Positions 1 through 64,000 of a DNA stretch of 64,000 bases are shown here, piece after piece. The notes beneath the pieces were generated by a model that was given only the letters and a program-made list of their open reading frames with translations, did no database searches and was not told the origin of the DNA. How positions within the stretch are numbered: the stretch's first letter is position 1; each line of letters begins with the position of its first letter. Origin of the DNA: a bacterium (GTDB lineage Bacteria; Chloroflexota; Dormibacteria; Aeolococcales; Bog-877); assembly GCA_021827985.1 (NCBI GenBank), contig JAKATL010000003.1:3155-67154 (forward strand). The letters run 5' to 3'. The translations under genes were made by a program, and so were the position numbers.

Positions 1-161
1 AAGGCGCAGCGGCCGGCAGCGGCCGTGGCGGGCGAGATCCTCCACCGGGCTTGCTCGGGAGCGCGTGAACGCTGCACAGGAGCGCGCCAAATGCGGTCCT
101 CTTGGCCGATGAGTAGCTTGTTTGATGAGCTACCCAGACATGATGCTGAGTAGTTGGCTAC

Positions 162-190
162 TTGCGCAACTAACTGATCTTCGCTATCCT
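162..190 (+). promoter_or_regulatory. Putative sigma70-type promoter (-35 TTGCGC 162-167, 17-bp spacer, -10 TATCCT 185-190) overlapping the 8-bp palindrome TTGCGCAA (162-169), a candidate ArsR autoregulatory operator
   Basis: Locally AT-rich stretch in a 70% GC genome. The hexamer spacing is canonical. The perfect palindrome overlaps the -35 immediately upstream of the ArsR-family ORF. Confidence 0.35.
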
Positions 191-196
191 GGGAGT

Positions 197-577
197 GTGC
201 AGTTGTCTTCTACCGGCAGCCTTGCAGACACTCCGCAGGCACGACAGGACACCTACCGCCGCCACGCGGAGATCTGCAAGGTCCTCACCGATCCCAAGCG
301 CCTGATGCTCCTGGATGCGCTGAGGGCCCAGGAGCTCTCCGTGGGTCAGCTGGCTGAGCGGCTGGGGATCACCCTGGCCAATTGCAGCCAGCATCTCTCG
401 GTGCTCCGGTCAGCCCTCCTGGTTGACAGTCGCCGCCAGGGCACCACCGTCCTCTACCGGCTAACCGAGCCTCGTATCGCCGAGGCCTGCGACATCATCG
501 AGGCCATCGTGGGAAGCCGCCGGACCTCCAAAGACGCGCTCCCGCTGGCCGCCGGATCAACCCTAGGAGGTGCCTAG
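197..577 (+). CDS. ArsR/SmtB-family metalloregulatory transcriptional repressor
   Basis: The track ORF 122-577 contains the ArsR winged-HTH (HAEICKVLTDPKRLMLLDAL...LSVGQLAERLGITLANCSQHLSVLRSALLV). The first 25 codons lie in the AT-rich promoter-like region, so the in-frame GTG at 197 is the more plausible start (about 126 aa). The stop overlaps the next gene's start (TAGATG). Confidence 0.8.
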   Translation: MQLSSTGSLADTPQARQDTYRRHAEICKVLTDPKRLMLLDALRAQELSVGQLAERLGITLANCSQHLSVLRSALLVDSRRQGTTVLYRLTEPRIAEACDIIEAIVGSRRTSKDALPLAAGSTLGGA

Positions 578-835
578 ATGCCCCAGACCGCGACCAGACC
601 CCATCGGGTCCTGGTCTTCACCACTCCGACCTGCCCCTGGTGCCAGCGAGCCAAGCAGTACCTGCGGCAGCAGCGGGTCCCCTACCGCGAGGTCGACGTC
701 TCTCGCGACGCCGCCGCGGCCCGCGACCTGGTGCGCCGCACCGGACAGATGGGCGTCCCGGTGGTGGAGATCGACGGCAGGCCGGTGGTGGGCTTCGACC
801 AGCGGGCCATCGATCGGCTCCTGGGGCTCAACTGA
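578..835 (+). CDS. Glutaredoxin-like / NrdH-like small redoxin (CPWC active site)
   Basis: 85 aa with the motif TCPWCQRAK near the N-terminus and a thioredoxin-fold-like GVPVVEIDG segment. Translationally coupled to arsR. Confidence 0.75.
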   Translation: MPQTATRPHRVLVFTTPTCPWCQRAKQYLRQQRVPYREVDVSRDAAAARDLVRRTGQMGVPVVEIDGRPVVGFDQRAIDRLLGLN

Positions 836-893
836 GCTGCGGGCCGGCCGGCCCCAATAGGAAAGAGGCGGGGAAGATAGCCCCAAAGGAGGT

Positions 894-1199
894 ATGACGA
901 TGACCGAGGAGCCGGAGGTGACCCCACTGGGCAGCCGTGTGCTGCTGAAGCTGGTCGAGGAGGAGAGCGTGACCGCCAGCGGGCTGGTCCTGCCCGACAC
1001 GGCCAAGGAGAAGCCCCAGAGGGGCGAGGTGGTGGCGGTGGGAGACGACGAGGAGACGATCAAGGTCCACCCCGGTGACCTGGTCCTGTTCCCCAAGTAC
1101 TCCGGGACTGAGCTCAAGCTGCAGGGTCAGGATCACCTGATTCTGGAGGCTGGAGACCTCCTGGCGGTGCTCCGCCCCAGAAGCGGACGCGCCGCCTGA
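894..1199 (+). CDS. groES: Co-chaperonin GroES (10 kDa chaperonin); no groEL downstream
   Basis: SGLVLPDTAKEKPQRGEVVAVG...GDLVLFPKYSGTELK matches the GroES mobile loop and core. RBS AAGGAGG at 886-892. Followed by a GC hairpin, then a convergent gene. Confidence 0.9.
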   Translation: MTMTEEPEVTPLGSRVLLKLVEEESVTASGLVLPDTAKEKPQRGEVVAVGDDEETIKVHPGDLVLFPKYSGTELKLQGQDHLILEAGDLLAVLRPRSGRAA

Positions 1200-1206
1200 G
1201 AGAGGC

Positions 1207-1231
1207 GGGGGCTGGGGGGTGCCCAGCCCCC
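1207..1231 (+). terminator. GC-rich stem-loop (GGGGCTGGG ... CCCAGCCCC) 8 nt after the groES stop; intrinsic-terminator-like, no U-tract
   Basis: 9-bp perfect inverted repeat with a 5-nt loop, read directly from the sequence. Confidence 0.35.
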
Positions 1232-1271
1232 ACCCTCGGGAGCCCGGGAGGAGGTGGACCGGGCTGCCCAG

Positions 1272-1585
1272 CTACTGCATCTCGACCGTGATGGTGTCCC
1301 CGGCGGTGGGGTTCGGGCCAACCCCGTACCAGAGGCTCCAGTAGCCAGGGTGGTGCCCGTGCCCACCGCCGGGTAATCGGACGGTACCTGGATGTTGAAC
1401 TGGACCCACTGGCCGTTGTAGATGGCACTTCCGCCCTTGCTGGCCTCGATCACGGCGGAGTCCGAACCGTAGGGGAAGCTCCTGCCGTTGACGGCGATCG
1501 GGGTGATGCCTCCCGCTCCCAGGCTGGTCCCGAGGCTGTTCGCCTCCGGCCCGTTGGTGCCGACCAGCAGGGAGGCGAACTGCAC
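1272..1585 (-). pseudogene. Small hypothetical protein disrupted by a +1 frameshift near 1355-1365
   Basis: The minus-strand frame from 1585 reads a protein-like sequence (MQFASLLVGTNGPEANSLGTS...QFNIQVPSDYPAVGTGTT). The plausible C-terminus (HHPGYWSLWYGVGPNPTAGDTITVEMQ-stop at 1272) is in the adjacent frame. Everything else in both frames is Arg/Pro-rich noise. Confidence 0.3.
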
Positions 1586-1793
1586 CGGTTGCCCGAGCTG
1601 CTGCTGGTGTACCCCGGCTGCTGGATCCCGAGGTAGGCGTCTCCCCCCGCGCCCCCGGGTCGAAGACCCTAACCGAGATCACCACGGCGGCGCGCGCGGT
1701 GGCGAGGTGGACGAGTGGACGTCCACTCGGGACCAAGAGATGGTGCGCCGGCGGGAACTTAGAGGTCACCAGAGCGACCCAAAACGCAGCGCG

Positions 1794-1811
1794 CTAGCAG
1801 AACTAGCAGAA
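1794..1811 (+). promoter_or_regulatory. Perfect tandem 9-bp direct repeat CTAGCAGAA x2, 20 nt upstream of the transporter binding-protein start; candidate operator
   Basis: Read directly: gcgCTAGCAGAACTAGCAGAAtgcaagcta. It is AT-rich relative to the genome and sits in the 5' region of the ABC operon, whose last gene is an HTH/PBP regulator. Confidence 0.3.
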
Positions 1812-1830
1812 TGCAAGCTACACTACAAAG

Positions 1831-2790
1831 GTGCCACCTCGTGTCCCCGCCGTGACCGCCGCCGTTGGGCTCGCAGTCCTGCTTGCAGCCTGTGGGTCCG
1901 CGCCGACGCGCGTTTCGGGGACTGCCAACGTCGCCTATGCCGGCTCACTGGAGCTGGTGATGCAGCGAGACTTGGGGCCGGCCTTCACCCACCACACCGG
2001 CTACCCGTACGAAGGGCGGGGGGCGGGTGCCCTGGGGCTAGCCCAGGAGATCCGGGCCGCAGAGATCACCCCCAACGTGTTCCTCTCGGTCGGCTCTGGG
2101 CCAGTCGCCTTGCTAGAGCCCAAGTTCACCTCATGGGCGGTGGAATTCGCCAGCAGCCCGCTGGTTCTGGCCTATTACCCCCACGGACCCCATGCCAGCG
2201 AACTCGCGAAGATAGCCGCTGGCAAGGTGCCGCTCACAGACCTCTTCCAGCTGCTCGCGGAGCCGGGGTTCCGGCTGGGACGCACCGACCCCGCCACCGA
2301 CCCCCAGGGCCAGGACTTCGCCATGATGTTCCAGCTCGCGGAGCTTGAGCTGGGCGTGCCGGCGGCCGCCGTGTCCGCCGACCTGGCCGGCGGGTCCTCT
2401 CAGATCTACCCCGAGACGGCGCTCGAGGCCCAGCTACAGGCGGGGCAGCTGGACGCCGCCAGTGCCTTCCGCTCCCAGGCGCAGCAGCTCCACCTGCCCT
2501 ACGTTCCCCTGCCGCCCGCCCTCGACTTCGGTGATCCGGCGATGGCCGCTGCCTATGCCCGAGCCAGCCTCAGACTTTCGACCGGTGCCCTGGTCCACGG
2601 GTTTCCCCTGGTTCTGGAGGCCACCACCGTGGGCGACCACGACCACGCCGCGGCTGTGGCTTTCATCCAATATCTGATCTCGTCCCCGGGACGGCAGATC
2701 CTGGCCCAGGACGGGTATTCGACGGTGCCCCTGAAGATCCTCGGACACTCCTCAGCCGCCCCGGACCAGGTGCGTAAGCTGGCCGGGTGA
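1831..2790 (+). CDS. Molybdate/tungstate-type ABC transporter substrate-binding lipoprotein (ModA/WtpA-like, PBP superfamily)
   Basis: Signal peptide plus lipobox (AVGLAVLLAACGS). The type-II periplasmic-binding-protein fold resembles molybdate/sulfate binders (ANVAYAGSLELV...). First gene of a binding-protein/permease/ATPase operon with overlapping junctions. GTG start; alternative GTGs at 1840 and 1855. Confidence 0.7.
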   Translation: MPPRVPAVTAAVGLAVLLAACGSAPTRVSGTANVAYAGSLELVMQRDLGPAFTHHTGYPYEGRGAGALGLAQEIRAAEITPNVFLSVGSGPVALLEPKFTSWAVEFASSPLVLAYYPHGPHASELAKIAAGKVPLTDLFQLLAEPGFRLGRTDPATDPQGQDFAMMFQLAELELGVPAAAVSADLAGGSSQIYPETALEAQLQAGQLDAASAFRSQAQQLHLPYVPLPPALDFGDPAMAAAYARASLRLSTGALVHGFPLVLEATTVGDHDHAAAVAFIQYLISSPGRQILAQDGYSTVPLKILGHSSAAPDQVRKLAG

Positions 2791-3590
2791 GCGTCCTGGC
2801 CGGCGTGCGGCCGGCTCGGAGAGGTACTTCCCTGGCCGTCCTGGCGGCCCTGTTGGTCTGGGTAGCCGTGCTCGGCCCCACCATCACCCTGCTGGCCCAC
2901 GTCTCCCCGGGCCAGCTGGTCGCCGCGCTGCGGGCACCGGGAGCGCTGGACCCCCTGGTCACCTCGGTGGAGGCCTCGGCGCTGGCGCTTCTGGTGATCT
3001 TGGTGGGGGGGACCCCTCTGGCCTATCTCCTGGCGCGCCGGCGGATGCCCCTCAACCGGGTGGTGGAGGGAGCGGTGCTGCTGCCGCTGCTCATGCCCCC
3101 TCTGGTGATCGGGCTCCTGCTGGTCTTCATGGTCGGGCCGGCGACTCCTATCGGAGGCGCCCTCGCCCACCTCCACCTCACCGCCGCCGACACCTTCTTC
3201 GCCCTGCTGGTGGCCGAGGTGTACGAGGCGGTCCCCTATTACATCCTGGGAGCCGAGGCGGCCTTCTCGGCCGTGGACCCGCAGCTGGAGAGCGCCGCCT
3301 CCCTCCTGGGTGACGGCCGCTGGCGCACCCTGCGCCGCGTCACCCTCCCCCTCGCGGCCCCCCAGCTGGCGTCGGCGCTGGCGGTCACCTGGGCACGGGC
3401 CATGGGGGCCTTTGGAGCGGTCCTGATCATCGCCTACCATCCCTTCGGCCTTCCTCTGCAGATCTGGACTACGCTCCAGGAGACCGGTCTCAGCTCGGCG
3501 CTTCCCTTCGCCCTGGTGCTGGTGCTGGTCGCCCTGCCGCTGCCCCTCCTTGCCTACTTCTGGAGCGCCCGTGCTGGCCGCAGACTTTGA
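2787..3590 (+). CDS. ABC transporter permease (ModB/CysT-like)
   Basis: About six TM segments and the ABC-permease EAA loop (EAAFSAVDPQLESAASLLGDGRWRTLRRVTLPLAAPQL). Overlaps the upstream gene by 4 nt. Confidence 0.8.
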   Translation: MSVLAGVRPARRGTSLAVLAALLVWVAVLGPTITLLAHVSPGQLVAALRAPGALDPLVTSVEASALALLVILVGGTPLAYLLARRRMPLNRVVEGAVLLPLLMPPLVIGLLLVFMVGPATPIGGALAHLHLTAADTFFALLVAEVYEAVPYYILGAEAAFSAVDPQLESAASLLGDGRWRTLRRVTLPLAAPQLASALAVTWARAMGAFGAVLIIAYHPFGLPLQIWTTLQETGLSSALPFALVLVLVALPLPLLAYFWSARAGRRL

Positions 3591-4503
3591 GGTGCGCCGG
3601 CGGTTGTTCCCGGTCCGGGTGCAGCTCCGGCTCGAGAGCGGGCAGCGCCTGGCCCTGGTGGGGCCTTCCGGTGCCGGCAAGACCACCGTGCTCTCCGCCC
3701 TGGCCGGCCTCCTCCCGCCCGACACCGGCTCGATCATCCTGGACGGGGAGCGCCTCGCTCCCTCGCACCCGGGTGCCGGCGGCATACGGCTGGTCACCCA
3801 GGAGCCGGCCCTCTTCCCCCACCTCACGGTCCGCGAGAATCTCCTGTACTCCAAAGGCGCCGACGGGGCAGCCGCGGAGGGACTCGCGGGTCGGCTCCAC
3901 CTGACCCCCTTGCTATCGGCCCGGCCCCGGGCGCTGTCCCAGGGGGAGAGGCACCGGGTGGCCCTGGCGAGGGCGCTGCTCTCGGGCTGCCGTCTGCTCC
4001 TGCTCGACGAGCCATTCGCCGCCCTGGACCGTCCACTCGCCGAGCAGCTGCTGGAGCTGGTGGTCGAGGAGGTGGACCGGCTGCCGGGAGGGGCGATCCT
4101 GGTCACCCACCAGCTGGAGGATGCCCAGGCCTTCGCCGATCGGGTGGGGGTGATGGTCCGGGGCGAGCTCGCCCAGGTGGGCTCCGCCGCGGAACTCGCG
4201 CTCCACCCGGCCAGCCCGGAGGTGGCCGCTCTCACCGGCTACCGTGGCTGGCTGCGAGGGGAGGCAGGTGTCCTCGCGGTGCATCCTGAACGGCTGGCGG
4301 ACCGTGGTCCCGGAGAACGGATCTCGGCCCGGGTGGTGAGCTGCCGCCCCTTCGGGACCCGGTTCAGCTTGGACCTCGAAGCCGAGGGGAGATGGAGGGG
4401 GCGGTTCCGCCAGCACCGCAGCGAGCCGGCCCAGCCGGGGGAGCCGCTGGAGCTGTACGCTCCCGATCCGGTCGTCTACCGGGAGGAGGCCAGGTATGGC
4501 TGA
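3571..4503 (+). CDS. ABC transporter ATP-binding protein (ModC-like) with a C-terminal TOBE-like extension
   Basis: Walker A GPSGAGKTT, signature LSQGERHRVALARAL, Walker B LLLLDEP, H-loop VTHQ. The start is uncertain (track TTG 3550, in-frame GTG 3571 or 3592). Confidence 0.8.
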   Translation: MLAADFEVRRRLFPVRVQLRLESGQRLALVGPSGAGKTTVLSALAGLLPPDTGSIILDGERLAPSHPGAGGIRLVTQEPALFPHLTVRENLLYSKGADGAAAEGLAGRLHLTPLLSARPRALSQGERHRVALARALLSGCRLLLLDEPFAALDRPLAEQLLELVVEEVDRLPGGAILVTHQLEDAQAFADRVGVMVRGELAQVGSAAELALHPASPEVAALTGYRGWLRGEAGVLAVHPERLADRGPGERISARVVSCRPFGTRFSLDLEAEGRWRGRFRQHRSEPAQPGEPLELYAPDPVVYREEARYG

Positions 4504-5554
4504 GCCGCGCGAGCCGGTCACCGGGCGCCGGCTGCGGCTGGCCCGACTCGGGCGCGGCCTGTCGCAGTCCGAGCTCGCGGAGGCCTGCGGCATCAGCCGG
4601 CAGGCGGTTGCCGGGATCGAGCGCGGGGCGTGGGCTCCGTCCCTACTCGTGGCCCTCAAGCTGGCGCGGGTCCTTGGGCGTACGGTGGAGGAGCTCTTCC
4701 AGGATCCCCCGGCGACCGAGGAGGTGGAGGTCGTGCGGCTGGCGGAGCCCCCACCCCAGGACCAGCGCGCCCAGACGGTGCAAACCTTGCGGGGCATGGT
4801 CGCCGTCCCCCGGGACGGGCTGGCGGGCACGGTGCCCGGATTCGGCCCTGCAACCTCCGTCCTGCTGGCGCCCACCACGGCGCGGGTACCCACCCCACAC
4901 CCGCGCTTTCTCCTGGTGGCCGGCTGCGATCCCGCCCTACCCCTCATTGCCGAGGGATTGCGGGAGGCGGGCACCGGGTACAGCTTCGCCTGGTGGCCGT
5001 GCGGCAACCGTGAGGCACTTCGCCTGCTGCAGCTGGGCCTGGTCCACGCCGCCGGTGTCCATCGCGCCTCCGGCTCCGCCCCGGAGCCGCCCGAGGGGGT
5101 GATCTCGGTCGGCTTCGCCCGCTGGCGCGAGGGGATCATCTCGGCGGCGGATCAGCCCGTCGACCGGCTGGAGGAGGCGCTCGAGCGGAGGCTCCGCCTC
5201 GCCAACCGGGAGCCGGGGGCGGAGGCGCGGTCTGTCCTCGATAGGGAGCTGGAGAGGCTGGCAGGGCCCCCCCCTCCCGGGTACTCCAGCTCATTTCCCG
5301 GCCACTTGGCGGTCGCCGGAGCGGTGGCCGCGGGAGCGGCAGACCTGGCGGTGGCGACCGAGCCGGCGGCGCTGGCCCTGGGGCTCCACTTCGCCCCCCT
5401 GTCTGATGAGGAATCGTCGCTGCTCCTGGCGGAGAACGAGGTCGACTCTCCGCCGCTGTCCGCGCTCCTGGCGGCGCTGGGCCATCCGGGGGTCTCCTCC
5501 CAGCTGGAACTGCTGCCTGGATACGACCCATCCTCACTCGGAGTGACCGGCTGA
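4496..5554 (+). CDS. Transcriptional regulator: N-terminal XRE-type HTH fused to a periplasmic-binding-protein-like (molybdate-binding, COG1910-like) domain
   Basis: N-terminal LRLARLGRGLSQSELAEACGISRQAVAGIERG (HTH_3-like); the C-terminal about 250 aa are PBP-like. Last gene of the ABC operon, overlapping the ATPase gene by 8 nt. Confidence 0.55.
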   Translation: MAEPREPVTGRRLRLARLGRGLSQSELAEACGISRQAVAGIERGAWAPSLLVALKLARVLGRTVEELFQDPPATEEVEVVRLAEPPPQDQRAQTVQTLRGMVAVPRDGLAGTVPGFGPATSVLLAPTTARVPTPHPRFLLVAGCDPALPLIAEGLREAGTGYSFAWWPCGNREALRLLQLGLVHAAGVHRASGSAPEPPEGVISVGFARWREGIISAADQPVDRLEEALERRLRLANREPGAEARSVLDRELERLAGPPPPGYSSSFPGHLAVAGAVAAGAADLAVATEPAALALGLHFAPLSDEESSLLLAENEVDSPPLSALLAALGHPGVSSQLELLPGYDPSSLGVTG

Positions 5555-5835
5555 GGGAGCTGCCTGGTTTCGCAATCGGCGATCATGGTGGGATGAAGAA
5601 GTCAGCAGCGGACGAGGAGGTCTTCCCCGCCGAGCAGGAGCGCGCCCGCCGGCGCGACCGCAAGCGGGTCACCGCCATGGTGGTGGATGGTGCCGGGATC
5701 CGCCGCCAGGCGATGGCTCTGGCGGCGAGGTCGCGGCGGCGCTCAGCGCCGCCGGAACACCCGTGAGCTCGCCCATTTTCGCGGAGCCCTTCGGCCCCCG
5801 GACCCACCGGGCCGGGACCCTGTAGCCTGTCCCGC

Positions 5836-6228
5836 ATGGACGAGCCAGTCCTCTCCGGGCCCGCGGGGGCAGCCCCTCCAGCCGCCGAGGCGGCGGTCCG
5901 CCGGATCCTCTGCATCCCCCAGGGGGCCGCGCGGCCGACCGAGGCCGAGACCTCGCGGATCTTCACGGTGTCCATGGCCATGACCGGGGTGCGCTGCGTT
6001 TTTACCTACGGCATCGTGCCGGTCATGACCCCGGCCCTGGGTGCCGTGGCGGCGCCCTGGATCGGCATCCCCCTGTCCCTTCTGGCCCTGGTCTTCGACG
6101 TCCGGGGGATCCGCAGCTTCTGGAGGGCCTACCATCCGCAGCGCTGGCTGATGACCGTCCTCTATCTGGTGGTGATGGGGTTCGTCACCTACCTGCTGGT
6201 CCGCGATCTGGTCCACCTGATCCACTAG
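5836..6228 (+). CDS. Hypothetical small membrane protein (2-3 TM)
   Basis: ATG start; hydrophobic segments (VPVMTPALGAVAAPWIGIPLSLLALVF, LMTVLYLVVMGFVTYLLV); no recognisable family. Confidence 0.4.
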   Translation: MDEPVLSGPAGAAPPAAEAAVRRILCIPQGAARPTEAETSRIFTVSMAMTGVRCVFTYGIVPVMTPALGAVAAPWIGIPLSLLALVFDVRGIRSFWRAYHPQRWLMTVLYLVVMGFVTYLLVRDLVHLIH

Positions 6229-6256
6229 GCAGAGGCGGCCGAGTTCGTGCCAGGGG

Positions 6257-7639
6257 CTAGGGGCGCCAGACGGTTTGGATGTTGGTGAACTCCCGGATCC
6301 CGAAGCTGGCCAACTCCCGCCCGAAGCCGCTCCGGCGCACCCCACCGAAGGGGATGCGGGCGTCGGAGTGAGTCATCCCATTGACGAAGACCCCGCCGGT
6401 GTCGAACCGGCGGGCCAACTCCACCCCCCGGTCGGGGTCCTTCGTCCAGAGGTTGCCACCCAGGCCGTAGCGGGGGTGGTTGGCCAGCCGGATCCCCTCC
6501 TCGAGCTCCCGGAAGGTGGTCACGGCGGCCACCGGGCCGAAGGTCTCCTCCTGGAAGGCGGCCATCTCCGGGGTCACCCCGGTGAGGACGGTCGGCGGGT
6601 AGAAGTAGCCCGGTCCAGAGTCCGCCTCTCCTCCCAGCAGGACGGCCGCGCCCTGCTGCCGGGAGCGCTCCACCTGGTCGGCGATCCGCTCTCTGAGGTC
6701 GGCACGGGCCAGGGGGCCGATTCGGGTGGCGCGGTCCAGAGGTGGCCCCACGGTGAGCGCCTGGCAGTGGGCCAGGAAGCGCTCCAGGAACGCTCCGGCG
6801 ATGGACTCCTGGAGCAGGAACCGCTTGGCGGCGATGCAGCTCTGGCCGCCGTTCTGGAACCTCGCGCGCACCCCCACCTCGGCGGCCTGGTCCAGGTCGG
6901 CATCCTCCAGCACCAGGAAGAAGTCGGATCCCCCCAGCTCCAGGACCGCCTTCTTGAGCTCCCGACCGGCCACCTCGGCCACCCGGCTGCCGGCGACGTC
7001 ACTCCCGGTGAGGGTCACCGCCCTGACCCTCTCGTCGGCGATCAGGCCCGGGACCGGCTCGGTGCCGCACACCACTGCCGCCAGCGATCCCTCGGGGAAC
7101 CCCGCCCTGGTCACCAGCTCCTCCAGCGCGAGGGCGCAGCCGAAGGTGGTGGGGGCGTGCTTCAAAAGGCCGGTGTTGCCGGCCATGAGCGCCGGGGCCA
7201 GGAAGCGGATCACCTGCCACAGGGGGTAGTTCCAGGGCATGATCGCCAGAACCACCCCGAGCGGCCGGAAGGCCACCAGGCTGCGGGGGGAGTCGGATGG
7301 TGCTTCCTGGACCTCCAGGAACCTCCCTGCCTCATGGGCGAAGTACTCGCAGGAGGTGGCGCACTTGTCCACCTCGGCCTCGGCCTCGGCGATGGGCTTG
7401 CCCATCTCCCCGGTCATGAGCCGGGAGAGGCTCTCCCGGTCCCGCCGCAGCAGCTGGGCCAGCTCCAGCATGCGCTGAGACCTCCAGGCCAGGGTCTCCG
7501 AGGAGATTTGCTCGAACGCCAGCTGCGCCCCGGCGAGTTTGGCCTCGATCTCCCCGGGGCGCATCTCCGGGAACTCTGAGACCACCTCTTCGGTCGCCGG
7601 GTTGACCGAGTTGAAGACTCGCTGCGCTGTGGTCGCCAT
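6257..7639 (-). CDS. NAD(P)-dependent aldehyde dehydrogenase (succinate-semialdehyde dehydrogenase-like)
   Basis: 460 aa. ALDH motifs: ELGG (VLELGGSDFF) and the catalytic Cys in FQNGGQSCIAAKRF. Confidence 0.85.
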   Translation of the reverse strand: MATTAQRVFNSVNPATEEVVSEFPEMRPGEIEAKLAGAQLAFEQISSETLAWRSQRMLELAQLLRRDRESLSRLMTGEMGKPIAEAEAEVDKCATSCEYFAHEAGRFLEVQEAPSDSPRSLVAFRPLGVVLAIMPWNYPLWQVIRFLAPALMAGNTGLLKHAPTTFGCALALEELVTRAGFPEGSLAAVVCGTEPVPGLIADERVRAVTLTGSDVAGSRVAEVAGRELKKAVLELGGSDFFLVLEDADLDQAAEVGVRARFQNGGQSCIAAKRFLLQESIAGAFLERFLAHCQALTVGPPLDRATRIGPLARADLRERIADQVERSRQQGAAVLLGGEADSGPGYFYPPTVLTGVTPEMAAFQEETFGPVAAVTTFRELEEGIRLANHPRYGLGGNLWTKDPDRGVELARRFDTGGVFVNGMTHSDARIPFGGVRRSGFGRELASFGIREFTNIQTVWRP

Positions 7640-7663
7640 GCCAAGACCCCCTGAAGCCGCGCC

Positions 7664-8683
7664 CTAGGGAAGGGCGTACCTAATGGATGAGTTTGCCAGA
7701 TCGCGGCGCAGCCGGCCCCTCTCCGCCAGCAGCTGCAGGTGGAGCTCGGACTCGAACACCGCCAGCATCTGGTTGAAAGGGTCGAGGTCCTGGAAGCGGC
7801 GCCGGCGCCGTGTCCAGGGCAGCCGATCGGCCACCTCCCGGGCGTTTCGGGCGCCGGCCTCGACCTGCTGGTAGCACTCGTCGAGCCGCAGCCGGTGGTG
7901 CTCGAGCAACTCCATCACTCTCCCTCTGAGGTCTCTGAACACCGGACCGTGGGCCGGCAGCACCAGCCGGCAGGAGAGGTCGGCCACCTTCTCCAGGGAC
8001 TCCAGGAAATCGGCCAGCGGCGAGCCCGGCAGGTGGAGCTCCACTCCGATCGAGGGGGTGATCTGGGGGAGGACGTGGTCTCCGGCGAAGAGCAGCTGGT
8101 TGGTGCGGTCGTGCAGGCAGAGGTGACCTCTGGTGTGTCCCGGGGTCGACACCACCTCCAGCTCCCGGTCGCCGAGGAGGAGCGTCTCGCCGCCGCCCAG
8201 GTACAGGTCGGGGTCCGCTGGGGGCCGGCGCTCGGAGGGTCCGGCCGCCTCCAGCCGGCGGGCCACGTCCGCGGCGGCCAGCTGGTCCAGCCGGGCCGCC
8301 GTCCTGCGCCGGGCCTCGCCGGGGTGATCGCGAAAGGCGGTCAGCGAGTCGCGCTCCCTGCTCCCCAGCAGCACCTTTGCCCGGGAGCGCTGGCGCACCC
8401 GGCCCGCCAGGCCGTAGTGATCGTCGTGGACATGGGTGGCGAAGACCCACCGAACCCGGTGGAGGCCGGAGCCCAGCCGGCGGAGCGCCTCCTCCAGCCG
8501 CTCCCAGCTCTCCCGCCGGTTCCAGCCGCAGTCCACCATGAGGAAGCCCCCCTGGTCCCGGACCAGGTAGGCGTTCACTGCCCGCAGGGCGTCCCCGGGG
8601 AGGGGCAGGGGGACGCGCCAGACCCCCTCCGTAACCTCGTCCAGGGTCGGCCGCTCCCAGGCGTGACGGTCCTCCTCGCTCAA
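7664..8683 (-). CDS. MBL-fold metallo-hydrolase (metallo-beta-lactamase superfamily)
   Basis: HxHxDH motif (ATHVHDDHYGLAG) plus downstream His/Asp ligands (TPGHTRGH, AGDHV). Probable TTG start at 8683 overlapping the mscS stop (TTGA). The upstream 200 codons of the long track ORF are Gly/Arg junk overlapping mscS. Confidence 0.75.
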   Translation of the reverse strand: MSEEDRHAWERPTLDEVTEGVWRVPLPLPGDALRAVNAYLVRDQGGFLMVDCGWNRRESWERLEEALRRLGSGLHRVRWVFATHVHDDHYGLAGRVRQRSRAKVLLGSRERDSLTAFRDHPGEARRRTAARLDQLAAADVARRLEAAGPSERRPPADPDLYLGGGETLLLGDRELEVVSTPGHTRGHLCLHDRTNQLLFAGDHVLPQITPSIGVELHLPGSPLADFLESLEKVADLSCRLVLPAHGPVFRDLRGRVMELLEHHRLRLDECYQQVEAGARNAREVADRLPWTRRRRRFQDLDPFNQMLAVFESELHLQLLAERGRLRRDLANSSIRYALP

Positions 8684-9549
8684 CTCACCTCCGGCTGGGC
8701 GTCGGCGGGTCCCGGATCCGCGCCGGCGGCGGAGATCACCTCCATCACGTCGGCCACCTCCACCGGACGCCGGCAGCGCACCTGCAGGTGGCAGAGGAGC
8801 TGGGACTGGTCGGAGACCTGGAGCTGGACGGGGCGCAGCTGCACCGACTCCCGGGAGCTCAGCCTGAGGGCCTTGGAGATCGCCAGGGACAGCTCCGCGA
8901 GCCGGGCGCGGGCGGGAAGCTGGACCTCGATGTCCAGTTGGAGCGGCAGATTGGTGACCGTGAGAGCAGCCATCAGAACCCCGCTGTTGGGGATCCGCAC
9001 CAGCCGGCCCCCCAGGTCGACAGTGGTGTAGACCACCCCCACGTGGGTCACCACCCCCTGGTACTCGATCCCCCCGAATAGGTAGGTGCGGATGTGGACG
9101 AAGTTGCCCACCACGAAGGGGCGGGCCATGAGCAGGACGATCCCGGCGAACACGCTGCCTAGGGAGGTCTGGGCCGCCACCCCCACCACCACCCCGACCA
9201 CCGCGCCCGCGGCCAGAAGTCCCGTGAGGTTGATCTGGAGGGCGGAGAGAACCCCCAGGATCAGGAGGAGGTAGAGGCACCAGGTCACCACCGGCCGCCA
9301 GGCGTACAGAGAGCTCCCCTGGAGGTGGGCGAAGACCCGGGAGTTGAAGGCGCGGATCGCCACCCCTCCCAGGATCACGGCCAGGACGAAGACCCCCAGC
9401 TGGATGGCCAGCCCCTCCCCCCTGGGAGCCAGGCTGAGCAGCTGGGTGCGGGCGGCCAGGAGGAGGGCCACGGCGGCCGTGGCGGTGGCCGCTGTGATCC
9501 AGCCCCGGGGACCGGGTGGCGGGGAGGGGCGGGTTCTGGTGCTCAGCAT
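8680..9549 (-). CDS. Small-conductance mechanosensitive channel (MscS family)
   Basis: Three N-terminal TM helices followed by the MscS beta-domain signature region (GVVVGVAAQTSLGSVFAGIVLLMARPFVVGNFV). Confidence 0.8.
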   Translation of the reverse strand: MLSTRTRPSPPPGPRGWITAATATAAVALLLAARTQLLSLAPRGEGLAIQLGVFVLAVILGGVAIRAFNSRVFAHLQGSSLYAWRPVVTWCLYLLLILGVLSALQINLTGLLAAGAVVGVVVGVAAQTSLGSVFAGIVLLMARPFVVGNFVHIRTYLFGGIEYQGVVTHVGVVYTTVDLGGRLVRIPNSGVLMAALTVTNLPLQLDIEVQLPARARLAELSLAISKALRLSSRESVQLRPVQLQVSDQSQLLCHLQVRCRRPVEVADVMEVISAAGADPGPADAQPEVS

Positions 9550-9588
9550 CGGCCCATCCTGCCAGAGCGCGCCCGATCAGCGCTCAGA

Positions 9589-11082
9589 TCAGCCCTCGGC
9601 GGTCAGGGTGGGGTCGAGGTTGAGCCCGGTCCGGCCCCGGAGGGCGGCCAGGACCCCGGCTGCCACGGCGATGGCGGCGAGGAAGAAGGCGGAGGCGATC
9701 AGGCCCTGGGTCACCGCGTGGACCGAGGCGCTGTGTCCCGCGCCAGCCCCCACGAAGAGACCGTAGACCAAGCCGGTGAGGGCCACCCCCATGGAGGTCC
9801 CGGTGCCCCTGGTCATGTTGAGGATCCCGCTGGCCATCCCCGAGTGCTCGCGGGGAGCCGACCCCATGATGGCGGCGTTGTTGGGTGGGGTGAACATCCC
9901 CAGCCCGATCCCGGCCACTGCCAGCTCCACCAGCAGTAGGCCACCGGTCTCCGGATGGATCCCCATGCCCACCATGGCCAGCGCCAGAACCGCCATCCCT
10001 CCGACGGTGAGCGGCTGGGCGCCGATTCGGTCCGCCAGCGCCCCCGCGATGGGTGCGGTGATTCCCAGGAACACCGGCAGCACCACCAGCTCCAGGCCGG
10101 CAGAGGCGGGGTTCAGGTGCCCGGCATCCTTGAGGTAGAAGGGAAGGACGAAGAGGGCTCCGAAGAGGGCGAGGTAGGAGAGCAGACCCGAGGAGATGCC
10201 TGCGGAGAAGGGAACCACCTTGAACATCGAGAGCTGCATCATGGGGGCCCGGCAGCGCAGCTCGCGGCGGATGAACACCGTTCCGAAGATCAGGGTGGCA
10301 GCCACGAAACCCAGGATCTCGGGGGAGAGCCAGCCCGTCTCGTTCCCGTAGGAGAGGGCCAGCATGAGGGCGGTGATGGCGGCCACGAAGCTGCCGATCC
10401 CCCACCAGTCCATCGGCTGGCGCTCGGCGAGGTGGCGGCTGCGGGGGAGGAGGAACCACCCCAGCCCCATGCCCAGCAATCCGGCCGGCACGTTCACGAA
10501 GAAGATCAGCCGCCAGCCCCCCAGGACGAGGAGCAGGCCTCCCACCGCCGGGCCGAGAGAGAGTCCCAGCGCCTGGGCGGCTCCCTGGACCCCGATCCCC
10601 TTGCCCAGCTTGTCCGGCGGCATCGCCTGCACGATGAGGGCGACGCTGTTGGCCTGGAGCATGGCCGCGCCAAAGCCCTGAAGGACCCGGAAGACGTCGA
10701 GGAAGGTGAGGCTGGGGGCCAGCCCGCAGAGGGCCGTCCCGACGATGAAGATGGCGAAGCCGTAGATGTAGAGGAGCTTGCGTCCCACCATGTCGGCGAA
10801 GCGCCCCACCGCGGTCACCATGGCCACCAGGACTAGGAGGTAGGCCAGCGAGACCCACTCGACCGATCCCAGCGAGGCGTTGAAGTCGGTCTTGAGCCGG
10901 GGGAGGGCCAGGACCACGATGCTGGCGTCCAGCTGGCCCATGAACGCCCCGACGCAGACGGTGCCCACCACCAGCCAGTGGCTGTTGGGGTTCTTGGCCA
11001 CCGAGGCGGGCCGCCGCGGCTCGACCAGAAGGCGCCGCCAGCCGTGGACGGCGTGCTCGGACCCGGACACCGATCCCATCAC
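9589..11082 (-). CDS. MFS transporter, DHA2 (14-TM drug:H+ antiporter, EmrB/QacA-like)
   Basis: 497 aa. MFS motif A region (GRFADMVGRKLLYIYG) and 14 predicted TM segments. Confidence 0.85.
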   Translation of the reverse strand: MMGSVSGSEHAVHGWRRLLVEPRRPASVAKNPNSHWLVVGTVCVGAFMGQLDASIVVLALPRLKTDFNASLGSVEWVSLAYLLVLVAMVTAVGRFADMVGRKLLYIYGFAIFIVGTALCGLAPSLTFLDVFRVLQGFGAAMLQANSVALIVQAMPPDKLGKGIGVQGAAQALGLSLGPAVGGLLLVLGGWRLIFFVNVPAGLLGMGLGWFLLPRSRHLAERQPMDWWGIGSFVAAITALMLALSYGNETGWLSPEILGFVAATLIFGTVFIRRELRCRAPMMQLSMFKVVPFSAGISSGLLSYLALFGALFVLPFYLKDAGHLNPASAGLELVVLPVFLGITAPIAGALADRIGAQPLTVGGMAVLALAMVGMGIHPETGGLLLVELAVAGIGLGMFTPPNNAAIMGSAPREHSGMASGILNMTRGTGTSMGVALTGLVYGLFVGAGAGHSASVHAVTQGLIASAFFLAAIAVAAGVLAALRGRTGLNLDPTLTAEG

Positions 11083-11190
11083 TCGAATATAGCCGGGCCG
11101 CCGAGGCCGGGGGAAAAGAGAGGGCCCGCCCGGATCTCCCGGGCGGGCCCCTGGCTGCCTCCTAGGTGGCTGCCATCGATCCGAGGTCGG

Positions 11191-13128
11191 TCAGCTCCCG
11201 GTGCCGGGGCTGGGGCTCGCGGCAGGCCCCACCTGAGGTGGCATGTAGCCGCCGGGCTGGGCGATCGGGCCCTCCCCCACAACTCCGGTCCCGCTGAGGA
11301 CGATGGCGGCGATCTCCTCGGTCTCGTACCCGCTGTGGACCGCCCAGCCGAAGGCGAGCAGGCCGACCATGATCACCAGGAGGATGTCGGACGGGAAGGG
11401 AATCCCCACCGTCGCCGGTGCCCCCGGGGTCCCGGCCGCACCATAGGATCCGTAATAGGAGATCCCGAGCATCGCCAGGAGGAAGAAGATCAACCACCAG
11501 GTGCTGCTGACCGCTTTCCGCCCCTCCTCGTTGGAGAGGTACCAGAGGGCGGCGGTGAAGCCTCCGATCAGCACGATGGTGGTGAAGTAGAAGACCCCGA
11601 AGGCGGGATGCGAGATCTTGGCCGGAACAGCGGTCAGGGCATAGGCACCCCAGCGCTGGACGATGATCCAGAGCACCAGGAAGACCAGTCCCAGGATGCC
11701 GCCGGTCCCCGCGCTGATCCACCCCTTCATGGGGGCGTAGAACCAGGTGAAGAGGGGCAGGGCGACGAAGACCGCGGCGAAGACGATGGCCAGGGTGAAG
11801 AACCCGGCCCAGTAGACGATCAGGACCGCGCCGATGAAGCCCACGGGGGCCAGGATCTCCGCCCCCCAGAGGCGGAAGGGCCTGCTCAGCGAGCCCGCGG
11901 TGCGGCGCAGGATGGGAAGCCCGATGCCGCCCATGATGTAGGTGAGCACCGTGGCCGAGGTGATGATCCCCACCAGGGTGTACCAGCTGGGCAGCGGCAG
12001 GAAGAAGAGGCAGCCCACCACTGTGGAGGCCACCAGCGCCAGCCAGGGGATCTTGGTCGAGGCCAGGACCTCCTGGAACTGCTTGGGCAGGTACCCCACC
12101 ACCGAGAGCCCGTACACCGTCCGGGAGGAGGTCCCGAGGTAGATGTAGCCGGTCCCGGTGGGGGAGATGAAGGCGTCGATCAGAAGGATGGTGGCGAACC
12201 CGCCCAGGAGAGCGGTTCCGGCACCCTTCATGAGGACGTAGAAGGGCGCGTCGGCGGCGGCGCTGCCAGAGGCCGCCAGCTTGGCCCAGTCACCCACCTG
12301 GACGTGGAAGAAGCCCCAGTTGATGCCACCGGTGAAGGCCACCTGGAGCAGGACGTAGATGACCATCCCGGCGAGGACCGAGAGGATGGTGGCGGTGGGC
12401 ACGTCCCGCTGGGGGTTCTTGGCCTCACCGCCGAAGTCCAGCGCCTGCCGGAAGCCGAGGTAGGAGAAGACGATCCCGGTGCTGGCCACCGCCCCCAGAA
12501 CCGGCTGGGTGCCCAGCGGGAAGAATCCGCCATAACCCGAGAAGTTCTTGGTGTGAAGGTCCAGGATCAGGAGAAAGATGATGGTCAGGCCGGGGATCAG
12601 GAACTTCCAGCCGGTGACGAAGGCGTTGAACTGGCTGAGGAAGCGGATCCCCACGTAGTTGATGATGAAGAAGAGGATCATCAGCGCGATCCCGAAGAGG
12701 ATCCCGGACGGCCAGGTCAGCTCGGAGCTGCTGTTGACGATCCCGTGGATGTAGGAGCTGGCATAGGTGACCACCGCCTCGGCCTCGATGGCCGGCACGG
12801 AGACCGCGGAGAGCAGATATGTCCAGCCCAGGATGAAGCCGGTGTAGCCGCCGTGGGTCAGGTGCGGGTAGCGCACGATCGCGCCGCTGCGGGGCAGCAT
12901 CCCCGAGACCTCGGCGTAGTTGAGGGCAACGAAGAGGACCAGCACGCCACCCACGATCCAGGAGACGATCGCGCCCGGCCCGGCCATGGCGGCCGAGGCG
13001 ATGGCCGCGAACAGCCACCCGGAGCCGATGATCCCTCCCATGGAGAGGAAGAAGAGCTGCCAGACCGACATGGTCCGGGCTAGCTTTCGATCCGACGCGT
13101 CGTAGTCGGGTTTCACCGCCGTCGCCAT
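11191..13128 (-). CDS. APC-superfamily amino-acid/polyamine permease
   Basis: 645 aa, about 12-14 TM segments, with the APC N-terminal consensus (MSVWQLFFLSMGGIIGSGWLF). Confidence 0.85.
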   Translation of the reverse strand: MATAVKPDYDASDRKLARTMSVWQLFFLSMGGIIGSGWLFAAIASAAMAGPGAIVSWIVGGVLVLFVALNYAEVSGMLPRSGAIVRYPHLTHGGYTGFILGWTYLLSAVSVPAIEAEAVVTYASSYIHGIVNSSSELTWPSGILFGIALMILFFIINYVGIRFLSQFNAFVTGWKFLIPGLTIIFLLILDLHTKNFSGYGGFFPLGTQPVLGAVASTGIVFSYLGFRQALDFGGEAKNPQRDVPTATILSVLAGMVIYVLLQVAFTGGINWGFFHVQVGDWAKLAASGSAAADAPFYVLMKGAGTALLGGFATILLIDAFISPTGTGYIYLGTSSRTVYGLSVVGYLPKQFQEVLASTKIPWLALVASTVVGCLFFLPLPSWYTLVGIITSATVLTYIMGGIGLPILRRTAGSLSRPFRLWGAEILAPVGFIGAVLIVYWAGFFTLAIVFAAVFVALPLFTWFYAPMKGWISAGTGGILGLVFLVLWIIVQRWGAYALTAVPAKISHPAFGVFYFTTIVLIGGFTAALWYLSNEEGRKAVSSTWWLIFFLLAMLGISYYGSYGAAGTPGAPATVGIPFPSDILLVIMVGLLAFGWAVHSGYETEEIAAIVLSGTGVVGEGPIAQPGGYMPPQVGPAASPSPGTGS

Positions 13129-13242
13129 CTTTGGCCACCTCCCTACAAGTTGCTCACCGGGGAGGAGTCCCTAGGACACTGGCCCCTCCCCGTTCCCTGT
13201 TGCCCGCAAGATTAGGGACTGGAGGGTCGTTTGGGAAGGGGC

Positions 13243-13289
13243 TTGACAAATTCCCCCGAATCTGGTTACTGGCGAGGGGGCGGTATATT
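13243..13289 (+). promoter_or_regulatory. Putative strong promoter: -35 TTGACA (13243-13248), 17-bp spacer, -10 TTACTG (13266-13271), plus TATATT (13284-13289) 10 nt before the ATG
   Basis: Consensus-quality hexamers are unusual at this GC content. The site lies in the 170-bp divergent intergenic region between the APC permease and the YbjQ operon. Confidence 0.3.
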
Positions 13290-13299
13290 GCCCTGGCAG

Positions 13300-13701
13300 A
13301 TGGAAGAGCTGAGCTTCGCGCCGGACTCCCAACCCGACTTCGAGCAGCTGGCTGCGGGGCTGCGGGCGGACTCCCGCGACCTCTCCACCTTCCTCGAGGT
13401 GATGGCCGGCAAGTTCACCGGGGCGCTTCCCGGCCGGGTCAAGGTCGAGTACCAGGGGGGGGTGCTGCGCCGCAACAAGCAGGTGCGGCGGATCCTGATC
13501 CAGCTGGGGGAGGACCGCTTCGAGGTGGCCCGGGAGCAGGGGGCGGTGGCGGCCCGCCGGGTCCAGGTGGTGCGGGGGATCGCCCTCAAGACCGAGGAGA
13601 TGGCCGTCGATGCCTGGCTTGCCGAGCTCAGCCGGGCGCTGGTGCGCGAGGGCCAGTCCACCTCCGAGGGGCGGATCGCGCTAGAGCGGCTGCTGGGCTG
13701 A
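13300..13701 (+). CDS. Hypothetical protein (134 aa), first gene of the YbjQ/HDAC operon
   Basis: ATG start. Protein-like composition (MEELSFAPDSQPDFEQLAAGLRADSRDLSTFLEVMAGKFTGALPGRVKVEYQ...), no family recognised. Its stop lies 2 nt before the next start. Confidence 0.5.
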   Translation: MEELSFAPDSQPDFEQLAAGLRADSRDLSTFLEVMAGKFTGALPGRVKVEYQGGVLRRNKQVRRILIQLGEDRFEVAREQGAVAARRVQVVRGIALKTEEMAVDAWLAELSRALVREGQSTSEGRIALERLLG

Positions 13702-13703
13702 GA

Positions 13704-14618
13704 GTGCGGTTCTTCCGCGGCGGTCAGCCCGGACCATCCCCGGAGGAGCTGCAGCGCGCTGAGCGCAGCCGCCAGCTGGTGGAGGCAGGCGGCATCCCAC
13801 TCGAGGCCGAGGAGAGGATCGCTCGCCAGCGCCAGTCCGGGGCCGCCTTCACCTCTGACCTCTCCGTCGACGAGCTGGCGGCGCTGCGCCAGCTGGGCTA
13901 TCGCCCGCTGGCCCTGGTGATGGGCAGCTCCATGTACCAGATCGGGTGGGTCCAGGGGGGCTACTCTCGCTTTGGAATGGGGATGGGCTGGACGCCGCCC
14001 GAGCCTCAGGAGAACCTCCCACTCACTCGCGCCCTGACCGACGCTCGCCACCTCGCCCTGGGCCGACTGATGCGCGAGGCCGAGGGGCTGGGGGCGGAGG
14101 GGGTGGTGGGGGTGCGGCTGGTGATCCGCAGCTGGGAGTGGGCTCAGGGGATGGCCGAGTTCACTGTGCTGGGCACCGCGGTCCGCCGCGATGGCCCAGC
14201 CCCCGCCGTGGGCCCCTTCACCTCGACGCTGAGCGGACAGGACATGGCCAAGCTGGCCACGACCGGGCAGCGTCCCCTGGGGGTGGCCCTGGGGGCCAGT
14301 GCCTGGACCGCGATGGCCTTCTTCGGTGGCCTCATGGGCGGAATGGGGAGCTGGTCCAACCAGGAGGTGTCCAGCTTCACCCGGGCGCTGCACCTGGCCC
14401 AGCACCAGAGCCGGGCCCGGATGGCGGCGGAGGCCGCCGCTCTGGGAGGTGAGGGGGTGGTCGGGGTGGAGCTGGAGTCCCACATCCTGGAGTACCAGAC
14501 CGGCTCGGAGCAGGTCCAGGGACGGATCGTGCAGTGGGTGGCGCTGGGCACTGTGGTGGGGGAGGGGGAGCGCGTCGCCGCGTCGCCCGCCCCGCGACTG
14601 GTGGTCCCGCTTAGTTGA
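13704..14618 (+). CDS. Tandem double-YbjQ (UPF0145/DUF74, annotated in Pfam as putative heavy-metal-binding) protein A
   Basis: GTG 13704. Two internal repeats of the YbjQ signature ([33 protein letters not shown] ... GAEGVVGVRLVIRSWEWAQGMAEFTVLGTAV and FTSTLSGQDMAKLATTGQRPLGVALGAS ... GGEGVVGVELESHIL...ALGTVV). The first 190 codons of the track ORF (from 13131) are junk. Confidence 0.65.
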   Translation: MRFFRGGQPGPSPEELQRAERSRQLVEAGGIPLEAEERIARQRQSGAAFTSDLSVDELAALRQLGYRPLALVMGSSMYQIGWVQGGYSRFGMGMGWTPPEPQENLPLTRALTDARHLALGRLMREAEGLGAEGVVGVRLVIRSWEWAQGMAEFTVLGTAVRRDGPAPAVGPFTSTLSGQDMAKLATTGQRPLGVALGASAWTAMAFFGGLMGGMGSWSNQEVSSFTRALHLAQHQSRARMAAEAAALGGEGVVGVELESHILEYQTGSEQVQGRIVQWVALGTVVGEGERVAASPAPRLVVPLS

Positions 14619-14631
14619 TGGAGGAGATGCC

Positions 14632-15441
14632 TTGAGCGAGCAGCAGCCCCTGATCCCCGAGGACGCCGTCAACCGGCTCAAGGAGATGCGTGGCACCGAG
14701 GGCCACCGCAAGCTCTTCACCAGCGACCTCTCGATCTCCGAGTTCCTGCTGGTGAAGGAGGCCGGGTTCGAGCCGGTGGGGCTGGTGGTGGGTAGCTCCA
14801 TCTACCACATAGGCATGCAGATGGCCAACTACGGGCAGAACCAGGAGCTCCAGGTGCTGAGCCAGGCGATGTACCAGGCCCGGGAGCTGGCCATGAGCCG
14901 GATGGAGGAGGAGGCCGACGTCCTCGGCGCGGACGGGATCGTGGGCGTCCGCCTGGACATCAACCGGTATGAGTGGGGTCAGGGGCTGGCCGAGTTCATG
15001 GCGGTGGGAACCGCCGTGCGCAGTGCCCAGGGGACCATGCGCACTCCCAAGGGCAAGCCGTTCACCTCCGACCTCTCCGGGCAGGACTTCTGGACCCTGC
15101 TCCAGGCCGGGTACGCCCCGCTGGCCCTGGTGATGGGGTCCTGCGTCTACCACGTGGCCCACCAGGGGCTCGGTCAGTGGATGCGCCGGGTCGGGCAGAA
15201 CCAGGAGATGCCCAACTTCACCCAGGCCCTCTATGACGCCCGGGAGCTGGCCATGGAGCGGATGCAGCGGGAGGCCGAGGAGGTATCCGCCGAGGGGATC
15301 GTGGGCGCCCAGATCAAGGAGAACAACCACGGCTGGGGAAGCCACGTGATCGAGTTCTTCGCCGTCGGGACCGCGGTCAAGCCCACCCGGGAGGACCACC
15401 GCATCGCAGCGCCCCAGATGGTGCTCTCCCTGGACCAGTAG
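14632..15441 (+). CDS. Tandem double-YbjQ (UPF0145) protein B, paralogue of A
   Basis: TTG 14632 with RBS GGAGGAG (14621-14627). Repeats: [34 protein letters not shown] ... [33 protein letters not shown] and [33 protein letters not shown] ... [31 protein letters not shown]. Confidence 0.7.
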
Positions 15442-15442
15442 G

Positions 15443-16429
15443 GTGGCGGGGGAGGGGGAGGCCGGGCTGGCCCTGCTCTACGACGAGATCTTCCTCGACC
15501 ACGAGAGCCCGGGACATCCGGAGTCCCCAGACCGGCTCCGTGCCATCGTGGCGGGGCTGCGTGCGGAGCCGCTCATCTCCCCCGCGAGCTGGCGCTCCGC
15601 CCGCCGGGCGGACCCGGACGACCTGCTGCTGGTGCACCTGCCCCGCCACGTCGACCGGATCCAGGCCCTCTCCCTCGAGGGTGGCGGCTGGATCGACCCC
15701 GACACCTACTGCACCCCCTTCTCCTTCGACATCGCCCTGGACGCCGTCGGCGCGTCCCTGGTGGCCGCCGAACTGGCCTGCGCCCCATCTCCCACTCCCT
15801 CCCTGGCCTTGGTGCGGCCCCCGGGGCACCACGCCACCCCGGACCGGGCCATGGGCTTCTGCCTCTTCAACAACCTGGCTCTGGCGGCAAGGCACGCCCA
15901 AAGGCGGCTGGGGGTGGAGCGGGTGGCGATCTTCGATCTGGACGTCCACCATGGGAACGGCACCCAGGAGGTGTTCTGGGAGGACCCCCGGGTGCTCTAC
16001 ACCTCGCTCCACCAGTGGCCGCTGTACCCCGGCACCGGCGCGGCGTCGGAGCGCGGCGGGGGCGACGGCTTCGGAACCACCGTCAACGTTCCCCTTCCGG
16101 CGGGCACCGAGGGCCCGATCTGGCTCGCGGAGCTGGAGTCCCGGGTCCTTCCGGCGGTCCGACGCCATCAACCCGAGCTGATCCTGGTCAGTCTCGGCTT
16201 CGACGCCCTCATCGGAGACCCCCTGGCCGGACTCAGGCTGCGGTGGTCCTCATATGGGCTGGCCATGGCCAGGGTTGCCGAGGTGGCTGCCGAGAGCTGC
16301 CCGGGAAGGGTCGCCGCCTTCCTTGAGGGGGGATACGACCTCCAGGAGATGCCGGTCGCAGCCGTGTCCTGCGCCCTCGCCCTGGCCGGGTTGGAGCCGG
16401 TCCCCAGTCAGGAGCGTGCTTCGGCCTGA
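15443..16429 (+). CDS. Histone-deacetylase-family Zn-dependent deacetylase (AcuC/AphA-like)
   Basis: HDAC class motifs ([34 protein letters not shown] region). Starts 1 nt after the protein B stop. Confidence 0.85.
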
Positions 16430-16433
16430 CCTC

Positions 16434-17147
16434 TCAGCTGCGGGCCGAGCTGCCGATCAGCAGAGGCAAGGCTTCGGAGGTCCCCATTCGCACCACTGCC
16501 GCCGCCCTCCGGTCCAGACGGGTGGGCTCCCGGTTGACGATCAGCAGGTCGGCCCCGTGGCTCAGGGCCAGGAGGGGGAGGGTGGCCGCTGGCCGGACCT
16601 CGAGCCGGCTCCTCACGGCCAGGAAGAGATCGCAGTCCTGGGCCGCCGCCTCGGCCCTTCGGACCGCCTCGCCGTCCAGCGGCTGGCCGAAAGAGATGGC
16701 CGCCGACTTGAGGATTCCACCACAGGCGGGGCAGGACGGGTCCACCTCCCCTTGCCGCACCCGCTCCAGCACCTCCTCCATCTGCCCCTCCCGGCCGCAG
16801 CCCAGGCAGCGGTATCCCCGAAGGTGTCCATGGATCTCGACCAGAAGGCCCGGCGCGGTCCCGGCGGCCAGGTGTAGGCCATCCACGTTCTGGGTGACCA
16901 GGCAGCGCAGCCGGCCCTGCCGCTCCAGCTCCACCAGGGCCAGATGCCCTCGATTGGGCTGGGGGGCCGGCCCCGGGGCGAAGGCCCGCCGTCGCCAGGT
17001 TTCGGCCCGGACTGTGGGGCTGGAGAGGTAGTGCCGAAGGGTCGCCCGGCTGGCAGCGCCCGGATCCCGGGTCCAGATCCCCTCGGGGCCGCGGAAGTCG
17101 GGAATGCCGGAGTCGGTGGAGATCCCGGCCCCGGTCAGGACGCACAC
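16434..17147 (-). CDS. cobB: NAD-dependent protein deacylase (sirtuin, CobB/Sir2 family)
   Basis: VLTGAGISTDSGIPDFRG, QNVDGLH, Zn-ribbon CLGC...CPAC, and catalytic-region HG. The true start may lie slightly upstream (no canonical start codon found; GTG taken from the track). Convergent with the HDAC gene, 4 nt between the two stops. Confidence 0.85.
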   Translation of the reverse strand: MCVLTGAGISTDSGIPDFRGPEGIWTRDPGAASRATLRHYLSSPTVRAETWRRRAFAPGPAPQPNRGHLALVELERQGRLRCLVTQNVDGLHLAAGTAPGLLVEIHGHLRGYRCLGCGREGQMEEVLERVRQGEVDPSCPACGGILKSAAISFGQPLDGEAVRRAEAAAQDCDLFLAVRSRLEVRPAATLPLLALSHGADLLIVNREPTRLDRRAAAVVRMGTSEALPLLIGSSARS

Positions 17148-17236
17148 CCGGCGGGCGGCCGCCAGCAGTTCCCCGCCCCGCTCCAGCTGACGGCGCCGGC
17201 ACTCGGCGGCGGTGTCCTCTGGGAGGGGATCCGGGC

Positions 17237-18091
17237 TCAGCGGGCCCGCACCTCGATCATCTCTCCGGCGCCTGGGCGCACCTCGTAGGTGGGGATGGGG
17301 GTCGTGGCCGGGCCCCAGAGCACCCTTCCGGTCCTAAGGTCGAACTTCGAACCGTGCCAGGGGCAGGTCACCACCTCCCCTTCCAGGCGGCCTTCAGAGA
17401 GGGGGCCACCGGCGTGGGGGCAGACGTTGCCCGCGGCGCAAACCTGGCCGGCAACCCTGGTCAAAACGACCTTCGCACCCCCGATCTGGCAGGTGGTCAT
17501 GACGCCCTCCTGGACCTCCGACTGGAGGACTGCGGGAGTCCAGTCGGAGGGGCCCTCGGTGAAGGCGTTGCGGTTGACCTGGGTCCCCTGGCGGAAGACC
17601 AGCTCCCCCCCAAAATAGGCCGCTCCCAGGGCCAGCCCCAGGCCCAGCCGCCCGAGCGGCCGCCCGGCATCACGCCTCCCGGAGGCGCGCAGTGCCACCG
17701 CTCCGGTGAGCATGGCCAGCGCGGAGAGGTTGAGGATGCCGTGCAGCGCCCCCATCCGGCGCTCATGGCCATAGCTGTCCTGCCAGTCCGCGATCCCGGA
17801 AGCGGCCGCCGCGACCCCAGCGGCGCAGCCGGCGGCCATGAGCAGGTCGGCCGCCCGTTGCTCGCCGGCGAGGTCGAGCAGAGCCGCCCCGGTCCAGGCT
17901 CCTAGGGGTATGTCGGTGAGAGCGGGATGCAGCGGGTGCCCGAGCCACGGGCCATTGAGAAGGTTCTTCGCCGAGGACGCCGGGGCACCGCCGCGCCTGA
18001 TCCCGGCTCCCACCAGACGCTGGCCCAGGTCGGCCAGGGGATCGAGGAACCCCATCGCCCTCACCCAGCCGTCAGGATCCAAGTTCTTCAT
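17237..18091 (-). CDS. Membrane protein with N-terminal DUF2231-like TM domain and C-terminal Rieske [2Fe-2S] domain
   Basis: Rieske motifs CPHAGGPLSEG ... CPWHGSKFD (CxH-n-CxxH). N-terminal hydrophobic helices. ATG at 18091 (MKNLDPDGW); the track's TTG at 18145 is less likely. Confidence 0.75.
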   Translation of the reverse strand: MKNLDPDGWVRAMGFLDPLADLGQRLVGAGIRRGGAPASSAKNLLNGPWLGHPLHPALTDIPLGAWTGAALLDLAGEQRAADLLMAAGCAAGVAAAASGIADWQDSYGHERRMGALHGILNLSALAMLTGAVALRASGRRDAGRPLGRLGLGLALGAAYFGGELVFRQGTQVNRNAFTEGPSDWTPAVLQSEVQEGVMTTCQIGGAKVVLTRVAGQVCAAGNVCPHAGGPLSEGRLEGEVVTCPWHGSKFDLRTGRVLWGPATTPIPTYEVRPGAGEMIEVRAR

Positions 18092-18144
18092 GGGCCACCT
18101 CCTGAACCCGGTCCGTGCGCTCTCGGAGACCCACAATAACCCCA

Positions 18145-18828
18145 ATGGTCGTCCTGATCCTGGAGGCCGAGCCGGAGTACGCGGCCGTGGCCGCCCACCT
18201 GGTGGGCCAGGTCCCCGGCCTCACCTCGCGCGTGGCCGCCTCGCTGGAGGCGCTGGAGCTGGCCCTGCGCGAGGAGGCGCCGGCCGCCATCCTGGCAGAT
18301 CTCGGCCTGCTCCAGGGGCTGCGCGGGGTCGAGGCGGTCCGGGCGATGTCCACCTCTCCCCTGGTGGTCCTGGGGGAGACTTACCAGGCTCCCTCGCTGA
18401 TGGAGGCGGGTGCTGACTACGTGCTGCCCAAGCCCTACCCGCCGGCGCTCCTCACCGCCACCCTCCGGGCGGTCCTCCGCCGTCGGCAGGTGGAGAGGCG
18501 CTCCGCCGGCCGGGTGGTCGAGGTTGGCCCGCTCATCGTCGAGCCCGCCCGGCGCAGCGCCCGGATCGAGGGCCGGCGCCATCTGCTCAGTCCCCGAGAG
18601 GCCGACCTCCTGGAATACCTGGCGCTCAACGCCGGGACCGTGCTGTCCCGTCAGCAGATCATCGAGGGGGCGTGGGGCGGCGATCCGCGCGCCACCCCGG
18701 CCGCAGTCACCATGTGCGTCCACCGGCTCCGCCGCAAGCTGGAGCCCGATCCCGAGCACCCCCGTCTGCTGCGCTCCAGCCGCGGAGGCGGTTACCTCCT
18801 GCAGCCACTGCCCCAGGGCGCGCGGTGA
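18145..18828 (+). CDS. OmpR-family response regulator (receiver plus winged-helix); no cognate histidine kinase adjacent
   Basis: Receiver-like N-terminus (MVVLILEAEPE...AILADLGL). C-terminal winged-HTH (LLSPREADLLEYLALNAGTVLSRQQIIEGAWG...TMCVHRLRRKL). The stop overlaps the hpnA start (GTGA). Confidence 0.7.
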   Translation: MVVLILEAEPEYAAVAAHLVGQVPGLTSRVAASLEALELALREEAPAAILADLGLLQGLRGVEAVRAMSTSPLVVLGETYQAPSLMEAGADYVLPKPYPPALLTATLRAVLRRRQVERRSAGRVVEVGPLIVEPARRSARIEGRRHLLSPREADLLEYLALNAGTVLSRQQIIEGAWGGDPRATPAAVTMCVHRLRRKLEPDPEHPRLLRSSRGGGYLLQPLPQGAR

Positions 18829-19826
18829 GTGCCGGGGGGAGGACGGTCCTGGTCACCGGAGCCTCGGGCTTCGTCGGACGCTGGGTGGCGGCTGCGCTGG
18901 GGCTGGCCGGCTACCAACCCCGGCTGCTGATGCGGCCGCTGGCCCGAGTCCCGCCTCAACTGGGGGGGATGGAGGTGGCCCAGGGTGACCTCACCGCCCC
19001 GGAGACCCTTCCCCCGGCGCTGGAGGGGTGCTGGGGGGTGGTGCACTGTGCGGCGGACTACCGCCTCGCCCTCGGCCCCGGGGATCTCCACAGGATGCTG
19101 GAGGTCAACGTCGGCGGGACCGCAGCCCTGCTCCAGGCAGCCTCTCGGGCCGGAGTGGCGCGGTTCGTCCACTGCAGCACCGTGGGCACCTTGCATTTCA
19201 GCCGCACGGGCGAGGTTCGCTCCGAGCTGGATCTGGCTCGGGATGCGTCGGACCTGCCCGGTGCCTACAAGCGCAGCAAGTGGGCGGCCCAGAAGCTGGC
19301 CCAGGGGTTCTCGGGAACGATGCAGGTGGTGGTGGTCCAGCCGAGCACCCCCGTGGGGGCGGGCGACAGCCGTCCGACCCCCACCGGGGCCATCATCCGG
19401 GACTTCCTCTTGGGCAGGATTCCAGCAGCCACCGACACCGGACTCAACCTCGTCGATGTCAGGGGGGTGGGGACCGGACATGTGCTGGCGCTGGAGCGGG
19501 GCAAGCCCGGGCGCAGCTACATCCTGGGGGACGAGAACTGGACCATGAGCCGGCTGCTCAACGAGCTGGCCCGGCTGGCCGGGCGCCCCGCGCCCCGGTT
19601 CCGGATCCCGATCTGGGCGGGCTTCGCTGCAGCCGCGATCAGCGAGGGATCGGCGGCGGCCCGTCGGAGGGCGCCGGGGATCCCTCTGACCGCCGTCCGG
19701 ATGGCGGCCAGGCCCATGTACGTGACGGCGGAGCGGGCGCGGTCGGAGCTCGGCTGGAGGCCCGGCGACCTCAACGAGGCGCTCCGCCAGGCGGTTGCCG
19801 AACTGGCGACCCGCGGAGACGGCTGA
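18825..19826 (+). CDS. hpnA: Hopanoid-associated sugar epimerase HpnA (NAD-dependent epimerase/dehydratase family)
   Basis: Rossmann motif VLVTGASGFVGRWV and catalytic YKRSK (YxxxK). Sits in the hopanoid cluster. Confidence 0.75.
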   Translation: MSAGGRTVLVTGASGFVGRWVAAALGLAGYQPRLLMRPLARVPPQLGGMEVAQGDLTAPETLPPALEGCWGVVHCAADYRLALGPGDLHRMLEVNVGGTAALLQAASRAGVARFVHCSTVGTLHFSRTGEVRSELDLARDASDLPGAYKRSKWAAQKLAQGFSGTMQVVVVQPSTPVGAGDSRPTPTGAIIRDFLLGRIPAATDTGLNLVDVRGVGTGHVLALERGKPGRSYILGDENWTMSRLLNELARLAGRPAPRFRIPIWAGFAAAAISEGSAAARRRAPGIPLTAVRMAARPMYVTAERARSELGWRPGDLNEALRQAVAELATRGDG

Positions 19827-21288
19827 GCTGCCCGCCTGGATCCCGGCCCTGGCTGGCCGGTGGTATGCCATCCTCCCCTGGCTGCTCATGGCGGCGGTCC
19901 TGATCCGCACCTTCGGCTGGCGCCGGGCCCTGCCACTCCTGGCCGGGGGATATCTGATCGCCTGGCTGGCGGAGTGGGGCTCCACCGCCGGACCGGGGAT
20001 TCCCTTCGGGGTCTACCACTACCGGCCCACGGGCCTCCACTCCGACCTGCGGGTTTCGGGGGTCCCGCTCTTCGACAGCCTCAGCTTCACCTGGCTGGCC
20101 GTCTCCGCCTTCACCGTTCTCGGCCGGGTGGGCTCCCGAGGGGCGGTTCGGGTGGGGCTCACGGGCCTCGCCATGGTCGCCATCGACCTGGTGGTGGATC
20201 CGGTGGCCCTCCGAGGTGGCCGCTGGTGGCTGGGTTCGATCTACAGCTACCCGCCGGGGAGTGGGGTCTGGTACGGGGTCAGCCTCCTCAACTACGTCGG
20301 CTGGCTGGCCGTCGGACTGGCCGTCGCCCTCTGGATCCGCCTGTGCCTCGGGGACTACCCGGGGTCGCTGCGGCTCCCGCTCACCTTGAGCGCCCTCCTG
20401 CTGCTGGGTGTGATGCTGCAGAGCACGGTGCTGGCGGTGCTGCTCGGGGTGGGGCTGAGCGCGCTGGCGGCAGCGCTCGTCCTCGTCATCACCGGCCTTC
20501 TGGCCCGCGGCGGCGCGTGGCCGGCGCCGCGGGCTCCTGAGCTCCTGGTGGCCTGTGCCCTGGACTCCGAGGCGGCCACCTGTCGGCGTGCGCTGGGCGG
20601 AGCGTGGGAGCGCGACCCGACCCACGGACTGGTGCGCTGGAGGCGCCGGGGCGGCGAGGTGGAGGTGTGGGCTACCGGGACCGGCCAGCCCAGGGCGCGG
20701 GCGGCCTGCGCCCTGGCTCCACTGGGGGCCCGGGTCCTGGTGGCGGGGGTGGCGGGCGCGCTGGACGACTCCTGGGAGACGGGGACGGTCGCCGTGGCGC
20801 GCCGGTTGGTCGCGTTGGGCCCAGGTCCGGTAGCCCTCGATCCCGCCATCACCTCGGAGCTGGGCCTCCTCGCACACGCCCGTCCGGCGACCCTCGCCTC
20901 GGTGGACACGGTGGCGGATGACCCAAGGGAGCGCCAGCGGCTGCGCGCCCTCGGCGCCGACCTGGTGGAGATGGAGACGGCCGGCTGGTTCTCAGGACGC
21001 GGGCTGCCCGTGGGGGGCCTCCGCGTCGTTCTGGACCGACCCTCGGAGCCGCTGGGACCGCTGGCCGCCCTCGTGGCCCAGGGCAGCCGCGGTGCCTCTC
21101 CGCTGCGTGTCGCGTCGTTGATGGCCCAGCGGCCGGGCTCACTGCCGGCCCTGATCCGTCTGGGCGGCAGGCAGCGCAGGGCGCTGGCCCAGCTGGGCAG
21201 CGCGGTGGCCCAGGTGGGCCCCAGTTTGGTCGGGAATGCCAAGGACCCGGTCCCGGCCGCCCAGCCGGTGGTGGGTCCGCGCCGCTGA
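19795..21288 (+). CDS. hpnG: Fusion protein: N-terminal polytopic membrane domain (about 250 aa) plus C-terminal HpnG-like hopanoid-associated nucleoside phosphorylase (PNP_UDP_1 family)
   Basis: One uninterrupted 497-codon frame. N-terminus: 6-7 TM segments (YHYRPTGLHSDLRVSGVPLFDSLSFTWLAVSAF...). C-terminus: ELLVACALDSEAATCRRALGG...VWATGTGQPRARAACALAPLGARVLVAGVAGALD...ADLVEMETAG, the purine/MTA-nucleosidase fold typical of HpnG. An internal GTG (about 20545) could also yield a stand-alone HpnG. Confidence 0.6.
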   Translation: MPNWRPAETAELPAWIPALAGRWYAILPWLLMAAVLIRTFGWRRALPLLAGGYLIAWLAEWGSTAGPGIPFGVYHYRPTGLHSDLRVSGVPLFDSLSFTWLAVSAFTVLGRVGSRGAVRVGLTGLAMVAIDLVVDPVALRGGRWWLGSIYSYPPGSGVWYGVSLLNYVGWLAVGLAVALWIRLCLGDYPGSLRLPLTLSALLLLGVMLQSTVLAVLLGVGLSALAAALVLVITGLLARGGAWPAPRAPELLVACALDSEAATCRRALGGAWERDPTHGLVRWRRRGGEVEVWATGTGQPRARAACALAPLGARVLVAGVAGALDDSWETGTVAVARRLVALGPGPVALDPAITSELGLLAHARPATLASVDTVADDPRERQRLRALGADLVEMETAGWFSGRGLPVGGLRVVLDRPSEPLGPLAALVAQGSRGASPLRVASLMAQRPGSLPALIRLGGRQRRALAQLGSAVAQVGPSLVGNAKDPVPAAQPVVGPRR

Positions 21289-21449
21289 CCGGTCCGGCTC
21301 TCTCGCCGGTCCGGGCGACGCTCGGCGCCTGGGCCGGCCGCGGCCTTCGACGGGTGCTTCGGCGCAGCCAGCTGCGCCACCGAATTCACGCCCTGGGGGA
21401 ACCTGTACGGCGGGCGGCGGAGCCCACCGCAGGTGGGCCCGGGAAGCGG

Positions 21450-22766
21450 TCAGGCGAGAAGATGCCGGGCCGCTGCGCTGCCACTGCGCACCGCACCCTC
21501 CATGGTCGCCGGCCACCCGGTACGGGTCCAGCTGCCAGCCAGGGCCACCCCTGGGACGGCATCGCTGGGGCCGGGCCGCCGGGCCGCCGAGCCGGGTTCA
21601 GGCCAGAAGGTGGCGTGGGCCTCCCGCGTCACCCGGCTGTGCACCAGTCGGGCCCGGGCCGCCGGGGGGAATGTCTCCTGACACAACTGCCAGATGTCGG
21701 CGGAGAGGCGCCCCTCGGGAACTCCAACCTCGGCTTCGGCTGCGGAGATGGAAATGGCCGCATGCCAGCTCCCCTCCAGCAGCTGGTCGTCCAGCCGGGA
21801 GCGGTCGAAGGCCCACTGGAGCCGGCTCCTCGGGATGAGCGTAACGGCTCCCGGCAGGAAGGGGCGGTCGGTGAAGAGATGCACGTTCACGATCGGGGAA
21901 TCGGGGATGCCGGCGGCCGCCTCCAGGGCCGGGGTGGACCGTCCCTCCGCCAGGAGAAGGCGGTGGGCCGACCTGGCGGGCACCGCCAGGACCGCCGCGT
22001 CGAAGGCCTCCTCCGCGCCGGGGCCGTGGGTCACGTAGAGCTTTGAGCCAGGTCCGCAGCTGACCGAGTGGACGCGCGAGTCCAGGCGGACCTCCACCCC
22101 GGCCGCCTGCAGGGCACGGCGCGCCGGAGGGTCCAGCCACTGGGTGAGGTCCGTCCCGGGGACGCGAAGGGCCCCGGCGCGGGATGAGCTGAGGAGCCCC
22201 TCCCGGACCACGAACGCGGCCAGCTCGGCGCTGCAGCGGTCCAGTGGGGCGTTGCAGGCGGCCACCAGGAAGGGCTCCCAGAGCTGGGAGATCAGCTGTT
22301 CCGGCTGGCCCAAGGCTCTCAGCCAGCCCAGCGCGGGCAGGTCGTCGAGCCCGCCCGGCCCCTCCCTCAGCGCGGCGGCCACCCGGGCGACGTGGAGCAG
22401 CGAGCCTCTGGGCAGCCTGGGCCAGGCGCCGAGAACCGGCAGGAGGTGGAACGGGGCGGGTAGCGGCGCGGCGGAGAGCTGGCGCGGCCGGGGGTGCCCG
22501 GGGTCCACGACCGTGAGCTCCAGGCGCTCCTGGCGTAGCGCGGGCTCCACGCCGAGGCGGCCCAGCAGCGCCTCCAGCTCGGTGCAGCATCCGAGATACA
22601 CGTGCTGCCCGGTGTCCACCCGGCCGGCCACCGGGTCCGGAACCGAGCGGCAGAGGCCGCCGAGCTGGCCGGAGCGTTCCAGGAGAGCCACCTGGACCCC
22701 GGCGGCCGCCAGGTCCAGCGCCGCCGTTATCCCGGCCAGGCCGCCTCCCACCACCACCGCCCGCAT
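21450..22766 (-). CDS. hpnE: Squalene-associated FAD-dependent desaturase HpnE (amine-oxidase/phytoene-desaturase family)
   Basis: ATG with MRAVVVGGGLAGITAALDLAAAGVQVALLERSGQLGG (FAD GxGxxG). The first 89 codons of the track ORF are junk. Confidence 0.8.
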   Translation of the reverse strand: MRAVVVGGGLAGITAALDLAAAGVQVALLERSGQLGGLCRSVPDPVAGRVDTGQHVYLGCCTELEALLGRLGVEPALRQERLELTVVDPGHPRPRQLSAAPLPAPFHLLPVLGAWPRLPRGSLLHVARVAAALREGPGGLDDLPALGWLRALGQPEQLISQLWEPFLVAACNAPLDRCSAELAAFVVREGLLSSSRAGALRVPGTDLTQWLDPPARRALQAAGVEVRLDSRVHSVSCGPGSKLYVTHGPGAEEAFDAAVLAVPARSAHRLLLAEGRSTPALEAAAGIPDSPIVNVHLFTDRPFLPGAVTLIPRSRLQWAFDRSRLDDQLLEGSWHAAISISAAEAEVGVPEGRLSADIWQLCQETFPPAARARLVHSRVTREAHATFWPEPGSAARRPGPSDAVPGVALAGSWTRTGWPATMEGAVRSGSAAARHLLA

Positions 22767-22773
22767 CGGTGAC

Positions 22774-23652
22774 TCAGGGCCTGAGGGTGGCGCTCGCCCA
22801 GGCGACCATGGCCAGCCCCACCTTGTGGCGGGAGCTGAGCCGGACCCGCCCGCCCTGCACGTCGTATCCGTCTCGCTCGATCCGGTCCAGCAGAGCCTGG
22901 TACAGCGCGGCCAGCGCCGCCGGGCAGCCGCGGGCGTCCCGTTCCACCAGCGGCACCAGCTGGAGGCCGGTGCGGAAGCGATCGCGGGCCAGTTCCACCT
23001 CGTGGGCCATGAGGTCGCGGTAGCGGTGGGCATTCGGCCCCCTTCCCCCCACCAGGAGATCCTCCTCGGTGAGCTGAAAGCGCTCCATCACCTCGTCGGG
23101 CAGGTAGCGACGTCCGGCGGCCAGGTCCTCGCCGAGGTCGCGGAGGATGTTGGTCCGCTGCATAGCCTCCCCCAGGGCCACGGCCAGCCGCTCAACCTGG
23201 GGATCCTGGTAGCGAAAGATCCGGGCGCTGAGCAGCCCGACCACCCCCGCCACCCCGTAGCAGTAGTCGGCCAGCTCTCGCTCTGAGCGGATCCTCATCG
23301 GCCGGCAGTCAGCGGCGCAGCCGTCGATCACCTGGTGCAGGTGTTGGGGCGAGAGCGAGAACCGCTGCGCCGTGTCCAACAGGATGAGCCAGCCTGCGTC
23401 CGGCGGGTCCCCGGCGAGGCTGCGTTCCAGGGTGCTGCGGTAGGACTCGAGCCGCCGGAGCCGCCGCCCGGCGTCCTCAGGGGCGTCGGCGATGTCGTCC
23501 GCGCCCCGGCAGAAGCGGTAAAGGGCATGGAGCCCCTGGCGCTTCTCGGCGGGCAGGAGCCGGAAGGCGTAGTAGAAGTTGCCCGCTGCCGCCCGCACCT
23601 CACGGGCGCAGCGGCGGTACCCCAGCTCCAGCTCGACCGAGCTGACGCTCAC
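22774..23652 (-). CDS. hpnD: Presqualene diphosphate synthase HpnD (squalene/phytoene synthase family)
   Basis: Squalene/phytoene synthase DxxxD motifs (YRFCRGADDIAD; NILRDLGEDLAAGRRYLP). GTG start overlapping the hpnC stop (GTGA). Confidence 0.85.
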   Translation of the reverse strand: MSVSSVELELGYRRCAREVRAAAGNFYYAFRLLPAEKRQGLHALYRFCRGADDIADAPEDAGRRLRRLESYRSTLERSLAGDPPDAGWLILLDTAQRFSLSPQHLHQVIDGCAADCRPMRIRSERELADYCYGVAGVVGLLSARIFRYQDPQVERLAVALGEAMQRTNILRDLGEDLAAGRRYLPDEVMERFQLTEEDLLVGGRGPNAHRYRDLMAHEVELARDRFRTGLQLVPLVERDARGCPAALAALYQALLDRIERDGYDVQGGRVRLSSRHKVGLAMVAWASATLRP

Positions 23653-24515
23653 GCGGCGCCGCGCCGGCCCGCCCGGAGCGCGGCCAGGGATCCCAGGAGG
23701 GCCCGGCGGCGCGAGCCCCGGGGCAGCCGGGCCTTGCGTTGGAACACCAGGTCCCCATCCGCCAGCACCCCGTCCGAGGCCTCCAGCCCGCTGAGGATGA
23801 AGGTGGCCATCTCCAGCCGCATCAGCCCCGGCGTCTTCGCCGCCAGCGGCCACCCCTGGCGCAGAAGGCTCCGGGACCGGCCCACGGCGTGGGCCATGGC
23901 CGCCCGCATGGCCGGCGTGGCGCGACCCCGCCACCAATCCGCCTCATCCACCCCGTGCTGCGCCAGCACCTCCGCGGGCAGGTAGCGCCGCCCCCGCTCT
24001 CGGTCCGCGGCCACGTCCTGCCACATGTTGACCAGCTGCAGTCCGGTGCAGATGGAGTCGGAGAGGGAGATCAGCTCGGGGTCGGAGATCCCCTCCAGTG
24101 CCAGCACCAGCTCGCCCACCGGATTGGCGGAGAGGTCGCAGTAGCGGTCCAGCTCCTCCCAGGTCGAGTAGGTGAGCACCTCCTGGTCCTGCTGGTTGGC
24201 CGCGATCAGCCGAACGAACGGATCGCGGCGCAGGTTGAAGCGCTGGATGACCGGACGCAGCCTCACGAACACCGGGTGCTCGGGCTCACCGGTGTAGCAG
24301 GCCTCGAGCTCCTCGCGGCAGCGGTCGAGCTGGCCCACGGGGTCTCCCAGCCGCTCGTCCCCGATGTCGTCCACCAGCCGGCAGAAGCCGTATATGGCGG
24401 CCCTGGCCTCGCGTCGAGAGGGGCGAAGCAGCCAGGCTGCGATGGGGAAGTTCTCGCGCCCGCGGGCGTCCGCCAACCGGGACCGCGAGTACTCCGGCAG
24501 CGTGGCCTGGCTCAC
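23649..24515 (-). CDS. hpnC: Hydroxysqualene synthase HpnC (squalene/phytoene synthase family)
   Basis: YGFCRLVDDIGDE and NMWQDVAADRERGRRYLP motifs. GTG start at 24515 overlapping the shc stop (GTGA). Confidence 0.85.
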   Translation of the reverse strand: MSQATLPEYSRSRLADARGRENFPIAAWLLRPSRREARAAIYGFCRLVDDIGDERLGDPVGQLDRCREELEACYTGEPEHPVFVRLRPVIQRFNLRRDPFVRLIAANQQDQEVLTYSTWEELDRYCDLSANPVGELVLALEGISDPELISLSDSICTGLQLVNMWQDVAADRERGRRYLPAEVLAQHGVDEADWWRGRATPAMRAAMAHAVGRSRSLLRQGWPLAAKTPGLMRLEMATFILSGLEASDGVLADGDLVFQRKARLPRGSRRRALLGSLAALRAGRRGAA

Positions 24516-26452
24516 CAGCTGGACCCCAGCTCCCGGCCCGGTGCCGAGAAGCGGGCGAGAGCCATCACCGGAAAGATGGTGGCGTACAGCCGGTAGCGCA
24601 GGTAGAAGGCCCGGGGGAATCCGGTGCCGGTGAAATAGGGGTCTTCCCACCCCCCCTCCGGGAGCTGCGTCTTAGCGAGGCTCTGGGCGGCGGCCGCGGC
24701 CGCCGCCCAGAGGCGGCCCTCTCTGTCCAGCTCCCCGGAGACCCTGGCCGCCGCCAGGAGTGCCATGAGCGCCCAGCCGGTCTGCGAGGGCGTGGCCTCT
24801 CCGCGTCCGATGTGCTCCGGCTCATGGTAGGAGAGCACCGACTCCCCGAAGGAGCCGTCGGCGTGCTGGTGCTCGACCACCCACTGGCCCAGCCGCAGAA
24901 GCCGCTCGCGATCAACGGGATCCCCGGTCACCCCCAGTGCCGGCGCCACGGCGGCCGCGCCGTACACGTAGTTCACCCCCCATCGGCCGTAATAGGCGCC
25001 TGACCCCTCCTCGGCACGGCGCAGCCAGGAGAGCGCCCCGAGCCGTGCCGGCTCCAGGTCATCTCCCCCGCAGCGAACCAGGGCCTCGACGACGTGGGCG
25101 GTGACGTCGGGGCTGGGCGGGTCCAGCACCTCTCCGAAGTCCGAGGTGGGCAGGTGCTCCACCCAGCTGCGCCGGTTGTCCACGTCAAAGGCCCCGAAAC
25201 CGCCGTCCTCGCCCTGCATGGCAAGGAGCCAGCGGAGCGCCCGCTCCATGGCCGCGCCCACCTCGCCGGGCTCGTGCCGCCGGTGTCCGGCCGCGGTCAG
25301 GGCGCAGAGAACCACGGCGGTGTCGTCGGTGTCGGGGTACTGATCGTTGAAGAGCTCGAACGGCCATCCGCCCGGGGGGACCCCGGGGCGCCTCACCGCC
25401 CAGTCGCCCGGGCGCCGCACCTCCCGTCCCATGAGCCACTCCACCCCGCGGCGGAGGGCCGGATGATCGGAGGGCAGGCCGGCGTCCGCCAGCGCCCAGA
25501 CCGCCAGGGCGGTGTCCCAAACGGGCGAGATGCACGCCTGCAACCTGAATCCCTTCTCGTCCTCGATGCCAAAGCTCTCCAGCGCCGCCAGCCCAGAGCG
25601 CACCGCAGGGTGGTCCAGCCCCAGCCCCCGGGCCCGGAGCGCCATGAGCCCGTACACCCAGGGGGGCTGGATTCCCGCCCAGGATCCGTCCGCCTCCTGG
25701 TGGTCCAAAACCCACCTCTCCGCCCGGGCCAGGGCCAGCCGGCGGGTGGGTGTCCATGGCAGCCGCTCGTAGTGCCGCGCCAGCCGCTCAGCCACCCGCC
25801 AGCCCCAGGTGCCGGCCGCCCGGCCCCGGGCACCCCGGGGCAGCTCACCGGGCTTGGGCTCGGAGAGGGGGAAGACGGTCTCCTGGGTGCGCAGGATGCT
25901 CAGGGGAACCGTGGTGGCTCGGGCCCAGGAGGCCAGGTCGTAGATGCTGCCGGGGAACCGGCCGGGGAGCAGCACCCACTCCGGAGGAACCGCGGGCAGC
26001 TCCCGCCAGGGCCAGAGCCCCCCCAGCGCCAGCCAGAGGCGTGTGAACATCCGGGTGGCCTCCACCCCGCCGTGCGCCGCCACGAAGTCCCGGGCGGCAC
26101 TCACTTGAGGGTGGCCCGGCGGCAGCCCGGCAGCCCGCAGAGCAACCATCACCTCGGTGGTGACGCTCACATCGCCCTCCAGCCCCGGCGCGATCGGATA
26201 GCCGCCATCCGCGCCCTGCTTCCCGAGGAGGTGGCGGACGGCCGCAGCCTCCCTCGCGGGATCGACGACCTCCAGGAAGCGGCACAGTAGGACGTACTCG
26301 GCGGTGATGGAGGCGTTGCTCTCAAGCTCCCCCATCCAGTGGCCATCCGGATGCTGGCGCCGCAGTAGGCTGGCCACCGCCCGCTCGAGGACGGCCCCCG
26401 CCTCCCTCCGGGCGGCCTCCGGGCTCGGCGGCAGGGCCACCTCCAGGGTCAA
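24512..26452 (-). CDS. shc: Squalene-hopene cyclase
   Basis: QW repeats and the DxDDTA catalytic motif (DTDDTAVVLCALT). N-terminal region resembles A. acidocaldarius SHC (LERAVASLLRRQHPDGHWMGELESNASITAEYVLL). TTG start at 26452 overlapping the FPP synthase stop. Confidence 0.9.
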   Translation of the reverse strand: MTLEVALPPSPEAARREAGAVLERAVASLLRRQHPDGHWMGELESNASITAEYVLLCRFLEVVDPAREAAAVRHLLGKQGADGGYPIAPGLEGDVSVTTEVMVALRAAGLPPGHPQVSAARDFVAAHGGVEATRMFTRLWLALGGLWPWRELPAVPPEWVLLPGRFPGSIYDLASWARATTVPLSILRTQETVFPLSEPKPGELPRGARGRAAGTWGWRVAERLARHYERLPWTPTRRLALARAERWVLDHQEADGSWAGIQPPWVYGLMALRARGLGLDHPAVRSGLAALESFGIEDEKGFRLQACISPVWDTALAVWALADAGLPSDHPALRRGVEWLMGREVRRPGDWAVRRPGVPPGGWPFELFNDQYPDTDDTAVVLCALTAAGHRRHEPGEVGAAMERALRWLLAMQGEDGGFGAFDVDNRRSWVEHLPTSDFGEVLDPPSPDVTAHVVEALVRCGGDDLEPARLGALSWLRRAEEGSGAYYGRWGVNYVYGAAAVAPALGVTGDPVDRERLLRLGQWVVEHQHADGSFGESVLSYHEPEHIGRGEATPSQTGWALMALLAAARVSGELDREGRLWAAAAAAAQSLAKTQLPEGGWEDPYFTGTGFPRAFYLRYRLYATIFPVMALARFSAPGRELGSSW

Positions 26453-27507
26453 GAGGCTCTCTCCCCCAGCCAGCGGCAGAGTACCTCGATCTCCCCCGCC
26501 ACCTCCTCCCGCAGCGGCAGCCTGGCGGCGGCGTTCAGCGCCTTCTCGGTCCAGGTGGTGGTGAGGCCCTGGCAGCGGTCCGCCACCCCGCCCTCGCGCA
26601 GAAGGGCCACCGCCGCTGGCAGGTCGCGCGGACCGAGTCCGGGGGGCTCCAACCAGCTTCGGGCCGTGCTCCCCAGGTGGCCGTTGCCACCCAGCGCCAG
26701 GAGCAGCGGAAGCCCCTGCTTTCCGCGTACCAGGTCGTTGCCCACCGGCTTGCCAGTCACCACCTCGTCGCCGAACACGCCGAGGGCGTCGTCCCGGAGC
26801 TGGAAGGCGATCCCCAGCGTGCGGCCGAAGGCCTCGCACGCCGATACCGTGTCCGGCCCCGCTCCGGCGGCGATCGCCCCCAGCGCGGTGGCCGCCCCCA
26901 TGAGCGCCCCGGTCTTGAGCTCCACCATCCTCATGTAGGCGGGAAGACCCTGGAAGGGGGCGCCGGTGCTGGAGATGTCGGCCTGCTGCCCGGCCACCAT
27001 CTCCATGGTGGCACGGCTCAGCTCGGCGCTCGCCCTCTGGGCAACCACCGGGTCCAGCTCCCTGGCCGCCAGCAGTCGGAAGGCCAGTGTCAGGAGGGCG
27101 TCCCCGGTGTTGAGGGCGGTGGGCAGCCCGTATCGGACCCAGAGGGCCGGCTGACCTCGCCGGGCACGGTCCTCGTCGACGATGTCGTCGTGGGCGAGGG
27201 AGAAGTCGTGGACCAGCTGGACGGTGGCGGCCAGCTGGGCGGCCACGCGCTGGTCAGCGCCCAGCCCCTCGCCGACCAGCATGGTCAGGGTGGGGCGGAG
27301 AGCCTTGCCGGGCCGAGCGCCCTCCTCCAGGCCGAGGTGGTAGCGCCCGGGGCCGGCGACCTCGGAGGGCAGCAGCGCGCAGGCGCGCTCCAGGCCCGAG
27401 GTCACCCTCTCCTGGTACCGCCCGAGAAGCTCCTGGGCCGCCCGGGCCAGACCCTCGGTCAACCCCTCGGGGCGCGCCTCCAGGGTGGCCGGCTCCTCAG
27501 AGGGCAC
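26449..27507 (-). CDS. ispA: Polyprenyl diphosphate synthase (farnesyl/geranylgeranyl diphosphate synthase, IspA-like)
   Basis: FARM (LVHDFSLAHDDIVDED) and SARM (FQLRDDALGVFGD) aspartate-rich motifs. Confidence 0.85.
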   Translation of the reverse strand: MPSEEPATLEARPEGLTEGLARAAQELLGRYQERVTSGLERACALLPSEVAGPGRYHLGLEEGARPGKALRPTLTMLVGEGLGADQRVAAQLAATVQLVHDFSLAHDDIVDEDRARRGQPALWVRYGLPTALNTGDALLTLAFRLLAARELDPVVAQRASAELSRATMEMVAGQQADISSTGAPFQGLPAYMRMVELKTGALMGAATALGAIAAGAGPDTVSACEAFGRTLGIAFQLRDDALGVFGDEVVTGKPVGNDLVRGKQGLPLLLALGGNGHLGSTARSWLEPPGLGPRDLPAAVALLREGGVADRCQGLTTTWTEKALNAAARLPLREEVAGEIEVLCRWLGERAS

Positions 27508-28348
27508 GGCAGGCGGCCTCCACCTCGTCCACCACCCAGGAGGGGGTGGAGGTTCCCGAGGTGATCCCCACGCGCTGCCCCCGGCTGAACCACTCCGCGC
27601 GAATCTCGGTGGCGCTCTCCACGAGATGGGTCGGCCGGACCGCAGCGCAGGTCTCCGCCAGGGCCCTGGTGTTGGCCGATCCCCGACCTCCGACCACCAC
27701 CGCCACGTCCACCTGGTCGAGCAGGGAGCGGAGCGCCTCCCGCTGCCGCTGGGTCACCACCGGGCAGGTGGTGTCGCGCACCTCCACCTCACCGCTGCGT
27801 CCGGCCACCACCTCCGCGATCTCCCGGAACCGCGACTGGGGGAAGGTGCTCTGGGAGACCACGCCGCGGCGCTCCCTCCAGGGCAGCCGCTCCGCCTCCT
27901 CCAGACTCGCCACCACCTCGACCTCCGCCCCCTGGGAGGCGGCCCATCCGACCACCCCCCGCACCTCGCTGTGCTCTGAGTGTCCCACCACGACCACCGT
28001 GCCCGCCACCTGGCCCAGGTCCTCGGCGTGGTGCTGCACCCGGCGCACCAGGGGGCAGGTGGTGTCCACCACCTTGAGACCCCGGCGGCTGGCCTCGGCG
28101 AAGAGTTCCGGAGGCGCCCCGTGGGCGGTCACGACCACGCTCGGGCCGGCAGCCTCGGGAAGGGCGTCGGCTTCGCGCAGCCCGCGCGCCTCCAGCTCCT
28201 CCAGGGCCCGGGCGTTGTGCACCACCTGACCCAGGGCCAGCACCTCACCGCCCTCCTCCACCGTCCTGCGGGTGAGCTCGAGGGCATCCCGCACTCCGAA
28301 GCAGAACCCCGTGTGCCGAGGGCGGATCACCTCCACCGACAAGCCCAT
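27497..28348 (-). CDS. ispH: 4-hydroxy-3-methylbut-2-enyl diphosphate reductase (IspH/LytB)
   Basis: Conserved Cys ligands in context (GFCFGVRDA, TTCPLV, TTCPVV); HGAPPE motif. Confidence 0.9.
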   Translation of the reverse strand: MGLSVEVIRPRHTGFCFGVRDALELTRRTVEEGGEVLALGQVVHNARALEELEARGLREADALPEAAGPSVVVTAHGAPPELFAEASRRGLKVVDTTCPLVRRVQHHAEDLGQVAGTVVVVGHSEHSEVRGVVGWAASQGAEVEVVASLEEAERLPWRERRGVVSQSTFPQSRFREIAEVVAGRSGEVEVRDTTCPVVTQRQREALRSLLDQVDVAVVVGGRGSANTRALAETCAAVRPTHLVESATEIRAEWFSRGQRVGITSGTSTPSWVVDEVEAACRAL

Positions 28349-28468
28349 ACCTCTCCCCGATCGCTTAAAGGCCCTAAATGATCCTAAGGGCCAAGTTACC
28401 CCGCCAGGATCGCGTTGGTTGTGATCCTAGTCAAGAGTGGTCTCACCTAATCGTTATGGAACCGGGCC

Positions 28469-28504
28469 CGAGGGTCCCTCCGAGGGTCCCTCCGAAGGTA
28501 CCCT
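28469..28504 (+). repeat. Three tandem 12-bp units (CGAGGGTCCCTC x2, then degenerate CGAAGGTACCCT) in the divergent ispH/ADH intergenic region
   Basis: Read directly from the sequence; noncoding in the ADH frame; 7 nt upstream of the ADH ATG. The motif GATCCTA also occurs twice nearby (28381, 28423). Confidence 0.4.
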
Positions 28505-28510
28505 GGAGGG

Positions 28511-29749
28511 ATGCTGGCGCTCACCTTCGACCCCCGGCCCCGGACACTCCTGCTGGGCGGGGCGGCGTCCCGGCTGCGTGCTGAGTGGGCGCTGGTGGCG
28601 GCGGGCCCGCTGGGGTTGCGCGAGGTGGGCGAGCCCGTTCGGCCGCACCCGGAATGGGCCCTCCTGGAGCCACTCGCCACCGGAGTCTGCGGCTCGGATG
28701 TCAAGGAGGCCCTGCTCCAGGCGAGCTCGGACAACCCCCTCAGCGGGCTGATCTCCTTCCCCCACGTTCCCGGCCACGAGATCCTCGCCCGGGTCGTGGA
28801 GCCGCCCGCGCCCGGGGGTTTCGAGGTCGGTCAGCTGGTCGCGGTGGACCCCTGGCTCGGCTGCCGGGCACGAGGTCTGGACCGGCTGTGTCCTGCCTGC
28901 GAGCGGGGCTTCCCTCCCCACTGCAGCTGGGTGCGCAGCGGCGGCCCCTGGGGGTCGGGGTACGGGATGCATCTGGGCAACGTTCGGGGTCTCCCGGGTG
29001 GGTTCGCCCCCAGAATCACCGCTCACGCCTCGCAGCTCCACCCCCTGCCACCGGCCCTGCCCGCGCAGCTGGCGGTCCTGGCCGATCCCGTGGCGGTCGC
29101 CCTGCATGCCCTGGACCGGGTCGAGGGCGTGCCGGAGACGGTCCTGGTCCTGGGGGCGGGGACCATCGGGCTCAGTCTGGCCCTCGGGGCCCGCCGGCGC
29201 TGGCCCCGGGCGGAGCTGCTGGTGACCTGCGCCTGGGAACACCAGCGGAAGTTGGTCGAGGGCCTTTCCGGGGTGCCGGTGGCCCCCGCGCCCTCCGCGG
29301 TGCTGGAACGGGTCGCCGAGCTCACCGGGGCTGGGCTGGTGCGCCCTTGGAGAGGAGGACGGTGGGCCTTGGACGCCGGTCCGGAGCTGGTGCTGGATTC
29401 GATCGGGACTCCGGGAACCGTGGAGCTGGCCCTCCGCGCGGTCCGCCCCCGGGGACAGCTTGTGACCGTCGGAGTCGCCCGGCCGGGCCGGGCGGAGACC
29501 ACTCTCGCCTACTTCAAGGAGGTGCGCCAGGTGGGCTCCAACGGATACGGAATGACCCCGGAGGGGCACCAGCTGGACCTGGCGCTGGCCCTCCTGGCGG
29601 CGGACCAGGGGCTGGCCGCGGAGTGGATCACCCACCGATTCCCGCTGCCCCGGTGGCGGGCGGCCTTCCGGGCCGCGGCCAGGCCCGACCGCAGCGGCGC
29701 GGTGAAGGTCGTGATCACCCAGGACCGACCGGACGAGCTTGGCGGCTGA
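28511..29749 (+). CDS. Zn-dependent alcohol dehydrogenase (MDR superfamily; sorbitol/threonine-dehydrogenase-like)
   Basis: Catalytic Zn ligands (GVCGSD, PGHE) and structural-Zn Cys cluster (CRARGLDRLCPACERGFPPHC). Rossmann motif VLGAGTIG. Confidence 0.8.
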   Translation: MLALTFDPRPRTLLLGGAASRLRAEWALVAAGPLGLREVGEPVRPHPEWALLEPLATGVCGSDVKEALLQASSDNPLSGLISFPHVPGHEILARVVEPPAPGGFEVGQLVAVDPWLGCRARGLDRLCPACERGFPPHCSWVRSGGPWGSGYGMHLGNVRGLPGGFAPRITAHASQLHPLPPALPAQLAVLADPVAVALHALDRVEGVPETVLVLGAGTIGLSLALGARRRWPRAELLVTCAWEHQRKLVEGLSGVPVAPAPSAVLERVAELTGAGLVRPWRGGRWALDAGPELVLDSIGTPGTVELALRAVRPRGQLVTVGVARPGRAETTLAYFKEVRQVGSNGYGMTPEGHQLDLALALLAADQGLAAEWITHRFPLPRWRAAFRAAARPDRSGAVKVVITQDRPDELGG

Positions 29750-29904
29750 CCGCGGCGGCGGTCAGTCGGCCCCGATCCCGGCCAGCGGCGGGGGCCGGCC
29801 CCGGCGCCGCCCGCCTTAGGTTTCGGGGGTAGTGGCCCCGGGCACACTCTGGCTCGGGCGCCGGTCAGGCCGGCGGGCCCCACAACCGTACGGAGATCTG
29901 CAAA

Positions 29905-32370
<2,466 letters not shown>

Positions 32371-32945
32371 GCGGCCCTCGGCGGGGGAGTCCCTGCCGGC
32401 CGCCCGCCCCGTCAGCGGGCCGGGGCCGCGCGGCTGAGCGGCTCAAGGACGGCTTGGGGGCGGGCGGGCCGATCGGGGCAGCACCGGCGAGGGTGCCGGA
32501 GGCGCCCGTGCCGCTCCCGCGGACCCCGCAGCAACCGGGGATGGACCCGGGGCCTCCGAGGCCGAGGGCTGGGGGCTGCTCGGTGGCGCCCGGCCAGGTG
32601 TGCGGCCCAACTCCGCTCGGGCGCCGTGGGGCCGGCGCCCCGGCTGCAAGACCTACCAACTCCTCGAGAAGTTCCTAATCGCTGGCCGACCGTACCTCGA
32701 ATTAGATCCAGTCAGCACCTGCCGCCAACACCAGGAGGCGCACACTCCGATCCGATCTCAGGTGCTGCCGCCTTCTCCTGATCACTCTCCGGGTGAGCCG
32801 GTCGTCGAGGCGGTGACGGGAGTCGCAGTGAATGATCTCCTTGCCCTTCACCCGAAGCGCCGGCCGCCCCGAGAACCGCGTGGGGCTCTCGATGCTGCCC
32901 CGGACTGCCACGAGCCGCTCCGAAGAGGAGCTCAACAGCCAAGGG

Positions 32946-33286
32946 TCAGTCGGACCCCACGTCGGTGCAATGACTCCTTTGATTGATCTCGACCGCTCTG
33001 CCGTCGGGGTCCTGGGCGATGAAGCGGCAGCCCCACTCGCGGACCTCGTGGTCGACCAGGATCTTCGCGCCGAGCGCCCTCAGCGAGGCCGCCGTGTCGT
33101 CCAAGGACTCGACGTAGAAGCCGACGAACGTGCTTCCCTTCGTCCTCCAAGCCGCACCTACCGGTTCCTGGTCAGTCGAAGGGATCACCGCGGAGTGGAC
33201 ATCTCCAAGATCGGTCGCGGCATGCAGAACACCATCGCCACGGTCTTCTGATTCGAGGTCGACCCCGAGCGCGCGATAAAACGCGA
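32946..33286 (-). pseudogene. 5'-truncated VOC (glyoxalase/bleomycin-resistance/dioxygenase) family gene, cut by the IS3-family insertion
   Basis: The minus frame reads ...SIAFYRALGVDLESEDRGDGVLHAATDLGDVHSAVIPSTDQEPVGAAWRTKGSTFVGFYVESLDDTAASLRALGAKILVDHEVREWGCRFIAQDPDGRAVEINQ (VOC fold). The first 15-20 residues are missing, and the frame runs straight into the IS terminal inverted repeat at 33287. Confidence 0.6.
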
Positions 33287-33685
33287 TTGATGTGGCCCTA
33301 CTGCACTAGACAGATAGAGGGCGGGCTAACGTCCTTGGATAAGTAGTAGTCATCGTAGCGGGGATGGGGGTTTGGGGGAAGGGGGCCGAAAGTGTGGATT
33401 CCGGGGAAAGTGGGTCGAGGCAGAGCTGTGGGGTGGGGCTGAGCAGGGCTCGGGGACGGTTCTGGGAACAACCGGGACCAAAGCACGCCGCTGAGAAGGC
33501 CGTAGAACCTCGCAAATCACCGCTCATGATGTCCAGGACCCCGACCCTGTCTGCTGCGAGACGTGTCACGTCTGCGGTGCTGACCCCGTCCGCGTCTCCG
33601 ACGGGAGCACTTGGCCCACCTTGATCGTCTGGTTCGGGACCGAAGGGCAACCTTTGCACCGGTCAGGACCTCCTGCCTCGGCGGG

Positions 33686-34682
33686 TCAGGCCGCGCACAG
33701 GGTGGCGCCGGCGGCATAGACGGCATCGGGGGTCTGGCCGTCTAAGGACGAGTGCGCTCGATCTTGGTTGTACCAGAGGATGTAGGTGCGGATACCAGCC
33801 CTCAGCTCGAGGCCATCTGCCAGGGGGTGCAGGAAGACGTATTCGTATTTGAGCGATCTCCAGAACCTTTCGATGAACACGTTGTCGAGGGCCCGACCCC
33901 TGCCATCCATAGAGATGGCGATGCCATGGGCCTTCAGCGCATCGACCCAGTCCGCGGCGGTGAAGTGGGAGCCCTGATCGGTGTTGAAGATCTCCGGGCT
34001 GCCGTAAGTCGCCAGGGCCTCGCGCAGTGCACCCAGACAGAAGGCGAGGTCCAGCGTGGAGGACAGCCGCGAGGCGAGGATCTTCCGGGAGTACCAGTCC
34101 TGGATGGCGATCAAGTAGAAGAAACCCTTCTCAAAAGGTAGGTAGGTGATCTCCGTAGCCCACATCTCGTTCGGACGGGTGACTTCCCGATCCCGCAGCA
34201 GGTAGGGGTAGATGCAGACCTCCGGACATCCTGCTCTCCGATGGGGTGCAGCGGTTCCCTCGGGATTGGCTTGTCGGGGCGGGCATCGAAGTCAAGGAGA
34301 CCGCCCAGCGGCGAGTCAGAGAAATTGACTGCACCACAATCATGTTCGACTCACCAAACTCGAATGTCCAGATCTCTGAGATGGGGTGCGAGGGGTGCTT
34401 GCGACTGGTGTGCGGGCCGGGCGCCATGGAACGAATGTCCATCAGCTGCATGAGCCGCTGAACTCGGCTCCGGTGCACCGGGAACCCGGCCGCCCGGAGG
34501 GCTCGAGTCATCTGGCGCGACCCCATGAAGGGGTACTCCATGTAGATCCGGTCGATGACACTCATGAGAGGAAGCCGTGGGTCGGGCTTGGCTGACGGCG
34601 TCAGGTACAGGCTGGAGAGCTTCACCCCCAAGAGGTCACACTGCCGGGCCACCGAGACCGTGGGGGACTCTCGCTGGATCAT
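33686..34682 (-). pseudogene. IS3-family transposase OrfB (HTH_21 plus rve integrase core), split across at least two frames
   Basis: N-terminal piece 34682 to about 34440 (MIQRESPTVSVARQCDLLGV...RVQRLMQLMDIR). Integrase core 34290-33686 in another frame (YLLRDREVTRPNEMWATEITYLP...DQGSHFTAADW...ERFWRSLKYEYV) with a stop at about 34291 in that frame. No slippery A6G at the orfA/orfB junction (ATGA overlap). Confidence 0.65.
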
Positions 34683-34987
34683 TGCCTTCCTCTCCGCAGA
34701 GCTGCAACGATCCCTGGCCGCGACGCTAAGAACTCTCTCCCCATCTCAATCTGGCCGATCTTCCGGTACCGGGCGTCCACATCCACCGGTGGCTCGCCGG
34801 CCCTGCCCTTGCCTTCGAAGACCTGAGCGGCCTCCTTCTCGAGGCGCCCCTTCCACTGGGTGACCATGGTGGGATGGATGCCGTGGGTCTGCGCGATCTC
34901 AGCGACGGTCTTGTCGCCCTTCAGCGCCGCCACCGCCACCTGAGCCTTGAACTCGGCGGTGAACTTCCTTCTGGTCGTTGGTGCCAT
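34679..34987 (-). CDS. IS3-family transposase OrfA (HTH)
   Basis: MAPTTRRKFTAEFKAQVAVAALKGDKTVAEIAQTHGIHPTMVTQWKGRLEKEAAQVFEGK is the canonical IS3 OrfA. Confidence 0.8.
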   Translation of the reverse strand: MAPTTRRKFTAEFKAQVAVAALKGDKTVAEIAQTHGIHPTMVTQWKGRLEKEAAQVFEGKGRAGEPPVDVDARYRKIGQIEMGREFLASRPGIVAALRRGRQ

Positions 34988-35490
34988 ATCTGTCCTCTTT
35001 ACATTTCATCGACGAGTCCAGCCTAGCCACCTGTCTAATTTCGTAGGGCCACATCACCTCCGCCTGGCCCTGACCGGGAAGGCCGCCCAACACCCTCCGG
35101 CGACCGGCCACCCCGGCTACCTGGGGTCCAACGCGCCCTCGGCTGGCCCTCCACGCCCAGTCTCGGGACCGCAAGCCCCAGAACCCCATCTGTGACCAGC
35201 GCCCCAGCCCGCGACCGCTCCCAACCGGTGGCGGCGCCGCGTCCCTCACCCCTCCCGCCGGCCCCCTCCCAGCCTATCCACTCTTTCAGGTCTGAGTTGG
35301 CCCTTGGGCCAGCTCACAGTTGGGCAGGGTCAGTCACCAAATCCGAGGGTCTTGGGATCTATTGCGGAGCGCAACACCTTTGCGGCTATCCGCACGCACC
35401 ATCGGGTGAATCCACTTATGTCCTGGCTGTTCCGCTCCGGAATACTGGAATGGCAAGGTTTCGCTTCTCGATCGATGAGGAGGATTAAGA

Positions 35491-35943
35491 ATGGCAGAGA
35501 AGGTCCGGACCCGAGTTGACGCGGCTCCTGTGTCGATAGAGGCGGTCAAGTGGTTGCGCTTTTCCATGGTCATAGTGGCGTTGCTGGACGCCGCTGCGCA
35601 CATCTTCGCTTCGCCGGCTTCGACAGCCCCCCAGACGTTCTGGCTGGAGACAGAAGTCGCGTTCTATGTGCTCATCGCGGTCATCTTCCTCTTGGGGCTG
35701 CGCACCTGGTACGTCCCGACGATTGCCTACTCCCTGATCAACATGGTGCTCTTCTTCGTATCCGCCTTCGTCACCATCCCGCTCGTCACTCATGCCGCAC
35801 TTGTGGGCCACGTTCAGTTCGGGCAGTTCTCCTTCGGCAGAGGGTTCTCGCTTGGCGGATGGGTGTGGCTGATTGTCGTGGGCTGGCTGCTCACCAGGGT
35901 GGACCGCGGCAGCAAGCTCGACGAGTTGCTCAAGGAGAGCTGA
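35491..35943 (+). CDS. Orphan hypothetical 4-TM membrane protein in a lower-GC segment between IS elements
   Basis: RBS GAGGAGG (35468-35474), 7 nt, then ATG. Four hydrophobic helices. AT-richer third positions than neighbouring genes. No recognisable family. Confidence 0.5.
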   Translation: MAEKVRTRVDAAPVSIEAVKWLRFSMVIVALLDAAAHIFASPASTAPQTFWLETEVAFYVLIAVIFLLGLRTWYVPTIAYSLINMVLFFVSAFVTIPLVTHAALVGHVQFGQFSFGRGFSLGGWVWLIVVGWLLTRVDRGSKLDELLKES

Positions 35944-35952
35944 CCGTCCGGA

Positions 35953-37053
35953 GTGACAGGGGGTGAGTTGGTGCCGATCCCAAGCCGAGCGCAAATAGGC
36001 CGATTCCTGGCAGCATCTGCGCGCGAGCCGGAAGCGGGATGGGCGGGTTCTCCCCCCGCCACACTTGCGGAGATTCGCCGATGGGCGGTGGAGCGAGTAG
36101 CGCGGGACGGCGAGAGTCCCGAGGCGGTGGTGCGGGCGCTGGGGGTCCATCGCTGGGTGATCCACGAGTGGCTCGGGCGGTACCGCCAGGGAGGGATGGC
36201 CGCCTTGCAGGACCAACCGGTGCGGTTCTGTCCCAGCCAGCAGGGCCCCAGGCGAGGTAGCGGCTGGGCCGCCTGATCACCGGCAAGAACCCGCTGCAGC
36301 TCCGCTTCCCCTCGGCGCTCTGGACGCGCTCAATGATCCCGGAGTTGATCTGGCGCGAGTTCGGAGTCAGCCTCAGCGAGTACGCGGCCGGGAGTGTGTT
36401 GCGCCGGCTGGGGCCGAGCCCTCAGCGGCCCCTGTTCCGGGCCTGCCAGCAGGATCCTGATGCGGTGCGACAGTGGCGGGCGCAGGCGTACCTGGCCACC
36501 CAGAGGTTGGCCGAGCAGGAAGATGCGGTGACCTGCTTCGCGGATGAGGCTGGGGTCAGCTCCGATCACCCCAGCGGCACCACCTGGGCTCCTCAAGGCA
36601 GGACTCCCCTGGGGAGTTCGTCGGGAGGCCGCTTTGGGATGCCCCCGATCTCAGCGGTCTCCGTCCACGGGTGGTTGAGATTCATGGTGACCCCGCAGCG
36701 CATGACCCCCACCGTGTTCGCGGAGTTCCGGCGCCGCCTCCTCCGCCACCGGAAGCGCCCGGTGTTCGTGATTGTGGACAATCCCTCCATCCACAGGGCC
36801 CGCACGCTGAAGGACTTCGTGGAGCAGACCAAGGGCCGCCTGCGGCCGTTCTACCTGCGGCCCTAATCGCCCCGGTTGAACCCGGATGAGTGGGTCTGGC
36901 GGCACGTGAAGAACCACCGGGTGGGACGTCGGGCCGTCAGCGGTCCCGCCCGGTCCCAGGAGATCGTTCTCAGCGCGCCACGACGGCTCGCGGCTTCTTC
37001 TGCGCGCCCCGTCTCCGCTGCACCCCCTGACGTGTCGGCTTACCAACGCTGAG
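35953..37053 (+). pseudogene. IS630-family (Tc1/mariner-like DDE_3) transposase, split into three frames
   Basis: Piece 1 35953-36276 (HTH). Piece 2, frame-shifted, 36277-36866 (ITGKNPLQLRFPSALWTR...TCFADEAGV...VFVIVDNPSIHRA...FYLRP). Piece 3, frame-shifted, 36867-37053 (SPRLNPDEWVWRHVKN...). It ends 1 nt before the IS1380 inverted repeat. Confidence 0.7.
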
Positions 37054-38751
37054 CCTAGCCGCGATCATTCACGGAGGTTGATGATCGCGGGGAGGTGAAG
37101 CTGCAGAAATGCCCTCTGGGAAGGGAAACTGGTGTTGTTGACACACCAGCCACCCCAACCAGGAGGGCACTTCGCAGATGAAGGCTACCAGCACCGCCCA
37201 GGTCGTGGTGGAGTCGGGCGGCAACCAGGTCGCCGCGCACGCGGGTCTTCTCGCCCTGGGCAACTTCGCCGACAGCTTGGGCCTGGGCACCGTGATCTCG
37301 AACGCCATCATTCACACCACCAGACGCCTCCCGCTGCATCACCGGGGCAGGGTCATGGTCCATCTGCTGTTGCTGCTGGCCGGCGGGGGGGAGAGCTGCG
37401 CCGACATCGAGCATCTCCGAGCCCAGCGGCTGCTGTTCCCCGACGTGTGCTCGGACTCCACCCTCTACCGCAGTGTTCGCCAGCTCAGTCCGGAAGTGCT
37501 GGCGGCGGTCGAGGAGGCCGTGGCCGAGATCCGGGCCAAAGTCTGGCACCGAATGCCGAGGGTGTGGCGGAACGAGGGGGTTCTCGACTTCGGTGCTTCG
37601 CTGGTGGAGATCCACTCGGAGAACAAGGAGCGCACCGCCCCCACCTACAAGGGCGGCTTCGCCCTCCATCCCCTCTTCTGCTTCCTCGACGGCACCGGGG
37701 ACACCCTCAGCTCCATGCTCCGGCCCGGCAATGGCGGCGCCAACAAGGCCGAGGACCACCTGCAGCTGCTGGACTCGGCCATTGCCGCCATGCCCGCGGT
37801 GTTCCAGAGCAGCCATCATCGCGGAGACGATCCCCAGCTGACCCGGCGGCAGCTGGCCGCTCGGGCCGACTCCGCGGAGTGCACCGAGGACTTTGAGAGG
37901 GGTTGCCGGGAGCGCAATGTGGGCTTCAGCGTGGTGGCCCGCTCCTGCCGCCAGATCCACGCCGCCATCTCCCTGGCCCTCGATGATGAGTCTCGCTGGC
38001 AACCGGCGGTGCGCCAGGACGGAGAGCTGCGGTGGGGGGCAGAGGTGGCGGAGCTGACCTGGTTCTGCAAGCTCTCGAGCTGGCCCCCTGGCACCCGCCT
38101 GATCGTGCGTCGGGAGCCGCGCCACCCCAGCGCCCAGACCAGCCTCTTCCCCTCACTGGAGCACCGCTTCTGGGGCTTCTACACCGATCGCCAGGGTCAC
38201 CCGGTGGAGCTGGACCGGTTCATGCGGGCCCATGCCCACGTGGAGGACCACATCGGCCGTCTCAAGGACGCGGGCCTGGAGCGCTTCCCCTTCAGCAACT
38301 TCGACGCCAACTCGGCCTGGCTGGCCCAAGTGGGCTTTGCCGCCGACCTGGTCCGGTGGTTCCAGCTGCTCTGCCTGCGCTCTGATCTGCGCCAGGCCGA
38401 GCCCAAAGCGCTGCGCTGGCGGCTGTGGCACGCCCCAGCCCGCCTGGTCCGCTCCGGGCGGCGCACCATCCTGCGGGTGCTCGACAGCTGGCCCGATGCC
38501 AAAGCCCTCCTCGGCGCCCACCGGCGGATGGCCCTCCTCTCCTGACCCGCCCCTGCTGCCCCGGTCCCCACCCTCCTCGGTCCCAACCTGCCCTTGGACC
38601 ACGCGGAAAGCCGCTCGAGCCCTGTGCGGCGGGCCCGTACCGTGCCCGAGCTACCCGCCTGCGGCCAGTCCGCCGGCTCGCGCCGGCCGCAGCCGCTTAT
38701 CCCACCCCCTGACCACCCCTCTGCCTTTCCCCGTGAATGATCGCGGCTAGT
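37054..38751 (+). mobile_element. IS1380-family insertion sequence (1698 bp), apparently intact, 21-bp terminal inverted repeats (20/21 match)
   Basis: IR-L 37054-37074 CCTAGCCGCGATCATTCACGG. IR-R 38731-38751 CCGTGAATGATCGCGGCTAGT. A single 455-aa transposase ORF lies between them. Confidence 0.75.
37178..38545 (+). CDS. IS1380-family DDE transposase
   Basis: 455 aa, the typical size. Central region (KGGFALHPLFCFLDGTGDTLSSMLRPGNGGANKAEDHLQLLDSAI) matches my memory of IS1380-family transposases. Confidence 0.75.
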   Translation: MKATSTAQVVVESGGNQVAAHAGLLALGNFADSLGLGTVISNAIIHTTRRLPLHHRGRVMVHLLLLLAGGGESCADIEHLRAQRLLFPDVCSDSTLYRSVRQLSPEVLAAVEEAVAEIRAKVWHRMPRVWRNEGVLDFGASLVEIHSENKERTAPTYKGGFALHPLFCFLDGTGDTLSSMLRPGNGGANKAEDHLQLLDSAIAAMPAVFQSSHHRGDDPQLTRRQLAARADSAECTEDFERGCRERNVGFSVVARSCRQIHAAISLALDDESRWQPAVRQDGELRWGAEVAELTWFCKLSSWPPGTRLIVRREPRHPSAQTSLFPSLEHRFWGFYTDRQGHPVELDRFMRAHAHVEDHIGRLKDAGLERFPFSNFDANSAWLAQVGFAADLVRWFQLLCLRSDLRQAEPKALRWRLWHAPARLVRSGRRTILRVLDSWPDAKALLGAHRRMALLS

Positions 38752-39243
38752 GGGAGCATAAGATGCTGGCGCGTCCTGGGAGATCTCCGGACCGGCCCGG
38801 TTCGCCGACTCCGCGCCGTACGTGCTGGCCGGCCCTGGGGCCGGTCCCAAGCACGGCTACGCGACCGTGCATGCCCGAGGGGCCACCAGGGGAAGAGGGG
38901 GACCCGAATCGACCGTCGAGGAGGCGTGCCGCGTAGTCCGGCCCGGTCTGGGGGCTGGGGGAGCCGCCACCGGACCTGTAGGAGCAGGTTCAGCCTCGGC
39001 CTGTCGGTGATCCATGCGGATGGTGTCGGCGGCCACTCCCTGTGCTGGAGTTGTCGCTCAAGTGGAAGGCAGGGCTCGAGGCGCGGCATGGCACCAAGCG
39101 CTGGGCCGGTGCATGGCGCCCGCGTCGAGAGGCACCGATTTTCGCAGAGGCTCCCTGCGCGATTCTCCCAAGACTGTCGCGCCTCACAACCCGGGCTAGC
39201 CCGGCAGTTTACCGATCCCGGATCACCCCAGCTGGTGGTATCC

Positions 39244-39867
39244 CTACCGGATTGGTCCCGGCTCCGGGAATCGCTCTCCCAGCCCCCGCCGCAGCCGGTC
39301 CACCACGACCCGCGCCGCCCCCCAGACGAAATCCTGTCCCTGGAGGTAGCCGGGCACCAAAAGGGAGCCGCGGCTGGTGTGGCGCCGGCGGACCACATCC
39401 CTCACCCCGGTATGGGCGTGGAGCAGGGGCAGCCAGAACCAGCCGGAAACCTCGGAGGGATCGGCACGGGGGGCGAAGTCGCGGGTCAGCAGCGCCACCG
39501 CCGGCACCATGAGGAATCCCGAGTGGCTTATCACCACCGGTTCCAGGTATCCCAGAATGCGGACCGCGTCCGGCGGTACCGCCAGCTCCTCCTCCGCCTC
39601 CCTGAGGGCCGCTCTCCAGAGGGTTCCGTCGGAGTCGGTCAGGCTGCCCCCGGGCAGCCCGACCTGTCCGGGATGAGAGCGCAGGCGGTGGCTGCGCCGC
39701 TCCAGCAGGAGGGGCAGCTCGGCCCGGCGTCCGTCGATAAGGGCCAGCACCCCGGCGGCCCTAAGGTTCACCGGCCGAGCGGGCTCATCAGCCAGTGGCC
39801 TGAGGGCTGCGGTGAGCCGCTCCAGGGCGCTGGAGGCGGCGCGGCTGCGAGCATCTTGCTCGGCCAA
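39244..39867 (-). CDS. NUDIX hydrolase (CoA pyrophosphatase NudL-like)
   Basis: Nudix box GQVGLPGGSLTDSDGTLWRAALREAEEELAV (GX5EX7REUXEEXGU). Confidence 0.8.
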   Translation of the reverse strand: MAEQDARSRAASSALERLTAALRPLADEPARPVNLRAAGVLALIDGRRAELPLLLERRSHRLRSHPGQVGLPGGSLTDSDGTLWRAALREAEEELAVPPDAVRILGYLEPVVISHSGFLMVPAVALLTRDFAPRADPSEVSGWFWLPLLHAHTGVRDVVRRRHTSRGSLLVPGYLQGQDFVWGAARVVVDRLRRGLGERFPEPGPIR

Positions 39868-40905
39868 TCAGAGGTAGAGCCGACCGGTCGCGAACAGCAC
39901 CAGCAGGGCCGCGGCGACGGCAAAAAGGAGGCCGAGGAGCAGGATCCCCCCGGTCCGCCTGACGTGGGGGTGAATCTCCAGCTGTTCCATCGGGACCAGC
40001 GCCACGGTGCGAGATGCAGCCGGCTCGCCTCCGTGAGCCGGCTGCCAGGGGTGGTTGGGGGATCCCTGGGCCACCGGCGGCGGGGAAACCACCCGGCGGG
40101 GTGCGACCGGGGCACGCCTCCGCCCGGACACCGCTAGGCGAAGCTCCTGCGCCATCTCCAGGGCGGAGGGGTGACGGACGGCCGGGTCGGGTGCCAGCGC
40201 CTGGAGCAGCACGTCATCCACCGCGGAGGGGAGCTGGCTGCGGATCCGGCTGGGGGGCTCGATCACGCCCTCTGGCGCGGGCGGCCTGCCCACCAGCAGG
40301 TAGTAGGTCAGGGCTGCGAGGCCGTACCGGTCCGCGGCGGGGCTGGGATCCGTGCGGCCCTCGGGGGGACGGAATCCGCGGGTGGCGTCCAGCCAGGCGG
40401 CGTGGGGATTGACTCGGGTCACGACGGTTCGTATCCCCATGCCCACCAGCACGGCAGCTCCCCCCCGACCAACCGCCACCGTGGCCGGTTGGACATCACC
40501 GTGGACCAGTCCCCGGCGATGCACCTCGTCCAGGGTCTGCGCCAAGGTACCGACCGTGGCCAGCACACCGGGCGCTCGGCCCTGCTGCAGGAGGCTCACC
40601 AGAAAGCCTCCGGGGACGTCCTCGTTGACGAGGAATGTCAGCGGGGAGGGGAGCTCCTGCCCGCCGATCTCCAGCGTCTGGGCCACCCCCGCCAGGCCTC
40701 GTGCCCGCGGGTCCCCGGCCAGCCTCTGCAGGGCCTCCTGAAACCCGAGTGCCCCGCTGTACGGCTCGCCGAATATCCACAACAGATTCGGCCCGCCGCC
40801 ATCCAGAGACTCTCCCTGGTGAATCGAGGCGTACGGGAGCAGCTGGAGGCGGCCCCTGAGTCGGTACCGTCCGACGGTGGTCCCGGTGAGCTGATCCACC
40901 TGCAA
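39868..40905 (-). CDS. Membrane-anchored Hanks-type Ser/Thr protein kinase homologue lacking catalytic residues (pseudokinase)
   Basis: Kinase fold is recognisable, but the Gly-loop, VAIK Lys, HRD (here HGD) and DFG (here GMG) motifs are degenerate. C-terminal TM helix (ILLLGLLFAVAAALLVLFA). Confidence 0.6.
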   Translation of the reverse strand: MQVDQLTGTTVGRYRLRGRLQLLPYASIHQGESLDGGGPNLLWIFGEPYSGALGFQEALQRLAGDPRARGLAGVAQTLEIGGQELPSPLTFLVNEDVPGGFLVSLLQQGRAPGVLATVGTLAQTLDEVHRRGLVHGDVQPATVAVGRGGAAVLVGMGIRTVVTRVNPHAAWLDATRGFRPPEGRTDPSPAADRYGLAALTYYLLVGRPPAPEGVIEPPSRIRSQLPSAVDDVLLQALAPDPAVRHPSALEMAQELRLAVSGRRRAPVAPRRVVSPPPVAQGSPNHPWQPAHGGEPAASRTVALVPMEQLEIHPHVRRTGGILLLGLLFAVAAALLVLFATGRLYL

Positions 40906-41000
40906 TTCGCCCCCATCTTATGGCGCCCGGCGCGGGGCGCATCCGGCTATGCTCTGGCCCAGCCGATGTCGCCAACCTTTCCCCGTCCTCAGGGACTCCG

Positions 41001-41288
41001 ATGAATCGCGAGCAGCTCCTTGAGCTGCCACCGGTGCCGAGAGCTAGGGTCTGCGTCTGCGGCGCGCGGGTGGGCTGGAGCCACCTGGAATATCTCGGCG
41101 CGGGGAGATCGCTGCCGGTCTACGTCTGTTCCGGCTGTGGCCTGGGATACCGCGGGGACGGTGCGGCCGCAGCGTCCCCGTCTCCTCCTCGAAGCCGAAA
41201 GCCCCTTCCCGAGGGCGGTTCCCCCGACAACCCGGTGCTGGATCCGGAGATCGCCAGGCGCATCCTCGGCTCGCAGGGGGGTGGCTAA
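41001..41288 (+). CDS. Hypothetical small Cys-rich protein (putative zinc ribbon: CVCGx19CSGC)
   Basis: ATG ORF MNREQLLELPPVPRARVCVCGARVGWSHLEYLGAGRSLPVYVCSGCGLGY; weak evidence. Confidence 0.3.
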   Translation: MNREQLLELPPVPRARVCVCGARVGWSHLEYLGAGRSLPVYVCSGCGLGYRGDGAAAASPSPPRSRKPLPEGGSPDNPVLDPEIARRILGSQGGG

Positions 41289-42073
41289 GCGGTGCCTTCC
41301 GGCAGGTGCCTTGCGAACCAGCGCCCCGCCAGCTCGGCAACCTCCGCGCTGTCCACGTCCACGCTCATCCCATGACCGCTTCGCGGGAAGAGCCGCAATT
41401 CTCGGATCGAGCTGCCCACTCGACCCACGATTTGGTCGGCGTTGGCTGGACTGACCACCCCGTCCCGTCCTCCGTGCAGCACTAAGAGGGGCTGCCAGAC
41501 TGCCGGGAGCTCCCTCTCCACCAGCCGTCCCAGCCGGACCAGCTGCAGGATGGCTCTGGTGGGGCGGCGCCGGTAGCTGTGGAGCATACGGACCCGCTCG
41601 GGCAGGTAGAGGTCGACCCTGGGGGACGGTGTGTCCCAGCGGACCAGGGGATGGAGAGCGGGGAGCAGGCGCAGCCGCCAGTCCGAGAGCCTGAGCATCG
41701 CCGCCTGGGTCACGACCGCCCTCACCTCCGGTCTGGTCGCCGCCAGGTGCAGGGCTAGAGTCCCACCCATGGACTGGCCCGCGACGCCGACCGTGCGGCA
41801 GCGGGTCAAGAGTTCGTCCAGTCCTTGGTTGGCCGACCGGATCCAGTCGTCGGCCCCGGTCCGGGCCATCTCCTCGGGCGAGGTCCCGTGGCCCGCCAGG
41901 AGGGGAGCGTGGGCCAGGATGCCGTGCGCCGCCAGCCACTCGCCGAGCCGGATCAGCTCGGGTGGGGTACCGGCGAACCCGTGGAGCAGGAGAACCCCTC
42001 GGGGACCATCTCCCAGCCATAACGGCCGGCCAGCCCACTCCGGGATCCCGGCGCTGTCTTTCCACCCCGCCAC
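41285..42073 (-). CDS. Alpha/beta-hydrolase (carboxylesterase/lipase-like)
   Basis: Nucleophile elbow GQSMGG; HG oxyanion motif (LLLHGFAG); a His near the C-terminus. Confidence 0.8.
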   Translation of the reverse strand: MAGWKDSAGIPEWAGRPLWLGDGPRGVLLLHGFAGTPPELIRLGEWLAAHGILAHAPLLAGHGTSPEEMARTGADDWIRSANQGLDELLTRCRTVGVAGQSMGGTLALHLAATRPEVRAVVTQAAMLRLSDWRLRLLPALHPLVRWDTPSPRVDLYLPERVRMLHSYRRRPTRAILQLVRLGRLVERELPAVWQPLLVLHGGRDGVVSPANADQIVGRVGSSIRELRLFPRSGHGMSVDVDSAEVAELAGRWFARHLPEGTA

Positions 42074-42128
42074 CAGCTCAGGTTAGCCGCTGGGCCGGCC
42101 CCGCCAGGTCGACCGTACACTCCCTCCC

Positions 42129-43172
42129 ATGGCTGCCACCGAGGAGATCGCCAAAGAGCTGCCCCCGTTGCTGGAGCGGCTGGTGCGGAGGGAGGAGGTC
42201 GGGCAGGCAGGGGCGCGCTGGCTCGGCGACCGGATGATGGAAGGCGCCCTCTCCGGCGCCCAGATGGGGGCGGTGCTGGCCCTGCTGCGCTCGAAGGGGG
42301 AGACGGTGGCCGAGCTGGCCGGGCTGGTGACCTCCATGCGGGACCACAGCCTCAAGGTGGAGCTGGACCGACCGGCTCTGGACACCTGCGGGACGGGCGG
42401 GGACGGGCTGGGCACCTTCAACATCTCCACGGTGGCGGCTTTGGTAGTTGCCGGAGCCGGAGTGGCGGTGGCCAAGCACGGCAACCGGGCGGCCAGCGGA
42501 CGGTGTGGAAGCGCGGACGTCCTGGAGGCGCTGGGGGTGAGGATCGACCTCCCGCCGGAGGGAGTAGCGACCTGCGTTCGGGAGGCGGGTGTGGGCTTCA
42601 TGTTCGCCCTCCGGTATCACCCGGCGATGCGCCACGTGGCCGCTCCGCGTGCCGAGCTGGGGATCCGCACGGTGTTCAACATCCTGGGGCCACTCTCCAA
42701 TCCGGCGCAGGTGCCCTTCCAGTCCCTGGGGGTTGCCGACCCTGCCCTGGCGGAACGGATGGCCGGAGTCCTCGCCCGCCTGGGCGGTGAGCGGGCCCTG
42801 GTCTTCGCCGGCCCCTCGGGGATGGACGAGCTGGGCCTGGACGGCCCATCCCTGTGCTGGAGGGTGGAGGGGGGCCGGGCGGTGCAGGAGACCATCGACC
42901 CCATGGAGCTGGGTCTGGCCCCGGCTGCTCCGGCACAGCTCGCGGGGGGCGGCCCGGAGGCCAACGCCGCGTTGGCGGTCTCGGTCCTTGAGGGGGAGCC
43001 GGGACCGAGGTCGGATGTGGTGGCTCTCAACGCCGCCGCCGGGCTGGTCGCCGCCGGCAGGGCCGGTGACCTTGCCGAGGGGCTAAAAGTGGCCCGGGAG
43101 AGCCTCGCCTCGGGCGCGGGTCGCGAGGCACTGGAGCGCCTGCGCCGCGTCTCCCGGGAGTGGCGCGAGTGA
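42129..43172 (+). CDS. trpD: Anthranilate phosphoribosyltransferase
   Basis: GTGGDG motif (DTCGTGGDGLGTFNIST) and KHGNRAASG, the TrpD hallmark. Confidence 0.9.
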   Translation: MAATEEIAKELPPLLERLVRREEVGQAGARWLGDRMMEGALSGAQMGAVLALLRSKGETVAELAGLVTSMRDHSLKVELDRPALDTCGTGGDGLGTFNISTVAALVVAGAGVAVAKHGNRAASGRCGSADVLEALGVRIDLPPEGVATCVREAGVGFMFALRYHPAMRHVAAPRAELGIRTVFNILGPLSNPAQVPFQSLGVADPALAERMAGVLARLGGERALVFAGPSGMDELGLDGPSLCWRVEGGRAVQETIDPMELGLAPAAPAQLAGGGPEANAALAVSVLEGEPGPRSDVVALNAAAGLVAAGRAGDLAEGLKVARESLASGAGREALERLRRVSREWRE

Positions 43173-43660
43173 TCGCGACCAAGAACGCTCCGGCCCGCCT
43201 CGGCCCCCGTCTGCGCCATCTCTTGGAGCTGTGCCCGGAGGACTATCCGGTGGCTGACGTGGGAAGCGGGCACGGCCGGCTGGCGCTGGAGCTGGCACTG
43301 CGCCGGCCCGGCGCCACGGTGTACGCAACCGAGGCCAGGCCGGGCCCCGCCCAAGAACTCCGACGGCTGCTCGGACCCGGCTCACCGGTCAGGGTCCTGG
43401 AGGGGCGGGGGTTGGAACCCCTCCAGGGCCTGGGGTGCCGGGGCGCCGTGGTCGCGGGCATGGGAGGGCACACCATCCGAGAGATCCTGCAGCTGAGTCC
43501 ATCCGTGGCCCTGGGGTTGGACTGGCTCTGCCTGCAGCCGATGCAGGACTGGGAGCCGCTCTGGTCCTGGGTGGCGGGGAGCGGGTGGTGGGATCCCCAG
43601 GTCACCAGCTGCTGGGAGCGCTCCCGGGTCTACCGCTCCCTGTTGCTGCGCCCCAGGTGA
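43160..43660 (+). CDS. trmK: tRNA (adenine22-N1)-methyltransferase TrmK-like class I SAM methyltransferase
   Basis: DVGSGHGRLALEL...ATVYATEARPGP...VVAGMGG motif set matching TrmK/YqfN. Confidence 0.7.
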   Translation: MARVIATKNAPARLGPRLRHLLELCPEDYPVADVGSGHGRLALELALRRPGATVYATEARPGPAQELRRLLGPGSPVRVLEGRGLEPLQGLGCRGAVVAGMGGHTIREILQLSPSVALGLDWLCLQPMQDWEPLWSWVAGSGWWDPQVTSCWERSRVYRSLLLRPR

Positions 43661-44345
43661 GCGACTCCCAGCGACTCTTCGACCTACAGGAGCTGGACAA
43701 CCGGCTGGAGCTGCTGCGCACAGAGCGGGCCGCCGTGGACAGGCGCGCCGCTGACGACCCCGAGCAGAAAGCCCTGAGCCGCCGGGTGCAGGAGCTTCGG
43801 GCCTCCCTCAGCCAGCTGGCCTCCCGGCTCAGGCAGGAGGAGCTCGACGTGGAGGAGCTGCGGGAGCGCGCGGCCAGCCACGAGCGCGCCCTCTACGGTG
43901 GCAGCGTGCGCCATCCGGCGGAGCTGGAACGCTACCAGCACGAGATCCGCATGCTGAGGGAGCGGATCGCCGCCGCCGAGGAGCGGGAGCTGGCGGCCAT
44001 GGAGGAGCAGGAGCAGTTGGAGGCCGACCTCCGGGCTGCGGAAGCGAGGGCAGGGGACCGCTCCGCCGAGCTCGCGCGTCTTCGAGCGGAGGACGCCAGG
44101 CGGCGCCCCGGGCTGGACCAGGAACTCCGGGCCGCCGAGGCCGAGCGCGCTGGGCTGGCGGCGCAGCTCGGTCCCGCTCCCCTCCGCCTCTACGCGGCCA
44201 CGGCACCGCGGCGCAGACCGGCGGTGGTCCGCATCGAGGCAGGTGTCTGCTCCGGCTGTCGCCTTCCCGTGGCCCACCGGGTCGTGGAGGAGGCCCGCGC
44301 CGGTCGCCTGGTGACCTGCGAGAACTGCGAGAGGATCCTGATCCC

Positions 44346-44349
<4 letters not shown>
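43657..44349 (+). CDS. Zinc-ribbon-domain protein (DUF164/COG1579-like coiled-coil plus C-terminal CxxC...CxxC), commonly found upstream of rnhA
   Basis: Coiled-coil ERELAAMEEQEQLEADLRAAEA and C-terminal GVCSGCRLPV...CENCERIL. GTG start overlapping the trmK stop. Confidence 0.7.
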
Positions 44350-44777
<428 letters not shown>

Positions 44778-44794
44778 GGTGGGTACGCCCGCGG

Positions 44795-45688
44795 GTGATC
44801 GCGGCCGTAGCCCTCTCGGGCCTGCTGCTGGTCGCCTGCGGCGGGCCAGCCCGTCTACGGAGTCCCGCGGCCGACCACTGGTGGCACCCTAGCGCAGCTG
44901 CCGGGCCGTTCCTCTACCAGCTGCAAGGAAGTAGTGGGCCGACCTCCGTGGGAGGTGTCGTTGTCGATCCGTGCTCCCCGGACGTGCCCGGCTGCCGCCC
45001 TCCCGTGATCTATGACATTGACCTGTACGAGGACTCCCAGATCAGCGGGCGGGATGACCTGCTCGCCCGGGCCGCGGTTTCGGCGATCCGGGCCCGGGGA
45101 GCGGTCGCGGTCTGCTATGTGGACGCGGGGACTTCGGAGGAGTGGCGGCCCGACGCTCACCACTTCCCGCCATCGGTCCTGGGTCTCCCTGACGGGTGGC
45201 CGGGAGAGCGCTGGCTGGACATCCGCCGGCTATCGGTGCTGCTTCCCATAATGGAAGCGCGGGCGCGGGAATGCCTTGGGGCCGGCTTCGCGGCGATCGA
45301 CTGGGACAACGTCGACGCCTATGCCAACCGCACGGGGTTCCACCTCACCGCCGCGGAGCAGCTCCGCTACAACCGCGATCTGGCGAGGATCGCGCACCAT
45401 CTCGGCTTGGCTGTCGGCCTGAAGAACGACTACAGCCAGGTGGCGCAGCTGGCTCCCTACTTTGACTTCGCCGTCGACGAGCAATGTATCCAGTACCAGG
45501 AATGCGGCCTGCTGCAGCCCTTTGTCCGCTCCGACAAGCCTGTCTACGATGTGGAGTACCAAGGGCCGCCTCATTGTCCCGGTCCGAGGTACCCCGGGAT
45601 CTGGTTCAGCTGGCAGTCTCCTGCCCTAAGGGCGGCTCCCTGGCACCCCTGTCCGGAGCCGTTAGCTGGGGGCCGCGCTCCGTCGTGA
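44795..45688 (+). CDS. Glycoside hydrolase family 114 lipoprotein (endo-alpha-1,4-polygalactosaminidase-like)
   Basis: Lipobox LLLVACGG. GH114-like blocks (YQLQG, IDLYEDS, AVCYVDAGTSEEWRPD, GERWLDI, AIDWDNVDAY, GLAVGLKND, FDFAVDEQC). GTG start. Confidence 0.6.
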   Translation: MIAAVALSGLLLVACGGPARLRSPAADHWWHPSAAAGPFLYQLQGSSGPTSVGGVVVDPCSPDVPGCRPPVIYDIDLYEDSQISGRDDLLARAAVSAIRARGAVAVCYVDAGTSEEWRPDAHHFPPSVLGLPDGWPGERWLDIRRLSVLLPIMEARARECLGAGFAAIDWDNVDAYANRTGFHLTAAEQLRYNRDLARIAHHLGLAVGLKNDYSQVAQLAPYFDFAVDEQCIQYQECGLLQPFVRSDKPVYDVEYQGPPHCPGPRYPGIWFSWQSPALRAAPWHPCPEPLAGGRAPS

Positions 45689-45904
45689 ACGTTCTACCCG
45701 GTTGGGCAGGGTGAGTTGGCCTGAGGTGGCAAGCCCGGGGACGCGCCGCGATCCCGGTCAGTTGCGTGGAGCCCACGAGCCCGGGGGATGCCCACCCTGC
45801 AGCGCCCACCGTCCACCGGTCCCGGTCTCAGGGGCGCTGACCGGCAGGGCTTCTGCCGCGGTGTCCCGGGCCATGTCTCGCGGATCCCGGCTTACAATCC
45901 ACCC

Positions 45905-46354
45905 GTGGACGCCTTGATCCGGCCGGTGGGGCCGCCCGAGGTCCGCGCTTCGGACCAGGACCGCGAGGCCGTGGTGGAGGAACTTCGCCGCCACCATTCG
46001 GACGGGCGCCTGGCGACGGATGAGCTGGAAGAGCGGGTCGGGAAGGCCTACCGGGCCAAGACGATCGGTGAGCTCTCCCAGGTGGTCGGCGACCTCCCCG
46101 CACCTCCCCCGCCTCCTCCCAAGGGACTTCAGCGCCTGCGCCCCTACTTGCCGTACGGCGCGGGTGCCGTGGTCCTCGGCGGCCTGGCCGCGGGCGCCGT
46201 CTGGGGCGGCGTGTCCGGACATGAGTTCGCCTTCCCCCTGCCGCTCCTCTGGATCGGCTTCATCTTCATGAGGGGTCGGCACGGTCATCGCCGGTACGGA
46301 TCACGCTGGGGAGGCGGGCCTGGCCCCCACGGGCCCGGGGGAGTGGCCATCTGA
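45905..46354 (+). CDS. DUF1707 (SHOCT-like) domain membrane protein
   Basis: SDQDREAVVEELRRHHSDGRLATDELEERVGKAY matches DUF1707, followed by a Pro-rich linker and TM segments. Start uncertain (GTG 45905 or upstream). Confidence 0.5.
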   Translation: MDALIRPVGPPEVRASDQDREAVVEELRRHHSDGRLATDELEERVGKAYRAKTIGELSQVVGDLPAPPPPPPKGLQRLRPYLPYGAGAVVLGGLAAGAVWGGVSGHEFAFPLPLLWIGFIFMRGRHGHRRYGSRWGGGPGPHGPGGVAI

Positions 46355-46539
46355 CCGTCCCCGGCTGGCCAGGGGACTGCGGCCGGCGACTTGGGCAGGC
46401 ACCGTCCAGGGGTGGCGGAGTGGACCGTCGATCCGGTATGGCTCCCTCGGGGTCTCCATCTTGGCAGAGCAGCCCAAGTCAGAAGACACCCGCGCCCATC
46501 GGGGAGTGGGTGCGAGCCAGCTGAGACGGGCGATACTTT

Positions 46540-46880
46540 GTCAGTGGGCGCCGCGCCGTTCGACTCCGTGGATGATGTGACCGTCCGGGTGCCTGACCTC
46601 GATGCTGGGCTTGCCCTCTACCGGGACGCGCTCGGCCACCGACTGCTCTAGCGCGACGACGATGTGGGCCAAGCCGGGCACTAGCTCTCCGGCTCCGCCA
46701 CCGATCTCGTACTCACCACCTGCCAAGAGTACGAGCCCAATTGGAAGGTGCATTCCGCCCGCGTGCCGCGGAGGTGTTGGGAGTGCCTGGGGGCCGCGTG
46801 GTTTCCCAGCCAGCTGACATCCCGGTGCGTCATGTCGCCGTTGTCGAGGATCCGTTCGGCAACCGGGAGGGACGCTTCTC
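46540..46880 (+). pseudogene. Decayed VOC (glyoxalase-like) gene with two in-frame TAG codons and a frameshift
   Basis: N-terminal part reads ...APFDSVDDVTVRVPDLDAGLALYRDALGHRLL-TAG-RDDDVGQAGH-TAG-LSGSATDLVLTT. The C-terminal part is in another frame (...AAEVLGVPGGRVVSQPADIPVRHVAVVEDPFGNRE). Confidence 0.45.
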
Positions 46881-47132
46881 ACCGTCCGGCTCTTGACCTT
46901 GTTCGTCTTGCGCTGGGGCGGAATTCCCACCTGGGCTGCGTACTCTTGACGCTGGCCGTGTCCGCACGCGGTGCTCGCGTCCATTGCGCCCGCAGAGCCA
47001 GACAGGCGCTCCCTAGACCACGCCCAGTGTGGGGTTGGAAGGAGCCCTGGCGTCTGTTCTCCGCGACGTATGAGCCCACCTACACCTTCCTTTCCCATAG
47101 GCCCGGCCCACGCTGAACGTCTCCGCTCCGGC

Positions 47133-47172
47133 CATAACCTCCGCTTAACCGCTTGCTAACTCGGACATAATC
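47133..47172 (+). promoter_or_regulatory. Four direct repeats phased at exactly 11 bp (CATAACC, CTTAACC, GCTAACT, CATAATC): PHO-box-like array upstream of pstB
   Basis: Unit starts at 47133, 47144, 47155 and 47166. A 7-nt core plus 4-nt spacer matches PhoB/PhoP box architecture. Ends 24 nt before the pstB start. Confidence 0.45.
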
Positions 47173-47195
47173 GCGGCGCTCCTAGCATCGAGGCC

Positions 47196-48008
47196 GTGGT
47201 GACGAGAGCTTCCCGGCTGGTCGGAGTCGGCTCCCAGGTCGGCGCGGCAAGCGCCGAGAGCGGCGTGGACGTTCGAGACTTGCGCGTTTTCTACAAGGAG
47301 AGCGAGCTTCTCCACGGGGTGAGCTATTCCTTTCGCCCCAACGCAGTGTCCGCCATAGTCGGGCCCACCGGCTGCGGCAAGACCACCCTGCTGCGCTCCG
47401 TCAATCGGCTGCACGACAGCACTCCGGGGATGAGGGTCACCGGTTCTGTGACCGTCGGGGGCGAGGAGGTCTACGGGCGCGGAGTGGGGGTGCGCGGCTT
47501 GCGGCGCAAGGTTGGCATGCTCTTCCAGCGGGCCAACCCCTTTCCTCAGAGCATCGCCGACAACGTGTCACTGGCGCCGCGGGCCCACGGCATGGTGAGC
47601 CGGCACCAGGTGGCGGCTCTGGTCGAGCAGCACCTCACCTTGGTCGGTCTCTGGGATGCGGTCAAGGACCGCCTGGATCGCTCACCCTTCCATCTCTCGG
47701 GCGGCCAGCAGCAGCTGCTCTGCCTGGCCCGCACCCTGGCGCTGTCTCCCGAGGTGCTCCTCCTCGACGAGCCCACGTCCGCGCTCGACCCCGACACCAC
47801 CGAGCACATTGAGGGCCTGATCAAGCAGCTCTCCCAGCGCGTCACCGTCCTCATCGTCACCCACAACCTGGCCCAGGCGAACCGGATAGCCGACGACGTT
47901 CTGTTCCTGATGGCGGGCTCGGTCGTCGAGTTCGCCCCGGCGCAAACCTTCTTCCAGAACCCGGCCGACGAGCGGAGCCGGGCCTACATCAGCGGTCGTA
48001 TCGGGTGA
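47196..48008 (+). CDS. pstB: Phosphate ABC transporter ATP-binding protein PstB
   Basis: RDLRVFYKE, Walker A GPTGCGKTT, FPQSIADNV, LSGGQQQLLCLARTLA, Walker B LLLDEPTSALD. Start uncertain (GTG 47196). Confidence 0.9.
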   Translation: MVTRASRLVGVGSQVGAASAESGVDVRDLRVFYKESELLHGVSYSFRPNAVSAIVGPTGCGKTTLLRSVNRLHDSTPGMRVTGSVTVGGEEVYGRGVGVRGLRRKVGMLFQRANPFPQSIADNVSLAPRAHGMVSRHQVAALVEQHLTLVGLWDAVKDRLDRSPFHLSGGQQQLLCLARTLALSPEVLLLDEPTSALDPDTTEHIEGLIKQLSQRVTVLIVTHNLAQANRIADDVLFLMAGSVVEFAPAQTFFQNPADERSRAYISGRIG

Positions 48009-48065
48009 GTCCGGCCAATTAGCCCTCATCCGCGTGCAGAGTTCATCCAACCAAGGGGAGGTCCC

Positions 48066-49283
48066 ATGACCATTCGACGACCCTCGATCTTCGCTGCGGC
48101 GCTCCTTGCCGGAGGGGTCGCCCTGGCAGCGTGCGGCTCTACTCCCGCCACGACCAGCAAGGGCCAGGCCAAGACGACGAGCCTCACCTGCAAGACCTCG
48201 GCGGTCGCCAACAGCGGGGCCGCGAACGCCCCCAGCGGCGCCCCCGCCCCGACCTCCGCCGCGCCGATCCCGACGGCGAACCCCGCCTCCGCGGTGACCC
48301 TCCACGAGGACGGGTCCTCGCTGATCTACCCCTACTTGCTGGCCCTGGCCCCCGAACTTCCCACGGCGTACTCGAACATCACCCTGAGCCCCGCCTCGGG
48401 AGGGTCCGGCAAGGGCCAGACGGACGCCATCGCCGGCAACGTGCAGATGGGCGGTTCTGATGCCTTCCTCAGCTCCTCTCAGTTCTCCTCCAACCCCGGC
48501 CTGATGAACATCCCCATTGCGGTGTCCGCCCAGGCGGTCAACTACAACGTCCCGGGGCTGGTGCTCCCCAGCGGGCAGACTGGGCTGCACCTCAGCGGAT
48601 GCATCCTCGCCAACATGTACATGGGCAAGATCACCAACTGGAACGATCCCAGCATCGCCGCTCTCAACCCCGGCTCCAAGCTGCCCAACCTGCCGATCGT
48701 GCCCATCCACCGCGTGGACGCTTCCGGTGACACCTTCATCTTCACCTCCTTCCTCACCGACACCAACAGCGCCTGGGCCAGCGGGCCGAGCTTCGGCACT
48801 CTGGTGAGCTGGCCCACGGCCAGTCAGATCAGCGCCAACGGCAACCCCGCCATGGTCCAGGCCTGCTCGGCCAACCCCGGTTGCGTGGCCTACATCGGGG
48901 TGAGCGTGGAGGCGCAGGCGTCCAGCGCCGGCCTCGGCGAGGCTCTGCTGCAGAACCAGTCCGGCAACTTCGTCCTTCCCACCGGCACCAACATGGCATC
49001 CTCGGTGAGCGCGGGGGCGAGCAAGATCCCCGCCGACCTGGCCGTGTCGCTCATCTATCAGAAGGGCGCCGACTCCTACCCGATCGTCAACTTCGAATAC
49101 CTGGTGGTGAAGAAGACCCAGCCGTCGGCAGACACCGCCACCGCGATCAAGGACTTCTTCTCCTGGGCGCTCTCCCCGACCGGGGGCGCAACCCCCGCCA
49201 ATCTTGGCACCGTGGGCTTCATCGCTCTGCCCAGCAATGCTCTCCCCGGTGTGGACGCTGAAGTGGGCAGCATCACCGGCTAA
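48066..49283 (+). CDS. pstS: Phosphate-binding lipoprotein PstS with a long Ala/Pro/Thr-rich N-terminal linker
   Basis: Lipobox LAACGS; about 70-aa low-complexity linker; PBP fold (GSSLIYPYL, SGSGKGQTDAIAG). Confidence 0.85.
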   Translation: MTIRRPSIFAAALLAGGVALAACGSTPATTSKGQAKTTSLTCKTSAVANSGAANAPSGAPAPTSAAPIPTANPASAVTLHEDGSSLIYPYLLALAPELPTAYSNITLSPASGGSGKGQTDAIAGNVQMGGSDAFLSSSQFSSNPGLMNIPIAVSAQAVNYNVPGLVLPSGQTGLHLSGCILANMYMGKITNWNDPSIAALNPGSKLPNLPIVPIHRVDASGDTFIFTSFLTDTNSAWASGPSFGTLVSWPTASQISANGNPAMVQACSANPGCVAYIGVSVEAQASSAGLGEALLQNQSGNFVLPTGTNMASSVSAGASKIPADLAVSLIYQKGADSYPIVNFEYLVVKKTQPSADTATAIKDFFSWALSPTGGATPANLGTVGFIALPSNALPGVDAEVGSITG

Positions 49284-49323
49284 CTGAACAGAGTCGTTCA
49301 ACCGAGTCAGTAGTACCTAGACC

Positions 49324-50538
49324 GTGATCCTGTTGAGGCGCCGGACCGGGGGAGCCGCCCCCGGCCCGGCGGCGGCCCCACGCGAGCGCGACACCCCCAT
49401 CGGCGAGGCCGTGGCGCAGGCGCTTACGGCGGTGTTTGGCAGCGTCCCCGCCGCGCTCCTGGTCTTCATCCTGGTCATCATGGTGGTGACCGCGGTGCCG
49501 GCCATCCTCTTCAGTGGGACCGGCTTTTTTGGCACCTACTTCAGCCCCGGCAACTACTACCTGGCACCGACCGTTCACCACGGCATCGCCGGCCCCCATG
49601 GGGCAGTCTTTGGCTTTCTCCCAGAGATGCTCGGCACCCTGGTCACCTCGGCGCTCGCTCTCGCTCTGGCGGTGCCGATCGCGGTGGGGGGGGTGCTGAT
49701 GCTCACCGAGTGGGTGCCCAGGTGGGCCCAGGGTGGCGTCGGCCTCCTCCTTGAGCTGCTCGCCGGTGTGCCCAGCGTGGTCTTCGGACTCTGGGGAGTG
49801 CTCACCTTCGGGCCCTTTATGCTGAGCACCGTTTCCCCGGCCCTCACCGGCATCATCGGCGGATTCCCCTGGCTGTTCCCGTGGTTCCCGCAGGGGATGG
49901 CCTGGGCCCTGCTGGGGGCGGCGATCGCCGCCTTCATCATCGTCCAAGCCTTGGTGCAGGGCCGGCGCCGGCGGCAGTTGCGACGGCTGTCCCTCTTTTT
50001 TCTGTTCGTCTCTCTGTGGGGGGCGGTGGCCCCCTGGTTCACCGGCGAGGTCAACACCGCGGGCGGCGTCCTCACCGCGTCGCTGGTCCTTGCTCTGATG
50101 GTCGTGCCCATCATCGCCGCCACCACCCGGGAGCTGGTGCGCCACGTCCCGGTGCTCGCCAAGGAGGGTTCGCTCGCCCTGGGCATGACCAAGCACGAGA
50201 CCGCCAGGGTCGTGACCCTCCCCTACATCTCGACCGGCGTACTGGCCACCGCGCTCCTTGGTTGGGGCCGGGCCATCGGCGAGACCATCGCCATGTTCTT
50301 CATCATCGGCAACATCTTCACCGGGATCCCGGTGAACATCTACCACAGCGGGGCGACTCTCTCCTCGCTCATCGCGGGCACCCTCGACGGCGTCCTGCAG
50401 GCCAAGGTGGATGTCAGCGCCCTGTTCGCCGGGGGCCTGTTCCTGCTGATCATCAGCCTGCTCAGCAACTTCGGCGGCCGCCTGATCATCCGCCGCGTGG
50501 CCGGCGACCAGGCTCTCCCGGTGGGCCGCGGTGTCTAG
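49324..50538 (+). CDS. pstC: Phosphate ABC transporter permease PstC
   Basis: Polytopic membrane protein with the permease EAA-like region (GMTKHETARVVTLPYISTG) and the GETIAMFFIIGN motif. Confidence 0.85.
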   Translation: MILLRRRTGGAAPGPAAAPRERDTPIGEAVAQALTAVFGSVPAALLVFILVIMVVTAVPAILFSGTGFFGTYFSPGNYYLAPTVHHGIAGPHGAVFGFLPEMLGTLVTSALALALAVPIAVGGVLMLTEWVPRWAQGGVGLLLELLAGVPSVVFGLWGVLTFGPFMLSTVSPALTGIIGGFPWLFPWFPQGMAWALLGAAIAAFIIVQALVQGRRRRQLRRLSLFFLFVSLWGAVAPWFTGEVNTAGGVLTASLVLALMVVPIIAATTRELVRHVPVLAKEGSLALGMTKHETARVVTLPYISTGVLATALLGWGRAIGETIAMFFIIGNIFTGIPVNIYHSGATLSSLIAGTLDGVLQAKVDVSALFAGGLFLLIISLLSNFGGRLIIRRVAGDQALPVGRGV

Positions 50539-51478
50539 CCTCAGATTCCCCGCTCCGAACAGCCGCCTGTCCCGGTTCGATGATGGGCTCGATCGCGCCC
50601 AGAGGTCGCCGCTCATCCGCCGAATGCGCAGCGCCATCTTCTGGGGCCTGTGCGGGCTGGCCCTGCTGGCCATCATCCTGCCCCTGCTGGACATGATCGG
50701 CACCCTGATCACTCAGGCGGCGCCGCTGCTGAACCTCAACCTCTTCACCCACGGCAGCGCCATCGACCCAGCCCACCTCAACGCCCCCATCGGGGTGGCG
50801 GACGGCATCCTCGGCTCGCTCCTTCTCGGTCTCGGTGTGCTTATCGTCGCCGGGATCATCGGGGTGCTGGCCGGCCTCTACATCGTGGAGTTCGCCCCGC
50901 CTCGCCCTCGGGCGGTGATGCGCTTCTTCTCCGAGGTCCTGTCTGGAGTCCCCTCAATCGTCATCGGTTTGGTCGGCTACACGGTGCTGGTGAATGGGCC
51001 TCTCCAGTGGCATTACTCGCTGGTCGCAGCTGTCATCTCCCTCTCGGTGATAACCATTCCCTACATCATTAAGAACACCGAGGTGGCATTCGACCAGGCC
51101 CCGCGCAGCCTGCGCGAGGGGGCGGCAGCGCTAGGGCTCACCCGCTTCACCACCATCCGCAAAATCCTCCTACCCACCGCGCTCCCCGGGATCGTGGGAG
51201 GCCTCATCCTGGCTCAGGCCATTGCCATGGGCGAGACTGCGCCGCTGCTCTTCACGGCCAACTGGACGGACGCCAACCCGGTTCTCAAGCTGACCAACAA
51301 CCCGGAGCCGTACCTCACCGGGGTCACCTACAACACCCTGATCCTCCCCTACGCCCAGGCCCACGAGCTGGCCGCCGCCGCCGCCCTGGTCACGGTGGGG
51401 ATCATCCTGCTGCTCCTCCTCCTGGGCCGAGCGGCCACGGCTCGCTCGAAGAGGATGACTGAGCGCATGGACCTGTAG
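50531..51478 (+). CDS. pstA: Phosphate ABC transporter permease PstA
   Basis: PstA-type permease (REGAAALGLTRFTTIRKILLP EAA loop); overlaps pstC by 8 nt. Confidence 0.85.
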   Translation: MSSLRFPAPNSRLSRFDDGLDRAQRSPLIRRMRSAIFWGLCGLALLAIILPLLDMIGTLITQAAPLLNLNLFTHGSAIDPAHLNAPIGVADGILGSLLLGLGVLIVAGIIGVLAGLYIVEFAPPRPRAVMRFFSEVLSGVPSIVIGLVGYTVLVNGPLQWHYSLVAAVISLSVITIPYIIKNTEVAFDQAPRSLREGAAALGLTRFTTIRKILLPTALPGIVGGLILAQAIAMGETAPLLFTANWTDANPVLKLTNNPEPYLTGVTYNTLILPYAQAHELAAAAALVTVGIILLLLLLGRAATARSKRMTERMDL

Positions 51479-51704
51479 CCGGCCCAGGTTGCGCCGCGCC
51501 GGGGCAGATGCTGCGCCCCGTCGGTCTCCTGCCACCGGAACACCAAGTCGCGGGGGACCCCGCGCCATCGGCGTGCGTCCCTCCGACTGAGGCGAGCCCG
51601 CGCCTGGTCCCCGAGGGCGGCCACCCCGCTACGGCGCTCTCTAGTCCAGCTGCCCACCCGAAGCTCGCCTCCAGGAACCGCTCCCCACCGCCCGCGCCTG
51701 GGGC

Positions 51705-52118
51705 TACCATTGAGCCGGGTGGCGGGCAGGTGGCCGCGGCCGGAGCGTCCGGTCGAGGAAAGTCCGAGCTCCTAAGAGCAGGGCGCCGGGTAACACCCGG
51801 CGAGGGAAACCTCAGGGAGAGTGCCACAGAAAGACACGGCCGGCGGAGTTCCCGCCGGCAAAGGTGAAATGGTGGGGTAAGAGCCCACCGGCGGCCGGGT
51901 GACCGGCCGGCCAGGTAAACCCCGCCCGGAGCAAGACCCAGCAGAGCCTCGGTGCCGGCACCGCCGGGCTGCTCGTCCGGACCGGCTCGGGTGGGTCGCT
52001 GGAGGCGGCGGGAGACCGCCGTCCTAGATGGATGGCCATCGCCCCTCGGGGGGAGCCCCGCCGCGCGGGAGGCCCGAGGGGGCACAGAACTCGGCTTATC
52101 GCCCGCCCAACCCGCTCC
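51705..52118 (+). ncRNA. rnpB: RNase P RNA, bacterial type A
   Basis: Universally conserved blocks seen directly: GAGGAAAGTCCGAGCTCC (P4 5' strand), AGGGCGCCGGGTAACACCCGGCGAGGGAAACC, AGTGCCACAGAAA, GGTAAGAGCCCACC, GGTAAACCCCGCCCGGAGCAAGA, and 3' ACAGAACTCGGCTTATCG (P4 3' strand). Ends approximate. Confidence 0.8.
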
Positions 52119-52238
52119 CCGCAGGGGGGCCCGGCCCCCCTGCGCCACCCGTCGCTACCAATGTCAGGGTGGGTGTGGGCATGAATCACCACCGCTTTCG
52201 AGCTCGGATGGCGACTTCCGGACCGTACTAAAGTTCGC

Positions 52239-52311
52239 TTGACCGGCACAGGTCGAACTGATACAGTTCCGACCAACCGGAAGTTGGTGGGGAGAAGTGG
52301 TGAATCGTGCT
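52239..52311 (+). promoter_or_regulatory. dcw-cluster promoter (-35 TTGACC 52239-52244, 17-bp spacer, -10 TACAGT 52262-52267) followed by an MraZ-box-like triplet of GTGGN repeats at about 10-bp spacing
   Basis: Repeats at 52288 (GTGGG), 52297 (GTGGT) and 52307 (GTGCT); MraZ is known to bind GTGGG direct repeats in its own promoter. Confidence 0.4.
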
Positions 52312-52347
52312 CATGGGCAGTCCGACCAGCGGAACCCCCGCTGAGGT

Positions 52348-52827
52348 GTGGGGATGCCCTTCTATGGCTCCTACCAGCACTCGCTGGACGAGAAGGGAAG
52401 GGTGGCGGTCCCGGCACGCTTCCGGGACAACCTCCTGGGCGGGGTCGTCACCCGCGGTCCGGACTTCGCCCTGGTGATGTACCCGCCGACCTACTGGCAG
52501 CGCCTCACCGAGCAGCGCAGCTACAGTGACCTCGCCGACCCCGACTACCGGCAGTACCTCTTCCACCTCTTCGGCCAGAGCCAGCAGATCAACTGGGACG
52601 CTCAGGGGCGGATCCTGCTCAGCCCCCAGCTGCGAGAGCACGCCGAGCTGCGCCGGGATGTGGTGTTCGTGGGCATGAACGAGGTGGTCGAGGTGTTCAG
52701 CCAAGAGCACTTCGACCAGCGTGCCCAGCGGCTCGACCCGGCGGTCTGGGAGCGGGTGCGGGCCCGGGCGGCCGAGGTTGTCGGGGCGGCGGCGGTGAGC
52801 TCCCTCGGATCGGAGCCATCCGCATGA
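52348..52827 (+). CDS. mraZ: Transcriptional regulator MraZ
   Basis: MGMPFYGSYQHSLDEKGRVAVPARFR, the duplicated MraZ DxxxR motif protein. Confidence 0.9.
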   Translation: MGMPFYGSYQHSLDEKGRVAVPARFRDNLLGGVVTRGPDFALVMYPPTYWQRLTEQRSYSDLADPDYRQYLFHLFGQSQQINWDAQGRILLSPQLREHAELRRDVVFVGMNEVVEVFSQEHFDQRAQRLDPAVWERVRARAAEVVGAAAVSSLGSEPSA

Positions 52828-53843
52828 GCGTCATGCTGGCAACGATGACCACCAGGCGCCGCATCGCTCCTGCCCGGGTGCGGGTGACTCCTGCCGCCGC
52901 CGGCCACCTGCCGGTGATGGTTCCCGAGCTCCTGGCGGTCCTCGACCCACGACCCGGCGAGGTGGTGCTGGACGCCACCCTAGGTGCCGGCGGCACCGCC
53001 GAGGCCTTTCTCCAACGCGTCCTCCCAGGCGGCCGGGTCCTGGCTTTTGATCGGGATCCGGCCGCTGTAGGGCGGGCCCGGGAGCGGCTCGCCTCTCACC
53101 AGGGGGCCTTCGAGGCCATCGTGGGCCCCTTCTCCGAGGCCGCCGGGGTGCTGGAGGGGAGGGGGCTGCGCCCGGACGTGGTGGTGATGGATCTGGGGAT
53201 CTCCTCCCTGCAGCTGGACGACCCTGGTCGCGGCTTCTCCTTCCAGCAGGAGGGGCCGCTGGACATGCGTATGGACCCGTCTGCCAACGTCCCGACCGCG
53301 GCGGAGCTGCTCGCCACCATGTCCGAGACCGAGATCGCGGACGCCCTCTTCCAGCTGGCCGGCGAGGTCCACTCCCGGCGGATCGCTCGGGCCATCGTCC
53401 AGCGCCGCCAGCAGGGACGGATCACCACCACCACGGAGCTGGCGGAGATCTGCCGGGCGGCCTATCCCAGGAGGGGACGGCCGCTCCGGATCCATCCCGC
53501 GACCAAGACCTTCCTGGCCCTCAGGATCGCCGTCAACGACGAGCTGGCGGAGATCGAGAAGGGCATAAATTCCCTAGTTCAACTACTTCGGCCCGGTGGG
53601 CGTATTGGGGTCATCTCCTTCCACTCCAGTGAGGACTACCTTGCCAAGCGTTCTCTCCACGTCCTTGCTCAGAACTGTGTATGTCCTCCCCAAAGGCCCG
53701 TCTGCACCTGCGCCCACCGGGCCACCCTCTCCCTCCTCAACCGCAAGGTCATGAAGCCCTCGGCGGCCGAGGTCCTGCTCAATCCCCGGGCCCGGTCGGC
53801 CCGGTTTAGGGCGGGATTGCGCCTTCCCGATCCCAGCCCCTGA
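52824..53843 (+). CDS. rsmH: 16S rRNA (cytosine1402-N4)-methyltransferase RsmH (MraW)
   Basis: HLPVMVPELLAVL...DATLGAGGTAEAFL...SFHSSEDYLAKR; ATGA overlap with mraZ. Confidence 0.9.
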   Translation: MSVMLATMTTRRRIAPARVRVTPAAAGHLPVMVPELLAVLDPRPGEVVLDATLGAGGTAEAFLQRVLPGGRVLAFDRDPAAVGRARERLASHQGAFEAIVGPFSEAAGVLEGRGLRPDVVVMDLGISSLQLDDPGRGFSFQQEGPLDMRMDPSANVPTAAELLATMSETEIADALFQLAGEVHSRRIARAIVQRRQQGRITTTTELAEICRAAYPRRGRPLRIHPATKTFLALRIAVNDELAEIEKGINSLVQLLRPGGRIGVISFHSSEDYLAKRSLHVLAQNCVCPPQRPVCTCAHRATLSLLNRKVMKPSAAEVLLNPRARSARFRAGLRLPDPSP

Positions 53844-53906
53844 GAGCGGCCTGCGCCGCCCCCGTCCCAGCTCTCCGTCCCACTTCAAGAGGCAGTCGCA
53901 GCAGCC

Positions 53907-54311
53907 ATGACCAGTATCGCCGCCCCAGGTTTCCGCTCCCTTCCCCTGGACGAAGAGGAGGAGGCCGCCGCCCCGTCCCGTCGCAGCCGCCTCCGGGCGC
54001 GCGCCCGGACCGGGTGGGCGCTGCTGGCGGCGCTGGGCATGGTGGCGGTCTCCGCCACCGCCTACATCTCCCAGACGGCCCGGGGCACGGCCCTCACCTA
54101 CCAGGTCGCCTCCCTCCAGGCCCAGAGGGCTCAGCTGGCCAACACCAGCAGCATCCTCTCCCAGCAGATCGCGCAGCTCGAGAGCGCGGGCGCCCTCAAC
54201 CAGGCCGCCGCCCACCTCGGCTACCAGACGGCCGGCGGCTGGCAGGTGCTCACCCCCCCCAAAGGACCCGACCCTCTCCTCCCGGTGCTGCTCGCTCTGA
54301 AGGGCGCCTGA
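53907..54311 (+). CDS. ftsL: Cell division protein FtsL-like (single TM plus coiled coil)
   Basis: Position between rsmH and ftsI; TM (WALLAALGMVAVSATAYI) followed by a heptad region. Confidence 0.6.
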   Translation: MTSIAAPGFRSLPLDEEEEAAAPSRRSRLRARARTGWALLAALGMVAVSATAYISQTARGTALTYQVASLQAQRAQLANTSSILSQQIAQLESAGALNQAAAHLGYQTAGGWQVLTPPKGPDPLLPVLLALKGA

Positions 54312-54315
54312 CAAG

Positions 54316-56109
54316 GTGGCGGGCAGGACTGCCAGCCCGCGCCGGCCGGCGGCTCCGAGGCGCCGGCGTCCCGCCGACCTCGACCGTCACCAAGGAAGGA
54401 CCCCGGACCCCGGACGGCGGCTGGGCTGGCTCCTGATCATCACGGTGGTGGCGGTGATGGGGCTGGGCGGGCGGCTCATCCTGCTGCAGATAAGCCAGGG
54501 CTCCCAGCTGGCGGCCGCCGCCGTGGCCCAGCAGGTCTCCCAAGTCACGATCCCAGCGGTCCGGGGAGAGATCCTGGACGACCAGGGCCAGGTGCTGGCC
54601 GGCAACGTGGCCGTCTACGACATCTACGCCGCCCCCAACCAGATCCCGGTCGGGCAGCGCAACGCCGAGGCGGCGCGGCTGGCCGCGGTGCTCCAGCTGC
54701 CGGTCTCCCAGATCCTGACCCAGCTCAATCGCCCCCTGGACTTCGTCTACCTGGCCAAGGAGGAGCCGCTGGCAGTGGAGCAGAGGCTGCAGGCGCTGAA
54801 CCTGACCGGCGTGGGGGCGATCCAGGGGGAGCAGGCCACCTACGGACCGGGGGCCCTGCCCAACACCAGCCTGGCCGCCAACGTGGTGGGCTTCGTCAAC
54901 GCCAACGGGGTGGGGCAGTACGGGCTGGAGGGCTACTACAACTCGGTGCTGGCCGGCAAGCCGGGCTCGGAGTCCGCGGTCACCGACCTTCAGGGCAATC
55001 CCGTGGTCCTCGGCTCCAGCCCCAAGACCGCGGCCGTTCCGGGGCGCAACCTCCTGACCAGCATCGACGCCCCGATCCAGGCCGCGGTCGAGAAGGACCT
55101 GGCCGCGGAGGTCCAGAAGGTCAACGCCAGCTCCGGGACCATGATCGTGATGAACGTCCACACCGGGGGGATCGTGGCCTGGGCCGACTACCCCTCCTAC
55201 AACGCCAACACCTACGGCCAGGTGTCGGAGAAGCTCTTCAAGGACGCCGGTGTCGCCGACCTCTACGAGCCGGGGTCGGTGGGCAAGCTCATCACCTTCG
55301 CCGGGGCCCTCCAGCGCAACGCCATCACCCCCAACGAGACCTTCAACGAGACCGGCCAGGTCACCGTCCAGGGCCAGACCATCCGCGACTGGGACCTGAG
55401 GGCCCACGGGGTGATCACCATGACCTGGGTGCTGGAGGACTCGCTCAACGTGGGCGCGGTCCACATCGAGCAGATCGAGGGCTCGCAGCCGTTCTACCAG
55501 AACATGCAGGCGTTCGGGATCGGCCATCCCACCGGCATCGACCTGGCCGGCGAGTCCAACCAGCCGCTGCCCCCCTACTCCCAGACCCAGCCCCTGCAGT
55601 TCGCCACCTACAGCTTCGGCCAGGGGTACGTCACCACCCCGATCCAGATGCTGGCGGCGGTGAACACCATCGCCAACGGCGGGGTGTGGGTCCAGCCCCA
55701 CGTGGTCAGCGAGATAGTGGGGGGGAACCAGCCCCCCACGGTCATCAAGCCCAAGACCCGTCGGGTGATCAGCGCCGCCACGGCTCAGACCCTCACCCAG
55801 ATGATGGTGGGGGTGGTGGACGCCCCCGGGGCGTCCGGCTTCGAGGCCCGCATCTGGCCCGCCTGGAAGGGGCAGATCGCCGGGAAGACCGGCACCGCCT
55901 CGGTATCCGACGGCCATGGCAGCTACGGGCCCAACACCATCGACTCCTTCGTGGAGTTCTTCCCCGCCAGCAACCCTCAGTTCTCGATGATCTGCATCAT
56001 CCGCTACCCCCAGGTGCCGGCCGCCCTGCGCGAGGGCGCCTACGACGCCGCGCCCACCTCCAAGCTGATCACCGAGGCGCTCATCTCCCGCTTCCACCTC
56101 CAACCATAA
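54316..56109 (+). CDS. ftsI: Penicillin-binding protein (FtsI/PBP3-type transpeptidase)
   Basis: N-terminal TM and PBP dimerisation domain; transpeptidase region with a candidate active-site Ser in SVGKLITF (SxxK), plus SLN (SxN) and KTG (AGKTGT) motifs. Confidence 0.85.
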   Translation: MAGRTASPRRPAAPRRRRPADLDRHQGRTPDPGRRLGWLLIITVVAVMGLGGRLILLQISQGSQLAAAAVAQQVSQVTIPAVRGEILDDQGQVLAGNVAVYDIYAAPNQIPVGQRNAEAARLAAVLQLPVSQILTQLNRPLDFVYLAKEEPLAVEQRLQALNLTGVGAIQGEQATYGPGALPNTSLAANVVGFVNANGVGQYGLEGYYNSVLAGKPGSESAVTDLQGNPVVLGSSPKTAAVPGRNLLTSIDAPIQAAVEKDLAAEVQKVNASSGTMIVMNVHTGGIVAWADYPSYNANTYGQVSEKLFKDAGVADLYEPGSVGKLITFAGALQRNAITPNETFNETGQVTVQGQTIRDWDLRAHGVITMTWVLEDSLNVGAVHIEQIEGSQPFYQNMQAFGIGHPTGIDLAGESNQPLPPYSQTQPLQFATYSFGQGYVTTPIQMLAAVNTIANGGVWVQPHVVSEIVGGNQPPTVIKPKTRRVISAATAQTLTQMMVGVVDAPGASGFEARIWPAWKGQIAGKTGTASVSDGHGSYGPNTIDSFVEFFPASNPQFSMICIIRYPQVPAALREGAYDAAPTSKLITEALISRFHLQP

Positions 56110-56110
56110 G

Positions 56111-57079
56111 ATGGCCAGGGTGACACAGCTGGCGGCGGCGGGCGCCCTGGTGGGGGGACTGGTGCTCTACCCACCCGCGATCGTCGGTCTGAGGCGCCTT
56201 GGGGTCCTCCAGCGCGAACGCCAGGACGGCCCCTCCTCCCACCTGCGCAAGGCCGGCACTCCCACCGCGGGCGGCGTGGTCTTCTGCACCGTGCTGGTCG
56301 TGGCCTGGCTCCTCGGGCTGCGCGGTGCGGCCGGGGGGGTGGTGGTTGGCGCCGGGGCGCTGGGCATGGCCGTGGGGCTCTTCGACGACCTCACCAAGGT
56401 GCGCACCGGCGAGGGCGTGCGGGTGGTGCCCAAGTTCCTCCTGCTCGCCATCTGCGCGGCGGTCCTGGGGGCCGGGCTGGCGCTGACCGGAGCCCAGTCT
56501 CAGCTGATTCCGGTGGCGGGCTGGCGCGATCTGGGTCTTTTCGGCATCGCCCTGGCCGCCCTGGCGGTACTGGCCACCTCCAATGCCGTCAACCTGACCG
56601 ACGGGGTGGATGGACTGGCCGCCGGGAGCGCGGTGCCCGGTTTCCTCGCCCTCGGGCTGGCCGCCCAGCTCCAGGGGAGGTCGGAGCTGGCGGGAACCTG
56701 CTGGTCGGTGGCCGCGGTGCTGCTGGCCTTTCTGGTGTTCAACCGGCCGCGGGCCAAGGTCTTCATGGGCGACGCCGGCTCACTCGCGCTGGGCCTGATG
56801 CTGGCGGTGGCCGCGGCCGAGGTGGGGCTGCTGATCCTCCTGCCCTTGCTCGCGGCCGTGTTCCTGGTCGAGACCGGCTCGGTGATCCTGCAGGTTGGCT
56901 ATTTCCGGCTGACCGGGGGCCGCCGCCTATTTCGGATGAGCCCTCTGCACCACCACCTGGAGATGGGCGGCCTGGGGGAGTGGGCCGTCGACCTCCGCCT
57001 CTGGGCGGCCTCCTGGGTGGCCGGGGCTCTGGCCCTCCTCTGGGCCCTCGCCACCGGGCTGGGGGGGCGTCCGGGATGA
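56111..57079 (+). CDS. mraY: Phospho-N-acetylmuramoyl-pentapeptide transferase
   Basis: PSSHLRKAGTPTAGG, NAVNLTDGVDGLAAG, the MraY DD/DxxD motifs; 10 TM segments. Confidence 0.9.
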   Translation: MARVTQLAAAGALVGGLVLYPPAIVGLRRLGVLQRERQDGPSSHLRKAGTPTAGGVVFCTVLVVAWLLGLRGAAGGVVVGAGALGMAVGLFDDLTKVRTGEGVRVVPKFLLLAICAAVLGAGLALTGAQSQLIPVAGWRDLGLFGIALAALAVLATSNAVNLTDGVDGLAAGSAVPGFLALGLAAQLQGRSELAGTCWSVAAVLLAFLVFNRPRAKVFMGDAGSLALGLMLAVAAAEVGLLILLPLLAAVFLVETGSVILQVGYFRLTGGRRLFRMSPLHHHLEMGGLGEWAVDLRLWAASWVAGALALLWALATGLGGRPG

Positions 57080-58335
57080 GCGCCAGGGTCGAGCGTTGGA
57101 TCCCTGTCGCCCACGCCCGCGCGGCCGGCCGGAGACGCGGGTGGCTGGGCCGGATGCCCAATCTGGACCTCGGCCTCACGCTGGTGACCGCGGCGCTCTG
57201 CGCTCTCGGTCTGATCATGGTCTTCGTCGCCAGCGCCCCCTCGGCGTACGCGGATTACGGCAACCCGGCCTTCTTCTTTGAGCGTCAGGCCCTCTGGCTG
57301 GCACTCGGAGCGGGCGGGCTGGTCTTCTGCTACAAGCTGGACTACCACGAGTGGCGCCGGCTGGCGCCCTACCTCACGGCCCTGTCGATGCTGCTCCTGG
57401 TGGCGGTCCTGGTCCCCCACATTGGGAAGGAGGTCCAAGGCGCCAGGCGCTGGATCGGCGCTGGGCCGATCCAGATCCAGCCCAGCGTGATCGCCCAGTT
57501 CATGGTGCTGGTGAGTGGGGCGGTCTGGTTGGACCGCCGCCGCCGCCAGATCGGAAGCCTGAGCCAGGGCATCCGGCCCTACGCCCTCCAGGTGGGGGCG
57601 GTCGGGGCCCTCATCATCCTGGAGAAGGACCTGGGCTCAACCCTGGTCGTGGGTGTCCTCGCCCTTGGCCTTCTGGTCCTGGCCGGGGCCCGGCTCCGCC
57701 ACCTGCTGGCGGCCGGTGTCGCCGGACTTGGGCTGGGGGGGCTGCTTATCCTCGCCGAACCGTACCGGGTGGCCCGGCTCCTCGCCTACCTGCATCCCTT
57801 CGCCCACCCCGAAAGCTCCGGCTACCAGGCGGTCCAGGCCCTCTACGCGCTGGGTGCGGGAGGGGTCTTCGGAACCGGCTTCTCCAGTCCGGTGCCACCG
57901 GCCCAGTGGCTACCCGAATCCCAGAACGACTTCATCTTCGCGGTCATCGGTCAGGATCTGGGGCTGATCGGGACTCTGCTGGTCCTGCTCCTCTTCGGGC
58001 TGTTCTGCTGGAGAGGGCTGAAGATCGCCCGGAGTGCCCCCGACCGCCTGGGGATGCTGCTGGCCGGCGGGGTGACCATCTGGATCGTGGGGCAGGCGCT
58101 GATCAACATCGGTGGGGTGACCGACACGATCCCCTCGACCGGGGTCCCCCTCACCTTCATAAGCTACGGCGGGTCGTCGCTGGCGCTCTCGCTGGCGGCC
58201 ACCGGGATACTGCTGAACATATCGGCACGGCGCCGCCGAGCGGGGGAGGCCAATGCGCGTTCTGATCACCGGCGGCGGGACCGGTGGCCACTGCACTCCG
58301 GCGATGGCGGTGGCCGAGGCGCTACGGTCGATTGA
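57077..58335 (+). CDS. ftsW: SEDS-family peptidoglycan glycosyltransferase FtsW
   Basis: Polytopic; the SEDS conserved C-terminal region (PSTGVPLTFISYGGSSL); ATG 57077. The 3' end overlaps murG by about 80 nt. Confidence 0.85.
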
Positions 58336-59335
58336 CCCCACACTGGAGCTCCGCTACGTGGGCCGCACCGGCGGCCCCGAGTCGGTCCTGGTCCCCCGGG
58401 CCGGGCTGGAGTTCCGGGGACTGTCGCTGGGGAGCATGGGCTCCTCACCCCTCACCGCCACCCCCCGCCTGCTGACCCGCCTGCCGCTGGCCTACCGGCA
58501 GGCCGGGCGTGAGGTTGTCAGCTTCCGCCCGCAGGTGGTGCTGGGGACCGGGGGCTACGTGTGTGTCCCGGTGGTGCTGGCCGCTCGCCGGCACCGGCTT
58601 CCCGTCGTCCTGCTGGAGCAGAACCGGTTGCCCGGGCGGGCGATCAGCCGTCTGGCGCCCCTGGCCAGCAAGATCGCGGTGTCCTTCGCCGACACGGCGG
58701 AGCACCTGCCTCCCGGGCGGGCGGTGTTCACCGGAAACCCGGTCCGCCCAGCCTTCCAGGGACCGAGCCCGGCGCTCCCCACCCGCCCCTCGGTGCTGGT
58801 GATGGGCGGCTCACAGGGCGCCCGGCACCTGAACCAGGCCCTGGTGGCGGCCCTGCCCGACCTTCTGCGCCGGCTGCCGGAGATGGAGGTCACCCACCTG
58901 ACCGGCCAGCGGGAGGAGCTGCGGGTGGCCGCCGAGGCCCGCGCCCTGGGGCTGGACGGGAACCCGCGCTACCGGCCACTGCCGTTCTCGGACCATGTGG
59001 CAGAGTTGGCGGCCTCCTCCCGGCTGGTTGTGATGCGCGCGGGGGGGAGCTCTCTCGCGGAGATGGCCTGCGTGGGCCGCCCGCTCGTGCTAGTGCCCTA
59101 CCCCCACGCGGGCAACCACCAGCTGGCCAACGCCGAGGCCTTCGCCGAAGCGGGGGCCGCGCTGCTGCTGGAGGACTCCGAGCTGAGCCCGGAGCGGCTC
59201 TCGCAGCTGATCCTCTCGGTCCTCAACGAGGAGGGACGCGCCGAGCAGATGGCCCGGGCCAGCCTCACCCTGGCCCACCCCGGGGCCGCCCAGGAGGTGG
59301 CGAGACTCCTCCTCTCCACGGCCTCCGGCGCGTGA
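58253..59335 (+). CDS. murG: UDP-GlcNAc:lipid I GlcNAc transferase MurG
   Basis: MRVLITGGGTGGHCTPAMAVAEAL (G-loop) and C-terminal GGSQGA; canonical position after ftsW. Confidence 0.9.
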   Translation: MRVLITGGGTGGHCTPAMAVAEALRSIDPTLELRYVGRTGGPESVLVPRAGLEFRGLSLGSMGSSPLTATPRLLTRLPLAYRQAGREVVSFRPQVVLGTGGYVCVPVVLAARRHRLPVVLLEQNRLPGRAISRLAPLASKIAVSFADTAEHLPPGRAVFTGNPVRPAFQGPSPALPTRPSVLVMGGSQGARHLNQALVAALPDLLRRLPEMEVTHLTGQREELRVAAEARALGLDGNPRYRPLPFSDHVAELAASSRLVVMRAGGSSLAEMACVGRPLVLVPYPHAGNHQLANAEAFAEAGAALLLEDSELSPERLSQLILSVLNEEGRAEQMARASLTLAHPGAAQEVARLLLSTASGA

Positions 59336-60768
59336 CCCGCCTCGGAATCCCCGGGTGGCCGGAGCCTCCCGCCCGTCTCCACTTCCTGGGCATCTGCGGC
59401 TACGCCGTCTCCGGGCTGGCCCTGGCCCTGGCGAAGCTGGGGTACCGGGTCAGCGGCTCGGACGAGGATCCCTATCCCCCGACCACCGACCTCCTCCGGG
59501 CTGCCGGCATCCCCTACGCCGGCCGGCACAGCGAGGGCGCCCTCACCGCCTTCGGGCGCCCGGACCTGGTGATCCTGGGAAACCAGGTCCAGCCCGGCAA
59601 CCCCGAGCTGGCGGCGGCCCTCAAGGCCGGCCTCGAGGTGGTCTCGGAGGCCGAGGCCCAGGGCCGGCTGGCGGCGTCGCGGCCCCGGGCGGTGGTCTGC
59701 GGAACCCACGGCAAGACCACCACGTCCACCCTGCTGGCCCACATGCTGGAGGTGGCGGGGATGGGGCCGGGCTTCCGCCTCGGGGCCACCTCGCGCAACT
59801 TCGGGGTCTCGGTGCGCCTGGGGGAGCTGGAGCGCCGCTCGCCCTTCGTATTCGAGGGGGACGAGTACACCACCTCGGCCCTGGACCGGAGGGCCAAGTT
59901 CCTGCACTGGAGCCCGGACTACGTCGGGGTCCTCAACCTGGAGCTCGACCACCCTGACCTCTACGCCGACCTGGAGGCCTACCGGGCCCCGTACCTTGAG
60001 CTGGTGGCCGGAATGCCCCCCTCGGGGCGGCTCCTCCTCCGGGCCGACGATCCGGCCGTCCGGGAGCTGGCGGTGGCGGCCAGCTGCCCGGTGACCTTGG
60101 TCGGTGGGGAGGAGGGGGAGTGGCGGCTCCAGCCCTCCCCTCGCACTGTGCCCGAAGGCCAGCTGCTGCAGGTGAGCGGGCCCCGGGGGCTGCGGCTAGC
60201 CATGCAACTCCCCCTCTTCGGCCTGCACAACGCCGAGAACGCCCTCATGGCACTGGCCCTGGCGGTCGCCCTGGGTGCCGACCCGGCGGCCGCGGCCGGA
60301 GCCGCCGCAAGCTTCAAGGGTCCGGGCCGGCGTTTCGAAATCCTGGGGGAGGCGGGTGGGGCCATCGTGGTGGACGACTATGCCCACCACCCCACCAAGC
60401 TGCGGGCGACCGTGGCCGCAGCCCGCCAGATGGCCCCCGGGCGCCAGCTGATCCTGGTCCACGTCCCCCACACCTACTCGCGCACCCGGGCTCTGCTGCC
60501 GGAGTACCGGGAGGCCTTCCGGGGGGCCGACGTCCTGATCCTCGGCCCCATCGAGCCGGCCCGGGAGCGTCACCTTGAGGGGTCGGTCAGCTCCGAGGAC
60601 GTGGCGAGGCTGGTGGAGGGGCCGGAGGTGGTCCTGGTCCGATCCGCCGGGGAAGCGGTGTCCGCGGTGCTCGAGAGGGTCCGGCCGCCGGCGCTGGTGG
60701 TCTGCTGCTCGGTCCGGGGCTTCGATCAGGTGGCGGAGCGCCTGCTGGAGGCCCTGAGGGACCGGTAG
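59332..60768 (+). CDS. murC: Mur-ligase-family enzyme in the murC position, sequence more Mpl-like (UDP-MurNAc:tripeptide ligase) than canonical MurC
   Basis: GICGYAVSGLA...DEDPYPPTTDLL...GNQVQPGNP...VCGTHGKTTTSTLLAHML...FEGDEY...DDYAHHPT. The YPP and GICG motifs are Mpl hallmarks from memory (MurC has GIGGxGMS). GTGA overlap with murG. Confidence 0.75.
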   Translation: MTRLGIPGWPEPPARLHFLGICGYAVSGLALALAKLGYRVSGSDEDPYPPTTDLLRAAGIPYAGRHSEGALTAFGRPDLVILGNQVQPGNPELAAALKAGLEVVSEAEAQGRLAASRPRAVVCGTHGKTTTSTLLAHMLEVAGMGPGFRLGATSRNFGVSVRLGELERRSPFVFEGDEYTTSALDRRAKFLHWSPDYVGVLNLELDHPDLYADLEAYRAPYLELVAGMPPSGRLLLRADDPAVRELAVAASCPVTLVGGEEGEWRLQPSPRTVPEGQLLQVSGPRGLRLAMQLPLFGLHNAENALMALALAVALGADPAAAAGAAASFKGPGRRFEILGEAGGAIVVDDYAHHPTKLRATVAAARQMAPGRQLILVHVPHTYSRTRALLPEYREAFRGADVLILGPIEPARERHLEGSVSSEDVARLVEGPEVVLVRSAGEAVSAVLERVRPPALVVCCSVRGFDQVAERLLEALRDR

Positions 60769-61034
60769 TCGGCAAGGGTCCAACAAGGTTTCCCAAGTGA
60801 CCTGCGGGGACGGGGACTGGCTTCTTTGGCCCATCTGCGGCACACCTGTCAGGATAGGAGTCGGGGACGCCGACGCGAGCCGCGCTGGGGTCGTCCGGCC
60901 AACATTAGGCTGCGCGTTCGCCTTCCGCACGTCTGGGAGAGGTTGCAGCTCCCTCACCGTTGGTGGTCGGTGCCAGCAGGCTGAGGGAACTGCGAGGAGA
61001 TCAAAGAGCTACCGTTGGAGGGGGGTAGGCCCAC

Positions 61035-62400
61035 GGGGAAAGTCTGAATAAGGTAGGCCACGTCCCTTATGGTGGTGTAAAAAGCGGGACCCACCTAGAG
61101 CCTGAGGAGGGGCTGGGTGGGCCACCGTGCCAACGACCCTTTGCACAGACCAGGAGGACACGATGGCCCGTGCAAGCATGCCACTGGACGACCTGCTCCT
61201 GGCGCTGGGGGATCGGGACAAGGACGCCCTGAGGGTGATCCAGGAGCGGACGGTCCAGGATTCGCTGGAGGCGTAGTGGACCTGGGTGATCGGGGCCGGC
61301 CGCCACGAGTGGACCGAGTAGCGGGTCACCTACCGCAACGGCCACCGTCCCCGGACGCTGTACACCCGGGTGGGGAGGCTTCAGCTGGAGATCCCCAAGC
61401 TGCGCCAGGGGAGCTTCCTGCCCAGACTTCTGGAGCCGCGGCGGCGGACCGAGAGGGCGCTGTGGGCGGTGATCCAGGAGGCGGACGGGGTGTCCACCCG
61501 CAAGGTGGACGACCTGGCGGCGGCCATGAGGGGCTGCCAGGTGTCCAAGAGCGAGGTGAGCCGGATCTGCCAGGAGTTGGACCGGGAGCTGGCGGAGTTC
61601 CGGGAGCGGCCGCAGGACGATGCCCGGTACCCGTACATCTGGTTCGACGCCACCTACGAGAAGGTGTGGTTGGGGGCCCGGATTGTCGGCCAGGCGGTGG
61701 TGATCGTGGTGGGGGTGCGGGAGAGTGGCGAGAAGTGCGTGCTGGGGGTGGACGTGGCCTCCAGCGAGAGCCAGCAGTTCTGGCTTAAGTTCTGCCGCTC
61801 CCTGCTGGCCCGGGGACTCAAGGGGGTGCAGTTGGTGATCTCCGACGCCCATGTGGGGCTGAAGTAGGCGCTGGCCCAGTGCTTCCCCGGGCCGGCTGGC
61901 AGCGGTGCCGGGTCCACTTCCAGCGGGACCTGGTAACCGCCCTGCCCCGGCACGAGGCGCCGGCGGTGCTGGCCCTGGTGAGGACCATCTACGCTCAGCC
62001 CACCGGCGAGGCCGCTCGAGCCGCCATGGTCCAGGTGCTGGAGCGGCTGGAGCCTGCGGTACCCAAGGCGGCCAAGATGCTGCGCGAGGCCGAGGAGGAC
62101 ATCCTGGCCTGCCTGAGCTTCCCCCGGGAGCACCACAGCTCCATCAGTTCCCAGAGCGCCATTGAGCGGGTGAACGCCGAGGTGGATCGTCAGGCCAAGG
62201 TGGTGAGGATCTTCCCCAACCCCGCATCGCTGCTGCGACTGGCCACGGCCGCTCTCCGAGAGCAGCACGACGAGTGGCAGGACGGCAAGCGGCACTTCTC
62301 CCAGGCCTCCCTGGCTCAGCTCTCAGCTGACGGCCAGGTCCTCCTCACCGCTGGGCTGGTGGCCTGATGAGCAGCCTCCAGTCCCTGTCCAGAAACTCCA
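61035..62400 (+). mobile_element. IS256-family insertion sequence remnant
   Basis: Left end resembles IS256 inverted repeats (GGGAAAGTCTGAATAAGG...GGTGTAAAAAGC). Contains a mutator-type transposase gene with three TAG nonsense codons and a frameshift. No clean right inverted repeat found. Confidence 0.55.
61153..62367 (+). pseudogene. IS256-family (mutator-type) transposase pseudogene
   Basis: YRNGHRPRTLYTRVGRLQLEIPKLRQGSF...GVSTRKV...YPYIWFDATYEKVW...VVIVVGVRESGEKCVLG...LVISDAHVGLK-TAG, then frame-shifted AGWQRCRVHFQRDL...FPNPASLLRLATA. In-frame TAGs at about 61252, 61288 and 61865. Confidence 0.7.
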
Positions 62401-62615
62401 CCACATGAGGGGACTTGATGACTAACGAGAACGCCAATGGGCGCGCCGACCACTGCCCCCCACACGCCGCCCGACTCCCCTCGCCCCTCGTCTGGCACAA
62501 GCAGGCTCAGATGCCCCGCCGAGCTCCATCCACGTGCCTGCCTCACTCCCACCAAGGTGACATGGACCTGCTGGGTCCGCCAACCGGCTTGACAGGACCG
62601 CCCCGCCATGATAAA

Positions 62616-62637
62616 CCTGCTCAAGCGCTTGAGCAGG
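62616..62637 (+). promoter_or_regulatory. Perfect 22-bp palindrome CCTGCTCAAGCGCTTGAGCAGG, 190 nt upstream of the TRAP binding-protein gene
   Basis: Read directly from the sequence. Either a hairpin terminating the IS256 remnant or an operator for the downstream TRAP gene. Confidence 0.3.
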
Positions 62638-62830
62638 CCAAACGGCTTAGGCGCTGACATGCGGGTCCATCATCCCACTGGAGGTGCTCACGACTGACTG
62701 ACGTCTGATTCACCCTCGCGGCAGACTGGCAACGTGATGCCCCGAATGTAGCGGGGAGCTGGGATGTCCCTGCGCCCTATCAAGCCGGCTCCCCTGTCCC
62801 CGAGAACCACAACTGACTTGGAGTGCACAG

Positions 62831-63862
62831 ATGCGTTACCAAACCCATGGTCTTGGCGCCGTGGCGGCGGCACTGGCTGGAGTGAGCCTCCTGCTCGCTG
62901 GATGTGGGGCGTCCACCACGACGTCAAACAAGTCAGCTACGAAGAAGCAGCCACTCATCACAGCAAAGTTCGGATCTACATCTCCCGTCGACTCACTTGG
63001 AGGGGCTTCCGCAGCCTACTTCGCGCAGCAAGTCTTGAAGGACAGCGGCGGCCGCATCAAGATCACCGTATACCCGGACTCGGAACTTGGCGGAACTCCG
63101 GTCATCAACCAAGGCCTTCAGGCCGGGACGATACAGTTCACTTCGAACGACATTTTGGACCAGTATGTGCCATCGATAGACGTCTTCAACACCGCGTACC
63201 TTTTCCCGTCTGAAGCCATCGCGGACTCCGTGTTGAACAGCACAGCAGTGCGCAAGCTAATTTGGAACCAACTGGATTCCCATGGCATCCACATGCTCGA
63301 AGTGTGGCCTTCGGGCTTCACCGACATCTTCTCCACACAGCCAATAGGCAGCCCGCAGGCGCTCAAGGGGCTCAAGATTCGCACGTTCGTCCCAAACGTC
63401 GAGACCCCCGAGTACCAGGCCGTCGGGGCGGATGCAACCGATGTTGTTTATGACCAAGTCTTCACGGCCCTGTCTAGCCACCTAATCCAGGCTGTTACTG
63501 ACCCGCCTGACCTCGTGACTCCCTTGAAGTGGCAGCAGGCAGCGCCGTACGTCTCCATCGTCAACATGGCATATGTGACAACGCCCCTTCTAGTCTCGGA
63601 GTCATTCTGGAAGTCTCTGGACTCCGTGCAACAGGCGGAGATAAGCAAGGCTGCCGCGGCCAGCTTGAAATTTGAGGTGGCCCAGCTTAACCAGTACAAT
63701 GCACAGTCGCTCCAAACACTTGAGCAGGACCCAAGCGTCCACATACTCCACCCCTCCATAGCGGCATTCAAGTCAGCCTTCAGCGCAGCGTACCCGACCA
63801 TACAAGCCACGTTCCCGGTACTTCTCAAGATCCGGCAACTTGTCAAGGCTGCCAGCAAGTAG
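62831..63862 (+). CDS. dctP: TRAP transporter solute-binding lipoprotein (DctP family)
   Basis: Lipobox LLLAGCGAS. DctP-family fold. GC content about 55%, markedly lower than the window average. Confidence 0.8.
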   Translation: MRYQTHGLGAVAAALAGVSLLLAGCGASTTTSNKSATKKQPLITAKFGSTSPVDSLGGASAAYFAQQVLKDSGGRIKITVYPDSELGGTPVINQGLQAGTIQFTSNDILDQYVPSIDVFNTAYLFPSEAIADSVLNSTAVRKLIWNQLDSHGIHMLEVWPSGFTDIFSTQPIGSPQALKGLKIRTFVPNVETPEYQAVGADATDVVYDQVFTALSSHLIQAVTDPPDLVTPLKWQQAAPYVSIVNMAYVTTPLLVSESFWKSLDSVQQAEISKAAAASLKFEVAQLNQYNAQSLQTLEQDPSVHILHPSIAAFKSAFSAAYPTIQATFPVLLKIRQLVKAASK

Positions 63863-64000
63863 GCTCGAGCAGCGTTGCCCGTGGTTTGCGGACGCTCAGG
63901 TGAGTGGGGAACCTGCGGGTGCCCCCGCTCACCGTCCGCCCCGGCGCAATAGGGCGAACATGAACACCGAAGCGCGCCCTGACCCGGGTACCAAGGTGCC

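Follow-up and report, generated by a model that had tools for sequence, protein, structure and literature searches.

Features of the lon–nudix locus

In the 64,000-nucleotide stretch of a Candidatus Dormibacteraeota MAG that we analysed (the window), a foreign segment of ~6.6 kb (~32646-39246) lies between the convergent genes lon and nudix. The locus is an ordinary nest of insertion sequences, in which the following features were delineated (basis of each call in brackets):

29905..32370, +, lon, ATP-dependent protease La, left anchor (821-aa ORF)
32371..32645, native lon-proximal intergenic DNA, longer than in relatives (matches the spacer of relative L132)
32646..32945, left non-coding island edge, 300 bp, debris (absent from relatives L132 and L134)
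32946..33287, −, VOC/glyoxalase-family gene without its first 17 codons and promoter (Pfam Glyoxalase)
33288..35056, −, IS3-family element, 1,769 bp, or 1,600 bp with the MITE removed (repeats, ORFs, domains)
33686-34682, −, IS3 orfB, interrupted (pieces 34131-34682 and 33686-34165, both −)
34215..34378, +, MITE-like non-autonomous element, 164 bp (empty sites, 5-bp duplication)
34679-34987, −, IS3 orfA
35057..35490, non-coding spacer between IS3 and the membrane-protein gene (flat GC1/2/3, no Pfam match)
35491..35943, +, membrane-protein gene, product hydrophobic, 150 aa (ribosome-binding site, GC3, hydrophobic stretches)
35980..37058, +, full-length IS630-family element, pseudogene (DNA alignment with two intact relatives)
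36187..36191, +, second MITE target CAGGG, vacant in the window (identical copy in other samples)
37059..38746, +, IS1380-family element, 1,688 bp (repeats, transposase match)
37101..37176, +, stable IS1380 5′-leader hairpin in which the AGGAGG ribosome-binding site is sequestered (predicted fold)
37178-38545, +, IS1380 transposase (full-length match to NF033539, 260 bits, cut-off 180)
38751..39243, right non-coding island edge, 493 bp (absent from L132 and L134)
39244..39867, −, nudix, CoA pyrophosphatase-like, right anchor (Pfam NUDIX)

The lon product, searched by way of an identical protein, displays the Pfam domains LON_substr_bdg, AAA and Lon_C, and the protein cluster to which it belongs carries the name endopeptidase La (Candidatus Dormibacteraeota/Dormibacteria); the nudix product scores 107 bits against NF007980, under the cut-off of 134. 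In six contigs from close relatives, all belonging to the same Lon cluster (at least 90%), lon and nudix are separated by only 170-237 bp; hence, the ~6.6 kb constitute a lineage-specific insertion. Four relatives whose Lon is about 80% identical have a spacing of 13-15 bp. In the island-free L132 and L134, whose DNA at the lon 3′ end is 92-93% identical to the window, homology ends at ~32645 and restarts at ~39244-39250. The sequence-only reading of this DNA had proposed an accessory island adjoining lon with three IS families in 6 kb, and had called for a comparison with syntenic regions; that comparison, with lon and nudix adjacent in the relatives, and the domain and family matches to IS3, IS630 and IS1380 bear it out on both counts.

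Within the native DNA next to lon, the L132 spacer matches the first ~10 nt past the stop codon and a block at 32578-32642 (81.5% identical), and the lon 3′ end recurs as an imperfect 41-nt copy at 32402-32442 (31/41, a value reached by none of 2000 shuffles). The ORFs of the left island edge have no Pfam match and a weak codon-position GC signal; the right edge, in agreement with the earlier remark that the ~490 bp after IS1380 hold no convincing ORF, shows flat GC1/2/3 with no codon-position bias and no Pfam match. At the C-terminus, nudix has 2-3 codons fewer than its counterparts in island-free relatives (PEPGPIR* versus PEPAPIEER* and PEPAPIREP*). GC content is ~0.59-0.69 over 32750-37750 as against 0.70-0.76 in the flanks, and the GC3 of the cargo genes is below that of lon. 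The membrane-protein gene, the orphan gene of the sequence-only reading, has a GAGGAGG 7 nt 5′ of its ATG and a GC3 of 0.82; its product, with about three long hydrophobic stretches, matches nothing in Pfam or NCBIfam and belongs to a rare family (32-88% identical) with just 28 clusters in a set of 1.84 billion representatives, one homologue residing in an ordinary chromosomal context.

The IS3-family element, its junction with VOC and the MITE

The IS3-family element has termini of the form TG...CA and is bounded by imperfect 26-nt inverted repeats (33288-33313 and 35031-35056), which are 22/26 complementary in the alignment of the two ends that had earlier been suggested; the exact 14-mer TGATGTGGCCCTAC is confined to these two ends. 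Its ORFs match HTH_Tnp_1, HTH_21, rve and NF033516, the stop codon of orfA overlaps the orfB start in an ATGA (read from the sequence), and a non-coding tail of 372 bp (33314-33685) lies beyond orfB. Since orfB occupies two frames in the window and the VOC frame runs directly into the IS3 repeat, the locus had initially been read as an old, degenerate IS3 with a frameshifted orfB, whose insertion alone truncated VOC. We consider that version very unlikely. For orfB it is refuted: the split is real, but what breaks the frame is an insertion of exactly 169 bp (the 164-bp element with 5 bp of target duplication), excision of 34215-34383 in silico leaves orfB single and uninterrupted, and an intact orfB allele occupies the same locus in L026, where it is called as a 275-aa ORF, and in L009/L025. 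Thus, the element is not degenerate, its sole detected lesion being a polymorphic MITE insertion. The 164-bp insertion behind the split had been overlooked at the first reading.

As to VOC, its Pfam Glyoxalase match covers the C-terminal part only, its frame stays open for 113 codons until it meets the IS3 repeat at 33287, and comparison with 126-133-aa homologues (59-64% identity) places the loss at exactly 17 N-terminal residues; the gene is indeed 5′-truncated precisely where IS3 ends, as had been claimed. However, the further claim that the insertion event itself is visible here does not survive: the IS3 flanks differ (gat versus cct), so that a target duplication is lacking, and the missing 17 codons are not encoded to the right of IS3 in any of the three minus-strand frames from 35057 (by eye). 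Because the duplication is absent and these codons are gone, the junction is not that of a simple insertion, and it probably reflects a later deletion or rearrangement.

The 164-bp element has the ends CAGACCTCCGGACAT...ATGTCCAGATCTCTG, which form an imperfect terminal inverted repeat of roughly 15 nt (12/16) and begin with CAGA..., unlike the termini of all three neighboring IS elements. It lacks coding capacity, its fold is not more stable than those of shuffled sequences (z -0.28), and it is flanked by the target duplication AGATG (34210-34214 and 34379-34383). The MITE-free allele is seen in L009/L025 (ERZ27237044) and L026 (ERZ27237420), the latter covering the empty site with flanks of 2.4 kb and 0.85 kb. 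At a second site, the CAGGG in the IS630 remnant, other samples carry a copy with CAGGG on either side (left junction in L017, JGI 3300039716, and in L018; right junction in L003, ERZ27237177), and in L005 the element adjoins a third, unrelated gene; all copies are 100% identical. One might view the segment as a strain-specific indel, a duplication or recombination scar, that fell in orfB by chance. Its terminal repeat is, after all, short and imperfect, and our searches recovered neither a parent nor further copies: 20-24-mers gave nothing in the metagenome collection and only a chance 20-mer match in the genome collection, plasmids yielded no match, and no similar terminal repeat was present in 1.4 Mb of retrieved loci. 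However, the same 164 bp recurs with unchanged end points at the second site, the element also adjoins the third gene in L005, and the empty sites are precise, so that we give the indel interpretation hardly any credence. Identical copies, differing 5-bp direct repeats and precise empty sites are together the signature of transposition; the MITE is still moving in the natural population.

The IS630-family remnant, the IS1380-family element and their assembly support

The IS630-family pseudogene retains both ends, the right one complete to the last base relative to intact relatives, and its pieces (35953-36276, 36333-36866 and 36876-37052) match HTH_29, HTH_33, DDE_3 and NF033545. It has lost its start codon (GTG>GCG), three deletions have shortened it (1 nt each near 36055 and near 36245, 22 nt near 36990), and it carries the nonsense mutations CAG>TAG at 36259-36261 and TAC>TAA at 36864-36866. 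The sequence-only reading had correctly seen a pseudogene but spread it over three frames; the alignment gives two, because the second and third pieces are in-frame and separated by the TAC>TAA stop. The flanking dinucleotides are TC and TG, versus the expected TA/TA; the intact relative L119 is a 1,103-bp, multi-copy element with TA duplications.

The IS1380-family element, earlier described as apparently intact, does code for a full-length transposase as judged by NF033539. It has perfect 16-nt inverted repeats, CCGCGATCATTCACGG, with CTAG on either side (37055-37058 and 38747-38750); counting CTAG, the repeats are perfect over 20 nt (37055-37074 and 38731-38750), and one more base yields the 20/21 repeats noted before. 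In the alignment, the left CTAG coincides with the tip of IS630. Hence, whereas IS1380 had formerly been suggested to have inserted into, or deleted, the 3′ end of IS630, the alignment indicates that it sits in the terminal CTAG of a complete IS630 and removed no IS630 sequence. We read CTAG as a probable 4-bp target duplication, which, CTAG being a palindrome, is not provable from this copy; in the alternative reading, the repeats are 20-21 nt long, include CTAG and entail no duplication. In ISEcp1, CCTAG lies within the repeat. A Streptomyces relative (L116) displays a CTAA...CTAA direct repeat, and a second Dormibacteria copy, 91.7% identical, 5′-truncated and in another context, ends in ...GCGGTTAG. 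The sibling assemblies L004 and L016 bear a Q17* nonsense mutation in IS1380, which is intact in the window. The leader (37059-37190) has a predicted fold of -65 kcal/mol (z -5.8), and its antisense strand (37055-37175, minus) is matched by the Rfam model RF02469 Ms_IGR-7 at 49.9 bits (cut-off 45); in three IS1380 elements annotated in RefSeq, this model scores 37-43 bits at the corresponding position.

The data being a MAG and metagenome assemblies, a chimera could in principle account for the island or for the way its elements are juxtaposed, an assembler having joined repeats from different genomes; many k141 contigs end inside the MITE, and L005 and L006 change context within it. Against this, the arrangement recurs at 99.7-100% identity in more than 10 ENA samples, a JGI metagenome, Logan and an NCBI MAG, the reproducing contigs bridge the element junctions that fall in their spans, and L004 and L012 traverse the entire island from lon to nudix. 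Furthermore, IS3, as judged by orfA, was seen at no other locus (10 contigs), and IS1380 also has the 91.7%-identical second copy in another context. An artefact is thus extremely improbable. The lesions themselves recur gap-free in independent assemblies, namely L004 (an NCBI MAG), L017 (JGI), L021 (Logan) and several ENA samples, L019 and L020 among them; they are not sequencing errors.

Origin of the island and comparison with known systems

It is very probable that foreign DNA of ~6.6 kb entered the lon–nudix spacer and that mobile elements then piled up in it and decayed. We propose that the entry occurred at the nudix 3′ end in one lineage of uncultured soil Candidatus Dormibacteraeota, the inserted segment becoming a safe landing pad for mobile elements. 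The IS630-family element would have arrived first and decayed to its six lesions with its ends kept, followed by the IS1380-family element, which would have inserted into CTAG at the IS630 right tip and duplicated it. The IS3-family element, whose simple insertion would have been followed or replaced by a deletion or an IS-mediated rearrangement, would then have come to abut VOC codon 18 as the VOC 5′ end was lost. Most recently, the MITE, presumably mobilized in trans by a transposase encoded outside the window, would have entered orfB and inactivated the only IS3 copy; in other samples it has also entered the IS630 remnant 2 kb away.

Alternatively, a composite transposon or integrative island might have delivered the 6.6 kb all at once, with VOC, the membrane-protein gene and at least one IS already aboard. 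The clean empty site in close relatives, the low GC3 of the cargo genes relative to lon and the want of intermediate island states among the contigs examined are in keeping with this. However, a search of the island found no terminal repeats, direct or inverted, and detected no integrase or recombinase; no two of the three IS elements share a family, and hence there are no paired IS copies; and decay is uneven, with six lesions in IS630 as against intact ORFs in IS1380 and IS3. A pre-assembled mosaic that arrived whole may still be compatible with such uneven decay, and overall we regard one-step arrival as unlikely but deserving some weight. The stepwise accumulation remains our preferred reading.

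The individual elements parallel known systems to differing degrees. Like other IS3-family members, this copy has two overlapping ORFs (HTH_Tnp_1, then HTH_21, rve and rve_3), TG...CA ends and imperfect terminal inverted repeats; it differs in the ATGA overlap with no classical slippery heptamer (by eye), the 372-bp tail, the absent target duplication and the MITE inside. Its plasmid relatives (Bradyrhizobium; “IS3-like element ISMch1 family” transposases) reach a best OrfB identity of only about 54%. The IS630 copy shares the HTH_29, HTH_33 and DDE_3 transposase of this IS630/Tc1/mariner-type, TA-duplicating family, and its terminal repeats align with those of TA-flanked intact 1.1-kb relatives, although it is a pseudogene flanked by TC/TG instead of TA; protein identity is 70-75% to the nearest full-length relatives and 86% to a partial one of 267 aa.

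The 164-bp element differs from bacterial MITEs such as Correia, RUP and the Tn3-derived TIMEs with 5-bp duplications in having no recognizable parent IS, three contexts only and no notably stable hairpin. It is equally small and non-coding, and it shares with them the terminal inverted repeats, a target duplication of fixed length, identical copies at multiple sites and presence/absence polymorphism.

The IS1380-family element shares the full-length DDE_Tnp_1_4/NF033539 transposase and CC...GG ends with the family of ISEcp1 and IS1380, the prokaryotic piggyBac relatives, but it is only about 41% identical to the Streptomyces/Kitasatospora plasmid members, and its host is a Dormibacteraeota. 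IS1380 transposases serve as an outgroup for piggyBac, which duplicates TTAA (PMC10813416); the tetranucleotide CTAG on either side of this element is analogous. The leader hairpin is conserved in actinobacterial members and in this element. The left end of the element matches Ms_IGR-7, an Actinobacteria sRNA model, over the full length and above the gathering score, although the host phylum is not Actinobacteria; here, as in the three Streptomyces/Kitasatospora elements, the matched sequence lies antisense to the 5′ leader of a transposase and is not a free-standing intergenic sRNA gene.

The accessory island between lon and nudix

The segment downstream of lon had been read, from the sequence alone, as an IS graveyard comprising a truncated VOC gene, an orphan gene and elements of three IS families, and the gene and IS content claimed for 32946-38751 is borne out by Pfam and NCBIfam matches and by inverted repeats.

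Features of the island and its flanks
29905-32370, plus strand: lon
32946-33188, minus strand: VOC/glyoxalase fragment; Pfam match to the C-terminal half only (model positions 69-121 of 121)
33288-35056: IS3 element
33686-34165, minus strand: rve/rve_3, piece of IS3 orfB (Pfam)
34131-34682, minus strand: HTH_21, piece of IS3 orfB (Pfam)
34215-34378: 164-bp MITE-like element inside orfB
34679-34987, minus strand: HTH_Tnp_1, IS3 orfA (Pfam)
35491-35943: ORF of 150 codons
35953-36276, 36333-36866 and 36876-37052: IS630 transposase pieces (Pfam/NCBIfam)
37178-38545: IS1380 transposase
39244-39867, minus strand: nudix

GC content is ~0.59-0.69 in the island vs 0.70-0.76 in its flanks. Comparison with the syntenic region of relatives recovers the lon-nudix junction without the island: in four contigs with a Lon ~80% identical, the nudix gene is convergent to lon and lies 13-15 bp downstream, and in six contigs of closer relatives (the same Lon cluster at at least 90% identity; two of them, L132 and L134, share 92-93% DNA identity over the 3′ end of lon) the spacer measures 170-237 bp, and synteny is complete to either side of it. 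Neither set of contigs carries the IS elements, the VOC gene or the 150-codon gene. Homology of the window to them ends at ~32645 and restarts at ~39244-39250; therefore, the island represents a lineage-specific insertion of ~6.6 kb (~32646-39246). The point of entry is the nudix stop codon: the Nudix C-terminus reads PEPGPIR* in the window (39244-39260), 2-3 residues shorter than the PEPAPIEER* or PEPAPIREP* of island-free relatives, and the last nudix codons seem to have been replaced by the island, which supplied a new stop.

A search of the island ends for terminal direct or inverted repeats found none, and Pfam and NCBIfam profile scans detected no integrase or recombinase within. The island thus shows neither the att repeats or paired IS copies nor the integrase or recombinase that mark an integrative island or a composite transposon, its three IS elements being of different families. 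Codon-position GC bias is little or absent in the edges of the island (32646-32945, 38751-39243), in the IS3 tail (33314-33685) and in the spacer at 35057-35490, Pfam scans (E<=1) of the ORFs in every non-coding stretch gave no match, and a promoter and terminator scan of the region returned nothing informative. Proteins of the window have exact matches in contigs, of MAGs and of metagenomes, that are named as Candidatus Dormibacteraeota or Dormibacteria. The region recurs, 99.7-100% identical and gap-free, in contigs of an NCBI MAG, a JGI metagenome, Logan assemblies and more than 10 ENA samples; its lesions are thus shared by independent assemblies, so that the frameshifts and stop codons are not errors of one assembly.

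A strong ribosome-binding site precedes the 150-codon ORF, whose GC3 (0.82) is of coding type and whose product has about three long hydrophobic stretches. The ORF matches no Pfam or NCBIfam family; exhaustive profile searching of 1.84 billion representatives returned no more than 28 related clusters, and the surroundings of one homologue are ordinary chromosomal ones. It is a real gene, of a rare family to which no function is assigned.

At the lon end, window 32335-32375 (covering the final 36 nt of lon, the stop codon and 5 nt more) is imperfectly repeated at 32402-32442, 67 nt downstream, with 31/41 matches, a number reached by 0 of 2000 dinucleotide shuffles, and the copy again closes with an in-frame TGA. 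It is missing from the shorter spacer of the island-free L132, and Tandem Repeats Finder reports no array there; a local duplication or a terminator-like hairpin may account for it.

Elsewhere in the window, a hopanoid/carotenoid-type cluster (squalene-hopene cyclase, two squalene/phytoene synthases, an amine-oxidase-type desaturase, polyprenyl synthase and LytB) occupies ~19900-29850, upstream of lon, and is kept in all relatives examined. A trpD-like gene (Glycos_transf_3; 42129-43172), downstream of a hydrolase gene, is present in the close relatives L132-L137 and was not detected at that position in L035 and L038 (Lon ~80% identical). A bacterial class A RNase P RNA gene lies at 51718-52112 on the plus strand (Rfam RF00010, 223.5 bits).

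The IS3 element, the VOC remnant and a 164-bp MITE

The IS3 element encodes the two overlapping ORFs of its family, an OrfA with an HTH domain and an OrfB with an rve core, of which the C-terminal piece alone scores 156.5 bits with NF033516. It begins with TG at 33288 (TGATGTGG...) and ends with CA at 35056 (...CCACATCA), and alignment of both ends confirms genuine inverted repeats, 22/26 complementary (33288-33313 and 35031-35056). The closest plasmid-borne relatives are ~54% identical, and among the contigs examined orfA is seen at this locus only. Its stop overlaps the orfB start as ATGA, suggesting translational coupling of the two. With regard to a programmed -1 frameshift that would yield an OrfAB fusion, the -1 frame stays open over ~20 codons ahead of the orfB ATG, and inspection by eye showed no A6G-type slippery motif.

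No stop interrupts the VOC frame between its own stop at 32946 and base 33287, which directly adjoins the IS3 repeat. Alignment with homologues of ~129 aa (126-133 among those aligned) indicates that the window copy is short by exactly the first 17 residues and the start codon. Members of the VOC/glyoxalase superfamily have paired beta-alpha-beta-beta-beta modules over ~120-130 aa; the window copy is a truncated one, presumably non-functional. One homologue, P0008, is not encoded beside lon and gives no synteny information. Thus, the abutment of IS3 on a 5′-truncated VOC gene stands. The further claim that the insertion event itself is visible does not: no 3-5-bp target-site duplication was found at the IS3 flanks (...cgat vs cctc..., hence gat against cct), and nothing resembling the missing VOC N-terminus was found on reading the three minus-strand frames to the right of IS3. 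The junction is therefore not a simple insertion scar, and we infer a deletion or rearrangement beside IS3; the lack of a duplication is read as its secondary consequence and not as an argument against membership of the IS3 family.

The element, with its orfB split over at least two frames, was also called degenerate, a label that has to be withdrawn. In silico excision of 34215-34383 yields a single continuous orfB (...KHPSHPIYPYLLR...), and L026, an ENA contig from another sample that extends 2.4 kb and 0.85 kb to either side of the MITE site, has an intact 275-aa orfB at the same locus. Together, these make the 164-bp insertion the sole detectable lesion of IS3.

In a blastn comparison of the region with the contigs, 34215-34378 is missing from the ENA contig L009, which has AGATG once instead of twice. 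A second site, 36187-36191, is occupied in contigs from two other datasets by a copy of identical sequence and end points, flanked by CAGGG on both sides; in the window this site is empty. Both duplications are thus of 5 bp and both sites have precise empty alleles. The ends are CAGACCTCCGGACAT and, on the opposite strand, CAGAGATCTGGACAT, matching at 12/16 positions (end pair CAGACCTCCGGACAT...ATGTCCAGATCTCTG). Short, non-coding, bounded by terminal inverted repeats and, at 164 bp, too short for a transposase gene, the element qualifies structurally as a putative MITE, with a fold no more stable than that of shuffled sequence (z -0.28). Its copies, in three contexts, are all 100% identical. 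Fixed ends, differing 5-bp duplications, precise empty sites and identical copies are together the signature of a recently moved MITE.

Two further joins involve the element. In L005 (14311-14560) it abuts an unrelated gene starting with a GGTGAIG nucleotide-binding motif; in L006 (14311-14615) the context switches inside it, straight to window 36187, implying a deletion of 34379-36186. Each join may represent a third insertion site, recombination between copies or a k=141 assembly chimera.

The ends of the MITE are unlike those of all three neighboring IS elements. An exact-pattern scan of the metagenome collection for its left end gave 0 matches, blastn against plasmids gave none, and approximate matching of its terminal repeats over the window and the Dormibacteria loci returned the known copies only. 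Neither an autonomous parent nor a further copy turned up in the window, in the loci examined, in plasmids or in the genome and metagenome collection scans. The one match in the genome collection, from Bradyrhizobium lupini, is by the 20-mer alone and was discarded as chance. Short look-alike strings in the IS3 tail and at the non-coding edges were likewise rejected as older copies, their local alignments not rising above shuffles. At two sites, alleles with and without the MITE vary between samples, which indicates ongoing transposition in this population and offers a strain marker. That the element is a MITE active at present in an uncultured phylum (Dormibacteraeota), moved by a transposase type not yet tied to CAGA termini and a 5-bp duplication, is a reading to which we give only a small chance; if true, transposition could be followed in a natural population through these alleles.

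The IS630 remnant and the IS1380 element at its tip

The IS630 transposase is recognizable by its HTH_29, HTH_33 and DDE_3 domains. Its central piece scores 88 bits with NF033545; the breaks in the gene keep it below the cut-off of 100 for the whole protein. The nearest full-length relatives are intact proteins of 307-343 aa, 70-75% identical; one of them, P0039, occurs in several contexts that delimit a 1,103-bp element with TA flanks. DNA alignment shows the window copy to be full length (35980-37058), with both terminal repeats present and aligning base for base with the TA-flanked relatives; its flanking dinucleotides are TC (35978-35979) and TG (38751-38752), not TA. It had been described as broken into three frames; the second and third ORF fragments in fact share one frame.

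Lesions of the IS630 gene
start codon: GTG to GCG
near 36055: 1-nt deletion
near 36245: 1-nt deletion
36259-36261: CAG to TAG
36864-36866: TAC to TAA
near 36990: 22-nt deletion

The IS1380 element was considered apparently intact, and in the window its transposase is: NF033539 matches over model positions 3-419 of 419 (259.8 bits; cut-off 180), and PF13701 (165.7 bits) agrees with a DDE_Tnp_1_4-type enzyme of ~420-470 aa. A C>T change at 37226 places a stop at codon 17 in the NCBI MAG contig (L004) and in one ENA contig (L016), so that the element is already dying in sibling strains.

The boundaries of the element can be drawn in two ways. Inverted repeats of 20/20 complementary positions span 37055-37074 and 38731-38750, and the repeats could thus be 20-21 nt long, include CTAG and involve no target duplication; because CTAG is palindromic, this stays compatible with the present copy, and in ISEcp1 a CCTAG lies inside the repeat. 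Alternatively, the element spans 37059-38746, with perfect 16-nt repeats (CCGCG...), ends CC...GG and CTAG on either side. Terminal inverted repeats starting with CC and a 4-5-bp duplication are the family norm in ISfinder, and the piggyBac transposons duplicate the tetranucleotide TTAA. The IS630 right end reads ...CCAACGCTGAGCCTAG in the window vs ...CCAACGCTCGGATTAG and ...CGGCTTAG, each then followed by TA, in relatives; CTAG at 37055-37058 is therefore the final four bases of IS630, and it recurs at 38747-38750. Four Streptomyces/Kitasatospora relatives have CTAG/CTAG twice, CTAA/CTAA once and CTAG/CTAA once, which is suggestive, not decisive; the CTAA pair, direct and not inverted, in one Streptomyces relative counts for a duplication, as do the two CTAG/CTAG pairs and the end of a second Dormibacteria copy (...GCGGTTAG). 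The simplest reading is that IS1380 landed in the terminal CTAG of IS630 and duplicated it without deletion. Thus, of the two options offered earlier, insertion into the IS630 3′ end is retained, at the terminal CTAG, and deletion of that end is dropped, IS630 being complete to its last base. Kinship with piggyBac, for which the IS1380 transposases serve as accepted prokaryotic outgroup (PMC10813416), also favors a duplication.

The second copy (L127 2742-4378; also in L128-L130) is 91.7% identical, lies in another context and has lost its left ~70 bp; it adjoins genes for a DUF4277 (IS1634-like) transposase and an AbiEii-like protein. In the window copy, 11 nt at the start of the left repeat pair with an inverted, subterminal copy of themselves (37080-37090), so that 37059-37090 forms a perfect hairpin at the extreme end of the element.

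The leader of IS1380 coincides with an Rfam family: RF02469 (Ms_IGR-7) matches 37055-37175 end to end on the minus strand, scoring 49.9 bits (cut-off 45). Further matches of the family, at 37-43 bits, lie at the same position just upstream of RefSeq-annotated IS1380 transposase genes of Streptomyces and Kitasatospora (L115 78-183, L116 82-186 and L117 97-183). The covariance model detected the leader in these relatives, while a blastn search of plasmids with the leader was negative. The sense-strand leader has a folding energy of -65 kcal/mol (z -5.8), and one of its hairpins buries the AGGAGG ribosome-binding site. Hence, the Ms_IGR-7 “Actinobacteria sRNA” family appears to be an IS leader, a coincidence that bears on the annotation of matches to RF02469. 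The wider proposal, put forward jointly with that of an active MITE and held to be similarly improbable, is that Ms_IGR-7 is a conserved leader occluding the ribosome-binding site of IS1380-family elements and shared between phyla.

Probable succession of insertions and standing of the elements

From the degree of decay, we infer an order of events. A spacer between convergent genes would tolerate insertions, and later ones, into foreign DNA, would be cost-free to the cell. IS630, with six lesions, would have come first and IS1380 second, since it sits inside the IS630 tip; the MITE insertions would be last, as they are still polymorphic. IS3, its genes otherwise intact, would precede the MITE insertions and may be older or younger than IS630 and IS1380. 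The cargo and some of the IS elements may instead have arrived jointly, as a ready-made mosaic; among the contigs examined, no intermediate island states were seen.

By its protein and its end sequences each IS is assignable to its predicted family, with target duplications missing for IS3, ambiguous for IS1380 and degenerate for IS630. The sequence-only reading was right in outline and needed corrections, and the general interest of the locus is low. Its value lies in the exact limits and lesions that it gives for three IS elements, and in showing cleanly the states before and after entry of a small island in Candidatus Dormibacteraeota, which as a candidate phylum is known here from MAGs alone; the only points worth follow-up are the apparently active MITE and the correspondence of Ms_IGR-7 to the IS1380 leader. 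All the elements are new members of established kinds, in a poorly studied phylum.
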